Source: Helicobacter cetorum (GTDB lineage Bacteria > Campylobacterota > Campylobacteria > Campylobacterales > DZAY01). Taken from it: a DNA stretch of 64,000 nucleotides. Position numbers and translations under genes: made by a program. The DNA lies in the NCBI GenBank assembly GCA_022729735.1, contig DZAY01000011.1, forward strand, positions 5,066-69,065. Reading direction: 5' to 3'. The notes beneath the pieces were generated by a model. That model did not search any database. It was not told the origin of the DNA and worked only from the letters and a program-made list of their open reading frames with translations. Below, piece after piece: positions 1 through 64,000 of this stretch; the first letter of the stretch is position 1, and each line of letters opens with the position of its first letter.

Positions 1-2
1 CA

Positions 3-206
3 GTTTTTAATTTGTGGCCAATTCCTCCACTTGATGGCTCAAAAGCACTTTTATATCTATTTTTGAAATATAAAGCTTACTCTTTAGCAAACTTTATTCA
101 AAAGATGGAAAGCTATGGCATGATAATTTTAATAATTGTTTTAGTTACTCCTCTTAAAGATATATTTTTTACTCCAGCACTAAAACTTATGCAGATTTTG
201 TTATAA
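3..206 (+). CDS. Site-2 protease (peptidase M50) family protein, C-terminal fragment entering from the left edge
   Basis: The frame is open from base 3 (VFNLWPIPPLDGSKAL...). The PIPPLDG motif plus a terminal hydrophobic helix is typical of M50 C-termini. The TTG at 12 in the ORF track is internal. Confidence 0.6.
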   Translation, partial: VFNLWPIPPLDGSKALLYLFLKYKAYSLANFIQKMESYGMIILIIVLVTPLKDIFFTPALKLMQILL

Positions 207-228
207 TAAACTTAAAAAAAGGAACTTT

Positions 229-663
229 ATGAACTGTTTTATTGCAACAGACCATGCTGGTTATGATGTGAAAGATTTTGTAAAAGATTTACTTATAAAA
301 AAGGGTTTTGAAGTAATCGACCTTGGTTGCAACTCAACTGATAGAGTTGATTATCCAGACTTTGCACATAAATTGTGTAAAGAAGTTTTGGCAAATAGTG
401 GTAGTTTTGGTGTTTTAATTTGTGGAACTGGAATTGGTATGAGTATAACTGCCAATAGACATAAAGGTATTAGAGCAGCTTTGTGTCATGATGAATATAC
501 TGCATTTATTACAAAAGCTCATAATGATGCAAATGTTTTATGTTTTGGTTCAAGAGTTGTAGGGCTTGGAGTGATTGAGTCTATTATTGATGGATGGTGT
601 AGAGGTGTTTTTGAAGGTGGAAGACATAGTGATAGAGTTAAAAAAATTGAATTAGAGAGCTGA
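229..663 (+). CDS. rpiB: Ribose-5-phosphate isomerase B
   Basis: 144 aa with the RpiB/LacAB pattern DHAGY...LICGTGIGMSITANRHKGIRAA...HNDANVLCFG. Confidence 0.9.
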   Translation: MNCFIATDHAGYDVKDFVKDLLIKKGFEVIDLGCNSTDRVDYPDFAHKLCKEVLANSGSFGVLICGTGIGMSITANRHKGIRAALCHDEYTAFITKAHNDANVLCFGSRVVGLGVIESIIDGWCRGVFEGGRHSDRVKKIELES

Positions 664-665
664 TT

Positions 666-1004
666 ATGGATTTGATTATGAATTGGCTCTTTTTAACATC
701 TGTAATAATATTTATAATCTACATATTTGCGAGGATGTTTTTTTATAAAAGCTTAGCTTTTAAAGAAGAAAAAAATAACTCAATTATGAAGCTAACTCTT
801 CAAGAAGCTGAAATTTTGATTAGAAAATATCAAATTCAACTCCAAAGGTCGCTTGGAAATATAGATATTCTTACAGAAGAGCTATCAAAAATTAGAAATG
901 AGATTAAGGTTTTAAAAACAAGAAATACACAATATAGAATAGATAATGAACGACTTAGGTCAAAAATTAAAGAGTTAGAAAACAAAATTGAAGCACTTTT
1001 ATAG
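666..1004 (+). CDS. Hypothetical membrane-anchored coiled-coil protein
   Basis: N-terminal hydrophobic helix followed by a heptad-like K/E/L-rich region. It is packed between rpiB and apt on the same strand. Confidence 0.45.
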   Translation: MDLIMNWLFLTSVIIFIIYIFARMFFYKSLAFKEEKNNSIMKLTLQEAEILIRKYQIQLQRSLGNIDILTEELSKIRNEIKVLKTRNTQYRIDNERLRSKIKELENKIEALL

Positions 1005-1013
1005 GAGTATGTT

Positions 1014-1547
1014 ATGGAGTTACAAGAGATTTTACTTAAATCAATTAGAGATATTAAAGATTTCCCAAAAGCAGGAATAGTTTTTAAAGATATTACAACT
1101 TTACTAAATGATAAAGTTGCATTTAATATGTTGATGGAGCATTTAGAAGAGCGATACATAAATCAAAATATAGATTTTATTGCTGGGATTGAGAGTCGTG
1201 GATTTATATTTGGTTCAGCTCTTGCTACAAGACTTGGAGTTGGGTTTGTTCCTGTGCGAAAAAAAGGAAAACTTCCATTTACAACAGTTGCTGAAAAATA
1301 CTCTTTAGAATATGGATTTGATGAGGTTGAAATTCATATTGATGCTTTTAGAGAAAAAGATAATGCAAGAGTTGTATTAATTGATGATTTAATTGCAACA
1401 GGTGGAACTGCACTTGCATCAATTAATTTGATTAAAAGTTTAAAAGTTGATTGTGTAGAAGCATGTTTTATCATGAATTTAAGCTTTTTAAAAGGTGAAG
1501 AGAGAATTAAAGAGATAGCACCATTTTATTCAGTTTTGGAGATATGA
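1014..1547 (+). CDS. apt: Adenine phosphoribosyltransferase
   Basis: PRPP-binding motif [14 protein letters not shown]; length and layout are typical of Apt. Confidence 0.9.
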
Positions 1548-2743
1548 TGTATATTCCAAAAGCGACAAAATTTGACCCAAATAGCAATGGACACTTTGGT
1601 ATTTTTGGTGGTAGATATGTGCCAGAAACTCTTATGCCAATTCTCTTAGAGTTAGATGAGAGTTATAAAAAGATTAGATTTGATGAAGAGTTTTGGAGTG
1701 AAGTTGATTACTATTTTAAAGAGTATGTAGGGAGACCATCAAATCTGTATTTTGCTAAAAATTTATCAAATGAACTTGGTGCAAAAATTTATCTAAAAAG
1801 AGAAGATTTAAACCACACAGGAGCTCACAAAGTAAATAATACAATAGTTCAAGGATTGATTGCAAAAAAACTTGGCAAAAAAAAGGTAATTGCAGAAACA
1901 GGAGCAGGACAACACGGAGTAGCTACTGCTACAATATCAGCACTTTTAGGATTGGAATGCACAATTTTTATGGGTGCGAAAGATGTGGAGCGACAAGAGT
2001 TAAATGTATTTAGAATGAAACTACTTGGAGCAAAAGTTATAGCCGTTCAGAGTGGTTCAAAAACTTTAAAAGATGCTATGAATGATGCAATTAGATATTG
2101 GGTAACTAATGCAGATGATACATTTTATATAATTGGAACAGTAGCAGGACCTCATCCATACCCATTAATTGTAAGAGATGCACAATCTATAATTGGAGTT
2201 GAAGCAAGAGAGCAGATTTTAGCAAAAGAGGGAAGATTAGCAGATTTTGTTGTGGCTTGTATTGGTGGTGGAAGTAATGCAATTGGAATTTTTCACCCAT
2301 TTTTGGAAGACAAAGATGTAACTTGTATTGGAATAGAAGCTGGTGGGCTTGGAATTGAGACCAATATGCATGGAGCATCTTTGGCAAAAGGAAGTGCTGG
2401 AGTATTGCATGGACAGATGAGTTATTTATTGCAAGATGAAGATGGACAAATTTTAGAAGCTCACTCTATTTCAGCAGGACTTGATTACCCAGGGATTGGA
2501 CCAGAACATTCATATTTAAAAGATTTGGGAGTTGTAAAATACTCAAATATTAGAGATGATGAAGCAATTGATGCTTTTGTTTGGTTATCTCAAAAAGAGG
2601 GAATTGTTCCAGCATTTGAAAGCTCTCATGCTATTGCATATCTTAAAAAGATAGAAAATATAAAAGATAAGCTTGTAATTGTAAATTTATCAGGACGAGG
2701 TGATAAAGATATGGTTCAAGCAAAAAATATATTAGAACTTTAA
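1544..2743 (+). CDS. trpB: Tryptophan synthase beta chain
   Basis: [14 protein letters not shown]-lysine motif, GGGSNAIG, 399 aa. There is a 4-nt overlap with apt. Confidence 0.95.
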
Positions 2744-2751
2744 GGTTTATT

Positions 2752-3354
2752 GTGGAAGAGCTATTTATTGGTTGGCTAAAAGAGTATGGTTATATAGTTC
2801 TATTTTTTTGGAGTATTTTAGAAGGAGAAATGGGACTTATTATGGCAGGATTGCTATGCCATACTGGTGATATGAATGTAGCTATAGCAATTTTTGTTGC
2901 AGGGCTTGGTGGATTTGTGGGAGACCAGATATATTTTTATATAGGTAGATATAATAAAGGTTTTATTGAGCAAAAACTACATACTCAAAGACGAAAATTC
3001 GCATTGGCTCATCTACTTCTCAAAAAATATGGCTGGCCAATAATATTTGCTCAACGATATATGTATGGACTTAGAACAGTTATTCCTATGTCAATAGGCT
3101 TAACTCGATATAGTGCTAAAATGTTTGCTTTTATAAATTTAATTAGTGCATTTTTTTGGGCAGGAGTTACAATTATTCCAACCTACTTTTTAGGTGAATA
3201 TATTTTGGAGTTATTAAAAATAGTTAAAGAGCATTGGTATTTTGCAATTCCATTAGCAGTTGGTTTTATCTCATTTGTACTATATTATCTAAATAAACTC
3301 TCAAGTAAAAGTTTAGAAAAAAGGGAAAGAAAAAATGAAAATAGAGTTCAGTAA
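2752..3354 (+). CDS. DedA family inner membrane protein
   Basis: About 200 aa and multi-TM, with DedA-like motifs GEMGLIMAG and RYMYGLRTVIP. Confidence 0.75.
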   Translation: MEELFIGWLKEYGYIVLFFWSILEGEMGLIMAGLLCHTGDMNVAIAIFVAGLGGFVGDQIYFYIGRYNKGFIEQKLHTQRRKFALAHLLLKKYGWPIIFAQRYMYGLRTVIPMSIGLTRYSAKMFAFINLISAFFWAGVTIIPTYFLGEYILELLKIVKEHWYFAIPLAVGFISFVLYYLNKLSSKSLEKRERKNENRVQ

Positions 3355-4795
3355 TAAAAACTTAAATAAAGTTGTTGCAGATTGTGAAGTTGTATTTGTT
3401 GTAAAAAAAAATTTAGAGCATAAATTTGTAACAGACAAAGTTGCATTAGATGCTTTAAAGTTTAAAGGCGAAGATGGTGAAACTCAATATTTATTGGAAA
3501 GTAAAAAACTTTATGTTGGAGTTGAGTCTCTAAATCACGAAGATATTAGAATAGGTTCTGCTAAAGCAATTAGAGTTGCGAAAAAGCTGGAATTTAAATC
3601 TCTAAAAGTTGGATTATATATCGATAATTGCGAAGGTAGAGGTGTTAAAGGATTGGTTGAAGGTTTTATATTGGGTAATTACTCATTTTCAAAATATAAG
3701 AGCAAACCAAGTCTAAATACAGTAGAGGAGATTATCATTTGCAAAGATGAATATAGCGATAAAAAAATCGATGCAAAAGCGATAAAAGAGCATATAAAGG
3801 TTGCAGAAGTTATAGCGAACTCTACAAATCTAACAAGAGAAATAGTCAATACTGCTCCATTTGATATGACTCCAATTAAATTGGCAAAAAAAGCAGAAGA
3901 AGTTGCAAAAGAGTGTGGATTATCTTGCCAAATCTTTGATGAAAAATATCTACAAGAGAATAATTTTGGAGCATTTTATGCAGTTAGCAAAGGTAGTGAT
4001 GAACCAGCAAGATTAATACATTTAAGTTATAAACCTACAAAAAAATCGCTTGGCAAAATAGCAATTGTTGGAAAAGGTTTGACTTATGATAGTGGTGGTT
4101 TGAGTATCAAAGGTAGTGAGCATATGGTAACTATGAAAGCTGATAAAAGTGGTGGTAGTGCTGTAATTGGAATTATGAGTGCCATTGCAAAACTTAATTT
4201 ACCATTTGAAGTTGAAGGAGTTATTGGAGCGACCGAAAATATGTCAAATGGGAAAGCTTATAAACCAGATGATGTATTACTTAGCAGAAGTGGAAAAACT
4301 ATTGAAGTTAGAAATACAGATGCGGAAGGGCGATTGGTTTTAGCAGATTGTTTAGATTATGCACAAGATTTAAAACCAAATTATATTATAGATTTAGCAA
4401 CACTAACAGGTGCTTGTGTAGTGGCAGTTGGTGAATATAGTATCGGAGTTATGGGAAATTCAAAAGATTTAAAACATACTATTTTAGAAGCAAGTGATGG
4501 AAGTGGAGAGCTTTGTGTAGAACTTCCAGCAAATCGATATTTAAGAAAGCTATTAAAAAGCGAAGTAGCAGATATTTGTAATATTAGCTCAAGCAGATAT
4601 GGTGGAGCAATTACTGCTTCTATATTTTTAGATGAGTTTATAAGAGAAGAGTATAAAGATAAATGGATACATTTAGATATAGCAGGTCCAGCTTATGTAG
4701 AAAAAGAGTGGGGTTATAATCCATTTGGTGCAAGTGGAGCTGGAGTTAGACTTGTGATTAAATGGTTACAACAGTTGGAAAAAAGAAGTATATAA
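3335..4795 (+). CDS. pepA: Leucyl aminopeptidase (M17)
   Basis: M17 signature NTDAEGRLVLAD plus VGKGLTYDSGG. Confidence 0.9.
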   Translation: MKIEFSNKNLNKVVADCEVVFVVKKNLEHKFVTDKVALDALKFKGEDGETQYLLESKKLYVGVESLNHEDIRIGSAKAIRVAKKLEFKSLKVGLYIDNCEGRGVKGLVEGFILGNYSFSKYKSKPSLNTVEEIIICKDEYSDKKIDAKAIKEHIKVAEVIANSTNLTREIVNTAPFDMTPIKLAKKAEEVAKECGLSCQIFDEKYLQENNFGAFYAVSKGSDEPARLIHLSYKPTKKSLGKIAIVGKGLTYDSGGLSIKGSEHMVTMKADKSGGSAVIGIMSAIAKLNLPFEVEGVIGATENMSNGKAYKPDDVLLSRSGKTIEVRNTDAEGRLVLADCLDYAQDLKPNYIIDLATLTGACVVAVGEYSIGVMGNSKDLKHTILEASDGSGELCVELPANRYLRKLLKSEVADICNISSSRYGGAITASIFLDEFIREEYKDKWIHLDIAGPAYVEKEWGYNPFGASGAGVRLVIKWLQQLEKRSI

Positions 4796-4796
4796 A

Positions 4797-5192
4797 ATGC
4801 ACATTTCAAATAGAGATGATGATAGAGAATTTGGTATCAAAGATGTAGTTAGGCAATATATTGGTGTATTATTGCCTATTGCATTTTTGGGAATGGTTGG
4901 AGAGTGGATAAATGAGTTAGCAGTTGATGCTGATGTTATTAAAATATTTAATTTATATCTTCTCATGGTATTTGTATTTTATGTATTGCTTAGAGTTTTA
5001 AAAAGTGATGATATTGAGCGAACCATGAAGGCAATTTTTAATGCAGTTACATCATCTCTAATTGTATCTTTTTTACTATTTAACTATATTTTTAGTATTG
5101 ATATTCAATCTACATTTGTGCTTTTTAAAGCTATTCTTTTATCGTCTCTATTTGGTTTTTTTGGAGCAATTTTGATGGAGCTTTTCTCATAA
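4797..5192 (+). CDS. Hypothetical membrane protein
   Basis: Three to four hydrophobic segments, starting immediately after the pepA stop. I recognise no family. Confidence 0.4.
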   Translation: MHISNRDDDREFGIKDVVRQYIGVLLPIAFLGMVGEWINELAVDADVIKIFNLYLLMVFVFYVLLRVLKSDDIERTMKAIFNAVTSSLIVSFLLFNYIFSIDIQSTFVLFKAILLSSLFGFFGAILMELFS

Positions 5193-8100
5193 TAAATCTA
5201 AAATATCTCTAAATTGATAATGAGAGGAAAGCTCTTTTATTTTTTCAAATAGCTCCATTTCGTCTCTGTCTAACTCATATTGAGAAATTTCATTGATTAT
5301 ATCTTTTATAGCTTTTGCCCTATTTTTTGATAAAGGTTCTCTCAACTCTTCCAATTTTTTATGAAAACTATCTCTATCCATTTTTGCAACTTTATCTTTA
5401 TCATCTTTGACCAAATTACTCTCTAAATCAGTAATTACAACTTTTAATTCATTTAAGAAAATATTTAAATTTTCTTCACTCATGTTTGCTTCTGTTAAAG
5501 TTGCAATATCGTGCAGTTTAATTGCTCCAATATTTTTACTAAGTCCTTTTATAGTATGCACAACTCTATTATCACATTTATCGATATTTAAATCTTTGTA
5601 ATTCTCCAAAAATCCAAATAAAAGTTTTAAATATAATGGTTTATTATCTGCAATAAATGATAATCCAATTGAGCTATCTATTACACTAAATTTAGGAATA
5701 GTTACACTATTTTTAGTATTTTCTTTTAGCTCAACTGTTTTTAATATCTCTTTTGGTTTTATAAATTTTAAAATTGCATTATATAATTTTATAACTTCAA
5801 TAGGTTTGCTTAAATGTTCATTAATGCCAACTGTTTTTGTTTTTTGAATATCATCAACCATTGCATTTGCAGATAGTGCAATAATTGGAGTTATACTGTT
5901 AAACTCTCTAATTAATTTTGTAGCTTCATATCCATCCAAATTTGGCATTTGAATATCCATCATAATTAAATCATAATTGGACTCTTTTGCCATTTTTACA
6001 GCAATTAAACCATCATCAGCTACATTAATTGTTATTGGAATATCATCTAAAAGATTTCTTATAATGTCTTGATTTAACTGATTATCTTCAACCAATAAAA
6101 TTTTTGCTCCATTTAAAGTTTTTAATCTTGTTTTTAAATCTAAAATATCATCTTTATTATTATTTAAAGTAATATCTTCTACATCTGCTAATGGCAATTC
6201 AAATATAAATTCACTTCCTACTCCTACACTACTAATTAACCAAATTTTTCCACCCATTAAATCAACTAAATGTCTGCTTATAGCAAGTCCTAAACCTGTT
6301 CCACCAAACTTTCTTGTAGTCGAGCTATCTGCTTGTGAAAATGGTTTAAAAAGTTTTGATTGCTCTCCTTCTTCTAATCCTATACCACTATCTTTTACAC
6401 TAAATCTTATTAAATTATTTACTCTTTTAATAGTTAATCTAACTCCACCAATATTAGTAAATTTAATACCATTGCCTATTAAATTTATCAAAACTTGTTC
6501 AATTCTAAGAGGGTCTCCCAAAATAGTTTTAATAGAGCTATCTAAATCTATATCAAAATAGAGATTTTTATCTTGAGCTTTTATTTCAAATAGAGATTTT
6601 ATATTTAAAACAACTCTATTTATATCAAATGGGATTTTTTCAATTTGCAATTTCCCAGCTTCTATCTTGCTAAAATCAAGAATATCATTAATAATTACAA
6701 GTAGTGATTTTGATGCAACATCAATTTTTGTCAAATAATCTTTCTGTTTTGAAGTTAGTGAAGTTTGCAACAGTAGATATGTCATATTTATAATTGCATT
6801 CATTGGTGTTCTAATTTCATGAGACATGTTTGCTAAAAAATTTGATTTTGCTTTTGTTGCTTCTTCTGCTTTTTGTTTTGCAATTTCAAGTCTTTTACTA
6901 TATTTTGATATTTTAATATTCCAAATAAGTGCAATTAAGAGTAAAAATAGAGCAACTCCTATTACTTGATATATTAAATTGTAATTTACACCATCTTCAT
7001 ATTTTATAGCTATCCATCTATTCAAAATCTCCTGTTTTTGCTCACTTGATAAACTATTTACAGCTTTTTGAAATATATTAAATAACTCTAACTCATCATT
7101 TCTAACTCCAACACTAAGTTCCCATTTTTCATCAAATTTACCAGCAATTTTTAAACTATTGCTAAACTCTCTTTGAAATATATAACTAACTGTTGGCAAT
7201 GTTTCAATTGCTCCAAATACAGCTCCTCTATCTGTTAGCTCTAATGCTTCTAATAGTGAATTCGTTTCAATAATATTTAAATTTGGATAACGACCTTTTA
7301 AAATTTCTACAAAAGCATAACCTTTTACCATAGCTATTTTTTGATTTGCAATCGCTTCTATATCATTTACAAAAGATACACTATTTTTAGTTACAATAAT
7401 TAAAGGAAATGAGAGATACGGAGTTGTAAAATTCATATATTTTGACCTATCTGGAGTCTTCATAGCAAGGGAAAATATATCACATTTTCTACTCTTTGCA
7501 AATTCTACTGATTCACTCCAACTCACACTTTTAACAAGCTCAATTGGAATTCCTATTGTTTTTTGAAAAATATCCATAAAATCTTTTGTCATTCCAATAT
7601 GTTTGCCATCTTCAATCTTTTCAAATGGCATCCAATCAGGGTCAATACACATTTTTATAAACTTTTTTTTATTTAAATACTCTATTTCTGATTTATTAAA
7701 AAGTGATTGATTTAAATCAAATTCATCTATTTTTGAAGTTGAGACTTCATTTCCAAACCACTTAACATTTAAATTATCAAGCTCTTGAAAAGTGAGTGAT
7801 TCCAAAGCTTTATTAATGATTGATACAAGTGGTGCTAAATTTGGATTAATTGCAAAGTAGTGTTTATTATCTCTATAACTGTCAAACTCTCTCGCCCAAG
7901 CACCCAATTTTAACTCTGTTATTAACTCTTTTTGCACTGCATATTTAAATGAGTATGGATTATCAAACATTGCATCAGCTCTCTTTTTTAATACAGCTTC
8001 TCGCATTTCTGGCTTTGATGACACTGATAATATATTTATTTTTGGATGTTTTTCTCTTAAATATTCTTCATGAGACCAATTTTTACCAACTACAACAGTT

Positions 8101-8834
8101 TTTCCATATAGTTCGGAAATATCATTTATATCAGAAGAATCTATATGTGTTACAAAGTGATTTTTTAGTTTAAAATATGGTTTTGAAAATATAGAAAACT
8201 CTTCTCTTTTGGGAGTTTTATTAATAGATTGCAATACATCTATTTTTCCATCTTTAAATAAATTTATAAGCTCATCCCAACTATATCCATTGACAAACTC
8301 TACATTAATTCCCAACTTTTTTGATAAAAGCTTTATTAAATCTATTGTATAACCAGTTGGAGTATCACCTATCATAAAATCAAAAGGAGCATAGTCTATC
8401 TCATTACTAAATCTAATTACAGATAAATTTTCTAAAAACTTTTCTTCTTCTTCAGTTAAATTTATCTCTCTTTTTGCATATTTTTTTAGATATATTGTAA
8501 CTATTCCAACTGTTCTATCTTTTATAACAATATCTGAAGCATAACTATCTTTATCATCTTTCAAACTATTTGGAACAGAGTCTTTGAGTTTTGAAATAAG
8601 ACTCTCTTTATCTTGATAAATTGAAAATACATACTCTTTTAGAGTTGTGTCATATAGCTCTATTCCAATAATTTTGCTATTTTTATCCATATAACTTTTT
8701 AAAATCGTATCTAATTGCTTGTAATCCAAATTATAAAATGGGTTTGCTACAATATTTGATAGCTCTTTTACAAGTTTATCTTGTGCATGAATTGCTGTAA
8801 AAAATATAATAATTGTTATTATTAATCTAATCAT
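5187..8834 (-). CDS. BvgS/EvgS-type hybrid sensor histidine kinase (two periplasmic solute-binding domains, TM, HisKA, HATPase, REC, Hpt)
   Basis: Two family-3 SBP-like segments precede the TM helix. H-box is [15 protein letters not shown]-box is GGTGLGLAIS, REC is ILLVEDN...LIMMDIQMP, and Hpt is VVHTIKGLS. Confidence 0.85.
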   Translation of the reverse strand: MIRLIITIIIFFTAIHAQDKLVKELSNIVANPFYNLDYKQLDTILKSYMDKNSKIIGIELYDTTLKEYVFSIYQDKESLISKLKDSVPNSLKDDKDSYASDIVIKDRTVGIVTIYLKKYAKREINLTEEEEKFLENLSVIRFSNEIDYAPFDFMIGDTPTGYTIDLIKLLSKKLGINVEFVNGYSWDELINLFKDGKIDVLQSINKTPKREEFSIFSKPYFKLKNHFVTHIDSSDINDISELYGKTVVVGKNWSHEEYLREKHPKINILSVSSKPEMREAVLKKRADAMFDNPYSFKYAVQKELITELKLGAWAREFDSYRDNKHYFAINPNLAPLVSIINKALESLTFQELDNLNVKWFGNEVSTSKIDEFDLNQSLFNKSEIEYLNKKKFIKMCIDPDWMPFEKIEDGKHIGMTKDFMDIFQKTIGIPIELVKSVSWSESVEFAKSRKCDIFSLAMKTPDRSKYMNFTTPYLSFPLIIVTKNSVSFVNDIEAIANQKIAMVKGYAFVEILKGRYPNLNIIETNSLLEALELTDRGAVFGAIETLPTVSYIFQREFSNSLKIAGKFDEKWELSVGVRNDELELFNIFQKAVNSLSSEQKQEILNRWIAIKYEDGVNYNLIYQVIGVALFLLLIALIWNIKISKYSKRLEIAKQKAEEATKAKSNFLANMSHEIRTPMNAIINMTYLLLQTSLTSKQKDYLTKIDVASKSLLVIINDILDFSKIEAGKLQIEKIPFDINRVVLNIKSLFEIKAQDKNLYFDIDLDSSIKTILGDPLRIEQVLINLIGNGIKFTNIGGVRLTIKRVNNLIRFSVKDSGIGLEEGEQSKLFKPFSQADSSTTRKFGGTGLGLAISRHLVDLMGGKIWLISSVGVGSEFIFELPLADVEDITLNNNKDDILDLKTRLKTLNGAKILLVEDNQLNQDIIRNLLDDIPITINVADDGLIAVKMAKESNYDLIMMDIQMPNLDGYEATKLIREFNSITPIIALSANAMVDDIQKTKTVGINEHLSKPIEVIKLYNAILKFIKPKEILKTVELKENTKNSVTIPKFSVIDSSIGLSFIADNKPLYLKLLFGFLENYKDLNIDKCDNRVVHTIKGLSKNIGAIKLHDIATLTEANMSEENLNIFLNELKVVITDLESNLVKDDKDKVAKMDRDSFHKKLEELREPLSKNRAKAIKDIINEISQYELDRDEMELFEKIKELSSHYQFRDILDLL

Positions 8835-8839
8835 GTCAG

Positions 8840-9562
8840 CTAATTAGTATAATATTTTGAAATAATATTTTTGTATTTATCACTCTTTTTAAACTCATCA
8901 AGTGCATTTTGCCAAATTTTTATTTCATTATCATCTGTATCTTTTGAAAATGCAAAATAGAGTTCAATTTCTCTCATAATAAACACCTCTTTTATTTTCA
9001 CTCCACGAATTTTAGAGTTAAAATATGCACCTATTGCACCAGTTGCCCATAAATCAATTCGCTTTTTATCAAGTTTATGAATATTTAAAAAATCGTCATA
9101 AACAGAATCTATATTTCTAACTCCATTTGATTTTAAAAATATTTCACATCCATCATCACTGTATGTGCCAATTTTGTAATTTTGACTCTTTAAATCTTCT
9201 AAACTACCAATTTTTATATTTTCATCATATCTTGTAAAAATGGACCACCTATTTGTAGCAAATGGACCAACCCATTTAAATAGCTCTTCTCGTTCTTTCA
9301 ATCTTACAGTTGGAAAAAGTATTATATTTGAACTCTTTTGAGCCATTATATAACCTCTACTCCAAGGCATCATTTCAATATTATCTTTATGATTTAAAAT
9401 TTTTAGTAACTCTTTTGTAATCTCAATTGAGATACCTTCCAATTTTCCATCTTTATTTGTGTAGTTAAATGGTATTGACTCTTCTGATATAAGTTTAAAT
9501 TTTTCAATTTCTTGAGAGTATCCAATAAGATATATTGATAATATTAATAATATTTTATACAT
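8840..9562 (-). CDS. Periplasmic solute-binding protein (family 3), co-transcribed with the hybrid kinase
   Basis: It has a signal peptide and an SBP_bac_3-like size and pattern. Its stop lies 5 nt upstream of the kinase start. Confidence 0.65.
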   Translation of the reverse strand: MYKILLILSIYLIGYSQEIEKFKLISEESIPFNYTNKDGKLEGISIEITKELLKILNHKDNIEMMPWSRGYIMAQKSSNIILFPTVRLKEREELFKWVGPFATNRWSIFTRYDENIKIGSLEDLKSQNYKIGTYSDDGCEIFLKSNGVRNIDSVYDDFLNIHKLDKKRIDLWATGAIGAYFNSKIRGVKIKEVFIMREIELYFAFSKDTDDNEIKIWQNALDEFKKSDKYKNIISKYYTN

Positions 9563-9697
9563 GGTAACTCTTTTTTATATATTAAATTGCAAAATTATAC
9601 TATATTGTTGGAATTTTTAAGCTTAGTATTATTAATCAATTCTGAAGCAGTTTTTGTATATAATTTCTGTTAAAATTAAGCTTATATAAAGGAATTT

Positions 9698-10810
9698 TTG
9701 TTGGAAAAAATTGTAGATATTATTGAATCTTTAGCTTGCGAAAAGGGGCTTGGAGAAGATGAAATTAAAGATGCTTTAAGAGAAGCTGTAATTGATACTG
9801 CAAAAAAATCGATAGATAAAGATTGTGATTATGATGTTGAGATTGATGGAGTTAAAAAAAGATTAAAACTATTTCAAAAAGTTATGGTAGTAAGAGACGA
9901 AAGTCCAAAGTTAATTGAACCAAAAAGATATATAAAACTTAGTGATGCTATTTTAATTAATGGTGAAGTTGAAATTGGTGATGAGTTGAGATATGAGCTA
10001 AGTTTTGAAAAACTTGGTAGAACTGGAGCATCTATACTTCAAAATGAGTTAGAAGCAAAAATTCAAATTTTAATAGAAAACGAGCTATTTAGAAAATATA
10101 AATCTAAAGTAAATAAAATTGCTTCAGGAAATGTAATTAGAGTAGATAAAGATGATAATACATATATTGAAATAGATGAGATAAGAGCAGTTTTACCTAA
10201 AAAAAATCGAATAAAAGGCGAAGTTTTTAAGGTTGGAAATGTTGTAAAAGTGCTAATTAAGAAAGTTGATATAAGTAGAAAAGATGGAATAACTATGGAG
10301 TTATCAAGAACTGCTCCAAAATTTTTAGAAGAGTTATTAACTTTAGAAGTTCCAGAAATAAAAGATGGTTCAATAAAAATTATGAAATCTGCAAGAATTC
10401 CAGGAGATAGAGCAAAAGTAGCACTTTTGTCAAATAGTCCTAAAATAGATGCTGTTGGAGCTACTGTTGGAGTTAAAGGTGTTAGAATTAATGCTGTTAG
10501 CAAAGAGTTAAAAAATGAAAATATAGATTGTGTTGAGTATTCAGATACAGCAGAAATATTTGTTATGAGAGCTTTAAGTCCAGCAATTGTAAGTGGTGTA
10601 AAAATTGAAGATACAAAAGCTATCGTAACTATACCTTCAGACCAAAAACCAAAAGCAATAGGTAAAGGTGGAGTAAATATCAGACTTGCAAATATGCTAA
10701 CAGGTTTTACTATCGAAATTGTAGAAAATGATGATTTATCTATTTCAAGTATGGGAAGAGGTGAGAAAAAACGAGATGTTTCAGCATTAGCATCACTTTT
10801 CAAAGAGTAG
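9698..10810 (+). CDS. nusA: Transcription termination/antitermination factor NusA
   Basis: NusA N-terminal, S1 and two KH domains (GVKGVRINAV, GKGGVNIRLA). Confidence 0.9.
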   Translation: MLEKIVDIIESLACEKGLGEDEIKDALREAVIDTAKKSIDKDCDYDVEIDGVKKRLKLFQKVMVVRDESPKLIEPKRYIKLSDAILINGEVEIGDELRYELSFEKLGRTGASILQNELEAKIQILIENELFRKYKSKVNKIASGNVIRVDKDDNTYIEIDEIRAVLPKKNRIKGEVFKVGNVVKVLIKKVDISRKDGITMELSRTAPKFLEELLTLEVPEIKDGSIKIMKSARIPGDRAKVALLSNSPKIDAVGATVGVKGVRINAVSKELKNENIDCVEYSDTAEIFVMRALSPAIVSGVKIEDTKAIVTIPSDQKPKAIGKGGVNIRLANMLTGFTIEIVENDDLSISSMGRGEKKRDVSALASLFKE

Positions 10811-10824
10811 AAAAGCTACTCTTT
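10802..10824. terminator. Hairpin between convergent nusA and hobA-like genes
   Basis: AAAGAGTAG / CTACTCTTT 9-bp inverted repeat with a 5-nt loop, followed by a T-run on the + strand. It overlaps both stop codons. Confidence 0.5.
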
Positions 10825-11373
10825 TTTTGCTTTTAAATCTATCTCTCCAAATATTGTAGCACTCAAACTCTTATCAAAAAGTCTAAACATTTCTAAAAGT
10901 TTTATATCCAAAAGCTCATCAAATGATTCTAAAAAAAAACTATTTTGCATCTCTTCATCTAAAACCCATAAAAAACTATCATCTCTTCTTTTGGCAATTG
11001 TAGCTCGTCTATCATCACCCTTGCCAATATACCAAAAGATATAGTTGTTTGAAAATGATAAATTTAACATATCAAATAGGTGTTCTACATCTTCTCTATT
11101 TTTTACAGAATCCAAATTTGGATATATGGATTTAATCAGATATATTGGCACAATAGGTCTTAATCGCTTTGGACGATTTATGCTATTTATAATATATTTT
11201 CCAAACCACTCTCTATCAGTATCAGTTACAAGTATGATTGAAGTTCCACTAAGCAGGTAATTTAAGCAGTTGCTAACCAGAGGAACCCATTCAAATTTTC
11301 GCTCCTCTAACCAGCTATTTATTCCTTTGTCGTTCCTAATTGTCTCTATAGTCCATTTTAGGAACTCATCCAT
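10816..11373 (-). CDS. hobA: HobA-like DnaA-binding replication initiation protein
   Basis: 185 aa, lying directly downstream of rppH-lysC as in H. pylori (HP1228-1229-1230). From memory, it resembles HobA in the blocks LLSGTSIILVTDTDREWF and LLDIKLLEMFRLFDKSL. Confidence 0.6.
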   Translation of the reverse strand: MDEFLKWTIETIRNDKGINSWLEERKFEWVPLVSNCLNYLLSGTSIILVTDTDREWFGKYIINSINRPKRLRPIVPIYLIKSIYPNLDSVKNREDVEHLFDMLNLSFSNNYIFWYIGKGDDRRATIAKRRDDSFLWVLDEEMQNSFFLESFDELLDIKLLEMFRLFDKSLSATIFGEIDLKAKKE

Positions 11374-12578
11374 TATTTATCTAACTCATAAACTTCATGC
11401 AACACTCTTACAGCTAATTCGCCATATTTTTTATCAATAACCATAGATATTTTTATCTCACTTGTGCTAATCATCATAATATTAATATTATCTTTTGCCA
11501 TAGCACTAAATGCTTTTGAAGCGACTCCACTATGAGATTTCATACCAACACCAACTATTGATACTTTGCAAATATTATTATCAAAATCTACTCTTTGAGC
11601 ATTTTTTTCAAAATTTTGCATAACAATTTTTGCTCTCTCTAATTCACTTTGAGGAACTGTAAAATCTAAATTTGTCTTGCCATCATGTCCTATAGTTTGA
11701 ACAATCATATCTACATTAATGTTTTCATCTGCTAAAGAGTTAAAAATTTCAGAGGCAATTCCAGGTCTATCCTCAACTCCAACCATACTAACTCTTGCTT
11801 GATTTTTATCTAAAGCAACACCACTAACAATTGGTTTTTCCATAATATTCTCTTCCTTTGTAATTAAAGTTCCATCATTATTATTAAATGAGTTTCTTGT
11901 AACTAAATTTACATTTAACTTTTTAGCTAACTCAACTGACCTATTTTGCAGAACTTTTGCACCAAGTGAAGCAAGTTCTAACATCTCATCATAACTAATT
12001 TTTTCTAACTTCTTAGCTTTTGGCTCAATTCGTGGGTCTGTTGTATATACTCCATCTACATCTGTATAAATTTCGCATAAATCAGCATTTAAAGCTCCAG
12101 CAATTGCAACTGCACTCAAATCACTTCCACCTCTTCCAAGTGTTGTTACATTCCCATCTTCACTCACACCTTGAAATCCAGCTACAACTACAATATAACC
12201 ATCATCTAAATATTTTTTAATATTTTCACCATTTATACTATTAATTCTTGCACCAGTATGAACAGTATCAGTAACAATTCCAGCACCTCTACCAGTTAAT
12301 CCAATAGCTTTATATCCAAGACTTTGAATTGCAATAGAAGTTAGTGCTGTCGTAATTCGCTCACCAGAGCTTAATAGCAAATCCATATCTTTTTTTGATG
12401 GAGTTTTACTAAAATATTCAGCATACTCTATTAGTTTATTAGTTTCTCCACTCATAGCAGAAACCACAACAACTACATCAGCACCACTCTTTTTTGCTTC
12501 AACTACTCTGTTTGCAACATTTTGAATTCTCTCCAAATTACCAACACTTGTGCCACCATACTTTTGAACAATTAGCAT
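11373..12578 (-). CDS. lysC: Aspartate kinase
   Basis: MLIVQKYGGTSVG N-terminus with C-terminal ACT domains; 401 aa. Confidence 0.95.
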   Translation of the reverse strand: MLIVQKYGGTSVGNLERIQNVANRVVEAKKSGADVVVVVSAMSGETNKLIEYAEYFSKTPSKKDMDLLLSSGERITTALTSIAIQSLGYKAIGLTGRGAGIVTDTVHTGARINSINGENIKKYLDDGYIVVVAGFQGVSEDGNVTTLGRGGSDLSAVAIAGALNADLCEIYTDVDGVYTTDPRIEPKAKKLEKISYDEMLELASLGAKVLQNRSVELAKKLNVNLVTRNSFNNNDGTLITKEENIMEKPIVSGVALDKNQARVSMVGVEDRPGIASEIFNSLADENINVDMIVQTIGHDGKTNLDFTVPQSELERAKIVMQNFEKNAQRVDFDNNICKVSIVGVGMKSHSGVASKAFSAMAKDNINIMMISTSEIKISMVIDKKYGELAVRVLHEVYELDK

Positions 12579-13054
12579 TAAATATACCCCTCTTTTTTGA
12601 AGTAATCAAGAACTTTCTTATACACAGGTCGCTTAAAATATGTGATATAGTCAAAAATTTTATCAGATGGAACAAATTTAAATTCTGAAAACTCTGGATG
12701 TTTTGTATTTAAATTTATATTTGCACCATATTTTAATTTTACTAAATAGTATTTTTGTATCTGCCCATCATATGGATACATTTTTTTAGCTATCGAATCT
12801 GGAAAATCATAGCTAACCCATTTAGGATACTCTTTTAAAATATCCACCTTATCTGTTCCTATCTCCTCTTTTAACTCTCTAAATAGAGCATCTTTGGGAG
12901 TTTCGCCCTCGTCGATACCACCTTGAGGAAATTGCCAAGCATCTTTTATATCACTTCTACAAGCAATAAACAATTCACACTTCTCTGGATATTTTGATGA
13001 GAGAATGATTGCTGCAACATTAGGTCTGTATCTTTTCTCCTTTGTATCTGTCAT
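12578..13054 (-). CDS. rppH: RNA pyrophosphohydrolase (NUDIX)
   Basis: Nudix box GGIDEGETPKDALFRELKEEIG. Its stop overlaps the lysC start. Confidence 0.85.
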   Translation of the reverse strand: MTDTKEKRYRPNVAAIILSSKYPEKCELFIACRSDIKDAWQFPQGGIDEGETPKDALFRELKEEIGTDKVDILKEYPKWVSYDFPDSIAKKMYPYDGQIQKYYLVKLKYGANINLNTKHPEFSEFKFVPSDKIFDYITYFKRPVYKKVLDYFKKEGYI

Positions 13055-13118
13055 AAAATTCTCTTTGAATATTTTGGTAGAATACTACACTAACTCTATT
13101 TAAACAAGGATAAAAACA

Positions 13119-14159
13119 GTGCTGTATATACATATCCCCTTTTGCGATAGTAAATGTTTTTACTGCTCGTTCAACTCATATAGTGATAGCAATCACTTAA
13201 TTGAAAGTTATTTAGAAGCTCTCAAAAAAGATTTAATCAATAGTCTAAAAAATAGAAATATAACTTTTAATTCAATATTTATTGGTGGAGGAACTCCATC
13301 AGTTATAAATGCAAAAGAGTATGAAGAGCTATTTTTAATTTTGAAACCATTTATAGATGATAAAACTGAAATAACTATTGAAGCAAATCCAAATAGTGCA
13401 ACTTATGAATGGTTGAGTTTTATGAAAAATTTTGTAAATAGAATTAGTTTTGGCATTCAAAGTTTTGATGATAAAAAGCTAAAATTTTTGGGAAGAGTTC
13501 ATAATAAAGAGATTGCTATGAAAGCTTTACAATTTGCAAAAGAGTTAAATTATCAAAATATATCAATTGATTTAATTTATGGATGTTTAGGAGATAATTT
13601 AGATTTACTTTTTAATGATTTAAAAATAGCAAAGAGCTTTGATATACAACATATCAGTGCATATTCACTAACTATTGAAGAAAATACAAAATTTTTTGGC
13701 AAAAATGTAGCTTTTGAAGATATAGATTTAGCAAAAAGTTTTTGTCAAAAAATAGAAGAGTTTGGATTTAAACAGTATGAAATTTCAAATTTTGGAATAA
13801 AGTCAAAACATAATTATGGATATTGGGAAGGTAGAGATTATATTGGTGTTGGTTGTGGTGCTGTTGGATTTGCTAAAAATATGAGATTTTATACAAATAA
13901 CAGTATTTTTGAATATATAAAAGAGCCAACTTTTAGAAATATAGAAGAGTTAAATGAAAAAGCTTTAAAATTAGAAAAGATTTTTTTAGGATTTAGGTCA
14001 GATTTAGGAGTGGCTTTAGATATTTTTTCACAAAAAGAGTTGGATAAGATAAATATATTAGAAAGAGAGTCAAAAGTTAGTGTAAAAAATGGAAAAGTTT
14101 ATAATTTGGAGCTATTCTTAGCAGATGAACTTACTATTTTTATAACAGAAGTTTTATAA
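13119..14159 (+). CDS. hemW: Radical SAM heme chaperone HemW (HemN-like)
   Basis: HIPFCDSKCFYCSF CxxxCxxC motif; about 346 aa, the size of HemW. Confidence 0.85.
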   Translation: MLYIHIPFCDSKCFYCSFNSYSDSNHLIESYLEALKKDLINSLKNRNITFNSIFIGGGTPSVINAKEYEELFLILKPFIDDKTEITIEANPNSATYEWLSFMKNFVNRISFGIQSFDDKKLKFLGRVHNKEIAMKALQFAKELNYQNISIDLIYGCLGDNLDLLFNDLKIAKSFDIQHISAYSLTIEENTKFFGKNVAFEDIDLAKSFCQKIEEFGFKQYEISNFGIKSKHNYGYWEGRDYIGVGCGAVGFAKNMRFYTNNSIFEYIKEPTFRNIEELNEKALKLEKIFLGFRSDLGVALDIFSQKELDKINILERESKVSVKNGKVYNLELFLADELTIFITEVL

Positions 14160-14204
14160 AAATTTAGATAACATTATGTAAATTATTAATATAAGGAGTA
14201 GGCT

Positions 14205-14810
14205 TTGAGTTTGAGAGAGGATATAAGTGAAATCAAAAATGAACTCACAGCTCAAGAAAAGTTTTTAGAGAGCATTATAAAATTAGAAGGGTTTTATAAA
14301 AAAAATAGAAAAATTTTAGTGGGAGTTATTGTAGTTTTAGTAGTTGTTGGTATTGGTGTTGTAATCAAAAATAGTATAGAAGAGCAAAAAATTATCAACT
14401 CTAATATAGCTTATATGACTCTAAAAGATAAACCAGAAGATAAAGAAGCTTTAGAAACTTTAGCAAAAAATGAGTCTTTATACAATGTTTATCTATTTGA
14501 AGAAGCACTCAAAAGTGGAAATATAGATAAATTAAATGAGTTAGCAAATAAAAATATTCCTATTTTATCTGATATAGCAAAGTATCAAATGGTTTCGCTT
14601 AAAAAAGATGAAAAACTGTTTGCAGAATACTCTACAAAACAAGGTGCAATATTGAAAGATTTAGCAACTCTTCAAGAAGTTTATCTATTAATTCAAAATG
14701 GTAATTTAGTAAGAGCCAAAGAAAAACTCTCATTTATTGGTTTTGATTCACCAGTTAGAAATATAGCAACATTTATGGAACACTATCTAATTGATAGTAA
14801 AAAGAATTAA
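14205..14810 (+). CDS. Hypothetical membrane-anchored protein
   Basis: TTG start 6 nt after AAGGAG. One TM helix (ILVGVIVVLVVVGIGVVI) followed by a helical soluble region. Confidence 0.5.
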   Translation: MSLREDISEIKNELTAQEKFLESIIKLEGFYKKNRKILVGVIVVLVVVGIGVVIKNSIEEQKIINSNIAYMTLKDKPEDKEALETLAKNESLYNVYLFEEALKSGNIDKLNELANKNIPILSDIAKYQMVSLKKDEKLFAEYSTKQGAILKDLATLQEVYLLIQNGNLVRAKEKLSFIGFDSPVRNIATFMEHYLIDSKKN

Positions 14811-14812
14811 AA

Positions 14813-15775
14813 ATGTTTAAATATATAATTATTCCAGCAATTCTATTTTTTGTTGGCTGTTCGCAAAAAGAGTATTTCAAACCAGAAAATGTAAAAGGCA
14901 CACTATATTTTGATGGCAAGTTATCATCTGAAATCAAATATGTATCAAAAGATGGTGCAACTTTAAGTGATTTAAAAGTTATTAACTCAAATTTAGTTGC
15001 AGAAGATGGCTTTAAATTTTTAAGTGAAACTGATGGTATTGGACTTTTTGCAGATTGTTGTGGAAAGTTAAAAGTTGGTGATTTGGTTTTAGAGTTTGAA
15101 AAAACGGTTTTAAGTGCAACTTTAAAAGGTAATAATTTAGCTGTAATATTGTCTAACAATACTTTTATACTATTTGATTTAAATAGTAAAACCACAATTT
15201 TTAAAGACAAAAGAGTTAATGTAACTTCAATTGATACAAGAGTTGCAAAACCAATATTTTTAGATGATTTACTGCTATATCCTACACTTGATGGAAAAAT
15301 TGTAGTTTTAGATTTGAATAAAAGAGAAATCATAAAAGATATAGCTGTTGATTCTAACCAATTCTTTTCAAATCTCATATTTTTAGAAGTAGATGGAGAA
15401 AAATTAATTGGAGCAACAAAAGAGAGAGCAATTATTGTAGATGCAAATGGTGTTGAGTCTAAACAGTTCAATATAAAAGAGATAGCTTTTGCAAAAGATA
15501 TGTTATATATCTTAACAAAAGAGGGAAAAGTATTTGAAGTTGATATGCTTTTAAATATTAAAAAAGAGTTAAAATTTCCATTTGCAAATTTTGTAGGAAT
15601 TATCGTAAAAGAGGATAAGTTATATCTTTTTGAGCGAGAAGGGTATATGATAATTTTAGAAAAAGATTTCAAAGAGTATTCAATCTACAAATTAAACAGT
15701 GGTAGAATGGAAGCTAAAAGTTTTATTATGGGTGATAAGTTTTATTATCATGACACTGTTTTGACTATTAAATAA
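14813..15775 (+). CDS. Putative lipoprotein
   Basis: Lipobox signal peptide MFKYIIIPAILFFVGC|SQ. It starts 3 nt after the upstream stop and has beta-rich repetitive composition. Confidence 0.6.
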   Translation: MFKYIIIPAILFFVGCSQKEYFKPENVKGTLYFDGKLSSEIKYVSKDGATLSDLKVINSNLVAEDGFKFLSETDGIGLFADCCGKLKVGDLVLEFEKTVLSATLKGNNLAVILSNNTFILFDLNSKTTIFKDKRVNVTSIDTRVAKPIFLDDLLLYPTLDGKIVVLDLNKREIIKDIAVDSNQFFSNLIFLEVDGEKLIGATKERAIIVDANGVESKQFNIKEIAFAKDMLYILTKEGKVFEVDMLLNIKKELKFPFANFVGIIVKEDKLYLFEREGYMIILEKDFKEYSIYKLNSGRMEAKSFIMGDKFYYHDTVLTIK

Positions 15776-15789
15776 TTGGAGAGTTTTTA

Positions 15790-16410
15790 GTGCTACTTTG
15801 TGATATTGGAAATAGTTATTTCCACTTTTATAGAAAAGGGGCTATTTGGAAAGAGCCATCAAATAGATACCCAAAAGAGCTTAATGAAAATATCGTATAT
15901 TATATAAGTGTAAATGAAAAAGCAACAGAGAAACTATTAGGAATGTATCCAGATGCTATTGATTTAGATGAATATTTATATTTAGATACAAGTTATAGAG
16001 GGCTTGGAATTGATAGAAAAGCAAGTTGTTTAGCCGTAGTAGATGGTGTAGTTGTAGATGCAGGAAGTGCAATTACAGTTGATATTATGGAAAATTCTGT
16101 CCATTTAGGTGGTTATATTTTACCAGGGTTTGGAATTTATCAAAAACTTTTTAAATCTATATCTAAAAAATTGGATTTAAATCTCAATTTTGGTGTAGCC
16201 ATAGATACACTTCCTCAAAATACTGCTGATGCTATGAGTTATGGAGTTTTACGACCAATTTATGAAATTATCAGAAATAGTTGCAAAAATAAAAGATTAT
16301 ACTTTACAGGTGGTGATGGAAAGTTTCTATCAAAATTTTTTGAAGACTCTATATATGATGAATCGATTGTATTTAAAGGTATGTTAAAAGCAATTGATAA
16401 TTTAAAATAA
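15790..16410 (+). CDS. coaX: Type III pantothenate kinase
   Basis: N-terminal LLCDIGNS, an internal VVVDAGSAITVD, and a C-terminal TGGDG. Confidence 0.85.
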   Translation: MLLCDIGNSYFHFYRKGAIWKEPSNRYPKELNENIVYYISVNEKATEKLLGMYPDAIDLDEYLYLDTSYRGLGIDRKASCLAVVDGVVVDAGSAITVDIMENSVHLGGYILPGFGIYQKLFKSISKKLDLNLNFGVAIDTLPQNTADAMSYGVLRPIYEIIRNSCKNKRLYFTGGDGKFLSKFFEDSIYDESIVFKGMLKAIDNLK

Positions 16411-16420
16411 AAGGAAATTT

Positions 16421-17029
16421 ATGCTAACAATTGCTCTTCCAAAAGGTAGGGTAGCAGATAGTGCTATTTTGATATTTCAGAAAGTTTTAAACAAAGAGTT
16501 TGCATTTGAAAATAGAAAACTTATTTTAGATGTAGATGAATTTAGATTTTTACTTGTCAGAAATCAAGATGTGCCAACATATGTGGCTCACCAAGCTGCT
16601 GACTTAGGTATTGTTGGGCTTGATGTTTTAGAAGAAAAAGAGATGGATTTAATCAAACTTTTAAATTTAGGTATTGGCAAATGTAGAGTTATTGTTGGAA
16701 TAAAAGAAGATGAGGCTCTTGATTACTCTAAACCAGAAATTAAAATTGCTACAAAAATGGTAAATATTGCAAAAAACTACTTTGCAAAAAAAGCAATGGC
16801 TGTTGATATTATAAAATTATATGGCTCTATTGAACTTGCTCCACTTGTGGGGTTAGCTGATGCAATAGTTGATATAGAAGAAACAGGTGCCACACTAAGA
16901 CAAAATAATTTAAAAGTAGCAGAAGTAATAATGGAATCAACCGCCCATTTAGTTGCAAATCCAAATAGTTTTTACTCCAAAAAAGATGATATTTTAAATC
17001 TCTCAAAAAAGATAAAAGAGTTTATATAA
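16421..17029 (+). CDS. hisG: ATP phosphoribosyltransferase, short form
   Basis: MLTIALPKGR N-terminus; the 202-aa length indicates the short HisG type. Confidence 0.9.
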   Translation: MLTIALPKGRVADSAILIFQKVLNKEFAFENRKLILDVDEFRFLLVRNQDVPTYVAHQAADLGIVGLDVLEEKEMDLIKLLNLGIGKCRVIVGIKEDEALDYSKPEIKIATKMVNIAKNYFAKKAMAVDIIKLYGSIELAPLVGLADAIVDIEETGATLRQNNLKVAEVIMESTAHLVANPNSFYSKKDDILNLSKKIKEFI

Positions 17030-17037
17030 GGATTAAT

Positions 17038-18321
17038 ATGGAAGATGGAGTTAAACTACTAATTGTAGATGATTTAGAAGATAATAGAGTTGTTTTAAAA
17101 AAAGTTTTAAGAAAAATAAAACATGTAAAACTTTTTGAAGCAGAAGATGGAGATATAGCAGTTGATTTTGTAAAGGCAAACAGACCAGAAATTGTGATTA
17201 TGGATATTATGATGCCAAATAAAAATGGTATAGATGCTACAAAAGAGATAAAAGAGTTATATCCAGAAACAATTGTTGTGGTTGTGACAGCACTTCAAGA
17301 TGCTAATTTAGAATCAAAACTTATTAGTGTTGGTGCTACTGCATATATTAGAAAACCTTTTGATAGAGAAATAATTCAGCTCAAAATCCAAAATTTAGTA
17401 GATTTGGTTATGTCTCAAAAAAATAGCTATCAATTCCAAAGTAAAAAAAGCAGTATAAACCCATTTTCTACAGATATAAGAAGTATGCAGATATATTATC
17501 ATATAAATAATATAGAAGATATGATGGATTTTGGATTGTGGTTACTTGATTATTATCACTCAAAAGCTACAAGTGGAACATTTAAATTTAATATTATATT
17601 AGAGTTTTTATATACTATTTTAAAAACAGTTATCAACTCAAAACATAATAGTATAGTTGTGATTGAAGAGGGTACAAGTGAAATTTATATCAATTTACAA
17701 ACTCTCAAAGAGAGTAATTTAAGCTTAAGTATTGAAAAATTTTCGAGCGAACTTGGCGAAGATATGTTAATTAAAGGTGATTTTATACATTTAAAAGTTA
17801 GCTTTGAAGATTTAACACTCAAAACAAAAAAAGAGGTTAGAAAATTAGAAAATATTGAAGTAGATGTTTTACGAAAATCTTATAGTGAAAAAATTGATGC
17901 TATTAGCTTTGCAAAAACAGTTGAAGGTTATATTATTGATGAAATTGATGATTTAAAAGATATTGAAGCTGATTGGGATAATGCTGTATTGGATTTTGAG
18001 AAAGAGCATAATTTTAGTAATTTGAAAAAACTCTCCAACTTAATATATCAATATTCAACTGTAATTAATAATATGTATGAGTTTGCTTCACTTGCTTATG
18101 CAATATCTTCTTTATCAGTATTTTTGAATAATACAAAAGAAGAGATAATACAAGATAAAACAAACTCAAAAAAGATTGTAGTTTTATTAAATGCCGTTAT
18201 GCATGATTTAATAGAGTGGAGAAAAACTGTTTTTGAATACAAAGAAGCAAAAGATATTCACTATTTAGATAGCTCTCTTTTTAGCTCATGTCTTCAAATA
18301 GAGTTGATTTTAAATAAATAG
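17038..18321 (+). CDS. Response regulator: REC domain plus an uncharacterised ~300-aa C-terminal domain
   Basis: REC motifs LIVDDLEDN and VIMDIMMPNKNG. The remainder has no output domain that I recognise. Confidence 0.75.
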   Translation: MEDGVKLLIVDDLEDNRVVLKKVLRKIKHVKLFEAEDGDIAVDFVKANRPEIVIMDIMMPNKNGIDATKEIKELYPETIVVVVTALQDANLESKLISVGATAYIRKPFDREIIQLKIQNLVDLVMSQKNSYQFQSKKSSINPFSTDIRSMQIYYHINNIEDMMDFGLWLLDYYHSKATSGTFKFNIILEFLYTILKTVINSKHNSIVVIEEGTSEIYINLQTLKESNLSLSIEKFSSELGEDMLIKGDFIHLKVSFEDLTLKTKKEVRKLENIEVDVLRKSYSEKIDAISFAKTVEGYIIDEIDDLKDIEADWDNAVLDFEKEHNFSNLKKLSNLIYQYSTVINNMYEFASLAYAISSLSVFLNNTKEEIIQDKTNSKKIVVLLNAVMHDLIEWRKTVFEYKEAKDIHYLDSSLFSSCLQIELILNK

Positions 18322-18365
18322 TGCTATTGAAAGTGATAGCAGTGATGAAGGTTTGGAACTGTTTT

Positions 18366-18390
18366 AATAATAGACAAAAAGTCTATTATT
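18366..18390. terminator. Bidirectional hairpin between convergent genes
   Basis: AATAATAGAC / GTCTATTATT perfect 10-bp inverted repeat with an AAAAA loop, and T-runs after it. Confidence 0.5.
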
Positions 18391-19372
18391 AACTATTTTT
18401 ATTTTTTATTATCGAATGTATAAGTGCTGATATAATAAATCCTAAACCAATTGTGCCTGTAATAAATTCACTTATATGAAAAAACATCTTTAAAAACATA
18501 ATTGTAGCCAAAGCACCAATTGCCCATAAAGCACCATGCTCTAAATATACAAATAGTTTTAGTGTCTTTTTTTCTACAAAATAGATTGTCATACTTCTAA
18601 CATACATAGCTCCAATTCCAAGTCCAATCATAATAATAAAAATATCACTACTCAAAGCAAATGCTCCAATAACTCCATCAAATGAGAATGATGCATCTAA
18701 AACTTCAAGATATAATAGTCCTCCAACACCACTTTTTACACTATCAGCAGAAAACAAATCATCAATAGAGCTTAATAGTGAGTGTAACAATACACCAAGA
18801 AAATATGCAAAAGTTACACTATTATTATCTATAATATGGCTTATAACAAGTCCTACTGATATTGCAACTATCAATTCAATATTTGCAACACCTGATAATT
18901 TATTTGTAAGTTTAGAATCTTCAATTAGTTTAATCCACTTCTCTTCTCTATCTTCATCAAAAAAGAAATCCAAAAATACCATTAATAAAAATGCTCCACC
19001 AAATGCAAAAATTAACTTTTCATTTTCTAATAGCTTTTGATGATAAACTTCGGGTGAATTTAGAGCTAAATCAAAAGTTTCAAAAAATCCTAAACCTGCA
19101 CTAATTGCAACAATTATAATTGGAAATAAAAACCTCATTCCAAATACAGCGATTGGAATTCCAACCCAAATAAATGCTTTTTGATACTCTGGAGCCATTG
19201 TTGATAAAACTTTAGCATTTACAACTGCATTATCAAATGAGATAGAGACTTCTAAGATTACAAGCAAAATTGCAATATAAAAACCTTGCCAACCACCATA
19301 AAAATATGCTATTGTAAGACCAATAGCAGTGATAATATACGAACCAAAAAAGTATTTCACATAAACCTCCAA
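18389..19372 (-). CDS. DUF475/TerC-like integral membrane protein
   Basis: Polytopic membrane protein with ISFDNAVVNA and ASFSFDGVIGAF repeats, characteristic of this family. Confidence 0.6.
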   Translation of the reverse strand: MEVYVKYFFGSYIITAIGLTIAYFYGGWQGFYIAILLVILEVSISFDNAVVNAKVLSTMAPEYQKAFIWVGIPIAVFGMRFLFPIIIVAISAGLGFFETFDLALNSPEVYHQKLLENEKLIFAFGGAFLLMVFLDFFFDEDREEKWIKLIEDSKLTNKLSGVANIELIVAISVGLVISHIIDNNSVTFAYFLGVLLHSLLSSIDDLFSADSVKSGVGGLLYLEVLDASFSFDGVIGAFALSSDIFIIMIGLGIGAMYVRSMTIYFVEKKTLKLFVYLEHGALWAIGALATIMFLKMFFHISEFITGTIGLGFIISALIHSIIKNKNS

Positions 19373-19394
19373 AAATTAAGTTTGGAATTTTATC

Positions 19395-19997
19395 TTAATT
19401 AATTTTTGTAGAGTTTAAAATAGTAGCACCTGCTTGAATAATAGAATATGGAGCAATATTTATATATTGTTTGAACACTGAATTACTCCCAATAAATGAG
19501 TGTTCTCCAATTACAACTCCACCATTTATACAAGCACCAGTTGAAATATGACAAAAGTCACCAATACTAACATCATGTTCAATCAATGCTTTTGAATTTA
19601 TAATACAATTTTTACCAATTTTTGCAGAAGCATTTACAATCACACCATGCATAATAATAGTTCCTTCATCAATTTTCGCATATTTTGAAACTATTGCATG
19701 TTTTGATTTTATTATCGGAAATTTAAAATCAAACTCTTTTAATATGTTAAATAGTTTAACTCTTATAGATGATGTTTTAATTTGCCCAACTGTAATTAAA
19801 ATATTTTCAACTTCACATCTTAAATTTTTTAATTCACTCTCATCACCCAAAAATTTATATCCAAAAAGCTCTTTTCCTTTAAGTTCTAAATTACTATCAA
19901 TAATCCCAATAATTTCAAACTCACCACCACTCTCAATCACATCAATACACGATTTACAATGACCACCACCACCAATTAATATAATTTTTTTACACAT
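19395..19997 (-). CDS. NeuD/PglD-type sugar N/O-acetyltransferase (hexapeptide repeat)
   Basis: N-terminal Rossmann-like IILIGGGGHCKS with a C-terminal left-handed beta-helix of repeats. Confidence 0.75.
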   Translation of the reverse strand: MCKKIILIGGGGHCKSCIDVIESGGEFEIIGIIDSNLELKGKELFGYKFLGDESELKNLRCEVENILITVGQIKTSSIRVKLFNILKEFDFKFPIIKSKHAIVSKYAKIDEGTIIMHGVIVNASAKIGKNCIINSKALIEHDVSIGDFCHISTGACINGGVVIGEHSFIGSNSVFKQYINIAPYSIIQAGATILNSTKIN

Positions 19998-20982
19998 TAT
20001 AAATATTAGCCTTGTATTTTTCTAAATTTTTAGGATTACAGAACCACTCAATAGTTTTAGTTAATCCATCTTTTATAGAGTATTTTGGTTTGAAACCTGT
20101 GAGTTTATAAATCTTAGAGTTATCACACCATAATCTAAAGACTTCAGAATTTTCAGGTCTAATCCTACTATTATCAGTAATAAACTCTACATCAGAATTC
20201 ATAATCTCTTTTATTAATTTAAGTGTATCTTGAATACTTATCTCATAGTTTGAGCCAATATTTATGACTTCTCCAATAGTTTTATCACTTTTTGCTATTT
20301 CAATAAATCCTCTACAACTATCTAATACATAATTAAAATCTCTCGTAGGAGTTGTATCACCCAATTTTATCTCTTTATATCCATTTGCAATTTGAGTAAT
20401 AATTGTCGGAATAACTGCTCTATTACTTTGTCTCTCTCCATAAGTATTAAACGGCCTTACAATAGTTAAAGGAAGCTTAAATGAGTTATAATAACTCATA
20501 GCAATACTATCAGCTCCTATTTTACTCGCACTATATGGACTTTGAGGTTGTAATGGATGATTTTCATCAATAGGAACATATTTTGCACTTCCATAAACTT
20601 CACTTGTTGATGTTACAAGAACTCTATTAACTTCATTATCTAAACAGCTTTGCACTATATTTAAAGTGCCAACTACATTTGTATCTATATAACTTTGAGG
20701 AGCAATATATGAGTATGGAATAGCTATTAAAGCGGCTAAGTGAAATACTATATCTATATCTTTTGTAATTTTTTTACATAAAAATGGGTCTCTCACATCA
20801 CCACTAATAATTTCTATATCATTTTTACACGAAATATCTTCTAACCAACCCCAATAGTTAAATGAGTTATAATAACTCAAAGCCCTAACTTTAGCACCTT
20901 CATGATATAACATTTCAACTAAATGAGAACCGATAAACCCATCAGCACCAGTTACTAAAACTCTTTTATTTTTTAAACTCAT
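19990..20982 (-). CDS. NAD-dependent nucleotide-sugar epimerase/dehydratase (SDR)
   Basis: VLVTGADGFIGSHL, and YSASKIGAD as the YxxxK motif. There is an 8-nt overlap with the acetyltransferase. Confidence 0.8.
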   Translation of the reverse strand: MSLKNKRVLVTGADGFIGSHLVEMLYHEGAKVRALSYYNSFNYWGWLEDISCKNDIEIISGDVRDPFLCKKITKDIDIVFHLAALIAIPYSYIAPQSYIDTNVVGTLNIVQSCLDNEVNRVLVTSTSEVYGSAKYVPIDENHPLQPQSPYSASKIGADSIAMSYYNSFKLPLTIVRPFNTYGERQSNRAVIPTIITQIANGYKEIKLGDTTPTRDFNYVLDSCRGFIEIAKSDKTIGEVINIGSNYEISIQDTLKLIKEIMNSDVEFITDNSRIRPENSEVFRLWCDNSKIYKLTGFKPKYSIKDGLTKTIEWFCNPKNLEKYKANIYNV

Positions 20983-21120
20983 TTTTATCCTTAATCAATA
21001 CAATTTTTTAACATGCTAACAGAAATATTTTATGAAATAGATGAAATTTGTAATATAATATCCAAATAATTCATTGGCAAATAGTCAAATTGTTTGTTAA
21101 ATTTGTTAAAAAGGTAAATT

Positions 21121-21780
21121 TTGATATTAGTAGAAGATTTAACAAAAATATATACGAATGGTTTTAAAGCTATTAGTGAAGTTAATTTTAATATTAATGA
21201 AAGTGGAATTTATACACTAAATGGAATTAGTGGAAGTGGAAAAAGCACAATTTTAACACTTTTGGCTGGATTTGATAAACCAACTTTTGGAAAAATAGAA
21301 ATTTTAGGAGAGTTTATATCTAAGCTTCCAGAACATCATATTTCAAAATTTAGATTACAAAACATAGGTTTTATATTTCAATCATTCAATCTATTTCAAG
21401 ATTTATCGGTTTATGATAATTTGCTAATACCTTTAATTCCTCTTAAATTAAAAAAATCAAAAGAGAAAGAGCTGATTTTTGAACTATTAACTAAATATAA
21501 TTTAATTTCAAAAAGTGAGCAGTTTATCAAAAATTTATCAGGTGGAGAACAGCAAAGAGTTGCAATAATTAGAGCTTTTATAAATAGACCCAAAATTATA
21601 TTAGCAGATGAGCCAACTGCTAATTTAGATTATAGTAATAAACTAATTTTTCTTGAAATGATAGAAGAGTTAAAAGAAGATAGAGTTATTTTGATTTCAA
21701 CACATGATGATATTTTTCAAAAAATAGATAAAGTTAGGAGTTTTAAAATAGAAAATGGAAAATTACAAACTATCAACTGA
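21121..21780 (+). CDS. ABC transporter ATP-binding protein (orphan)
   Basis: Walker A GISGSGKST, signature LSGGEQQRV, Walker B ILADEPT. Confidence 0.85.
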   Translation: MILVEDLTKIYTNGFKAISEVNFNINESGIYTLNGISGSGKSTILTLLAGFDKPTFGKIEILGEFISKLPEHHISKFRLQNIGFIFQSFNLFQDLSVYDNLLIPLIPLKLKKSKEKELIFELLTKYNLISKSEQFIKNLSGGEQQRVAIIRAFINRPKIILADEPTANLDYSNKLIFLEMIEELKEDRVILISTHDDIFQKIDKVRSFKIENGKLQTIN

Positions 21781-22405
21781 ACTTGAGATAGAGCAAATTA
21801 GGACTATTTTATTACAAAAATATAATAATCCAAAGACAGAGCTTGTTTATAAAAACCTTTATGAGCTTATAGTTTCTGTGATTTTATCTGCTCAATGCAC
21901 AGATAAAAGAGTAAATTTAATTACACCAAAACTCTTCAAAGAGTATCCAAAAATAGAAGATTTAGCAAATGCTAATTTAGACAGTGTAAAAGAGTTAATT
22001 AAAAGCTGTTCATATTTTAATAATAAAGCAAAAAATATTATTGAAATGGCAAAATCGGTTATAAATAGTTACGGTGGCAAAATACCACTTGAACAAAAAG
22101 AGTTAATAAAATTAGCTGGAGTTGGTATTAAAACTGCTAATGTTGTATTAATTGAGTATGACAATAGAAACTTAATGGCAGTTGATACTCATGTTTTTAG
22201 AGTTTCTCATAGATTGGGATTAACAAAAGCTAAAAATGTAAAAGATACTCAAAATGATTTAAGCGAAAAATTTAAAAGCGATTTAGCAAACTTACATCAG
22301 GCATTTGTACTATTTGGAAGATATATTTGCAAAGCTAAAAATCCAAGTTGTAATGACTGTTTTTTGGTAGAGTTTTGTAAAAGCAAAGGAAGTTTTAAGG
22401 CTTAA
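21755..22405 (+). CDS. nth: Endonuclease III
   Basis: HhH-GPD fold with a C-terminal 4Fe-4S cluster motif CKAKNPSCNDCFLVEFC. Confidence 0.9.
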   Translation: MENYKLSTELEIEQIRTILLQKYNNPKTELVYKNLYELIVSVILSAQCTDKRVNLITPKLFKEYPKIEDLANANLDSVKELIKSCSYFNNKAKNIIEMAKSVINSYGGKIPLEQKELIKLAGVGIKTANVVLIEYDNRNLMAVDTHVFRVSHRLGLTKAKNVKDTQNDLSEKFKSDLANLHQAFVLFGRYICKAKNPSCNDCFLVEFCKSKGSFKA

Positions 22406-23160
22406 CCTTTTCCAATTTCATTTGCTCTAATTGTCGCACATTCTACAGCCTTTATAAATGAAGACCTAATTGCAGAGTTTTCAAGTTCATAAATTGCTTT
22501 TGAAGTTGTTCCAGCAGGACTCATAACTTTTTCTTTTATAAATGTTGGGTGAATTTCATCTATTAATGGAGCAAAACTACTAAAAAGACCTTTAACTAAA
22601 CTCATACTATCATCTCTCTTTAGTCCCATTAATACTCCACCATCACATAGTGCTTCAGCCACAAGAGCTATCATTGCAGGACCACTACCAGCAATTGCTG
22701 TTGCAATATCTATCTCTTTTTCACTTTTTAAAATAACAGTTTTTCCAATATGATTAAATATCTCTTTTGATATATCTTCTGATTGGATACTATCAGCTAC
22801 AATAGCAGTTGTAGATTTTTGATAAATTGCAGATAAGTTTGGCATAGCTCTTGCATAATTTATTGATTTTATAATTTGCAATTTTTCTAATTTAACTCCA
22901 GCAAGTATAGAAATTAAGGTATTTGCACACCCTTTTAACTCTTTTGCAACATCACTTAGTGCAAATGGTTTTACACATAATAGAATATTTTTATTATCTA
23001 TATTAAAACCATTTAAAAGATAGTGTTTTATTTTAAACTCATCTGATATTGTTTGTAGTCTGCTTAAATCTCTTCCAACAACTTCTAATTCGTAATCTTT
23101 ATAAAGCCCATTTATAATGGCTTTTGCCATCTCTCCATTTCCAATGATTGTAACTTTCAC
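22402..23160 (-). CDS. proC: Pyrroline-5-carboxylate reductase
   Basis: N-terminal Rossmann fold and the C-terminal P5CR motif VMSPAGTTSKAI. Confidence 0.85.
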   Translation of the reverse strand: MKVTIIGNGEMAKAIINGLYKDYELEVVGRDLSRLQTISDEFKIKHYLLNGFNIDNKNILLCVKPFALSDVAKELKGCANTLISILAGVKLEKLQIIKSINYARAMPNLSAIYQKSTTAIVADSIQSEDISKEIFNHIGKTVILKSEKEIDIATAIAGSGPAMIALVAEALCDGGVLMGLKRDDSMSLVKGLFSSFAPLIDEIHPTFIKEKVMSPAGTTSKAIYELENSAIRSSFIKAVECATIRANEIGKG

Positions 23161-23164
23161 TAAA

Positions 23165-23551
23165 TCACTTTTTTATAAATTCAGAGATTGGTTCTGTAAT
23201 TCCAAAATCAGGATATTGAGAACTATCAAGCACTATTTGACCACAAATATTTTTATCTATATTAAATATAACAGGTGCTATGAAATTCACAGTAGAGTTT
23301 TCAATTGGTTTATGGACAATCATAATATTAAACACCAATACATTTGAACCTTCTTCTAAATCTAACATAGTTTTTGCAAATATAGGAATATCAAAACTAT
23401 ACTCTCTCAACACATAAGGATTAATAAGTGTAAATGATATATTTGCATCATTTATAACCTCTAATTTCATAAATACATCATCAATTTTAACAAGTCTTAC
23501 ATTTTGAATATTTTCAAAACCCAAAATAGGAAGTTTTACTTCAAATTCCAT
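23165..23551 (-). CDS. fliW: Flagellar assembly factor FliW
   Basis: 128 aa with an N-terminus typical of FliW (LPILGFENIQNVRL). Confidence 0.8.
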   Translation of the reverse strand: MEFEVKLPILGFENIQNVRLVKIDDVFMKLEVINDANISFTLINPYVLREYSFDIPIFAKTMLDLEEGSNVLVFNIMIVHKPIENSTVNFIAPVIFNIDKNICGQIVLDSSQYPDFGITEPISEFIKK

Positions 23552-23675
23552 ATAAATCCCTTTTTATCACAAAATAGTTGGGTGATTTTACCATCTATAA
23601 GCTAAAAAAGCAACTTTTTAAAGAACTTAGTGTAAAATTAAGCTATCTTAAAAAAGAATTAACTAAGGATTGTCT

Positions 23676-24302
23676 ATGCAAAAAATTGTGCTTTTTTTGA
23701 TAACTCTTTTTTTTATTGGATGTGCCGAAAAAGAGTTAGAATATAATAAACCTGCAATCTATTGGTATCAAAAAATTATAAAAGAGTGTGAAGGTGGCGA
23801 TTTGGAAATGGCGGATGACTATTTTGTATCACTAAAAAGTGAGCATATAAACTCTCCATTGATTAAAGAAGCGATGCTTATTTTAGCACAAGCTCATATG
23901 CAAGAAGAAGAGTATCTTTTAGCAAATTTCTACTTAGATGAGTTTATAAAAAGATATGGAGATAGTCAAAATATAGAGTTTGCAAAATTTTTAAAAATAA
24001 GGGCAAATTTTTTATCTTTTAAACTTCCATATAGAGACCAATTATTATTAAGTGATACAATAAAAGAAGCGAGAGAGTTTATAAATTTATATCCAAATTC
24101 AAATTATCGCCAATTAGTTGATACAATACTTACAAAAATGGAGCTTTCACAAGTTCTATTTAATAAAGAGATAGCAAGACTTTATAATAAATTGGATAAG
24201 AGTTATGCAAGTGAATATTATATGTCAAAAATTGATAGCTATTGGAGTGAAATAGAGATAGTTCCACCATCTGTTGGAATTGTTAGAAATTTATTTGAAT
24301 AG
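23676..24302 (+). CDS. bamD: Outer membrane protein assembly factor BamD (ComL-type lipoprotein)
   Basis: Lipobox LFFIGC and TPR-like helices. I prefer the ATG at 23676 (AAGGA lies 6 nt upstream) over the TTG at 23670 in the track. Confidence 0.7.
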   Translation: MQKIVLFLITLFFIGCAEKELEYNKPAIYWYQKIIKECEGGDLEMADDYFVSLKSEHINSPLIKEAMLILAQAHMQEEEYLLANFYLDEFIKRYGDSQNIEFAKFLKIRANFLSFKLPYRDQLLLSDTIKEAREFINLYPNSNYRQLVDTILTKMELSQVLFNKEIARLYNKLDKSYASEYYMSKIDSYWSEIEIVPPSVGIVRNLFE

Positions 24303-24313
24303 AGGAATTTATT

Positions 24314-27193
24314 GTGAATATTAAAAGAAGAGCTATAACTCTAATGATGGTTATTATTGCATCAATTAGTGTTATATTTGGATATTTTCATATTGAACAC
24401 TCTCATAAAGGGTTGATTGATGATATTGAATATAAAAAAGATATTTTGAGAAGATTTTTTATAGAGTTAGAGAGTGAAAATAGAAAAAAGCTCACTGTAT
24501 TTGCTGATGATATATTATTAAATAGTGATGTTATCAATAGTTTTGCAACTGGTGATAGAGAAAATTTATATGAGATATTAAGTCCAATTTATAAAAATAA
24601 TTTAAATAATGGAATAGAGTTAATATCATTTATAAATAGTGATGGTTCGCATTTTTTGAGAGTTCATGCCAAAGATAGATTTGGTGATAATATATCACAA
24701 CTTAGAACAATAATTGATTACTCAATAAAAAAAAGAGAAATTGTAAGTGCTTATGATGTAACACTTTATGATATAAGTTATCTCATAATGTATCCTGTTT
24801 ATGATGGTGAAAACTTCCTTGGAATACTGCAAATTGGAAGTAAAGTTACACATTTAATTGATACTATTTACTCTATGCTAAATATAAAAAGTGCCATATT
24901 TTTTAAGCAACATTTAACAAATAGATTACTTGCTAAACATAAAACTATTGTAGTTGATGGATATGAGCTTGTAAATTCTAATGATGAGTTTTTTAATAAT
25001 CTTCCAAAAGATTTTTCAATAGATACAAAAGAGTATGAAAAAAATGGTCAAACTTTTATGTTTGATAGTTTTAATATCAAAGATTACAAAGGTGAAATAA
25101 TTGCAAAAATACTATTTGCAACAGATATAAGTGAATATGTAGAAGAGTTAAATGATGATGTTATAAAAATAGTGGCTACACTTTTAATTGCACTTATTAT
25201 TATATATTTTGTATTAAATATTAGCTTTAATAGACTTCTATTATATATTACACAAAAGAGTGAAGAGCTAAGAGAGAGTCAAGAGCGATATAAACAGCTG
25301 TTTGAAAATAATCAATCTATAAGTTTATTAATAGATAAAAATTTAAATATTATTGATGCTAATTACTCTGCTTGTAGATTTTATGGTTATTCAAAAGCAG
25401 AACTTTTAAAAATAGGATTTGATAAATTACTGAAAAACAGAGATGATTTTGAAAATAAGCGATGGTTATCTGAATATGAAATAGAGCAAATTCTCAAAAA
25501 TGGAGAAGATAGAGATGTGGAAATTTATAGTGGATTGATAGAAATAAATCAAACTATGTGTGATTTCTTGATAATTCATGATATTACAGATAAAAATATT
25601 GCAAAAAAGATAGCTCTTGATAAACAGATGGAGATAGAGTCGCTTCTCAAAAAAGAGCGATATATTATGAGAATTCTTAGAACTGTTGCAGATGTAAATG
25701 AGTATTTAATTGTTTCAAAAACTGTTGATGAATTGGTAAAAAATAGTTGTGATAGAATTGTAGAACATGGTGATTATGTATTTTGTTGGATTGGGACAAT
25801 TAATAGTGGTGGTGATTTAGAAGTTCTATATCAAACACATAAAGATGATTATCTCCCAACAAATATTATATCTCTAAAAGAGGGTTCAACATATTATAAA
25901 ACTCCAGCAGTTCAAGCAATAATTCATAATGAACCAATTCTTTTAGAAGACCTCGATGAAGATTTTTATACTCCATTAGATAAAAATATCAAAGATAAAT
26001 TTAAATCTATAATTTCTCTTCCACTTCGAGCTAATAATTTTGAAAAACCATTTGGAGTTTTAGTTATATATTCAGAAAATGATTCTGGTTTTAGCACTCA
26101 AGAGATTGTAATGCTTAGAGAGTTGGCTGGTGATATAGGATTTGCAGCAGATTCTTATAAACAAAAAGAGCAACTATTTAAATTAGAAGAAGAAAAAATC
26201 AAAAACTATGCTAATTTAGTTGATACATTTGTAGATTTTATTGAAAGACGAGATACTTATACAGCAGGACATACAAGAAGAGTTGCAAATTATTGCGAAA
26301 TGATAGCTTTGAAAATGGGTTATTCACAAGATGATATAAGAAAATTAAAACTCGCTTCAAATCTTCATGATATTGGAAAAATTGTAACACCAGATTCTAT
26401 TCTTTTAAAACCTGGGACATTAAATGAAGTTGAGTATAATCTAATTAAAATGCATGCCTTTACGGGTTATGAAATGCTTAGTCGAGTCGATATGTATAGA
26501 GACTTAGCCGAAATTATGAGAGACCATCACGAAAAATATGATGGAAGTGGTTATCCACGAGGATTAAAGGGTGATGAGATATATGAGTTATCAAGAATTA
26601 TGATAGTTGCAGATGCCTTTGATGCTATGACAACAAATAGAATTTACAAAGGCAGAAAAAGTATAGATATTGCATTAGAAGAGCTGAAATCTTTGAGTGG
26701 AAGTTGGTATCATCCAGAAGTTGTAGAAGTGGCTTTAGAAGTCCTAAAAGATGTAAAACTTGATACTACAATTAGTCAAATGCCAATTTCAGAAATAGAA
26801 AATGAGAGATTTTCTTATTTTTTCAAAGACCAATTAACATCTCTATTTAATGATGATTATTTATATTTAATGTTGCAAAAAGAGGAAGTAGCTAAATATT
26901 TATATACAATTAAAATTAAAAATTTCACAAACTTCAATAAAAGTTATGGTTGGGTTGAAGGAAATAGAGTATTAAAAGAGTTTGGATTGTATCTAAAAAA
27001 TATGTTAGAAGAAAATTTAATTTTTAGAATACATGGTGATGATTATTTGGTTTTAACATCAAACGAGCTTGATTTATCTAATTTGGATATTTCACATATT
27101 ACAAAAGATAGTAATATATATTTAGATATAAACAGAATAGAACTCTCAAATAAAGACTTTAAACATATTGAAAAACTTGTGCAGGAGTTATAA
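24314..27193 (+). CDS. Membrane sensor with periplasmic Cache-like domain, PAS, GAF, HD-GYP phosphodiesterase and a degenerate GGDEF-like tail
   Basis: HD-GYP motifs HTRRVANY, NLHDIGK and HHEKYDGSGYPRGL. The C-terminal segment reads RIHGDDYLVL in place of GGDEF. Confidence 0.85.
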   Translation: MNIKRRAITLMMVIIASISVIFGYFHIEHSHKGLIDDIEYKKDILRRFFIELESENRKKLTVFADDILLNSDVINSFATGDRENLYEILSPIYKNNLNNGIELISFINSDGSHFLRVHAKDRFGDNISQLRTIIDYSIKKREIVSAYDVTLYDISYLIMYPVYDGENFLGILQIGSKVTHLIDTIYSMLNIKSAIFFKQHLTNRLLAKHKTIVVDGYELVNSNDEFFNNLPKDFSIDTKEYEKNGQTFMFDSFNIKDYKGEIIAKILFATDISEYVEELNDDVIKIVATLLIALIIIYFVLNISFNRLLLYITQKSEELRESQERYKQLFENNQSISLLIDKNLNIIDANYSACRFYGYSKAELLKIGFDKLLKNRDDFENKRWLSEYEIEQILKNGEDRDVEIYSGLIEINQTMCDFLIIHDITDKNIAKKIALDKQMEIESLLKKERYIMRILRTVADVNEYLIVSKTVDELVKNSCDRIVEHGDYVFCWIGTINSGGDLEVLYQTHKDDYLPTNIISLKEGSTYYKTPAVQAIIHNEPILLEDLDEDFYTPLDKNIKDKFKSIISLPLRANNFEKPFGVLVIYSENDSGFSTQEIVMLRELAGDIGFAADSYKQKEQLFKLEEEKIKNYANLVDTFVDFIERRDTYTAGHTRRVANYCEMIALKMGYSQDDIRKLKLASNLHDIGKIVTPDSILLKPGTLNEVEYNLIKMHAFTGYEMLSRVDMYRDLAEIMRDHHEKYDGSGYPRGLKGDEIYELSRIMIVADAFDAMTTNRIYKGRKSIDIALEELKSLSGSWYHPEVVEVALEVLKDVKLDTTISQMPISEIENERFSYFFKDQLTSLFNDDYLYLMLQKEEVAKYLYTIKIKNFTNFNKSYGWVEGNRVLKEFGLYLKNMLEENLIFRIHGDDYLVLTSNELDLSNLDISHITKDSNIYLDINRIELSNKDFKHIEKLVQEL

Positions 27194-28489
27194 ATGTTAG
27201 ATGGATTAGAGTATTTACAAAGAGTTAGAGTTTTATATGTTGATGATGATGAAACAATTTTGGGACTTTTAATAGATTTTTTAAAAACTAAAGTCAAAGA
27301 GGTCTATTATGCTAACAATGGTGAAGATGGCTTAAAACTATTTTATGATAAAAAACCAGATGTAATAATTTCAGATATTGAAATGCCTATATTAAATGGT
27401 ATTGAAATGGTGAAAAAAATTAGAGAAACTAATGATAAAATTCCTGTAATATTTACAACAGCACATAATGATACAAACTATTTACTAACTGCTATTGAGC
27501 TTAGAATTAGATGTTTTATTACAAAACCAGTGAGAACCAAAAAACTATTAGAACATTTAATAGATATTTCAAAAAATATCTGTTTAGAAGAAGAGATTAA
27601 AGAAAAAAATAGTCTATTAAATGAGTATAAAAATATAATAGATATTAGTTCGGCTGTCTTAAAAAGTGATAAGAGTTTTATAATTGAGTATGTAAATGAT
27701 ATATTTTTGGAAGTTTCAGGATATGAAAGATATGAGTGTATTGGAGCAAGATTTGAAATTTTTGTAAGTGAAAGTTATAAAACGATTTTGCAAAATATAT
27801 ATACAACTCTTATAAATAAAGAGATTTGGAAAGGTATTTTGGAAAATAAAACTAAAAGTGGTGATATATATTATGTAGATATCGTAACTGCTCCAATATT
27901 AAATCAATATGGTGAAATTAGTGAATTTATATTTTTGATGCATGATATTACAGAATCTGTAAAAATCAAAAAAGCTCTACAAGAAGATAGAGAAAAGTTT
28001 GAAATACTTGCCACAACTGATATGCTAACAAAAATTTTTAATAGATTTAAATTCAATCAAATTGCAGATATGGAAATGGATAAGGTTAAGCGATATGGAA
28101 ACCCACTATCTTTAATTATGTTTGACATTGACCATTTTAAAATGGTCAATGATGATTATGGACATCAAGTGGGTGATTATGTATTAAAAGAGTTATCAAA
28201 AATTGTTCAAAAGTCTATTAGAAATTTTGATATTTTAGCAAGATGGGGAGGAGAAGAGTTTGTAATACTCTCACCAGAAACACACTTAGATGATGCTTAT
28301 ATATTAGCAGATAGAATAAGAGTTACAATTTTTGAACACCAATTTAAATATGTAAAAAATATCACTTGTAGTTTTGGAGTTACAGAATTTAAAGATGGAG
28401 ATAGCTTAGATTTGCTTACCAAAAGAGCTGATATTGCACTATATAGAGCAAAAGAGCTTGGCAGAAATAGAGTTGAAAAAGAGATTTGA
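27194..28489 (+). CDS. Response regulator diguanylate cyclase (REC-PAS-GGDEF)
   Basis: REC is VIISDIEMP. The GGDEF domain has an intact GGEEF and an RxxD I-site (RNFDILARWGGEEF). The start abuts the upstream stop. Confidence 0.9.
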   Translation: MLDGLEYLQRVRVLYVDDDETILGLLIDFLKTKVKEVYYANNGEDGLKLFYDKKPDVIISDIEMPILNGIEMVKKIRETNDKIPVIFTTAHNDTNYLLTAIELRIRCFITKPVRTKKLLEHLIDISKNICLEEEIKEKNSLLNEYKNIIDISSAVLKSDKSFIIEYVNDIFLEVSGYERYECIGARFEIFVSESYKTILQNIYTTLINKEIWKGILENKTKSGDIYYVDIVTAPILNQYGEISEFIFLMHDITESVKIKKALQEDREKFEILATTDMLTKIFNRFKFNQIADMEMDKVKRYGNPLSLIMFDIDHFKMVNDDYGHQVGDYVLKELSKIVQKSIRNFDILARWGGEEFVILSPETHLDDAYILADRIRVTIFEHQFKYVKNITCSFGVTEFKDGDSLDLLTKRADIALYRAKELGRNRVEKEI

Positions 28490-29245
28490 TTGGATAAAAA
28501 AGAGGTTTATGAAATAATTGATATTTCTCTTTTTTGTGGTAGATTACTACTTCAATATGGAGCAGAAACTAAAAGTGTAGAAGATACAGTAAAAGCAATT
28601 AGCTCAAATTTAGGATTAGCAAATCCAGTAGTTGTTGTGCTTCCATACTCTATACTTATTACAATCAATTATAATGGTGAGTTTTTTACAAAAATAGATA
28701 GAGCAGAGCGACAAGAAGTAAATTTTAAAGTTTTAAGTGAAATTTACACAATTTATAAAGATATTGAAAATGGAAACAGTTTAAATAGAACAAAAATTCT
28801 TTCTCGTCTTAGACATATTCACATACTTCATAAAAGTTATCCAAAATGGTTAATGGTTTTAGCTGGTGGTTTTGCTTGTTCTGCTTTATCAATTATATTT
28901 GGAGCTAATTTTATTGAAATTTTTATCACATTTATTGCTTCAATTATAGGACTTTCTGCAAGATTTTATCTTCATACAAAACATTTAAATCCATTTTTAG
29001 TAGTTGTAATTGCATCATTTATAAGCTCTTTAATTGCTCTATATTTTGTGCAAATCACTCATAGCTCAAACATTCCAATTACAAGCTCAATTCTTTTTTT
29101 AGTTCCAGGAGTTCCACTAATAAACTCTGCTGAAGATTTAATAAAAGGACATTTTATAAATGCTCTCTCAAGAGGTATAAGAGGATTTTTAGTTACACTT
29201 GGAATTGCTATTGGAATAGTTATTAGCACATCTTTATTAAATTAA
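28490..29245 (+). CDS. Threonine/serine exporter (ThrE, DUF1212) family membrane protein
   Basis: Soluble N-terminal half plus five TM helices, matching the ThrE family layout. Confidence 0.7.
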   Translation: MDKKEVYEIIDISLFCGRLLLQYGAETKSVEDTVKAISSNLGLANPVVVVLPYSILITINYNGEFFTKIDRAERQEVNFKVLSEIYTIYKDIENGNSLNRTKILSRLRHIHILHKSYPKWLMVLAGGFACSALSIIFGANFIEIFITFIASIIGLSARFYLHTKHLNPFLVVVIASFISSLIALYFVQITHSSNIPITSSILFLVPGVPLINSAEDLIKGHFINALSRGIRGFLVTLGIAIGIVISTSLLN

Positions 29246-30135
29246 AAATTTTCCCAACTTAAAACTACTCTATTTTTACCGCTACTTTTTGCTTGATAGA
29301 GAGCCATATCAGCTTTTCTAAGTAAAGCATCAATATCAGTTACAGTTTTATCTTTTTTTGAAATACCACCACTAATTGTAAATCTTATCTCTTCATCATC
29401 TACTAACAATCTGACATTTTCTATCTTTTCTCTACAATCTTCAACTCTTTTAGCAACACTACAATCTTCTAAATTGCTACATAAAATAACAAATTCTTCA
29501 CCACCAATTCTACCAAATATCGCACTATCTAAAATATTTTCACTAATTGTATTTGCAACGGCTTTTATAACCTTATCACCAACTTCATGACCATAAGTAT
29601 CATTAATTTTTTTGAAATTATCAATATCAATCATGACAGCAAATAGATTTCCATCTTTATTTAAATTAAACAGAGTTGTTCCTAATTCAAAAAACTTTCT
29701 TCGGTTATAAATTCCAGTTAGTGTATCTCGTGAAGCTAAAAAATCTAAACTTTTAATAAGTCTTCTAATATTTAAATGTGTTCTAACTCTTGCAAATAGT
29801 GCTTGAGGCATAAATGGTTTTGTTACATAATCGGCTCCACCAACTTCAAAACCTCTAATAATTGAACTCTCTTCAGATTTTGCTGTTAAAAATAGCACAG
29901 GAATATCTCGATTTTTTTCCATACTTTTTATAATTTTACAAGTTTCATATCCATCAATTCCAGCCATCATAATATCAAGTAGTATCAAATCAAAATTCTC
30001 ATTTTTTACCATTTCAATCGCTCTTTCTCCACTCAAAGCAACTGCTATCTCATAATCATCTCCAAGTAATTCAACTAATATATCTATATTTTGAGGACTA
30101 TCATCAACTATTAAAATACTGTCTCTATTTTCCAT
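29242..30135 (-). CDS. Response regulator diguanylate cyclase (REC-GGDEF)
   Basis: ILIVDDSPQN, LILLDIMMAGIDG and GRIGGEEFVIL, with no RxxD I-site at the canonical spacing. Confidence 0.9.
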   Translation of the reverse strand: MENRDSILIVDDSPQNIDILVELLGDDYEIAVALSGERAIEMVKNENFDLILLDIMMAGIDGYETCKIIKSMEKNRDIPVLFLTAKSEESSIIRGFEVGGADYVTKPFMPQALFARVRTHLNIRRLIKSLDFLASRDTLTGIYNRRKFFELGTTLFNLNKDGNLFAVMIDIDNFKKINDTYGHEVGDKVIKAVANTISENILDSAIFGRIGGEEFVILCSNLEDCSVAKRVEDCREKIENVRLLVDDEEIRFTISGGISKKDKTVTDIDALLRKADMALYQAKSSGKNRVVLSWENF

Positions 30136-33100
30136 TTAAACCCTCCAAAATATCTAAAATTTCTTTATATCTATAACTCTCTTTCAAGGAGCAAATAGTA
30201 TCAAATATCTTTTTTTCTGCTTCATCTAACTTATATTTAGATAACTCTTCCATAACTGAATTCACACCTTTGGGACGATATTTTTCTAACTGCTCTTTTA
30301 AAGCTTTTAGTTTTTCTTCAAACTGAACTCTACTTAATCTCTCAACCATATTGCACTTTTCTACATTAGGCATTATACTATCTATCTCATTAATAACTAT
30401 TTTTAATTCTGTATTGAATTTTTGCAATGTTGTAAAATCCCATTTTTCTTCTTCCAACTCTTTAGCTACTAAATATAGTTTTTCTGCTCTTAAATATCCA
30501 CTCAAACCTTTTATATTATGAACAGTTCGTTTGTGTTCTAAATTATTTAAATCAATATTTAAATCTCTATAATCATCTGCGAATTTTTTTACCATTTTTA
30601 TATATAGTTCTACTCTGTTATTAGAGTATTCTAAACCTTTTTGAGCATCAATATTCACAAAATTAAATCCAAAATTTACAATATTCTCTTTTTTTATTAT
30701 ATCTTTTGATAAATATTTAACTAAAACTGCATATAGCTTTTCAATTTCAATCGGTTTGCTTAAATGCTCATTCATACCAATCGACTTTGACATATTTATA
30801 TCTTGTATCATAGCATTTGCTGATAATGCAACTATTGGAATAGTTTTATTAGTAGCTCTAATTATTTTTGTGGCTTCATAACCATCCATAACAGGCATTT
30901 GAATATCCATAAGAATTAAATCTATATCGTTATTTATATTAAATAGCTTAATCGCTTCTTCTCCATTATTTGCAACAATAATATCAATTCCACTATCTTC
31001 CTAAAAGCCCAATAACTATTTCTTGATTTACAATATTATCTTCAACTAATAATATTTTTGAGTTTTTTAGAGTTTTCATTTCAGATTTTAAACTACTTTT
31101 ATTTACTTCACATTCACCTTCACACTTTATATCTTCTAAAAAAATTGCACTTAATATATCATTGAGAGTTGATGGATTTATCGGTTTTTGTAAAAATATA
31201 TCTACTCCAAGATTTTGAGCTTCTCGCACAATACTCTCTTGTCTAAAAGAGCTAACCATAATTACAGTTGGAGGAGATTGGTCTAATAAACAGTTATGGT
31301 CAATAAAACAGCTTTCGCATCTTTGCTTAAGCTCTTTTATAGTTTCAATTCCATTCATATTTGGCATATTCCAATCCACAAGAATTAAATCATAACCATT
31401 TTGACACTGATTTAATAAATTTAGAGCTTCTTCTCCACTTTCAACTAAATCAACTTTCATTCCAAAATCATTAAGCATAGTTTTTATTATTTCTAACCAC
31501 TCTCTATTATCATCTACAACTAAAGCTCTCTTATTTTCAAAAAATTTATAAATTGAAACTCTCTTATCTAATTCACCAAGCTCAACTTCAAATATAAATC
31601 TACTTCCAACACCAAATTCGCTTTCAACCCAAATAGTTCCACCCATCATTTCAACAATCTTTTTAGATATAGCAAGTCCTAATCCACTACCACCATATTT
31701 ACGAGTTGTAGTTCCATCTGCTTGAGAAAATGATTTAAATAGTAACTCCATTTGCTCTTTTGTAAGTCCAATTCCACTATCTCTAACTTCAAATCTATAT
31801 CTATTTTCTCTAATTCTATTTACATAAATAGCAATTGAGCCTTTATGAGTAAATTTTACAGCATTTGTCAAAAGATTTGTCATGACTTGTGAAAGTCTTA
31901 AAGAGTCTCCATAAAACTTTTTACCAACATCATTTGCATAACTTACAATTAACTCTAAATTCTTTTCATGAACCTTTAAATCAATTAAATGAATAACATT
32001 ATCAACTAAATTATATAAATCAAACTCACTCTTTTCTAATGTCAATTTTCCAGCTTCAATCTTACTAAAATCCAAAATATCATTTATTATTCCAAGTAGT
32101 GATTTAGCAGAACTCTCAATCCTCTCAATATAAGCTCTCTGTTTTGGATTTAACTCTGTTTGTAGTGCCAAATGGCTCATTCCAATTATTCCATTCATTG
32201 GTGTTCTAATCTCATGAGACATATTTGCTAAAAATTCACTTTTTGTTTTTGTAGCATTTTCTGCTTTTTCTTTTGCAAACTCCAACTCTTTAGTATAACT
32301 TTTAAGTCGCTCTTCACTAAGTTTTAACTCATTAAAAACTATTTCTCTATCTTTTAAACTCTTAGATAATCTTCTATTTATAATATATATATATCCAATT
32401 ATTAATCCACTAAAAAGAATAGCAAAGATTGATAAAAACAGATATGTATAATCAACTTTTATCTCTTTTTTATAAAAAAACTCATCTAATTTTGAAATAT
32501 CTTTTACAAGTCCCATTTTATGATACTGTTCTGCGATATATCTCCATCTATTTGGATTACTATGTCCAATCTCTACAAAAAATGGGTCTATTAACTTTTT
32601 TATCTCTTCTGCTTCAAACTTTAAATGGTTATAACTTTTGTTTTGACTATTATACTTTTTTTCAATCAACTTAACAGTTTCATCTAAATTATTTATAGCA
32701 TAACTCCAACCTTTAATAGTTGCTTCTAAAAAACTATTTACAATATCTCTATTTTTTTCTTCAAAATCTTTAGAACAAAACAGAATATCACTATAAAAAT
32801 CAAGTCCATAATTTATAGGATTTAATATTGTGTATTTAATTCCCATCTCTTCTAATAAAAATGGTTCATTTGAAAGATAAGCATTCATAGCAGATATATT
32901 TCCTGCTATTAAATCTTTTGTATGTTTTGAATGGCTTGTTATTTTTAATTTTTTTATATCTATTCCCTCATTTACAAACATAGATATAAGTTCATAATCA
33001 TCTGGTAAAAGCTCTAATGGCAAACTACTATTTGCTATTGATGTTGGAGTTATCTGCTCTTCTCCAACTCCCAAAAGCACACTTGGTGAGTGTTGAAAAA

Positions 33101-33398
33101 TTGGAGCTAACATCACAATATTTGAACCATTAAAAAATTGAACAAGCACTCCAGAGTTACTTATCGCAAAATCAGCCCTACCATTTACAACCTCATCTGT
33201 TACATTTATATTAACTTCACCCTCTTTTAGTTTTACATTTAATCCAACATCTTTGTAAAACCCTTTTTCTAATGCCATATAGTAGCCCATAAATTGTGCT
33301 TGATGATACCATCTAAGTTGTAGATTTATATTTCTCATCTCTTCACCAAATAGAGAAATAGTAAAGAATATTAAAAAAATAGGTAGATATTGCAACAA
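30125..33398 (-). pseudogene. Hybrid sensor kinase (NMT1/SsuA-like periplasmic domain, TM, HisKA, HATPase, REC, REC, Hpt) interrupted by a 1-nt frameshift
   Basis: ORF 30993..33398 ends ...[19 protein letters not shown]. The +1 frame then continues [36 protein letters not shown] into ORF 30125..30910, so one REC domain is split across two frames. Confidence 0.7.
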
Positions 33399-33429
33399 AT
33401 AGCCTTTTAAATTTTTATTGTAATTATAC

Positions 33430-34380
33430 TCATAAAATAGTTAGATAATATAGATATCGTTTAAAAAGTATAGCTAAAGTTGCTAAAAATAGATAAAAGA
33501 TATATTTATGAAATATTGAAATAATAGATAAAAAAATATAAGATAAAAATATATAAAGAGGTATTTCAACAGAAACGGTTTCAAATTTAGTTTTTAAAAA
33601 ATCCAATGTAAAATCAAGAGTTCCACCAATATTAAAAAAATGTAAAAATAGCTCAACTGGATAAAATATAGAAAAAGCGATAGTAATTATTGGAGAAAGT
33701 AGTTGAGAAATTGCGATAATTTTAAAAAAATATACAGAATATATCAACATGGATATAAATAAAAAGATATTTAAAAATATAACTGTTTTGATTTTACTAA
33801 AATTTGGAAAGTGGTGTAAAAATAGAAATATATAAAAAACTCCAGCAACTGATAAAAATAGCGATAAAGATAGTAAAAGTTTTGGAAAAAGGGCTATTAA
33901 AAATAGAGTTACTATTAATAAATTTAGAAAAGAGACAATTTTTATCGCTCTAAAATATAAAAAAAGTCCAAAAAGAAACATAGCAAACGACCTTAAAAAA
34001 GATGGTGTAAATTCAATTAACAAAAGATATAAATAGAGCAAAACTATCGCAATAATTGATAAATCAAATTTTCTATTTCTATATGGAAATAGTTTTGTTT
34101 GAAAAAATTGGTATATTGGTTTAACTAAAAAATAAAAAAATAGGACTAAAAATCCTAAATGAAATCCACTAATTGCAACTAAATGTGATATTCCAAATAT
34201 ACTCATCTGCTCTCTTGTCTCTTTGCCCAAAGAGTTACCAAGAAATAGTGCTAAAAATAGCTCTTTATAAAATGGTTCAAAATGTTGATTTGCAATAAAA
34301 TCTGAAATAACTGTTTTTGTAGTTGCTTCTTTTAATTTTAAATCAAATGTTGGTGCATAAAAACCTTTTACAAAATCCAA
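33430..34380 (-). CDS. comEC: ComEC/Rec2 family competence channel protein (no metallo-beta-lactamase domain)
   Basis: Competence-domain motif [16 protein letters not shown] in a polytopic membrane protein. The frame stays open a further 107 codons upstream, to 34701. Confidence 0.7.
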
Positions 34381-34678
34381 AAATTCAACATCTTTTGTAA
34401 TAATTTTTATAGATATATCACGATTTTTTAAATCTTTTAAACTTTCCCAATTTGTAGTATAAAAATCAAACTTTTCACTTTTGATTTTTAATACATTATA
34501 CTCTTTACCATTTTTATTTGCTTTTTTATATTGATTTAAAACTACTCCATGAGCATAAAATATGTTATAACTTTTAAATTTTATAAAATCTTTATATATT
34601 TGATAAGAGTTTAGAGTAAATGCAAAAATTATAAATATAAAAAAGTAAAACCACTCCTTTTTATTTACAAAGAGTTTA

Positions 34679-36127
34679 TTAGAGTGTAAAAGGAGGATTT
34701 TCTATATCCTTAACTTCATCACCATTTTTGATGAATTTAGACCTTTTTATATCATCAACTGAAACACCATTATATGTAACTTCCATTGAGCTTGTAAAAT
34801 CTGTAAATCTTGTCCAATTTTTTTGAAAAAGTAACTCAATAGTTCCTGTTGGTCCATTTCGCTGTTTGCCAATTATTATTTCTGCTGTTTCTTCATTTTT
34901 TTCATGAAATTGAGTTCTGTTTTTTCCTTGCTCATTTTTTGCTTTCTCTTTTTCATCTTTTAGTTTATATACATCATCTCTATATATAAAAAGTATCATA
35001 TCAGCATCTTGCTCGATAGAGCCTGATTCTCTCAAATCGCTCATAATAGGTCGTCTATCAACTCTTTTTTCTAATGACCTATTTAACTGCGATAAAGCAA
35101 TAATTGGAATTTTTAACTCTCTTGCTAAAATTTTTAATCCTCTACTAATTTCTCCAATAGCTAAATTTCTATCCATTGTAGAGTTTGCACTCATAATTTG
35201 TAAATAGTCAATTACAGCAAGTTTTAACTCTTTATGTTGGCTTTTAAGTTTTCTTAATTTTGTTCTTAATTGATTTATATTTAGTGAGCTATCATCATCT
35301 ACGAAGAGTTTATATTTTGAGTATAAATCTGTTCCATCTGCTAATCTATGATACTCATCATCTGTCAAATTTCCAACTCTTATATTTTGAAGAGATATTG
35401 ATGTTTTCATACTAAGAAGTCTCATCATTAGCTGTTCTGCTGGCATTTCAAGTGAAAAAAATGCAACCCCAAACCCATTTTTTAAAACAGCTGAAACAAT
35501 ATTTAGAGCAAAAGCTGTTTTTCCCATAGCTGGTCTTGCTGCTAAAATTATTAAATCACCTTCATTAAATCCTGTTGTCATTTTATTTAAATCATGAAAT
35601 CCTGTATCTATTCCAACTAAATATGAGTTTCCTCTCGCTTTTTGCTCTTTTATTTGATTTAAAAGTGAAGCAATAATTTCTCCTGATTCTCTAAAACCTC
35701 TGCTATCACTTTGTTCTGTAATTTTATAAAGTTTTGATTGAATTTCATCTATTACATCTTGTGATGCTAAATCTTCTTTTGATGTTAAATCTTTTATTTC
35801 TAAAGATAGTTTATGAAGGTCTCGTTTAATTGCTCCATCTTTTACATATTTCACATAATATTTTACATCAATAATTGGATTGATGGAAACTATTTCGATT
35901 AAATACTCTTCATTAAAATCTTTGTGTTTAGATAATCGTTGAGCTATAATTTGCTCATTAATAGGTGTAGAAGTTGAATATAATATTCCCATTTCTTGAA
36001 ATATCAAAGAGTGTATAGGAAGTTCAAAATCTGATGGTTTAAGAGTTGAAGCTATCTCTTCATAAATCGAAGGGTCAAAAAATATACTACTAAGTAAAGA
36101 CCTCTCAATTAACAATCCATAACTCAT
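34679..36127 (-). CDS. dnaB: Replicative DNA helicase
   Basis: Walker A ARPAMGKTAFALN, DYLQIM and SQLNRSLE motifs. Confidence 0.95.
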   Translation of the reverse strand: MSYGLLIERSLLSSIFFDPSIYEEIASTLKPSDFELPIHSLIFQEMGILYSTSTPINEQIIAQRLSKHKDFNEEYLIEIVSINPIIDVKYYVKYVKDGAIKRDLHKLSLEIKDLTSKEDLASQDVIDEIQSKLYKITEQSDSRGFRESGEIIASLLNQIKEQKARGNSYLVGIDTGFHDLNKMTTGFNEGDLIILAARPAMGKTAFALNIVSAVLKNGFGVAFFSLEMPAEQLMMRLLSMKTSISLQNIRVGNLTDDEYHRLADGTDLYSKYKLFVDDDSSLNINQLRTKLRKLKSQHKELKLAVIDYLQIMSANSTMDRNLAIGEISRGLKILARELKIPIIALSQLNRSLEKRVDRRPIMSDLRESGSIEQDADMILFIYRDDVYKLKDEKEKAKNEQGKNRTQFHEKNEETAEIIIGKQRNGPTGTIELLFQKNWTRFTDFTSSMEVTYNGVSVDDIKRSKFIKNGDEVKDIENPPFTL

Positions 36128-36173
36128 AAAAAAGCCTTTTAATTATTTGGAAACTTTTGAAGTCTATTTGAAG

Positions 36174-36249
36174 TGGTGGCTAGAGACGGAATCGAACCGC
36201 CGACACGGAGATTTTCAGTCTCCTGCTCTACCGACTGAGCTATCTAGCC
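36174..36249 (-). tRNA. tRNA-Phe (GAA)
   Basis: The reverse complement GGCTAGATAGCTCAGTCGGTAGAGCAGGAGACTGAAAATCTCC...GGTTCGATTCCGTCTCTAGCCACCA folds as a cloverleaf. It has anticodon loop CTGAAAA, a T-loop GGTTCGATTCC and an encoded CCA. Confidence 0.9.
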
Positions 36250-36281
36250 GTTTTGGAGCTGAAATTATATAAAAGTAACAC

Positions 36282-37478
36282 TTAATTACTACTTAAAGTA
36301 TATACAAAACTTTTAAATTTTTCACCTCTATCTTTGTAAGAGTTAAATTGGTCAAGTGATGCTGCTGATGGTGAGAGTAGAGCAACACTATCTGTTGTAT
36401 GCTCACAATCAATTGCTTTAACTGCGACATCTAAAAATTTACACTCTAAAATAGGAATATCAAATTTATTAGCTAAATTTAACAGTTTTTCACTATTTGA
36501 GCCAATTGCAAAAATTTTAATATCCAAATCTTTTAAAAACTCAAACAAAGGCTCTAAATTTGCACCTTTATCATCTCCACCTAAAATTAATAAAACTCTT
36601 TTATCTATAAAGTTTTTCATAGCTTCTATGGTTGCATCCAAATTTGTAGCTTTGCTATCATCTATCCAAACTCTATTTTTATTATCAAAGAACTCTTCTA
36701 TTTTGTGAGCACCGATTTTAAAACTATTTATTAAATCATAATTGATTTCATCAAACAGGACTTTAGTAACTGATAAAGCTAAAATAGCATCCAATAAAAA
36801 TGGCTCTTTGAAATTTAATTTAGTTATATCAATTCCCATAAAAATTGCTAAATCTTTTGAATTTTCATAACATATTTTATATCCATTTGTCTCTACATAT
36901 TGATATTTTTTTGGCAAAATTACAACTTCTCCTTCTTCCATAAGCTTTAAAGGTTTTAGTTTAGCTTCTTCATATTCGCTAAATCCACCATGCCAAGTTA
37001 TATGGTCATCAGTAATCGGTAACAAAACATATATATTTGGTTTTGCTACCTTTGTGTAGTGTAGAGTAAAAGAGCTGGTTTCTAAAATCCAAATAGGAGT
37101 TTTTGGAAGTTTTGCTAAAGGTATGCCTATATTTCCACCTGCAACTCCTCCTCTATCTTTTAATAGATATTCTATCATAGCAGTTGTTGTAGTTTTGCCA
37201 TTTGTGCCACTAATCCAAATAGAAAATGGAAAATCTTTATAAAAAAAGTCATATTCACTAACTAAATTTTTACAATTCTTTGCAAAACTATTATATGGTG
37301 GAATTCCTGGAGTAATAATTGATAACTCATCACTACTGAAATCTACTAAATTTGATGGAATAAGCTCATTTCCAAACTCATCAAAACTGATAGTTTCAAA
37401 TTTATCGTCATAAATTTTGCAATTTTTAAATTTTTCAGCTATCGCCTTGTTTGTAATTCCATATCCAAAAAGTCTCAT
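36282..37478 (-). CDS. murD: UDP-N-acetylmuramoylalanine--D-glutamate ligase
   Basis: Mur ligase P-loop ISGTNGKTTTT. The size and N-terminal Rossmann-like domain fit MurD. Confidence 0.75.
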   Translation of the reverse strand: MRLFGYGITNKAIAEKFKNCKIYDDKFETISFDEFGNELIPSNLVDFSSDELSIITPGIPPYNSFAKNCKNLVSEYDFFYKDFPFSIWISGTNGKTTTTAMIEYLLKDRGGVAGGNIGIPLAKLPKTPIWILETSSFTLHYTKVAKPNIYVLLPITDDHITWHGGFSEYEEAKLKPLKLMEEGEVVILPKKYQYVETNGYKICYENSKDLAIFMGIDITKLNFKEPFLLDAILALSVTKVLFDEINYDLINSFKIGAHKIEEFFDNKNRVWIDDSKATNLDATIEAMKNFIDKRVLLILGGDDKGANLEPLFEFLKDLDIKIFAIGSNSEKLLNLANKFDIPILECKFLDVAVKAIDCEHTTDSVALLSPSAASLDQFNSYKDRGEKFKSFVYTLSSN

Positions 37479-37488
37479 TTATATCTCT

Positions 37489-38037
37489 TTATTTACAATA
37501 TGTAGCAAGTAATCCATTTTTCAAGGCTTGATAACTCTCTTCACCCGCTAATTTTTTAACAATTGCTAATCCAAAACAGATAGCAGTTCCAGGACCTCTT
37601 GAAGTCAAAATATTTTCATCTTCTACAACAGTTTCATTTACAAATTTTTCAACGCCAATCACATCTTCAACCGATGGATAACAAGTATATCTGTTTTTGA
37701 TAACTCCTGCTTCTTTTAGAGCTATTGGAGCTGCACAAATTGCTCCAATATTTTTGTTTTTAGCATCAAACTCTTTTAGTAGAGATTGAACTTTTTGATT
37801 TTTTGCTAAAATCATAGTGCCACCATATCCACCAGGTAAAACTATCATATCAAACTCATCTCCATTAATATCAGAGATTAAACAATCAGCTTTTATAGAA
37901 ATATCATGAGCACCTTTTAAAACATCTCGCTCAACTCCAGCGATAATAACTTCAATACCAGCTCTTCTAACTACATCAATAATAGATACTGCTTCAATCT
38001 CTTCAAACCCATCAGCCAATGGAACGACAATTTTCAT
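37489..38037 (-). CDS. DJ-1/PfpI family protein
   Basis: 182 aa with the nucleophile-elbow motif IGAICAAP. Confidence 0.85.
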   Translation of the reverse strand: MKIVVPLADGFEEIEAVSIIDVVRRAGIEVIIAGVERDVLKGAHDISIKADCLISDINGDEFDMIVLPGGYGGTMILAKNQKVQSLLKEFDAKNKNIGAICAAPIALKEAGVIKNRYTCYPSVEDVIGVEKFVNETVVEDENILTSRGPGTAICFGLAIVKKLAGEESYQALKNGLLATYCK

Positions 38038-38046
38038 AATAGCTCC

Positions 38047-38610
38047 TTATTTGATTTTTTCGATATATAAACCTTCTCTTGTATCAACTCTAATCATATC
38101 CCCTTCTAAAACATGAAATGGCACTTGCACAGTAGCTCCAGTTTCTAAAGTTGCAGGTTTTTTACCAGCTGAAGTTGTATCACCTTTAAAATTTGGTGGA
38201 GTTTCAACGACTTTTAACTCAACAACCATTGGAACTTCCATTGATATTGCTTTTCCATTAAAAAATAGAACATCAACTTTCATTCCATCTAAAATCCAAT
38301 TAATTGCATCTCCTATTTGGTCTTCGCTAAGTCCAATTTGCTCATAACTACTATTATCCATAAATTGATAAAACTCTCCATCATTATATAGATATTGCAT
38401 CTCTTTTGTTTCCAAATTTGGAACATCAGATTTATCACCTGCATGGAATGTTTTTTCAATAACTTTTCCATCTAAAAAAGATTTAATTTTTGCTCTAACA
38501 AATGCTGCACCTTTTCCAGGTTTGACATGTTGATATTCAACTATTTTATATGGAATGCCATCTAATTCAATTTTTAGACCCTTTTTTAAATCACTCATAG
38601 AGTATTGCAT
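38047..38610 (-). CDS. efp: Elongation factor P
   Basis: [15 protein letters not shown] motif; 187 aa. Confidence 0.95.
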
Positions 38611-38721
38611 ACTTACACCTTTTCAAAAATTTTTGTCGCATTTTATCTTTTTTGTGCTTATTTTATAATGAGTTAAAAAAAATATTTCAAACTTCATTTT
38701 TGTAATATTTTAAGATTTTTA

Positions 38722-38730
38722 TGTTAGAAT
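38722..38730 (+). promoter_or_regulatory. Extended -10 promoter element (TGtTAGAAT) for the candidate ncRNA
   Basis: TG-n-TAGAAT is preceded by phased A/T tracts and lies about 7 nt upstream of the point where GC content rises. Confidence 0.45.
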
Positions 38731-38736
38731 TCCACT

Positions 38737-38931
38737 GTCTAGATGGTGTCGAGAACCCAAAATTAGAGTCCGACATATATCTGTTTGTGAATGTTCGTAG
38801 TTGTGCTGTGTGTTCGGTGACTCTGCTTGAAGCCTCCAAGAGGTTTAGGAGCTGCCGCCTAATGTGACACTCATATCCACACCCATTAGAATTTGGGGCT
38901 ACTTAATAAGGAATACGCCCATCTGGATAAC
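38737..38931 (+). ncRNA. ssrS: Candidate 6S RNA (ssrS-like) upstream of purD
   Basis: About 195 nt, with no ORF on the + strand (only a spurious antisense ORF tail reaches 38903), and clearly more GC-rich than its flanks. The ends pair: TCTAGATGG at 38738-46 with CCATCTGGA at 38919-27, and CCCAAA with TTTGGGG further in. As I recall, epsilon-proteobacterial 6S RNA sits next to purD. The boundaries are approximate. Confidence 0.5.
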
Positions 38932-38960
38932 CTTCATAGACTGCAAATTTTGGAGAAATA

Positions 38961-40208
38961 ATGAATATTTTAATAGTTGGTAGTGGTGGTAGAGAGTATG
39001 CAATAGCTCTTAAACTTAAAAAAGATAGTAGAGTTAGTAATATATTTTTTGCAACAGGTAATGGAGCTACAAAAAAATTAGGTAAAAATTTAGATATTAA
39101 AGATTTTGAAGAGTTAGCAAATTTTGCGATACAAAATTGTATAGAATTAACAATCATTGGACCAGAAGAGCCTTTAGTTAATGGAATTGTAGATATTTTT
39201 AAATCAAAAGGTTTAACAATATTTGGTCCAAGCAAAAATGCTTCACAATTAGAAGGCTCAAAAGCTTTTATGAAAAATTTTTTAAAAAAACATTCTATTC
39301 CAACTGCAAAATATATAGAAACTTCAGATTTAGATGAAGCAATTAAATTTATAGATGATTTAACTACTCCAATAGTTGTAAAAGCTGATGGTTTATGTGC
39401 TGGAAAAGGTGTAATTATCGCAACTTCAAAAGATGAAGCAATAGAAGCAACTAAAGGAATGTTATCTGGTAACTCTTTTGGAAATGCTGGACTTAAAGTT
39501 GTGATTGAAGAATTTTTAGATGGATATGAGCTATCACTTTTTGTAATTTCTGATGGAGAAAATTATAAAATATTACCTCCTGCACAAGACCACAAAAGAC
39601 TTTTAGATGGAGACAAAGGTGTTAATACTGGTGGAATGGGTGCATATTCACCAACTCCATTAATAAATAATGAACTTTTAGCAAAAATTGAGCAAAGAAT
39701 TGTTAAACCAAGCATAGATGGAATGAAAAATGATGGAAATCCATTTGAAGGTGTGCTATTTTGTGGATTGATGATAGTAAATGGTGAGCCATTTGTATTA
39801 GAGTATAATGTAAGATTTGGCGACCCAGAGTGCGAAGTTTTGATGCCTTTAATTGAAAATCCACTTGATTTGTTTTATAAATGTGCTACTAAAGATTTAA
39901 ATTCACTAAATATAACATTTGATGGAAGATTTGCAATTGGAGTTGTATTAGCAAGTAGAGATTATCCATACAAAAATAGCGAACCTGCAAAAATAGTAGT
40001 AAAAAAAGAGATAGAAAATGCACATATTTGCTATGCTGGAGTTAGTGAAATAGATGGAATATTATATGCAACTGGTGGGAGAGTTATTGTGTGTGTGGGA
40101 GTTGGTGAAAGTTTAGAAATTGCAAAACAGAGAGCATATAAATTGGTAGAAGAGGTTGAGTTTGATGGCAAACAATATAGAAGCGATATTGCAAAACAGG
40201 CACTTTAG
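38961..40208 (+). CDS. purD: Phosphoribosylamine--glycine ligase
   Basis: MNILIVGSGGREYA N-terminus and an ATP-grasp core; 415 aa. Confidence 0.95.
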   Translation: MNILIVGSGGREYAIALKLKKDSRVSNIFFATGNGATKKLGKNLDIKDFEELANFAIQNCIELTIIGPEEPLVNGIVDIFKSKGLTIFGPSKNASQLEGSKAFMKNFLKKHSIPTAKYIETSDLDEAIKFIDDLTTPIVVKADGLCAGKGVIIATSKDEAIEATKGMLSGNSFGNAGLKVVIEEFLDGYELSLFVISDGENYKILPPAQDHKRLLDGDKGVNTGGMGAYSPTPLINNELLAKIEQRIVKPSIDGMKNDGNPFEGVLFCGLMIVNGEPFVLEYNVRFGDPECEVLMPLIENPLDLFYKCATKDLNSLNITFDGRFAIGVVLASRDYPYKNSEPAKIVVKKEIENAHICYAGVSEIDGILYATGGRVIVCVGVGESLEIAKQRAYKLVEEVEFDGKQYRSDIAKQAL

Positions 40209-40648
40209 TGAGTATTGAGGATTTAGAGAGAGAAGGTATAGAGTTAGCAAGTTTTAAAAAAAGACTTTATGCTTTTATGATTGATGATTTATTAATATCT
40301 ATGCTATTTTTAGCTATTTACTTTGACACTATTACAAGTTTTGAAACCACTGAAGAGATTATACTTTTTATAAATAGCTTTTTATTGGAGATGTTACTTT
40401 TAAAAATCTTATATCAATCATTTTTTGTATATTTTTACTCTGCTACAATTGGTAAAATCATTATGAAAATCAGAGTAGTTGATGGAAAATTACTTGATAA
40501 ACCAAGTCTAATTCAATCGATAAATCGTGCTATTTTTAGAGCTTTAGGAGAGTTTTTTGTCTATTTTGGATTTATAATTGCTTTTTTAAATCCAAAAAGA
40601 GAAGCACTTCATGATAAAAGTGCAAAAACTTTAGTAATAAATGTTTAA
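40208..40648 (+). CDS. RDD family membrane protein
   Basis: About 146 aa with 3 TM helices in an RDD-like layout. The GTG start overlaps the purD stop. Confidence 0.7.
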   Translation: MSIEDLEREGIELASFKKRLYAFMIDDLLISMLFLAIYFDTITSFETTEEIILFINSFLLEMLLLKILYQSFFVYFYSATIGKIIMKIRVVDGKLLDKPSLIQSINRAIFRALGEFFVYFGFIIAFLNPKREALHDKSAKTLVINV

Positions 40649-42692
40649 ATTTTCTCTAATTCTCTCTCTCTCGTTTACTTTATTTTATGCACAAGAGTTA
40701 AATTCTGATATTACAGTTTATGCAAAAAACATTAAAAGTGATAGTTTAGATATAAATGCCACTGAAGATGTTTTAGTAATTGGAAACTCATCACTTATAA
40801 AAGCCAATAGTGCAACTTTTAATGTAACTAACTCTAATTTAATATTAGATGGCAATATTAATATATTTAAAGATACAAACATGTATCTTGCTTCACAAAA
40901 TTTAAAAGCAAATTTAGAGTGTAATGAACTCTATTTAAAACCATTTTTTGCAATTGATTCTACTAATAGTTTATGGATAAAAAGTGTTGAAGGAAATTTT
41001 AGTGAGAGTAGATATGATGTTAGCTCTTCACTACTTTCAAGTTGTTCTATTTCTAATCCTGATTGGAGTATAGCTTTTAAATCTGGAACATATTATGAAA
41101 AAGAGAAAAAGTTTGAACTCTATCATACAACTCTAAATTTAGGAAAAGTTCCAATACTTTATCTTCCATATTTTACTTTTTCTACAAATAAAGAGCGAAA
41201 AAGTGGGCTTTTAAGACCAATTGTTGGGATTTCTAATGATGAAGGAATTAACTATTCACAACCAATTTATATTGCACCAGCTAAAAATTTTGATATAGAA
41301 TTAGCTCCACAAGTTAGAACAAAAAGAGGCAAAGGACTTTACCAAGCTTTAAGATACAAAAACTCTCCTAACTCATATTTAGAGTTAAAAGGTGGATATT
41401 TCAAAGAAAATATAGAATATTTTGATAAATTCAATCTCAAAAATGATAAACATTATGGATATGAACTCTATTATATAAAAAATAATTTAATATCAAATAG
41501 AGTAGATTTTATTAAAAAAGATGGAATATATTTTGATGGAACATATTTAAATGATATAGAGTATTTAAATCTGAAAAATATTAGTAGTGAGCGAAATTCA
41601 AGAGATAATTTAGTAATTTCAAAACTTAACTATTACGGAAGAGATGATAAAAACTATATTGGTATGTATGGAAGATATTTTATTGATACTACAAAAGATA
41701 ACAATAGAGATACTCTCCAACAACTTCCTTCAATCCAATATCATAGATTTGGAGATAAACTTTTTTATGATAACATTCTTTATTATATAGATTTAAAATC
41801 ACAACGAAACTATCGAGAAGTTGGGTTAAATGCCAATCAATATGAGTTATCAATACCAATTTCTTACTACTTTTCTCTATTTTCTGATTACTTAAATGTT
41901 GGAGTTACAGAAAATTTATATTTATCAAAAATCAACTACTCAAATAGTGATATAAATATAAATGATGGACAATATATTAGAAATTATCACACAATTTCTC
42001 TCTTTAGTGATTTAGCAAAAAAATATGATAACTTTTTGCACTCAATTCTATTTGAAACAAACTATCTCATTCCAAGCTTCAATAATAAAAGAGGTGATTT
42101 TGCAGACTTTATAAATTTTAATAAACCAGATAGAAGTTTAGAATTTAAGATTTCTCAATACTTTTATAATTTAAATGGTGAAAATTTTTTAATTCATAGA
42201 TTAAGACAACCTATTAATTTCGAGAATAGAGGCTATGATGAGAGTTTAGAAAATGAATTAAGATTAATACTTACAGATGAAATAGAGCTTTATAATAGTC
42301 TTTTTTATTCTCACAAAGAGAGTAGAATTTCATCTTCAACCACAAAAATAGAGTATAATAACGACAATAATAAGCTTTTTGCAAGATATTTTTTCAAAGA
42401 TTTGCCACAAGATAGAGCAAGTTTTATCACTTTTGGAAATGAGTATAAGCTTGATAATCACACAATTTTTACAGAAGTTGATTATGATTATAATGGAGCA
42501 TTTTTTAAAAATTGGATGGTTGGAGTAGAAAAATCTAAAAAGTGTATCGAATATAGAATATCTTATAAAGAAGAGTTAGTTCCTACTTTAACTACAATTG
42601 GCTCTGGCTCAATTATGAATAAGATAATATATTTTGAGATAAATTTAATTCCTCTTGGTGGTTTTAAGCAAAAGTTTTATAAAAATGGTTAA
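40641..42692 (+). CDS. lptD: LPS assembly outer membrane protein LptD
   Basis: Signal peptide, an OstA-like N-terminal beta-jellyroll, and a large Y/N-rich beta-barrel; 683 aa. Confidence 0.7.
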   Translation: MFKFSLILSLSFTLFYAQELNSDITVYAKNIKSDSLDINATEDVLVIGNSSLIKANSATFNVTNSNLILDGNINIFKDTNMYLASQNLKANLECNELYLKPFFAIDSTNSLWIKSVEGNFSESRYDVSSSLLSSCSISNPDWSIAFKSGTYYEKEKKFELYHTTLNLGKVPILYLPYFTFSTNKERKSGLLRPIVGISNDEGINYSQPIYIAPAKNFDIELAPQVRTKRGKGLYQALRYKNSPNSYLELKGGYFKENIEYFDKFNLKNDKHYGYELYYIKNNLISNRVDFIKKDGIYFDGTYLNDIEYLNLKNISSERNSRDNLVISKLNYYGRDDKNYIGMYGRYFIDTTKDNNRDTLQQLPSIQYHRFGDKLFYDNILYYIDLKSQRNYREVGLNANQYELSIPISYYFSLFSDYLNVGVTENLYLSKINYSNSDININDGQYIRNYHTISLFSDLAKKYDNFLHSILFETNYLIPSFNNKRGDFADFINFNKPDRSLEFKISQYFYNLNGENFLIHRLRQPINFENRGYDESLENELRLILTDEIELYNSLFYSHKESRISSSTTKIEYNNDNNKLFARYFFKDLPQDRASFITFGNEYKLDNHTIFTEVDYDYNGAFFKNWMVGVEKSKKCIEYRISYKEELVPTLTTIGSGSIMNKIIYFEINLIPLGGFKQKFYKNG

Positions 42693-42707
42693 AAAAGGGA
42701 TACTTTT

Positions 42708-44183
42708 ATGAGAGTTGAAACGAAAGTTGGTATGTTTGTTATAGTTGGTATCAGTATGCTTTTTTTACTGACTACACAGGTTAATAAATTTCGTTTGTTT
42801 GAGCAAAAAAGTTATAAAATATATGGAAAGTTAGAAAGTGCTTCTGGAGTTGAGTTGAACTCAAAAGTTAAAATGAGTGGTGTAGATATTGGATATTTAG
42901 AAAAATTGGATTTAGATGGTATTTATGTAAAAGCTACATTAGCTATTTACGATGGGATAAAAGTTCCAACAAATAGCACTGTTTCTCTATCTCAAGATAG
43001 CTTATTAGGTGGTAAATTTATAGAAATAAAACCAAATAGAGAGTTGCAAACTCTTAGCTATTTAAATGAGTATGATGAAATTAGTAGCGATAAAGCTAAA
43101 GCTGGTTTTGATGATATGAGTAACTCAATTAATGAAGTTGCTCTTGAGCTAAGGGGATTTATTCAAGAATTAAGAACTACATTAGATGAAGAAGCTAGAA
43201 CAAATCTTAGAGATAGTTTATCAAATATAAAAATTGCTGCTCAAAATATCAGCAGTGCTGGAGAAAAGTTTGGAGCAATGTCTGATGAATTTAGCAAAAC
43301 TGCTCTGATTTTAAATAAAGAGATACCAATTTTAATGGATAAAGTATCTTTAACTTTAAATGAGTATAAAGTAGCAGGTGCTACAATTAACAATAAACTT
43401 CCACCACTAATGGATAGTATTTATGGGACTTCGGAAGAGTTTAAGCTCGTAGGTGAAAATATAAATTCAAAACTTCCAACAATTCTTACAAAATTTGAAA
43501 AAGTAGAAGATAATATAACCTCTTTAATAGATGGAAACACAAAAGAGTTAAATAGTGCTTTAGTTTCGATTGATAAGTTTTTTGAAAAAGGTGAAGATAC
43601 TGTTAAAAAAGTGGATAAATATCTTGATGCAGTTGGTAAAAGTGAAGTTGAGCTATCTTTGAGAAATGAGTATATGTTTAGAGATGATTATTCAAAAAGT
43701 TTTATAGGTGTAAATTACAAACCAAATCCAACAAAAGCTTATATGTTAGATGTTGGATTTGCGCCAAATTATGCAACACTTAATAGTATTGGTGAAGTAG
43801 TTGAGCCAACTCGTGGTGATGATGATGAAATTTTCATTTCGGCTCAATTTGCAAAAAGATATTATGATGTAGTTTTTAGAGGGGGATTGATTGAGAGTCG
43901 TGGTGGAGTTGGAATTGATTATTATATGCTTCATGATAAACTAAAATACTCTTTTGAAGTTTTTGATTTTTCATCTAAAAATGATTTAAGAGGAGAAAAT
44001 CCACAAGCAAAATTTAGTTTAAGATATACTCCATTAAAAAATATAGATACTTTTATAGGTTATAATAACTTTTTGAATTCACAAAGTTCATCACTATTTT
44101 TGGGTGCAGGACTTAGATTTGTAGATGATGATTTTAAACTACTTTTAGGAACAGTTGGAAGTAGTAGTTCATTTTTAAAATAG
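42708..44183 (+). CDS. MlaD/MCE-domain protein with a long helical and beta-rich C-terminal extension
   Basis: N-terminal TM helix plus an MCE domain (VKMSGVDIGYLEKLDL). Confidence 0.7.
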   Translation: MRVETKVGMFVIVGISMLFLLTTQVNKFRLFEQKSYKIYGKLESASGVELNSKVKMSGVDIGYLEKLDLDGIYVKATLAIYDGIKVPTNSTVSLSQDSLLGGKFIEIKPNRELQTLSYLNEYDEISSDKAKAGFDDMSNSINEVALELRGFIQELRTTLDEEARTNLRDSLSNIKIAAQNISSAGEKFGAMSDEFSKTALILNKEIPILMDKVSLTLNEYKVAGATINNKLPPLMDSIYGTSEEFKLVGENINSKLPTILTKFEKVEDNITSLIDGNTKELNSALVSIDKFFEKGEDTVKKVDKYLDAVGKSEVELSLRNEYMFRDDYSKSFIGVNYKPNPTKAYMLDVGFAPNYATLNSIGEVVEPTRGDDDEIFISAQFAKRYYDVVFRGGLIESRGGVGIDYYMLHDKLKYSFEVFDFSSKNDLRGENPQAKFSLRYTPLKNIDTFIGYNNFLNSQSSSLFLGAGLRFVDDDFKLLLGTVGSSSSFLK

Positions 44184-44192
44184 AGGTATCAA

Positions 44193-44888
44193 GTGGCAGA
44201 GGTTAGAAAACTATTTAAAGATAGAGATGATGCATTAAGAAGGGTTTTAGAAATAATTCCACAAAAAGAGATGTTAAGAGAGCCTTGGACAGTTTTGGCT
44301 ATTTCTGTAAATGGTGTATATTTTGCATCAAAAATTGCAAAATCTATAAATGCGGATTTAGAGTTACTCTTTACTGAACCGATTTCTGCTCCAAATAGTG
44401 AAGATTGTGCAATTGCTGTTGTAAGTGAAACTGAAGAGATTGTAATTCATAATGAATTAATAGAAGCTTTTGGAATAAATCTGGATTATATATATGGTGA
44501 AGCAAAGCGAAATTATGAAGAGAAAATTATTAAATATATATATAAATATAGAAAAGGTGATAAAATTCTAAATCTTAAAAATCGAAATGTATTACTTGTA
44601 GATGAAGGAATTGAAACGGGACTAACTGCTATGTGTGCAATAAAAAGTGTCATTAATATGGGTGCAAAAACTGTCTCAATAGCAGTTCCTACAATGCCTT
44701 TAGATGTGGTTGAAGTTTTTAACAATGTTTTAGATGATATATATTGTCCAGTAAAAATTGAAAATTTTGTAGAAACAAGATTTTATTATGAAGTTTTTGT
44801 AGAATCAGTTTTTAGTGATATTCAAAATCTATTGAGTGGATTTGTAAAAGATAAAGATAAATTAGTAAAGGAAAGAAATGTATCATAA
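44193..44888 (+). CDS. Phosphoribosyltransferase family protein
   Basis: PRPP motif VLLVDEGIETGLTA. Confidence 0.7.
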   Translation: MAEVRKLFKDRDDALRRVLEIIPQKEMLREPWTVLAISVNGVYFASKIAKSINADLELLFTEPISAPNSEDCAIAVVSETEEIVIHNELIEAFGINLDYIYGEAKRNYEEKIIKYIYKYRKGDKILNLKNRNVLLVDEGIETGLTAMCAIKSVINMGAKTVSIAVPTMPLDVVEVFNNVLDDIYCPVKIENFVETRFYYEVFVESVFSDIQNLLSGFVKDKDKLVKERNVS

Positions 44889-47067
44889 GTTTGAGTTTGA
44901 TGTTAATAATAATTTTGAGATATATGAGAGTGGCAAAATTGCAAAACAGTGTAATGGTTCGGCACTTCTTAGAGTTGGAAATAGTGTAATTTTGGCAACT
45001 ATTACAGTTGATTATGATAGTGTGGCAGATGAAGATTTTTTGCCTCTAACTGTGCAATATATAGAAAAAGCATATTCAGCTTCTAAATTTCCAGCAGGAT
45101 TTGTAAAGCGAGAAGGAAAACCAAGTGATTTTGAAACTTTAACTTCAAGAATAGTTGATAGAAGTATTCGACCACTTTTTCCAAAAAGTTACAAACATCC
45201 AACACAAGTTACAATATTAGTTTTAAGTGTAGATAACAAATCAGATTTACCACTTTTAGCTCTAAATGCAACTTCAGCTGCAATTATGTTTTCAGATTTA
45301 CCATTTAAGAGTGCAATTTGTGGAGTTAGAGGTGCGAAAATAGAAAATCAAATAGTTATAAATCCAACTTATGAAGATTTGAAAAAAAGCACACTTGATT
45401 TGTTTGTAGCAGGAACAAAAGAACAACTTTTAATGATTGAAATGAGAACAGTTTCATCTACTGATTTAATTCCACAACCAATTTCGCTTGACCCAATCAT
45501 TGAGCCAATGAGTAGCGAATTTATAAAAGCTCACAACTCAAATAGTATGCCAGAAGATGAGTTTATAGAAATTTTAGAAATAACTTCACTTAGTATCAAA
45601 AAAGCTACAACTCTTTATGAAGAAAGCTTTTTAAAAGTTAAAAAAACTCCTATAGAGCTTCAGATAAAAGAGAGTGGTATAAATTTAGATATTTATAATT
45701 TTATAAAAGATGGTTATATTGATGAGTTAAAATTTGCTATATCTCAAATGGCAAGAAGTGAGCGACATAGTGAGTTAAAAGCTTTGGCAGATAAAATTTT
45801 TAATAAACTTACAGATGTATCACTTGATGATGTAAAATTGGCTTTGGAAAAGGTTAAAAAAGAGCTTGTTAGAAGTATGATTTTAGCAGAAAATAGAAGG
45901 GCTGATGGAAGAAATTTAAGTGAGCTTAGAAAAATAGAGATTGAAAGTAATATTTTACCAAGCACACACGGTTCAATTTTATTTACAAGAGGACAAACAC
46001 AAGCACTTGTTGTAGCAACTATTGGTTCATCTCAAGATGCACAAACTTATGATTTGCTTACAGATAAAAGCTCATTAAGTGAAAAATTTATGGTGCATTA
46101 TAATTTTCCAGGATTTTCAGTTGGTGAAGTTTCAAAAATTGGACCAGCAGGAAGAAGAGAATTAGGGCATGGAAATTTAGCAAAAAGAGCAATTGAGCCA
46201 ACTATTGATAAAGATTTTGATTCTACAATTAGAGTTGTATCAGAAATTTTAGAATCAAATGGCTCTTCTTCAATGGCAACAGTTTGTGGTGGTTCTTTGG
46301 TTTTAAAAGCTTGTGGAATTCCAACAAGTGAGCTTGTTGCAGGAATTGCTATGGGATTAGTTATAGAAAATGGAAAATATGCTATTTTAAGTGATATTAC
46401 AGGTTTAGAAGACCATGACGGAGATATGGATTTTAAAGTTGCAGGAACAAAAGATGGAATAACTGCTCTTCAAATGGATATAAAAGTTTCAGGACTTGAT
46501 TTAAGAGTTTTAAAAGAAGCACTATATCAAGCAAAAGATGGAAGAGTTAAAATTTTAAATATCATGGAAGAAGCAGAAAAAGAGATTAAAATTAATGAAT
46601 CAATTCTTCCAAGCTCACACACATTTGCTGTTCATCCATCTAAAATTGTAGATATTATAGGACAAGCTGGAAAAACTATAAAAGAGATTATTGAGCGATT
46701 TGGAGTAGCCATTGATTTAGATAGAGATAAAGGAAATGTGAAAATTGTTGGCGGAAACAAAGACAATGTAAAAGCTGCTATGGAGCATATTAAAACTATT
46801 ACAAAATCAAACTCTTCCGAACCAGCTGTAAATTTATTAGAGTTGTATAAAGCTGGTGAAGTTTTTAGAGGAAAAGTCAAAAAAGTTGTAGATTTTGGAG
46901 CATTTGTAGAACTTCCAAGAGGACAAGATGGATTATTACATGTTTCAAAACTTTCAAATAAACGGGTAAGTGATGTGAGAGAACTTATAAAAGAGGGTGA
47001 GGAGATAGATGTAGAAGTTTTATCAGTTAGTAAAAATAGAGTAGAACTTGCAAAAGTAGAAGGTTAG
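44878..47067 (+). CDS. pnp: Polyribonucleotide nucleotidyltransferase (PNPase)
   Basis: Two RNase PH domains, a KH domain (GKTIKEI) and an S1 domain (GKVKKVVDFGAFVEL). Confidence 0.95.
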   Translation: MYHKFEFDVNNNFEIYESGKIAKQCNGSALLRVGNSVILATITVDYDSVADEDFLPLTVQYIEKAYSASKFPAGFVKREGKPSDFETLTSRIVDRSIRPLFPKSYKHPTQVTILVLSVDNKSDLPLLALNATSAAIMFSDLPFKSAICGVRGAKIENQIVINPTYEDLKKSTLDLFVAGTKEQLLMIEMRTVSSTDLIPQPISLDPIIEPMSSEFIKAHNSNSMPEDEFIEILEITSLSIKKATTLYEESFLKVKKTPIELQIKESGINLDIYNFIKDGYIDELKFAISQMARSERHSELKALADKIFNKLTDVSLDDVKLALEKVKKELVRSMILAENRRADGRNLSELRKIEIESNILPSTHGSILFTRGQTQALVVATIGSSQDAQTYDLLTDKSSLSEKFMVHYNFPGFSVGEVSKIGPAGRRELGHGNLAKRAIEPTIDKDFDSTIRVVSEILESNGSSSMATVCGGSLVLKACGIPTSELVAGIAMGLVIENGKYAILSDITGLEDHDGDMDFKVAGTKDGITALQMDIKVSGLDLRVLKEALYQAKDGRVKILNIMEEAEKEIKINESILPSSHTFAVHPSKIVDIIGQAGKTIKEIIERFGVAIDLDRDKGNVKIVGGNKDNVKAAMEHIKTITKSNSSEPAVNLLELYKAGEVFRGKVKKVVDFGAFVELPRGQDGLLHVSKLSNKRVSDVRELIKEGEEIDVEVLSVSKNRVELAKVEG

Positions 47068-47069
47068 AA

Positions 47070-47861
47070 ATGATAAAAGTCGCACTCTCAAACACTATAT
47101 CTAAATGTTTTGGAAAATTTGCAAATAAGCAGTTTCCAAAACCAATTCAAAAATTAATAAACAATCTATATGTGAAACTTTTGGGACTTGATATGAGTGA
47201 ATTTAAATGGGCAGATGAGTATAATAGCTTAAATGCTCTATTTACAAGAGAGTTGGTTAGAAATAGAGTTTTAGCCAATGGATTTATTTCTCCAACAGAT
47301 TCTATTATTACCGAATATGGAGTAATTGAAAATTTAAGAGCTTATCAGATAAAAGGCAAAAGTTATTCATTAGAAAAACTGCTCCAAAATATTTCAAAAG
47401 AAAATCTTGAAAAATTAGAAGGTGGAAATTTTATCAACTTTTATTTATCGCCAAAAGATTATCATAGATATCACTCAATTTATGATTTGCAAGTTTTAAA
47501 AGTTATCCATATTCCAGCTAAACTATATCCTGTAAATATTCCATTTTTAAACTATAAAAATGAGCTGTTTTGTGAAAATGAACGAGTTATATTGGAATGC
47601 AAACTCTTTGAAAAAATGGTTTATATTGTGTTAGTTGGAGCTTTAAATGTGGGTTCTATGAGTTTAGTATTTGAGCCAAAAGTATCAACAAATGATATAA
47701 GAGAAGTTCAAATTTTTGAGTATGAAAACCTATTTTTAAAAAAAGGTGAGTTAATTGGATATTTCAAAATGGGTTCAACTGTCTTAATATTTTCAGAAAA
47801 AGATTTAATTAATATCCAAATTAAAGATAAAAAAATAAAATTTGGAGAAAGTATTGGTTGA
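47070..47861 (+). CDS. psd: Phosphatidylserine decarboxylase proenzyme
   Basis: YHRYH motif and the self-cleavage site FKMGSTV. Confidence 0.9.
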   Translation: MIKVALSNTISKCFGKFANKQFPKPIQKLINNLYVKLLGLDMSEFKWADEYNSLNALFTRELVRNRVLANGFISPTDSIITEYGVIENLRAYQIKGKSYSLEKLLQNISKENLEKLEGGNFINFYLSPKDYHRYHSIYDLQVLKVIHIPAKLYPVNIPFLNYKNELFCENERVILECKLFEKMVYIVLVGALNVGSMSLVFEPKVSTNDIREVQIFEYENLFLKKGELIGYFKMGSTVLIFSEKDLINIQIKDKKIKFGESIG

Positions 47862-47920
47862 TTTAAAGCTTGTTTTAAAGCCTTATATTTTTATAACTGA
47901 TAGATACTTTTTGGGAATAT

Positions 47921-48958
47921 ATGTTTAATAGCAAAAATAAATCAATTTTATTAACAGGCTGTGCAGGTTTTATTGGAAGTAATTTTGTACCATATTTTTT
48001 AGAAAAATATGAAAATTATAATTTAATTAATTTAGATTTACTAACTTATGCGGGAAATTTAGAAAACTTAAAAGAGGTAGCAAATCATATACGATATAAG
48101 TTTATAAAAGGTGATATTTGCAATCGTGAATTAGTTGAGTTTATATTTCATGAATTTGACATAAGAGGTGTTATTAATTTTGCTGCAGAAAGCCATGTTG
48201 ATAACTCTATAAAAAATCCAGAAAGTTTTATAAAAACCAATGTAAATGGAACTTTTACTTTAGTTGATGTAGCTTATAAAAAATGGATGGAAAAGCCATT
48301 TATTTATAAAGAGAAATATCAAAATTGTCGCTTTCATCATATTTCAACAGATGAAGTTTATGGTTCATTAAGCGATAACCCAAACGAACTATTTACTGAA
48401 AAAACTCCATATGCTCCAAACTCACCATATAGTTCATCTAAAGCAAGTAGTGATATGATTATCAGAGCATATCATGAGACTTATGGATTAAATACAATTA
48501 TAACAAATTGTAGTAATAATTATGGAGCAAAACAGCATGATGAAAAATTAATACCTACAATTATTAGAAATGCTTTATTGGGAAATCCTATTCCAATTTA
48601 TGGAGATGGCAAAAATATTAGAGACTGGCTTTATGTCTTAGACCATTGCAAAGGAATTGATTTAGTCTATCACAATGGTAAAAATGGTGAAACTTATAAT
48701 ATTGGTGGCAGAAACGAGCGAACAAATCTGCAAATAGTGAATACAATTTGTGAAATCTTAGATAAAATTATACCAAAAGAAAAAAGCTATAAAGAGTTAA
48801 TAACATTTGTTGAAGATAGAGCAGGACATGACAAGCGATATGCAATAGATGCTACTAAAATAGAAAGTGAGCTTGGCTGGAGGGCAGATGAAAACTTCAA
48901 TACAGGAATAATTAAGACTATTAAGTGGTATTTGAATAAATATAAAGGCAGTATATGA
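47921..48958 (+). CDS. rfbB: dTDP-glucose 4,6-dehydratase
   Basis: TGCAGFIGSNF, TDEVYG and YSSSKASSD motifs; 345 aa. Confidence 0.9.
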   Translation: MFNSKNKSILLTGCAGFIGSNFVPYFLEKYENYNLINLDLLTYAGNLENLKEVANHIRYKFIKGDICNRELVEFIFHEFDIRGVINFAAESHVDNSIKNPESFIKTNVNGTFTLVDVAYKKWMEKPFIYKEKYQNCRFHHISTDEVYGSLSDNPNELFTEKTPYAPNSPYSSSKASSDMIIRAYHETYGLNTIITNCSNNYGAKQHDEKLIPTIIRNALLGNPIPIYGDGKNIRDWLYVLDHCKGIDLVYHNGKNGETYNIGGRNERTNLQIVNTICEILDKIIPKEKSYKELITFVEDRAGHDKRYAIDATKIESELGWRADENFNTGIIKTIKWYLNKYKGSI

Positions 48959-50088
48959 TACCGTTTCACAAACCATATTTGAAAAATATTGAATTTAATT
49001 ACTTACAAAAAGCAATAAAAAATTTAAAACTATCTGGTGATGGTGACTTTACAATTGAATGTCATAAATGGCTAAAAGAATATACAAAAACTAATAAAGT
49101 TTTACTAACTACATCTTGCACACATGCTCTTGAAATGAGTGCAATATTAACTAATATACAATATGGCGATGAGGTTATCATGCCAAGTTTCACATTTGTA
49201 TCTACTGCAAATGCATTTGTGCTTCGAGGTGCTAAAATAATTTTTGTAGATATTAGAGCTGACACTATGAATATTGATGAAAATAAAATAGAACAAGCCA
49301 TCACTTCAAAAACTAAAGCTATAGTTCCAGTTCATTATGCTGGAGTTAGTTGTGAGATGGATACAATAATGTCTATAGCGAATAAATATAATCTTTTTGT
49401 AATAGAAGATGCAGCACAAGCCATATCTTCAACTTATAAAAATAGACATTTAGGAACAATAGGGAATTTAGGAACTTATAGTTTTCATGATACAAAAAAT
49501 ATAACTTGTGGTGAAGGTGGTGTATTATTAATAAATGATAATAGTTTTACTGAAAGAGCTGAAATTATAAGAGAAAAAGGAACAAATCGAAGTCAATTTT
49601 TTAGAGGACAAGTAGATAAATATAGTTGGCAGGATATAGGAAGTAGTTATCTACCAAGTGAGCTTAATGCCGCAATTTTATTAGCTCAATTAGAAAAATT
49701 AAATGATATTCAAGCAAAAAGATTATTTATTTGGAATAGATATTTTGAACTTCTTTTGCCATTGCAAACTAGAAATTTATTGGAGTTGCCATATATACCT
49801 AATGAATGTAATCATAATGCACACATTTTTTATTTGAAAGTAAAAGATTTAGAAACAAGAGGGAAATTAATTGAATATTTAAAACAACATAATATTTTGT
49901 CTGTTTTTCATTATGTACCTCTTCATCGCAGTGAGGCTGGAGCAAAATTTGGTAGATTTATTGGTGAAGATAAATATACTACAAAAGAGAGTGAGAGATT
50001 ATTGAGATTACCTCTATTTTTCGAGCTTGAGATGAAAGATATTGAGTATATTTGTGAAAAAATATACTCTTTTTTTAACTTAAAATAA
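48955..50088 (+). CDS. wecE: dTDP-4-amino-4,6-dideoxyhexose aminotransferase (WecE/RffA-like, DegT family)
   Basis: From memory, it is colinear with E. coli WecE: MIPF..., EVIMPSFTFVSTANAFVLRGAKI.FVD, REKGTNRSQFFRGQVDKY.W.DIGSSY and TTKESERLLRLPLF. Confidence 0.85.
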   Translation: MIPFHKPYLKNIEFNYLQKAIKNLKLSGDGDFTIECHKWLKEYTKTNKVLLTTSCTHALEMSAILTNIQYGDEVIMPSFTFVSTANAFVLRGAKIIFVDIRADTMNIDENKIEQAITSKTKAIVPVHYAGVSCEMDTIMSIANKYNLFVIEDAAQAISSTYKNRHLGTIGNLGTYSFHDTKNITCGEGGVLLINDNSFTERAEIIREKGTNRSQFFRGQVDKYSWQDIGSSYLPSELNAAILLAQLEKLNDIQAKRLFIWNRYFELLLPLQTRNLLELPYIPNECNHNAHIFYLKVKDLETRGKLIEYLKQHNILSVFHYVPLHRSEAGAKFGRFIGEDKYTTKESERLLRLPLFFELEMKDIEYICEKIYSFFNLK

Positions 50089-50121
50089 AATTATAGTAAT
50101 AGAAGAGTTAAGACTATATTT

Positions 50122-50244
50122 AATGTATTAGATTTTTTAAGACAATATAAAACTGAATTTTCATAGAACTATGGAGTTCAAAAAATATCACTATTTGGAA
50201 GTTATACTAAAGATACAGTTTATGACATGATCATATTAATATAG
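50122..50244 (+). pseudogene. Decayed relic of a MntA-type nucleotidyltransferase (antitoxin-like) gene
   Basis: The frame reads NVLDFLRQYKTEFS*NYGVQKISLFGSYTKDTVYDMIILI*. This resembles the N-terminus of minimal nucleotidyltransferases (..KYGVKKIxLFGSYARG..DIDILV). There is no start codon, there is an internal stop, and it is truncated. Confidence 0.45.
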
Positions 50245-50468
50245 CAAGTCTAAAAAAATTTTATTAAATATTATTTTAAAAAAGTGTATAAAAAGATATT
50301 TTTAAAATTCACTTTATATTAATTATTTTGATAGTTTTAGAGATTGTTATAAACAAAAAATAGAAAGAGTGCTTATTTGTTTTCTAAAAAGAGTAAGAAT
50401 TTATTATAGTTTATTGTTGATATTAGTAAACCATAATCATATAAAATATTTAACTAAAAGGATTTAAT

Positions 50469-51164
50469 ATGAAAAAAATAGCAATCTTGCAATCTAATTA
50501 TATCCCTTGGAAGGGATATTTTGATTTAATTAATATTGTAGATGAATTTATTATATATGATGATATGCAATATACTAAAAATGATTGGCGAAACAGAAAT
50601 AAGATAAAAACTCAACATGGTGTTCAATGGCTGACTATTCCAATAAAACAAGATAGTTTAGAACAAAAAATTAAAGATACAAAAGTAGCCGATGAATTAT
50701 GGCATAAAAAACATTGGAAAACTATACAACAAAATTATATGAATGCTAAATATTTTAAAGAGTATAGAGAATTGTTTGAGAATATATACTTAAATAATAA
50801 TAGTGAATTTTTAACAGATATAAATTATAAATTTATTCTAAATATAAACAAATTATTAAATATAAATACAAAAATATCATTTTCTTGGGATTATAACTTG
50901 ATTAGTGGCAAAACCGAAAGATTAATAGATTTATGCAAACAGACCAAAGCGAGTGAATACATATCTGGACCTTCTGCTAAAAGTTATATTGATGAAAAAT
51001 TATTTATTGAGAATAATATAAAATTAAGTTGGATAGATTACAGTGGTTATAAAGAGTATAATCAACTATATCCACCATTTGAACATGGAGTTAGTATATT
51101 AGATTTGATATTTAATGAAGGTTCTGATAGCATTTTATCAATGAAAAGTTTTAGAGAGGAATAA
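50469..51164 (+). CDS. WbqC-like family protein
   Basis: N-terminus MKKIAILQSNYIPWKGYFDLI with the size and pattern I associate with the WbqC-like family (PF08889). AAAAGGA lies upstream of the ATG. Confidence 0.65.
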   Translation: MKKIAILQSNYIPWKGYFDLINIVDEFIIYDDMQYTKNDWRNRNKIKTQHGVQWLTIPIKQDSLEQKIKDTKVADELWHKKHWKTIQQNYMNAKYFKEYRELFENIYLNNNSEFLTDINYKFILNINKLLNINTKISFSWDYNLISGKTERLIDLCKQTKASEYISGPSAKSYIDEKLFIENNIKLSWIDYSGYKEYNQLYPPFEHGVSILDLIFNEGSDSILSMKSFREE

Positions 51165-51169
51165 AATAA

Positions 51170-52084
51170 ATGACAACAAACATAAAACAGTCTGATTTAG
51201 ATAATTTACACAGTAAATTGTTTATAGGAGATTTTCCACCTGATGTAATAGTTGAAACAACTACAGCTTGTAACTATAAATGCACAATGTGCCACAACAA
51301 TAGTATGACACGAAAAAGTCAAAATGTAAAACCTGAAGTTTGGGATAAAGTTATAGATGAATTATCTATTAAAAAGCCTAATACAAAATTTTGGCTAACC
51401 TTTTATGGTGAAGCTTTAATTTTATTTGATAAAGTTTTATATGGATTGCAAAAAGCTACAGATAGTGGTGTTAAAAATACATATTTAAATACAAATGGTA
51501 GTTTGATGACAAATGAAAAATTTGAAAAATTATATAATGCAGGGTTAAAACATTTAGTCTATTCTGTTGATGGATATTCAAAAGATGTTTATGAAAAGAT
51601 TAGGATAGGTGGAAATAGAGATAAAGTTTATCAAAATATTATAAATACAATTGAATTAAATAAAAAACTTGGTGAGAATATTAATATTGAAGTACAAATG
51701 ATAGAATTAAACGAAAACAGCTTCGAAAAAGAAGTTTTTATTGATTTTTGGAAAAAACAAGGTGTAATTGTAAAAGTTAAAAAATTTTTAAATTGGACAG
51801 AAACAAACAAAAGCTTTTCTGAATATATAAATAATTTTCAAAGAATTGGTTGTCCTTGGGCATTTCAAACATTTGTTGTATTGGCAAATGGAGATGTACC
51901 TACTTGTGGTTGTGATTATGATGCAAAGTTTATTTATGGAAATATATTTGAAGAATCTATAGAATCTTTGTGGAACAAAAGAAAAGAACATTTAAATGCA
52001 CATCTTGATAAAGAATTTAATAAATTACCAAATGTATGTCAAAATTGTACTGACTGGTTTATAGCAGCTTCTGACAAAATCTAA
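51170..52084 (+). CDS. Radical SAM protein with SPASM/twitch-like Cys-rich C-terminus
   Basis: CNYKCTMC (CxxxCxxC), plus C-terminal cysteines CPW...CGCDYD...CQNC. Confidence 0.85.
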   Translation: MTTNIKQSDLDNLHSKLFIGDFPPDVIVETTTACNYKCTMCHNNSMTRKSQNVKPEVWDKVIDELSIKKPNTKFWLTFYGEALILFDKVLYGLQKATDSGVKNTYLNTNGSLMTNEKFEKLYNAGLKHLVYSVDGYSKDVYEKIRIGGNRDKVYQNIINTIELNKKLGENINIEVQMIELNENSFEKEVFIDFWKKQGVIVKVKKFLNWTETNKSFSEYINNFQRIGCPWAFQTFVVLANGDVPTCGCDYDAKFIYGNIFEESIESLWNKRKEHLNAHLDKEFNKLPNVCQNCTDWFIAASDKI

Positions 52085-52087
52085 AAT

Positions 52088-52891
52088 ATGAAAAAGATTG
52101 ATGTAATTTGTTTATGTTTGAAAGGTTTTGGTAATATTTTATTAGAAACTTTATTGAAATATGAAAATGTAAATATTGTTCAGTGTTATACAAGAAAAGA
52201 AAAATATAAATTTGTTTATTATGAGTGCGAAGACATAGAAACAATTTGTCAAAATCATAATATAGAACTTATTTATATTGATGAAAAAAGTAATTGGGAT
52301 ATTATGAAAAATGCTAATTTAATAATATCTTCATCTTTTCATAGAATATTAAAAGATAAACATTTAAGGATGGGTGATTTTAGTATCAATATTCATCCAT
52401 CACTTTTGCCTTCTTATAAAGGTTCTCTTCCAACAAACTGTTCAATATTAAATTATGAAAAAATAGTTGGAATAACTGCCCATTTTATTACTTCAGATAT
52501 AGATAGTGGTGATATTATATATCAAGAGAAAATGCTAAATCCATTTCTGACTGATAAAGAACTAAGAAAAGCTTTATCATTTTTATCTATTAATGCTATT
52601 AATTATATTATTAAAGAATTTCCAAACTATTATAAAATAACGACAAATATTATTGATTCTCATTGCTTAATTAATAGAGAATTAGATTCTATAATTGATT
52701 TATCAAATTTAAAAAACATAGAAGAGTTAATTTTTCATATTAAAGCTTATACAAATTATCCTATGCCGAAACTAAAATCATCTGATAACTCTATTTTTAT
52801 AATAGATTATGAGAATCCTAAAGAAATTTTTAAAATTAATATCAATAATGAAGAAATTAGCTTATTAGGATATTACGAATGCAAATTATAG
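52088..52891 (+). CDS. Formyltransferase-fold protein (putative sugar N-formyltransferase)
   Basis: INIHPSLLPSYKG and HFITSDIDSGDII match the Fmt/PurN/ArnA-type catalytic His and Asp motifs. There is also a small C-terminal domain. Confidence 0.7.
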   Translation: MKKIDVICLCLKGFGNILLETLLKYENVNIVQCYTRKEKYKFVYYECEDIETICQNHNIELIYIDEKSNWDIMKNANLIISSSFHRILKDKHLRMGDFSINIHPSLLPSYKGSLPTNCSILNYEKIVGITAHFITSDIDSGDIIYQEKMLNPFLTDKELRKALSFLSINAINYIIKEFPNYYKITTNIIDSHCLINRELDSIIDLSNLKNIEELIFHIKAYTNYPMPKLKSSDNSIFIIDYENPKEIFKININNEEISLLGYYECKL

Positions 52892-54078
52892 AAGAAATTA
52901 ATAAACTATTACCAAAATATATAGATTTGCTGTCAGAATTAATCAAATATCAATCCATTCAATATAATGAAGCAAATATACAATTTTTTATCAAATCTTT
53001 TTTAGAAAAAACATTAAAACAAAATGCTGAAATTTATTATTCAAGAGAAGACTTGCAATCTATAAATTTAGTCTCTGTTTTAAAAGGTAATAATCCAAAA
53101 AAGTATAAATCTTTGATATTAAACGCTCATAGTGATATAACTCCTGTCGATGGTGAAATATTGTGGAAATATCCACCATTTAGTGCATATATTCATAATA
53201 ATTTGATATATGGTAGAGGTTCAAAAGATGATAAAGCAGGTATTGCTATAATATTGCTAGTAATTAATGTAATTAAAAATCTTAATTTAAATATTGGTGG
53301 TGATATAATAATTCAATTTCCAATAGAAGATGAAACATCTGGAAATGGAACAAAAACACTAATTTATAATGGATATTGTGCAGATGGTGCAATCATTGTA
53401 GATGGAACTTGGAATAATAGAATAATATATTCTCATATAGGGCAGATATATTTAGATATATTTATTAATAATAATCATGTGTTTCCAGCATGTAATTGTG
53501 ATAGGGCAGATGATATTATATATTTAGCTTTTGAATTTATAAAAAATGTAAAAGCTTATGTTAATGCTTTAAATGAAAAATATGAGTTATTTGAGCAAAA
53601 AATAAAACCTTTTTTTGTAAATATTGGTTCATTTCATTCAGGTAAATGGCATGGAGCAACACCTTTTGATATAAAAATTGAAATGCAAATAGGTTTCTCT
53701 CATATAGATAGTTCAATTATATTTAATGAAATTAATAAAATGGCATTAAATATTTCTAAGAAAATTTATGTTAAAAAATCAACTATGGAAACAAATCAAT
53801 TTATTGGAGATAAGAATAGTGACTTTATTAAACTATTACAAAATACAATTACAAAGAATTCTAATGAAATAGTAAATGTTGTTCCAGCACAAGGATATAG
53901 TGATATGAGGCATTTTAAAACAAAAAATGTATGTATGTATGGGCCGGGCAAAGGTGCTAATAATCATGCCATTGATGAATATTATGATTTAAATGATATG
54001 CCAATCGTAGCACAAAACATTATAGAATTTTGTATGAATTGGTGTAATCTAAAAAAGGATGTTAATAATGAAAAATAA
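52879..54078 (+). CDS. M20 family metallohydrolase (ArgE/DapE-like deacylase)
   Basis: AHSD, GRGSKDDKAG, IEDETSGNG and a C-terminal NHAIDEY match the M20 metal and catalytic motifs. Confidence 0.75.
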   Translation: MQIIEEINKLLPKYIDLLSELIKYQSIQYNEANIQFFIKSFLEKTLKQNAEIYYSREDLQSINLVSVLKGNNPKKYKSLILNAHSDITPVDGEILWKYPPFSAYIHNNLIYGRGSKDDKAGIAIILLVINVIKNLNLNIGGDIIIQFPIEDETSGNGTKTLIYNGYCADGAIIVDGTWNNRIIYSHIGQIYLDIFINNNHVFPACNCDRADDIIYLAFEFIKNVKAYVNALNEKYELFEQKIKPFFVNIGSFHSGKWHGATPFDIKIEMQIGFSHIDSSIIFNEINKMALNISKKIYVKKSTMETNQFIGDKNSDFIKLLQNTITKNSNEIVNVVPAQGYSDMRHFKTKNVCMYGPGKGANNHAIDEYYDLNDMPIVAQNIIEFCMNWCNLKKDVNNEK

Positions 54079-55015
54079 TTTACTATATTCTGTTGTTATT
54101 CCTGTATATAATAGTGGTAATATAGTTTCAACAACTATTGAAGAGGTTATAAATTTTTTTATAAAAGAAAAATTAAAATTTGAAATTATACTTGTAAATG
54201 ATGGAAGTAAAGATAATAGCTGGGAAGTCATATCTAAAATTTCAAATACTAATTCCAATATTATTGCTATTAACTTATTAAAAAACTATGGTCAGCATAA
54301 TGCGATATTTTGTGGATTAAAATACACTAATGGTGATTATATAATTACAATGGATGACGATATGCAGAATCCACCTTCTGAAATAAATCATTTAATAAAT
54401 AAAGCATTAGAAGGTTATGATTTGGTTTTTGGACAATATGAACAAAAACAGCACAGCATATTTAAAAAACTGACATCGAAATTGTATAATTATGTAGTTA
54501 AAAAAATATTTGATGTTCCAGATGGTATTACAATATCAAATTTTAAAATTTTTCATAAAAGTGTAGTAAATCGAATTACATCTTACAAAACATTATATCC
54601 ATATATATCTGGTTTGGGATTAATGTATGCTTCTAATATTTGTATGGTTAATGTAATTCATAACAAAAGAGAAGTTGGTTCATCAACATATACTTTATTT
54701 AAAATGTTAAAAATGATGGCAACAGTTACATTTAATTATTCTACATATCCATTAAAATTTCTAGGTTTTTTAGGTTTTTTTATATCTTTATTAAGTTTTT
54801 CAATAGGTCTTTTTTATATGATAAGAAATATAATTTATAATGATGGTTTAGTTGGTTGGACATCTTTGGTAGTATTAATATCATTTTTAGGTGGATATAT
54901 GATTATGATGATAGGAATAATAGGTGATTATATAGGTAGAATTTTATTACAACAATCAACTGGTAGTACATATGAAATTAAAGAGACATTAGGATGTAAA
55001 AATGAAAGAGTGTGA
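54059..55015 (+). CDS. Polyprenyl-phosphate glycosyltransferase (GT2, ArnC/GtrB/DPM1 type)
   Basis: VVIPVYN, VNDGSKDNS and MDDDMQNPPSEI, plus two C-terminal TM helices; 318 aa. Confidence 0.85.
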   Translation: MLIMKNNLLYSVVIPVYNSGNIVSTTIEEVINFFIKEKLKFEIILVNDGSKDNSWEVISKISNTNSNIIAINLLKNYGQHNAIFCGLKYTNGDYIITMDDDMQNPPSEINHLINKALEGYDLVFGQYEQKQHSIFKKLTSKLYNYVVKKIFDVPDGITISNFKIFHKSVVNRITSYKTLYPYISGLGLMYASNICMVNVIHNKREVGSSTYTLFKMLKMMATVTFNYSTYPLKFLGFLGFFISLLSFSIGLFYMIRNIIYNDGLVGWTSLVVLISFLGGYMIMMIGIIGDYIGRILLQQSTGSTYEIKETLGCKNERV

Positions 55016-55730
55016 TGAATTAAAAGTTTTAAATAGGTTTAGCAATTATTATAAACAATATGGTTTTTCTCAATCTGGAGTTGGTTGGGAAAAAGGAAGA
55101 CAAAATTTAAGATTTGAACTTCTTACTTCTGAATGGGGAGAAGACGAAAATATGCAACATTCAACTTTTCTTGATTTAGGTTGTGGTTTTGGGCATATGT
55201 ATCCATTCTTAATAAAGAAATATAAAAATATTTTAAGATATAAAGGGATAGATTTAAATAGTGATTTAATTAATCAAGCAAAAGAAATGTTTCATAATGA
55301 AAAAAACATATTTTTTGAAGCTAAAAATATGCTACATATAGATTTAAATGAAAAATTCGATTATGTATTAAGCTCAGGTGCTTTTAATGTTAAATTTTCT
55401 GAAAACGAATCAAATGAAAAATTTATTTTTAAAATGTTGGAAAAATCATTTTTTATTTCTAATATTGCTGTTGCTTTTAATTTTTTATCTGATAAAGTTG
55501 ATTATAAACAGGAACATGCTTTTTATGCTTCTCCAGAAAGAGTTTTAAACTTTTGTTACTCTTTAACAAGAAATTTAATACTAAAAAATACTATTTTTCC
55601 ATTTGAATTTACAATTATACTTTATAAAGACCAATCCTTTGAAACAAATGATAGTATATTCAATGAATATAAAAAAGGATTATCAGAAAGTAATTATAAT
55701 TATTTAGTTAAAGGAGAAATTATTATTTGA
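55002..55730 (+). CDS. Class I SAM-dependent methyltransferase
   Basis: Motif I is FLDLGCGFGHM, within a Rossmann-like layout. Confidence 0.7.
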   Translation: MKECDELKVLNRFSNYYKQYGFSQSGVGWEKGRQNLRFELLTSEWGEDENMQHSTFLDLGCGFGHMYPFLIKKYKNILRYKGIDLNSDLINQAKEMFHNEKNIFFEAKNMLHIDLNEKFDYVLSSGAFNVKFSENESNEKFIFKMLEKSFFISNIAVAFNFLSDKVDYKQEHAFYASPERVLNFCYSLTRNLILKNTIFPFEFTIILYKDQSFETNDSIFNEYKKGLSESNYNYLVKGEIII

Positions 55731-57382
55731 ATAAAATAAGAGTAAGTATAAAATATATTAATTTTGCTTTTTTATTTTTTATTTTTTTATTTTTTATAAT
55801 AAATTTAAATTTTTCATTGCCAATAGAAGCTATTCCAGATGAAGTTGCTCAATTAAAAAATATTTATGCAATGATAAATTCAAAAAGTCTATTTTTGACA
55901 TATCAATCATCATATTCTGTATGGACTCACTATACATATATAATACCCACACTTATTTATTGGATATTTTTTTATATATTTTCTGATTTATTATCTATTA
56001 ATGAATTAAAATTTTATATTCTTAATAACTATCAAGATGTATTGCCGTTTTTAAGACTATATACAGCTATGGTATTTTTAATCGGACTTTATTTAATAAA
56101 AATTGTAATAGATAATTTATTAAATAAAATACAAGCTTTGCTATTTTTAATTTTTATAGGTTTTAATCTATTAATTGTGATTAATGTGCATTATGCAAAA
56201 CATTGGATGATGGATTATGGGCTAATATTTATAGCTTTATATTTATATTATATATATAGTATTAACAATAATAATAAGGTTATATTACTATTTAGTTTTA
56301 TAACTTTTGCTATTGCTTCATTTTCAACTCAACTTTTTATTATATATTCATTTTATTTTTTATTAATTGATATTCTTTTAAAGAAAGAGTCAAAAAAAAT
56401 AATATTTAATATCTTAATATTTATATCTATTTTAATAATTTTCTTTTTTATTACAAGATACTTGGGTGCTGGTGGTGTTTTTGAAGGAAAAGAAAATAAG
56501 TTATCTGAACTCTTATTTTCCAATAACTATTTTATAGATATAGTATATATATTTTATGACTATAATACAATAGTTTTTATTTTATTTATTATGTCATTAG
56601 TTTTTTTAGCTATTAAAAATAGATATTTTACTATCTTAATATCATTAATACCATTTTTATTAATGTTAGTTATTGTATCTGTTTTTTCACATTTTGAAAC
56701 TCGTTATGCAATACCATTTATGATAGAATCATCATTTATAGCTACATTTTTTGCTTACTATTTATATCAATATTATAAAAAAATATTTTATGTTTTTATA
56801 ATATTATATATATTTGCTAATTCTTACTTAATAATAAATTGGTTAAATATCATATCAAATAAAGATACAAGAGTTCTGACAAGAGAGTGGATATTAGAAC
56901 AAGACATGACAAATAACTTTTATATTTATAATACTTTGGGATTTAACTATGTAGCTCTTACAAAACATTCGATAGATTTTATTAAGTCAAACTTCCCAAA
57001 AGCGATAGGCACAAGAGAAGAGATGCACATTAATTATAATTTAAATGATGGAAAAGATGGTCTTATTTTATGGAAATTCGACCAAGCTGGATATAATATT
57101 GTTGAGCTAATTAATAAATTAAAAGAAAATGGATATAAAATAATCTTTATAAATGAAAGGCATGGCAAAATAGCACTTCATTATCAACCATCACCAAATA
57201 GTTATGAAACATTTGTAAAGAGTTTTAATCCAACTATGATAAAAGAGTTTTTGCCATACAAAAAAGAGCCAAAAGATAGAGAGTTGATAGGAGATGTTTT
57301 ATATAACTTCAACTATGTTTGGCAAACTTTGAATATTTTAGAGAGAAGTGGTCCAGTTATAAATATTTATGAAGTTAAATAG
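55727..57382 (+). CDS. Polytopic membrane protein, probable GT-C (ArnT/PMT-like) glycosyltransferase
   Basis: About 11-13 hydrophobic segments, an acidic PDE motif in the first extracytoplasmic loop ([10 protein letters not shown]), and a ~170-aa soluble C-terminal domain. It lies directly downstream of the ArnC-type GT2. Confidence 0.55.
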
Positions 57383-57965
57383 TCTTCAACAGATGTTTCG
57401 CTAACTCTAAAGCTTTACTTCTGTGAGATATTTGTAACTTTATATTTTTATCTAACTCACCTAATGTTTGTTCAAATCCTTCTGCAATAAACATTGGGTC
57501 ATATCCAAAGCCACCATTTCCAATAGCCTCGTCAATAACTTTTCCATACATAAAACCGTGAGTCGTAAATACTCCTTTTTTAGTGGCAATTGCAATTGAG
57601 CTTACATAGTGAGCTTTTGACTCTTTTATATTCAGTGCTTTAAGACTATTTATCAATTTTTCTAAATTATCTTTATCACTTGCTCCTTCTCCTGCATATC
57701 TTGCACTATAAATATTTGGTTCTCCTCCAAGTGCATCTACACAAATTCCACTATCATCAGCTAATACAACTAACTCTTTATCTTCCAATTTATCAAATAT
57801 AGCTTTGGCTTTTATGATAGCATTTGCCTTAAAACTATCACCATCTTCAATAATTTCAAAGCTATCCATAATATCGGTATATGGAATAATCTCAAAATCG
57901 GTTAAAAACTCTCTTATTTCTCTAACTTTACCACTATTACCAGTTGCTAAAACTATTTTTATCAT
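57375..57965 (-). CDS. rdgB: Non-canonical purine NTP pyrophosphatase (RdgB/HAM1)
   Basis: [23 protein letters not shown] and SHRSKA motifs. Confidence 0.85.
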
Positions 57966-58020
57966 TTAATTATCTTTAGAAATATTTTAATTTAAAACCG
58001 TCATGTTATAAAAAAAAATC

Positions 58021-58758
58021 TTAATCTTTCATTGAGTTTAAGAAAGATTTATAAATTTCATCTAACTCTTTATCTTGAGTTTCAAGCTCTTTTATATCAA
58101 TCTTATTTATCAAAACATGTTCTAAAAGTGCTACTCTTTTGATTAAGTATTCAAAAATTTCTTTATCAATATCTGGCAGTTTATTGTGATTTAGTGGGGT
58201 TGTGCATCTACCTTTATTTATAACTCTTGCAGGAACTCCAACAGCAGTTGAATTTGGTGGAACAGCTTTTACAACAACAGAGTTTGCTCCGATTTTAGAG
58301 TTTTCACCTATTACAATATTTCCCAATATCTTAGCTCCAGCACCAATTACAACACCACTTTGAATAGTTGGATGTCGTTTCTCTTTTGTGAGACTTACTC
58401 CACCCAAAGTTACACCTTGATAAATTGTAACATCATCATAAATTTCAGCAGTTTCACCAATTACAACACCAAATCCATGGTCAATAAAAACTCTTCTACC
58501 AATAAAACATGCTGGATGAATATCGATATTTGTGAAAAATTGTGATAATCCCATAATAAATCTTGCTAATACTCTAAAACCTTTTTTGTAGAGCCAATTT
58601 CCAATTCTATAATTCACAACTGCCCAAACTCCTGGGTAATTGAAAAATAGCTCTAACTTTGATTTGATTGCAGGGTCTTTTTTATAAACCTCTGCAAAAT
58701 CTTCGTAAATTATCTTATAAAGAGGAATTGCCTCTTTTTCATTCATCTCGTTTTCCAT
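58021..58758 (-). CDS. cysE: Serine O-acetyltransferase
   Basis: [27 protein letters not shown] and hexapeptide repeats. Confidence 0.85.
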
Positions 58759-60586
58759 TTATTATCGTCCTTAAATATCCATTTTCACTCAAAAATAGAT
58801 ATAGTTTGCCTAAAATATCTTTCTTTTTATCATCTGGAACTAAGTTACTCTCTTCAATTCTTTGCTTAATTCGTCGCTCAATATCTTTTGTATCATAATC
58901 TAAATCATCTAAAATATCAGAAATTGATTGTGATTCTGAAATATTTACAAGCTCTGCATCATCTCCATCAAACTCAACTGTAACTTCTGTTGGATGAGTA
59001 AATAAATTATGTCTCATTCCTAAAACTTCTTGATAAGCTCCAACTAAGAAAAAGCCCAAAAAGTAATCCTCATTTTTCACATCTACATCGTGCAAAAATA
59101 GTGGATTTGCTACATTAAATCCAATTTCACCATCACTATCACAAGTTATATCCCAAATACTTGCTGACCTTGTTGGTTGCTCATTTAGTCTATCAAGTGG
59201 CATAACTGGGAAAGTTTGTCCTAATCCCCAATAATCTGGAAGACTTTGGAATACTGAAAAGTTTAGTAAATATCGCTCTTGCACACTCTCTTGAATTGCT
59301 ATCAACTCTTTGTTTGTTCTGTGTTTCAAAAGTGATATAACTTTTTTGATAATCAAATGCACCAAAATTTCAGTATTACTTCTGTCTTGCAAATCTACAT
59401 AACCCAAATCAAAAAGAGTTAGTAAACTTTCCATATGGTCTAATCCATCATGAAGATACTCATAAGCATTTTTTTCTGTAATTGTATTATACAAATCCAA
59501 TAGCTCTTCAACTAAAGGTGGATTTTTATCTTTTAGTTTTAAACCTTTCAACTCATACTCTTGTGAAAATAGCTCTAAAACAGGAGCAACTAATACAGCA
59601 TGAGAAGCTGAAATAAATCTTCCAGATTCTGTAAAAATATCAGGTTCTTTTACACCTTTTCTTGCTGCAATATCTTTTAAAAGAAACACAACATCGTTTG
59701 TAAATTCTTCTAAATTATAGTTTCGATAAAGGTTACTTTCATGTTGAGCATATTCAACAGCTAATCCTCCACCTAAATTTATAGCATGCAAATTATAAGC
59801 CCCAAGTTTTACAATTTCAGCATAAATATTTCCAGCTTCTCGCAAAGCTTTTTTAAGTGGTGCAATATCACTAATTTGTGAGCCAATGTGAAAATGTATC
59901 ATAGTAAATTTATCAAGCAAATTTTCAGTTTCAAGCATTGTAACAGCTTCTAAAAGTTCAGTTGAAGTTAAACCAAATTTAGAGTTTATTCCACCACTTT
60001 TTGCCCAAATACCAATACCAGAGCTATGAAGTCTAATTCTTAATCCAACATTTGGAATTGGCTCTTTTAACTCTTTTGCCACATCCAAAATTGTTTCCAA
60101 CTCATTTAAACCTTCAATTGTAATAGTTATATCATGTCCCATTCTTTTAGCAATGAAACCAAGCATAATCATTTCTCTATCTTTAAACCCATTTACAGTA
60201 ATTGGTGCTCCAATTTTATTATAAGCCATAGCTATAATTAACTCTGCCTTACTACCAGCTTCTAAACCATAATTATAATCTTTTGCTATTTCTGTTAAAG
60301 GCAATACAAAGTTTGGAAATTGATTGACTTTTAGAGGAAATACAGCATTAAAATTGCCTTTATAATCAAACTCTTTTATCGCTCTATTAAAATGTGAATA
60401 TGTCAAATCTATCTGTTTTTTTATTAAATGTGGAAACCTAAGTAACAGAGGACCTCTATAGCCTTTATCTCTTACACTTCTAACAATATCCACAAGTGCA
60501 GGTCTGTTTCCGTAATTTATCTTAACTTTACCATTTTCTATTATAAAGTTATCGTTTCCCCAATATCTAATGCCATAATTCTCCAT
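58739..60586 (-). CDS. speA: Biosynthetic arginine decarboxylase
   Basis: 615 aa; PLP-dependent Orn/Arg decarboxylase fold with FPLKVN and GGGLAVEY motifs. Confidence 0.9.
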
Positions 60587-60595
60587 ACAATTCCT

Positions 60596-61819
60596 TTAAA
60601 AAGTAGTTAAAAAGCTATTTATATCCAAACTTAATTCCTCTTTGGATACTAAATTTTTAACCCAAATTTTACCCTCTTTAAGCTCATTTTCACCTATAAA
60701 TGCACAATATTTTGCACCTATTTTATCACCATTTTTTAAAATTGTTTTTAGAGACTTTGGAGAGTAATCTACATTTACTTCTCGTTTAATTCTTATTTTT
60801 GAAGCTAAATTAAAAGCTAATCTTACTCCATCTTCATTCATAGCCCCAATAAATAGGCTATTCGGCTCATTTTGTGGTAATTCTATAAGCTCCAAAATTC
60901 GCTCAATTCCAATTGCAAATCCAATTGCAGGAGTAGCCCTTCCATCTAAAAACTCAATTAATCTATCATATCTACCACCACCAGCAATTGCATTTTGAGC
61001 ACCTAAACCACTACTTACAAACTCAAAAGCAGTTTTGGTATAATAATCAAGTCCTCTAACTAAATTGCTATCAACTTCAAAATCAATGCCGTTTTCACTT
61101 AAAATTGATTTTAGTTTTTCAAAATCGCTATCACAATTTTCACATAAATTTGTAGTAATTGTTGGAGAATTTTTTAACTTCTCTTTGCAACTTTCTATTT
61201 TGCAATCAAGCACTCTAATTGGATTTGTCTTTATTCGATTTTGACAATCAAAACATAAGCCATCTTCAATATCACCCAAATGTTTAACTAACTCTTCTCT
61301 AAATTCTGGCATACACTCTTTGCAACCAAGTGAATTAAGTTTTAATTTATATTTGATACTGAAAAACTCTAAAATATCTCTAATTAATAAAATTATATTT
61401 GCATCTTCATAAACTAAACTATGCCCAAAACTCTCACATCCAAATTGATGAAAACTTCTAAATCTACCTTTTTGTGGTCGCTCATATCTAAACATAGAAC
61501 CATAATAAAAAAATCGATAAACTCCACCAGCTTTATCAAACTTATTCTCAATAAAACTTCTAACAACTCCAGCAGTTCCTTCAGGTCTAAGACAAACATT
61601 ATTAGAACCTTTATCGATAAACTGATACATCTCTTTATTTACAATATCACTACTCTCACCAACACTTCGCTTAAATAGTGCAGTCTCTTCTAAAATAGGA
61701 GTTTCAATATAACTAAAACCGTAATTTTTTGCTATTTTTGTAGCATTTTCTATAAAATATAGATACTTTTTTGCTACATCTCCAAAAATATCATTCATCC
61801 CTTTTAAACCATTAATCAT
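60596..61819 (-). CDS. hisS: Histidine--tRNA ligase
   Basis: Class II motifs RPEGTAGVVR, FRYERPQKGR and GGGRYD. Confidence 0.95.
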   Translation of the reverse strand: MINGLKGMNDIFGDVAKKYLYFIENATKIAKNYGFSYIETPILEETALFKRSVGESSDIVNKEMYQFIDKGSNNVCLRPEGTAGVVRSFIENKFDKAGGVYRFFYYGSMFRYERPQKGRFRSFHQFGCESFGHSLVYEDANIILLIRDILEFFSIKYKLKLNSLGCKECMPEFREELVKHLGDIEDGLCFDCQNRIKTNPIRVLDCKIESCKEKLKNSPTITTNLCENCDSDFEKLKSILSENGIDFEVDSNLVRGLDYYTKTAFEFVSSGLGAQNAIAGGGRYDRLIEFLDGRATPAIGFAIGIERILELIELPQNEPNSLFIGAMNEDGVRLAFNLASKIRIKREVNVDYSPKSLKTILKNGDKIGAKYCAFIGENELKEGKIWVKNLVSKEELSLDINSFLTTF

Positions 61820-61832
61820 TGACTTTCCTTTT

Positions 61833-62861
61833 TTAATTATTTACTAAATTTATTAAAGTAGTTATATTTAAATCTTTCGCACTATACACACCATTTTTAT
61901 TTTGCAAATATTCAAAAGAGTTATAAACTTCATCAGCAACAAATATATAAACATTATGATTTCTAATTGCATTAACTTTTTCTTCAGTTAAATCAATTCC
62001 TAAAGTTATCTCAATCATAACATCAATTTTTGTCATTTGTGCAGTTTTTATAAACTGTTTATATCGTTCTCTTAATGTTCTTTTTGCACCTATTCCATAA
62101 GTTTTATTATTTAATTCAAAAAAGAAATCAAATTCAGTTGAACTATCGTTTTTATCATGTGTTTTTGATATTTTGTTTTCATCTATTCCAATAGATTTTA
62201 AAACTGATAAAATTCTATCTTCATAATTGCTACCACTATCACTTGTTATTGACTGATTTATGCTTTCACTAAACATAAGCATAAAAATTTGATTTGGCTC
62301 AACTCCTGAATTTTTTAATTTTATTGCATCTTTAGATAACTCTTTAAAAAAATCTGTCGTATCACTTGATAAAAAAACTGTATCTTTGCTTTCTAACTTG
62401 TCAAAAAATATCAGAGATAATAATGCCCCACTTACTCTAGTAGAATATGGTGTAAAGGTTGTAATTTTGTCATAAGCTAATGAAAGAGGATTAAGTAATG
62501 GTAGTTTTGAAGTGTCTAACAAATCTCTAGTTTTTGCTTCTTGCAATAATAGAGGTTTTATTGCTATAAGTTTTAATGAAAAAATAAAAAGTTCTATATC
62601 TAAATCAGTTTCTAATAAATCTAAAATATCATTTAAAAATTCAATCTTTTTTAATCCTGATTTTGTTTTTCCAAAATAGTTTTCATAATTGCTTATTAAA
62701 GCTTTTTTTAATGAAATATCTCTATTTAAAGAGTAAAGTTCTAAAATCTTTTTTATATCTTTATCATTTACAGATGATTTTAAAAGATATTTTAAAATAA
62801 AATAAAATTTTAAATTTATATCAAATATAGTTTTATCTATTTTTATTTTTTCAATTCCCAT
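61833..62861 (-). CDS. Candidate type II restriction endonuclease
   Basis: It lies 10 nt downstream of the m5C methyltransferase on the same strand. The C-terminal segment EFDFFFELNNKTYGIGAKRTLRERYKQ resembles the PD-(D/E)xK ...K-T-L-RER-W-KQ block seen in several type II REases. Confidence 0.55.
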   Translation of the reverse strand: MGIEKIKIDKTIFDINLKFYFILKYLLKSSVNDKDIKKILELYSLNRDISLKKALISNYENYFGKTKSGLKKIEFLNDILDLLETDLDIELFIFSLKLIAIKPLLLQEAKTRDLLDTSKLPLLNPLSLAYDKITTFTPYSTRVSGALLSLIFFDKLESKDTVFLSSDTTDFFKELSKDAIKLKNSGVEPNQIFMLMFSESINQSITSDSGSNYEDRILSVLKSIGIDENKISKTHDKNDSSTEFDFFFELNNKTYGIGAKRTLRERYKQFIKTAQMTKIDVMIEITLGIDLTEEKVNAIRNHNVYIFVADEVYNSFEYLQNKNGVYSAKDLNITTLINLVNN

Positions 62862-62871
62862 TTATCAATCC

Positions 62872-63792
62872 TTATAAAATATATTTTTTAATCTCTTTTG
62901 AAATTGCCTCAATTACTGGAACACAAACACTATTTCCAAACTGTTTATAAGCTTGAACATCACTAACTACAATTTTAAAATTTTCATCAAATCCTTGCAA
63001 TTTTTTAGCCTCTTTTGGTGTTAATCTTCTTGGATTTTTATCTTTTTGCTCTATTAAAATTTCAGAACCATCTTTATAATATCTTGCACTAATTGTACTT
63101 GTATAATTTGAATTATTGTTAAATATTGAGTAACCAAAACCATTTCCTTTTGCTTTATGTTCTTTTTTTCTTCTTTGATGTCCTATCCAAATCTTATCTG
63201 AAATAGTATATTTTTCATCTACATTATCTTCTAAAATATCACCGACTTTTACAATATTTCCTAAAGGTTTTGGAAATTCAAACTTAATATTATGATTTAA
63301 AAATCCAATAATATAAATTCTCTCTCTATTTTGAGGAACTCCAAAATCTTTAGCATTTAAAACTTCAGCAAAAACTTTGTAACCAAGCTCTTCTAATGTT
63401 TCTTTAACTATTTTAAAAGTATTACCTTTATCATGATTTACAAATCCTTTAACATTTTCTAAAAATATAATTTTTGGTTTATGATATTTAGCAATTCTTG
63501 CTACTTCAAAAAAAAGAGTTCCTCTTGTGTCTTCAAATCCTAATCTTTTCCCAGCAATAGAAAATGCTTGACAAGGAAAACCAGCTAAAAGAATATCATG
63601 ATTTGGAATATCTAATTCGCTAATTTTTGTTATATCATCATGCGGCTCTTCTCCAAAATTAGCTAAATATGTTTGTTTTGCAAACTTATCTATTTCAGAG
63701 CTAAACACAAACTCTATATTTTCTTTAAAAGTATTAGCAAATCCTAATCTTATACCACCAATTCCAGCAAAAAGGTCTATCGCTTTTATCAT
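62872..63792 (-). CDS. DNA (cytosine-5)-methyltransferase
   Basis: All core motifs are present: I DLFAGIGG, IV GFPCQAFS, VI ENVKG, VIII QNRERIYIIG, and X GNSVCVPV. Confidence 0.9.
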   Translation of the reverse strand: MIKAIDLFAGIGGIRLGFANTFKENIEFVFSSEIDKFAKQTYLANFGEEPHDDITKISELDIPNHDILLAGFPCQAFSIAGKRLGFEDTRGTLFFEVARIAKYHKPKIIFLENVKGFVNHDKGNTFKIVKETLEELGYKVFAEVLNAKDFGVPQNRERIYIIGFLNHNIKFEFPKPLGNIVKVGDILEDNVDEKYTISDKIWIGHQRRKKEHKAKGNGFGYSIFNNNSNYTSTISARYYKDGSEILIEQKDKNPRRLTPKEAKKLQGFDENFKIVVSDVQAYKQFGNSVCVPVIEAISKEIKKYIL

Positions 63793-63813
63793 TGATTTTC
63801 CTTTGAATTTAAT

Positions 63814-64000
63814 TTAGGCAACTAATTTTTTATACTCTATAACTTCAAAAATTCTTCTTTTTTCCTTAGCTTCCAAAACAATATCTTCAATCTCTTTTGA
63901 TACTTCATCACTAATCCATTCAGCTCCACAAAGAGAACAAACAGTAGCAGGAACATCTCTAATAACTACAATAATATCTTTTAAATCTGCTGTAAATGTA
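63814..64000 (-). CDS. YgiT-type zinc-finger / MqsA-family antitoxin-like protein, C-terminal part (5' end beyond the window)
   Basis: The minus-strand frame reads TFTADLKDIIVVIRDVPATVCSLCGAEWISDEVSKEIEDIVLEAKEKRRIFEVIEYKKLVA*. This is the typical second CxxC and tail of YgiT zinc-finger proteins. It is not in the ORF track because the start is off-window. Confidence 0.6.
   Translation of the reverse strand, partial: TFTADLKDIIVVIRDVPATVCSLCGAEWISDEVSKEIEDIVLEAKEKRRIFEVIEYKKLVA

Follow-up and report, generated by a model that had tools for sequence, protein, structure and literature searches.

A putative extracytoplasmic glycosylation locus for a tailored dTDP-4-amino-4,6-dideoxyhexose in Helicobacter cetorum

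We find that a nine-gene locus of Helicobacter cetorum probably directs extracytoplasmic glycosylation of the three-component type, in which the sugar used is a tailored dTDP-4-amino-4,6-dideoxyhexose. Very probably it follows a known strategy, whereby a modified 4-amino-6-deoxy sugar is made, loaded onto a lipid carrier of the membrane and joined to a surface molecule beyond the cytoplasm; here the sugar is unusual, the transferase belongs to an unclassified family and putative tailoring enzymes are added. The core logic of the original prediction, in which a nucleotide-linked amino sugar passes to a polyprenyl-phosphate GT2 and from there to a GT-C transferase, was upheld by protein fold, GT2 homology and recurring gene pairs. 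Its two further proposals, that an M20 hydrolase stands in place of ArnD and that lipid A is the target, are best regarded as conjecture.

Results

The locus spans positions 47,921-57,382 of the window, by which we mean the whole 64-kb stretch of DNA analysed, and an ORF check showed the coordinates of its nine ORFs, all on the plus strand, to be exact (Table 1). The spacers between these ORFs are, in order, -4, 380, 5, 3, -13, -20, -14 and -4 bp, where negative values denote overlaps. GC content is 23.1% in the seven-gene block that follows the long spacer, as compared to 28-30% in the flanks. The spacer contains no credible ORF (none of at least 33 aa) and no Rfam match, and its promoter-like hexamers are no commoner than in shuffled sequence; it probably holds the promoter of the seven-gene block. 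The ORFs, spacers, AT-rich gap and motifs had all been described correctly from the outset, and eight of the nine family assignments hold by profile matches. The earlier statement that the locus lacks rmlA and a flippase was also borne out and can be extended, as no homologues of RmlA, GtrA, EamA/SMR, PglB or PglC are detectable in the locus or in the full window.

Table 1. Features of the nine-gene locus, with positions in the window and supporting matches.
Feature	Position	Strand	Basis
rfbB, dTDP-glucose 4,6-dehydratase	47921..48958	+	TIGR01181, 464.9 bits (cutoff 365.1); PF16363
wecE/rffA-type dTDP-4-keto-6-deoxyglucose 4-aminotransferase	48955..50088	+	TIGR02379, 630 bits; NF008687, 627 bits; both above cutoff
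AT-rich spacer between wecE and wbqC, 380 bp	50089..50468	.	17.6% GC
WbqC-family protein, 231 aa	50469..51164	+	PF08889, E = 4.5e-79
Radical SAM enzyme, partial SPASM/twitch-like C-terminal Cys cluster	51170..52084	+	PF04055, PF13186
N10-formyl-THF-type formyltransferase	52088..52891	+	PF00551
M20 (ArgE/DapE-type) metallo-amidohydrolase	52879..54078	+	PF01546; TIGR01910, 8.4e-52, below its cutoff
Polyprenyl-phosphate glycosyltransferase (ArnC/GtrB/DPMS class GT2)	54059..55015	+	PF00535; NF007986 (ArnC), 1.1e-55, full length
Class I SAM-dependent methyltransferase	55002..55730	+	PF13649, PF13847
GT-C fold glycosyltransferase, unclassified subfamily, 551 aa	55727..57382	+	AF2 and Foldseek

As judged from profile matches above curated cutoffs, RfbB and WecE would convert dTDP-glucose, itself presumably supplied by an RmlA encoded elsewhere, to dTDP-Fuc4N or dTDP-Qui4N. 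Homology points to a WecE product of the Fuc4N type, and the Qui4N subfamily model matches as well. Because the 380-bp gap parts rfbB and wecE from the other seven genes, the link between this donor sugar and the GT2 is one of association only.

The GT2 matches ArnC and GtrB along its entire length and falls with them, apart from cytoplasmic Leloir GT2s; its PDB matches include ArnC (9hwj, 7.6e-46), GtrB (5ekp, 2.2e-44) and DPMS (1.9e-13). The sequence MDDDMQNPP is present, and towards the C terminus there are two hydrophobic segments (231-256 and 263-292). Alignment showed conservation of the DxD motif, of NYGQH and QNPP and of the R205 equivalent, and a Tyr is aligned to ArnC R128. This homology, the catalytic motifs and the membrane architecture suggest that the enzyme would load the sugar onto undecaprenyl phosphate. 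We infer that a flippase encoded outside the window would then turn the sugar, on its lipid carrier, towards the periplasm.

The 551-aa protein has no Pfam, NCBIfam or PDB sequence match. Its confident AF2 model (pLDDT 88.7, pTM 0.88) comprises a membrane-helix domain of ~377 residues followed by a C-terminal alpha/beta domain of ~170 aa, and the top Foldseek matches are all GT-C enzymes: ALG12, STT3, ArnT, ALG9 and PglB, each with prob 1.0. Distant sequence relatives exceed the Pfam thresholds for PMT_2 or Glyco_transf_22 (Alg9-like), and a 38%-identical relative carries the NCBI name 'ArnT family glycosyltransferase'. Just after the first hydrophobic segment lies P37-D38-E39, of which D38 and E39 are invariant across the family; they are placed in the first extracytoplasmic loop and may form the catalytic acid/base site. 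From this enzyme the sugar would pass to a molecule in the periplasm, which may be LOS/lipid A, a protein, or a glycan of O-antigen-like or N-linked type.

In a sample of ~55 loci related to the cluster, modules of the locus recur, while the seven genes, which had been expected to be co-conserved, are not kept as one unit. One such module pairs the GT-C with an ArnC/GtrB-like GT2, often together with a GtrA flippase and sometimes next to PglB. Specifically, members of the GT-C family adjoin a ~310-aa GT2 with two C-terminal TM helices in loci L001, L002, L009, L014, L015 and L016 and on a JGI contig; a GtrA gene accompanies them in L002, L014 and L015, most of these loci also have amino-sugar genes, and L016 has an rfbB ortholog (77% identity). 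The family is partnered by many differing sugar-supply gene sets, and among the related loci outside the window it was never found with WbqC, radical SAM, formyltransferase or M20 genes. Another module, present in Campylobacterota and Alphaproteobacteria, combines WbqC and WecE with a methyltransferase and a polyprenyl-phosphate-type GT2. Small EamA transporters and polytopic proteins that bear an acidic motif behind TM1 accompany these genes in Sulfurimonas crateris, Peteryoungia, Azospirillum and Neorhizobium, and WecE orthologs (52-65% identity) adjoin WbqC in Aliarcobacter, Sulfurimonas, Neorhizobium and Azospirillum. A further module joins WbqC to radical SAM and/or methyltransferase genes. 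Since several homologous loci adjoin PglB, and since WbqC and WecE of A. butzleri lie in a flagellin glycosylation island with GT56 and Maf proteins and without a polyprenyl-phosphate GT2, lipid A is only one candidate acceptor.

The A. butzleri island, the gap between wecE and wbqC, the diversity of sugar genes at GT-C loci and the occurrence of WbqC, radical SAM and methyltransferase cassettes on viral-classified contigs that lack GT2 or GT-C genes would also suit two unrelated pathways that happen to be neighbours. In such an arrangement rfbB and wecE, perhaps with the WbqC, radical SAM, formyltransferase and M20 genes, would feed a cytoplasmic Leloir route, for example to a flagellin or ECA-like glycan, and the GT2, methyltransferase and GT-C trio would load and transfer some other, widespread sugar (UDP-Glc or UDP-GlcNAc, for example). 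We consider this distinctly improbable: the ORFs from the formyltransferase through the GT-C gene overlap their neighbours by 4-20 bp, those for WbqC, radical SAM enzyme and formyltransferase are separated by 3-5 bp, a polyprenyl-phosphate-type GT2 directly follows WbqC in Sulfurimonas crateris, L023, Peteryoungia and Azospirillum, and the locus has no Leloir glycosyltransferase for a 4-amino-6-deoxy sugar.

In the single pathway that we favour, WbqC, the radical SAM enzyme, the methyltransferase and the formyltransferase would alter the nucleotide sugar in the cytoplasm. For the WbqC model (AF2, pLDDT 82) BshC (4wbd) is the sole confident Foldseek match, at a marginal TM of 0.43 (E = 2.4e-3, prob 1.0), and therefore there are hints that WbqC is a BshC-like nucleotide-dependent amide ligase, which may acylate the 4-amino group of the sugar, possibly with an amino acid. 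To our knowledge, the ligase chemistry of BshC has not been reconstituted in vitro and its mechanism is not settled. Among the related loci WbqC is tightly linked to WecE-type aminotransferases, an acetyltransferase is its common companion, and in B. thuringiensis it adjoins a PIG-L deacetylase, echoing BshB/BshC. The radical SAM enzyme, a putative sugar-tailoring catalyst, carries the CX3CX2C motif (C34/C38/C41) and five C-terminal Cys; its nearest PDB relatives are BtrN (3e-10) and BlsE, and its homologues adjoin WbqC in L003, L005, L027 and five viral-contig loci. The methyltransferase, for which PDB matches are generic only, is predicted to N- or O-methylate the sugar, and its homologues (27-35% identity) adjoin WbqC, GT2 or radical SAM genes in L004, L024, L028 and seven viral-contig loci. 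The WbqC, radical SAM and methyltransferase genes form a tailoring module that is also found without lipid-loading genes.

The name WbqC derives from the E. coli O121 cluster, and the N-acetylglycine of the O121 O antigen is carried on Qui4N. That N-acetylglycine is amide-linked (PMC7685785), which, with the likeness of WbqC to BshC, would fit a Gtr-like pathway in which a stably N-acylated sugar is added without deprotection as a side branch to an assembled LOS/O-antigen or N-linked glycan. The residue might be an N-formyl-aminoacyl- or N-formyl/N-methyl-Fuc4N, the usual acetyltransferase of WbqC loci may be replaced here by the formyltransferase, and M20 would supply or edit the acyl or amino-acid precursor. 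In its favour, GT-C homologues belong to pgl/PglB and O-antigen-like clusters or neighbour them, together with GtrA flippases; antigen-variation loci typically show the low GC and variable gene content met with here; and a precedent exists in the dTDP-derived Fuc3NAc side branches encoded by Xanthomonas wxcK-O (PMC12573098). However, no pgl or O-antigen genes were found in the 64-kb window, the role given to M20 is ad hoc and the function of WbqC is putative. We regard this version as a serious possibility, somewhat short of an even chance; if true, antigenicity or phage receptors would be altered.

The formyltransferase retains an intact Asn-His-Asp catalytic triad (N101 and H103 in NIHPSLLP, D139 in DSGDII). 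Among PDB entries it aligns at greatest length with the sugar N-formyltransferases FdtF, QdtF and WbtJ, and VioF and ArnA match too; it is a probable sugar N-formyltransferase, and by capping the free amine it would render the sugar neutral at loading. The M20 protein is a soluble ArgE/DapE-type enzyme with no relation to ArnD, and no signal peptide, TM segment or membrane anchor was found in its sequence. Judged by eye, its motifs NAHSD, GSKDDKAG, IEDETSG and NNHAIDE are of the type in which M20 enzymes carry their metal and catalytic residues. It may act as a deacylase at some step.

In a strict Arn analogy, dTDP-Fuc4N would be transiently formylated for the GT2, M20 instead of ArnD would deformylate Und-P-Fuc4NFo, and a cationic sugar would be flipped onto lipid A/core phosphates, leading to cationic peptide resistance. 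A formylated donor is the only one that ArnC accepts (bioRxiv 10.1101/2025.01.29.634835), the formyltransferase gene immediately precedes the M20 and GT2 genes with overlapping ORFs, NYGQH and QNPP are common to this GT2 and ArnC and not GtrB, and the GT-C has ArnT as one of its best structural matches. We nevertheless think the analogy unlikely, as M20 is neither anchored nor ArnD-like, WbqC, the radical SAM enzyme and the methyltransferase are left without explanation, homologous GT-C loci adjoin PglB rather than lipid A genes, and the GT2 matches GtrB no less well than it does ArnC. Moreover, because formyltransferase and M20 homologues occur in none of the ~55 related loci sampled, and equivalent alphaproteobacterial operons have an acetyltransferase and no deacylase, the originally proposed cycle of formylation and deformylation finds no comparative support.

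Discussion

The nearest comparison is the Arn system (PmrHFIJKLM: ArnB, ArnA, ArnC, ArnD, ArnE/F and ArnT), which places L-Ara4N onto lipid A. Both have a DegT-family aminotransferase for a 4-amino sugar nucleotide, a formyltransferase, a GT2 homologous over its full length, and a last enzyme of GT-C fold whose first periplasmic loop bears an acidic motif. Unlike Arn, which uses UDP-L-Ara4N, the locus is predicted to use a dTDP-6-deoxyhexose; it has an M20 hydrolase and no ArnD-family deformylase, the window lacks ArnE/F, the GT-C fails ArnT/PMT profiles, and WbqC, radical SAM and methyltransferase genes are added.

Other three-component systems include GtrA/GtrB/Gtr* O-antigen glucosylation, CsbB/YfhO, GacI/GacL, LgmABC, FlmF2/FlmK/NaxD and the GT136 pentofuranose system (PMC11127046). 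The locus resembles them in its logic, where a GT2 acting on polyprenyl phosphate is followed by a flippase and then by a GT-C specific to the serotype, in its GT2, which matches GtrB, in the GtrA-family flippases found beside relatives of its GT-C, and in its low GC and variable set of genes. It differs in its GT-C family, unclassified in Pfam, in the lack of GtrA from the window, and in its donor, presumably a tailored dTDP-amino-dideoxyhexose in place of UDP-Glc, UDP-GlcNAc or UDP-GalNAc.

WbqC-containing loci comprise the E. coli O121/S. dysenteriae 7 O-antigen cluster and operons of Rhizobiaceae and Azospirillum in which WbqC (52-56% identical to the locus protein in Peteryoungia/Neorhizobium, 37% in Azospirillum) occurs with GT2, methyltransferase, acetyltransferase, EamA and RffA genes. 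These operons and the locus have in common WecE/RffA, a class I methyltransferase that is homologous between them, a ~310-aa GT2 carrying a C-terminal pair of TM helices, and a polytopic acidic-loop protein, although the latter has no detectable homology to the GT-C of the window. The operons encode a hexapeptide acetyltransferase and a small EamA transporter, whereas the window has formyltransferase, M20 and radical SAM genes and no transporter. Finally, WbqC (231 aa) covers only part of BshC (540 aa), the bacillithiol synthase and putative cysteine ligase acting on GlcN-malate, and has no detectable sequence similarity to it; the two nonetheless share a fold match and a tie to amino-sugar metabolism, and just as BshB precedes BshC in its pathway, the PIG-L deacetylase adjoins WbqC in B. 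thuringiensis.

The proposed pathway and its gene complement

The best-supported reading of this locus is a pathway of the three-component type. RfbB and WecE would make dTDP-Fuc4N or dTDP-Qui4N, activated 4-amino-4,6-dideoxyhexoses; the WbqC protein, the radical SAM enzyme, the methyltransferase and the formyltransferase would tailor the sugar in the cytoplasm; the GT2 would load it on undecaprenyl phosphate; a transporter encoded elsewhere would flip it; and the 551-aa GT-C protein would transfer it to a periplasmic acceptor. Strong evidence from homology or fold underlies the first, third and fifth of these steps; the sugar is tied to the GT2 by operon packing and by a recurrent association of WbqC, GT2 and WecE genes.

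All nine open reading frames lie on the forward strand where the original prediction placed them. The rfbB and wecE genes overlap by 4 bp and are followed by a spacer of 380 bp (17.6% GC) and then by the seven-gene block, within which there are gaps of 5 and 3 bp and otherwise overlaps of 4-20 bp. The GC content of the block is 23.1%, as compared to 28-30% in rfbB-wecE and the housekeeping flanks and 27.5% in the whole window. The flanks comprise pnp and psd upstream and, on the opposite strand downstream, rdgB, cysE, speA and hisS. The spacer contains no credible open reading frame and no Rfam RNA, no part of the locus matched Rfam, and promoter and terminator scans performed no better than on shuffled sequence, with promoter-like hexamers occurring at the shuffled frequency. 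Genome contigs were also searched for psd, a search meant to test the locus as an insertion between psd and rdgB; synteny around psd was not shared in the Campylobacterales and Sulfurimonas MAGs whose psd, at about 50% identity, is the nearest among species representatives.

Profile searches upheld eight of the nine family assignments, the 551-aa protein being the exception with no Pfam or NCBIfam match at E <= 0.01. RfbB, a dTDP-glucose 4,6-dehydratase, scored above the curated cutoff of TIGR01181, and WecE above those of both TIGR02379 and NF008687; together they constitute a dTDP-6-deoxyhexose route. WbqC matched PF08889 (E = 4.5e-79), and the domains of the remaining genes include Formyl_trans_N, Peptidase_M20 (ArgE/DapE type), Glycos_transf_2 and a class I methyltransferase. 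The noted lack of rmlA and of a flippase holds for the locus and extends to the 64-kb window, in which no homologs of RmlA, GtrA, EamA/SMR, PglB or PglC were detectable; the flippase search used four EamA and four GtrA probes in tblastn.

A predicted GT-C fold outside the ArnT and PMT profiles

At the profile level the 551-aa protein showed no resemblance to ArnT: no match to the ArnT/PMT_2 profiles (PF02366, PF13231; GT83/GT39) rose above the gathering score, and sequence searches of the PDB with the protein or the GT-C profile returned nothing meaningful. The expectation of a GT-C fold was borne out by structure. An AlphaFold2 model built from the family alignment (pLDDT 88.7, pTM 0.88) comprises a helical membrane domain (residues up to about 377) and, C-terminal to it, an alpha/beta domain, and its 20 best Foldseek matches in the PDB are all GT-C enzymes, namely ALG12 (E = 1.4e-6, TM 0.54/0.61), yeast and human STT3, ArnT, ALG9, PglB and AglB. 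Several remote sequence relatives pass the Pfam thresholds for PMT_2 or Glyco_transf_22 (Alg9-like), which together with the structural matches argues for a GT-C fold. A P37-D38-E39 motif stands just after the first hydrophobic segment, with D38 and E39 invariant in 22 family members, providing the conserved acidic motif in the first extracytoplasmic loop that characterizes GT-C enzymes; the N-terminus carries three K/R residues, consistent with a cytoplasmic location. As modelled, the protein is a predicted GT-C enzyme by fold that lies outside the ArnT/PMT profiles.

Its family is small and unannotated. A word-indexed search of 5.8 billion proteins found 22 relatives at 36-49% identity, and among 1.84 billion representatives an exhaustive profile search yielded 18 matches at E <= 1e-30, a number that rises to 482 when the threshold is E <= 1e-3. 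The family alignment also produced 34 pattern matches in genome contigs, none of which was confirmed as a relative. One 38%-identical member, from Ca. Thioglobus autotrophicus, bears the NCBI name "ArnT family glycosyltransferase".

The GT2 and the tailoring enzymes

The GT2 aligned over its full length, including its two C-terminal TM helices (231-256 and 263-292), with ArnC (7.6e-46) and GtrB sll0501 (2.2e-44), residues 9-309 corresponding to 10-311 of ArnC 9hwj and 27-328 of GtrB 5ekp. The alignment with DPMS was weaker, and that with cytoplasmic GT2s covered the N-terminal GT-A core only; the protein groups, as had been predicted, with polyprenyl-phosphate transferases rather than with cytoplasmic Leloir enzymes. 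It retains D98-D100 (the DxD, within MDDDMQNPP), NYGQH, QNPP and R204, the equivalent of ArnC R205, and has Tyr at the position of ArnC R128. By homology the GT2 therefore belongs to the polyprenyl-phosphate class (ArnC/GtrB/DPMS); it is not an ArnC ortholog, its score against the ArnC equivalog model (189 bits) being far under the cutoff of 529. To our knowledge, UDP- or GDP-sugars are the donors of all polyprenyl-phosphate GT2s of this class that have been characterized.

The formyltransferase matches PF00551 (62.5 bits) with its Asn-His-Asp triad (N101, H103, D139) intact, and its longest PDB alignments are to the sugar N-formyltransferases FdtF, QdtF and WbtJ; by fold and triad it is a putative sugar N-formyltransferase. 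The radical SAM enzyme scores above the cutoffs of PF04055 and SPASM PF13186 and displays a SPASM/twitch arrangement, with CX3CX2C at C34/C38/C41 and five C-terminal cysteines (C228, C246, C248, C290, C293) as compared to seven in a full SPASM domain. Because its nearest solved relatives, BtrN and BlsE, both act on carbohydrates, its sequence points to an oxidation, epimerization or related step on a sugar rather than to peptide maturation. A RiPP-maturase role was rejected, as no precursor peptide open reading frame lies nearby and the gene recurs with sugar genes. The methyltransferase gave only generic SAM-binding-domain matches in the PDB, none of which distinguishes N- from O-methylation. 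The M20 hydrolase is of the soluble ArgE/DapE type with the usual metal-ligand motifs. A transmembrane or periplasmic M20 was considered and rejected, since a signal peptide is missing and the only hydrophobic stretch (119-140) is inside the M20 fold.

Related loci are modular

About 55 related loci were fetched, and all nine window proteins were scored against them by tblastn. On the original prediction the seven genes should be co-conserved as a unit; in these loci they are not, and the arrangement is modular instead. Of the loci with sufficient flanking sequence, most have, along with the GT-C family member, a GT2 of about 310 aa whose C-terminal part holds two TM segments (L001, L002, L009, L014, L015, L016 and a JGI contig), and a GtrA-family flippase is found next to the GT-C homologs of L002, L014 and L015. 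The DegT aminotransferases and other sugar-nucleotide genes of these loci vary; for example, L015 has a WecE ortholog (58% identity), and L016 has RfbB (77%) plus FdtA. PglB/STT3 is located 3-8 kb from the GT-C homolog in L001 and L014. WbqC, the radical SAM enzyme, the formyltransferase and the M20 hydrolase were absent by tblastn from the GT-C loci listed here.

These neighborhoods bear on what is decorated and how. Stable, Gtr-like decoration of LOS, O-antigen or an N-glycan fits them at least as well as does a strict Arn analogy, according to which a formyl group would be put on, the sugar loaded, the formyl group removed by the M20 hydrolase and lipid A modified. The latter is possible, and ArnC indeed requires a formylated donor (10.1101/2025.01.29.634835), but the analogy takes no account of WbqC, the radical SAM enzyme or the methyltransferase and finds no comparative support. 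By tblastn neither the formyltransferase nor the M20 hydrolase occurs in any other of the ~55 loci, making their combination unique to the window among those sampled, and the suggestion that M20 replaces ArnD in lipid A modification is left unsupported.

Selected features of the window and of related loci (L handles) fetched for comparison
Source	Coordinates	Strand	Feature
Window	57375-57382		3' ends of the GT-C gene and convergent rdgB share 8 bp; no terminator-like structure between
L001	4912-6558; 10001-11668		Two GT-C paralogs 3.4 kb apart, with 46% and 48% identity to the 551-aa protein
L001	12445-14566		Second pair, directly downstream of GT-C homolog
L014	12313-14473		Second pair, directly downstream of GT-C homolog
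L016	11689-13823		Second pair, directly downstream of GT-C homolog
L003; L005; L029-L055 (IMG/VR contigs)	9001-14608; 9001-15944; 		WbqC with radical SAM/SPASM, 4,6-dehydratase-type SDR, DegT aminotransferases and methyltransferase homolog
L020 (Aliarcobacter butzleri)	655-12525		WbqC (65% identical) and WecE (65%) in flagellin glycosylation island
L022 (Sulfurimonas crateris)	10762-16822		ParE toxin, AbiC-like protein and AAA_15/DUF3226 pair interspersed in WbqC/GT2/EamA/DegT glycan locus
L025 (Neorhizobium)	7145-9004		619-aa polytopic protein, DFTDD after TM1, overlapping WbqC
L026 (Bacillus thuringiensis plasmid pHS18-1)	4795-12821		WbqC between GNAT, PIG-L family deacetylase, TIM-barrel protein and M28 peptidase
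L028 (Azospirillum)	12952-14535	-	527-aa polytopic protein, HDD after TM1

The two paralogs of L001 lie on one 1.37-Mb contig, each with an adjoining methyltransferase and with a GT2 in the vicinity, suggesting that the module was duplicated and has diversified. In the second pairs a GT2 of about 308 aa is joined by a polytopic protein of about 400-414 aa that lacks annotation and has FPDE/FGDE near its N-terminus; this protein, which matches PMT weakly (E = 1.7e-4), is probably a further GT-C-like enzyme. The second pair of L014 abuts PglB.

WbqC and its associations

WbqC relatives at 64-70% identity occur in Aliarcobacter, Sulfurimonas, Sulfuricurvum and Marinarcus, and the related loci show a linkage of WbqC with WecE orthologs (52-65% identity). 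Behind WbqC in Sulfurimonas crateris come a polyprenyl-phosphate-type GT2 and two half-size EamA proteins; EamA genes are present in L022, L024 and L028. Defence and addiction genes are embedded in the S. crateris surface-glycan island. In Peteryoungia and Azospirillum the operon order is EamA, WbqC, GT2, methyltransferase, acetyltransferase, Azospirillum adding RffA and its polytopic protein, and in Neorhizobium WbqC is followed by methyltransferase, GT2, methyltransferase, RfbA, RffA and RfbB. The two alphaproteobacterial polytopic proteins have no Pfam match; they are candidates for GT-C enzymes and share no sequence relationship with the GT-C family of the window. The Aliarcobacter butzleri island also holds two flagellin genes, two Maf proteins, GT56 (WecF-like), a hexapeptide acetyltransferase and two methyltransferases, and the presence of WbqC and WecE within it implies that the flagellin glycan of this emerging pathogen is derived from Fuc4N.

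Homologs of the radical SAM enzyme and/or the methyltransferase directly adjoin WbqC in L003, L005, L027 and 12 of 27 virus-classified contigs, and no GT2 or GT-C gene was found on the virus-classified WbqC contigs. L003 and L005 each carry two copies of the radical SAM/SPASM gene. A modified amino-dideoxy sugar may be the product of a cassette carried by phages; a search of phage GenBank records with WbqC gave two matches, both unannotated.

No function is assigned to WbqC in the literature searched, and the protein has no sequence match in the PDB. The only confident structural match of its model (pLDDT 82) is a marginal one to BshC (E = 2.4e-3), followed by weaker matches to nucleotide-binding and adenylating folds. 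BshC, a putative cysteine ligase, has the amine of GlcN-malate as the group to be acylated. We take WbqC to be named from the E. coli O121 cluster and the glycine of the O121 O antigen to be carried on Qui4N. Three observations fit the BshC lead: this O antigen contains amide-linked N-acetylglycine (PMC7685785), WbqC is frequently accompanied by an acetyltransferase, and in B. thuringiensis it neighbors a PIG-L protein. The WbqC and PIG-L pair parallels BshC/BshB of bacillithiol synthesis; M28 and M20 belong to the same peptidase clan. A far wider proposal, which we judge improbable, is that WbqC is a hitherto unrecognized BshC-like ligase that aminoacylates or acylates the amine of dTDP-Fuc4N/Qui4N and defines, with polyprenyl-phosphate GT2s, methyltransferases and diverse GT-Cs, a widespread and as yet uncharacterized family of periplasmic glycosylation systems on dTDP-amino-dideoxyhexoses across Campylobacterota, Alpha- and Gammaproteobacteria, and that in this locus M20 removes a formyl cap to expose a cationic envelope amine. 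If true, the system would be the functional counterpart of Ara4N modification in a lineage that has no Arn.

Comparison with known systems

Glycosylation in the periplasm by three-component systems is a well-established process that influences antigenicity, phage receptors and cationic-peptide resistance. The locus departs from its known forms in several respects. Whereas Arn makes UDP-L-Ara4N with Ugd, the ArnA dehydrogenase domain and ArnB, here RfbB and WecE follow a dTDP route. Arn employs an ArnD-type deformylase of the polysaccharide deacetylase family, for which the locus has no match, its only hydrolase being the M20 enzyme. Arn flips its product with the small EamA/SMR-type ArnE/ArnF, and Gtr systems place a GtrA (PF04138) flippase beside a GtrB-like GT2 and a GT-C; tblastn found no EamA/SMR-type flippase in the window, and no GtrA is present there.

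An unclassified GT-C subfamily, an uncharacterized tailoring module and a probable dTDP-amino-dideoxyhexose donor come together in the locus, which along with the WbqC/WecE/GT2/methyltransferase operons of other phyla points to a class of systems that would load tailored dTDP-4-amino-6-deoxyhexoses. It offers a function that can be tested for the WbqC family, a radical SAM enzyme that is a candidate for sugar modification, and a GT-C subfamily that is missing from Pfam and often beside PglB in Campylobacterota; new GT-C families are still being founded, for example GT136 (PMC11127046). Since the pathway logic is already known, the principle is not new, and the value of the locus would come from its new enzyme families and from the donor chemistry. 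The Xanthomonas wxcK-O region, with which dTDP-derived Fuc3NAc side branches are added (PMC12573098), is a genetic precedent.
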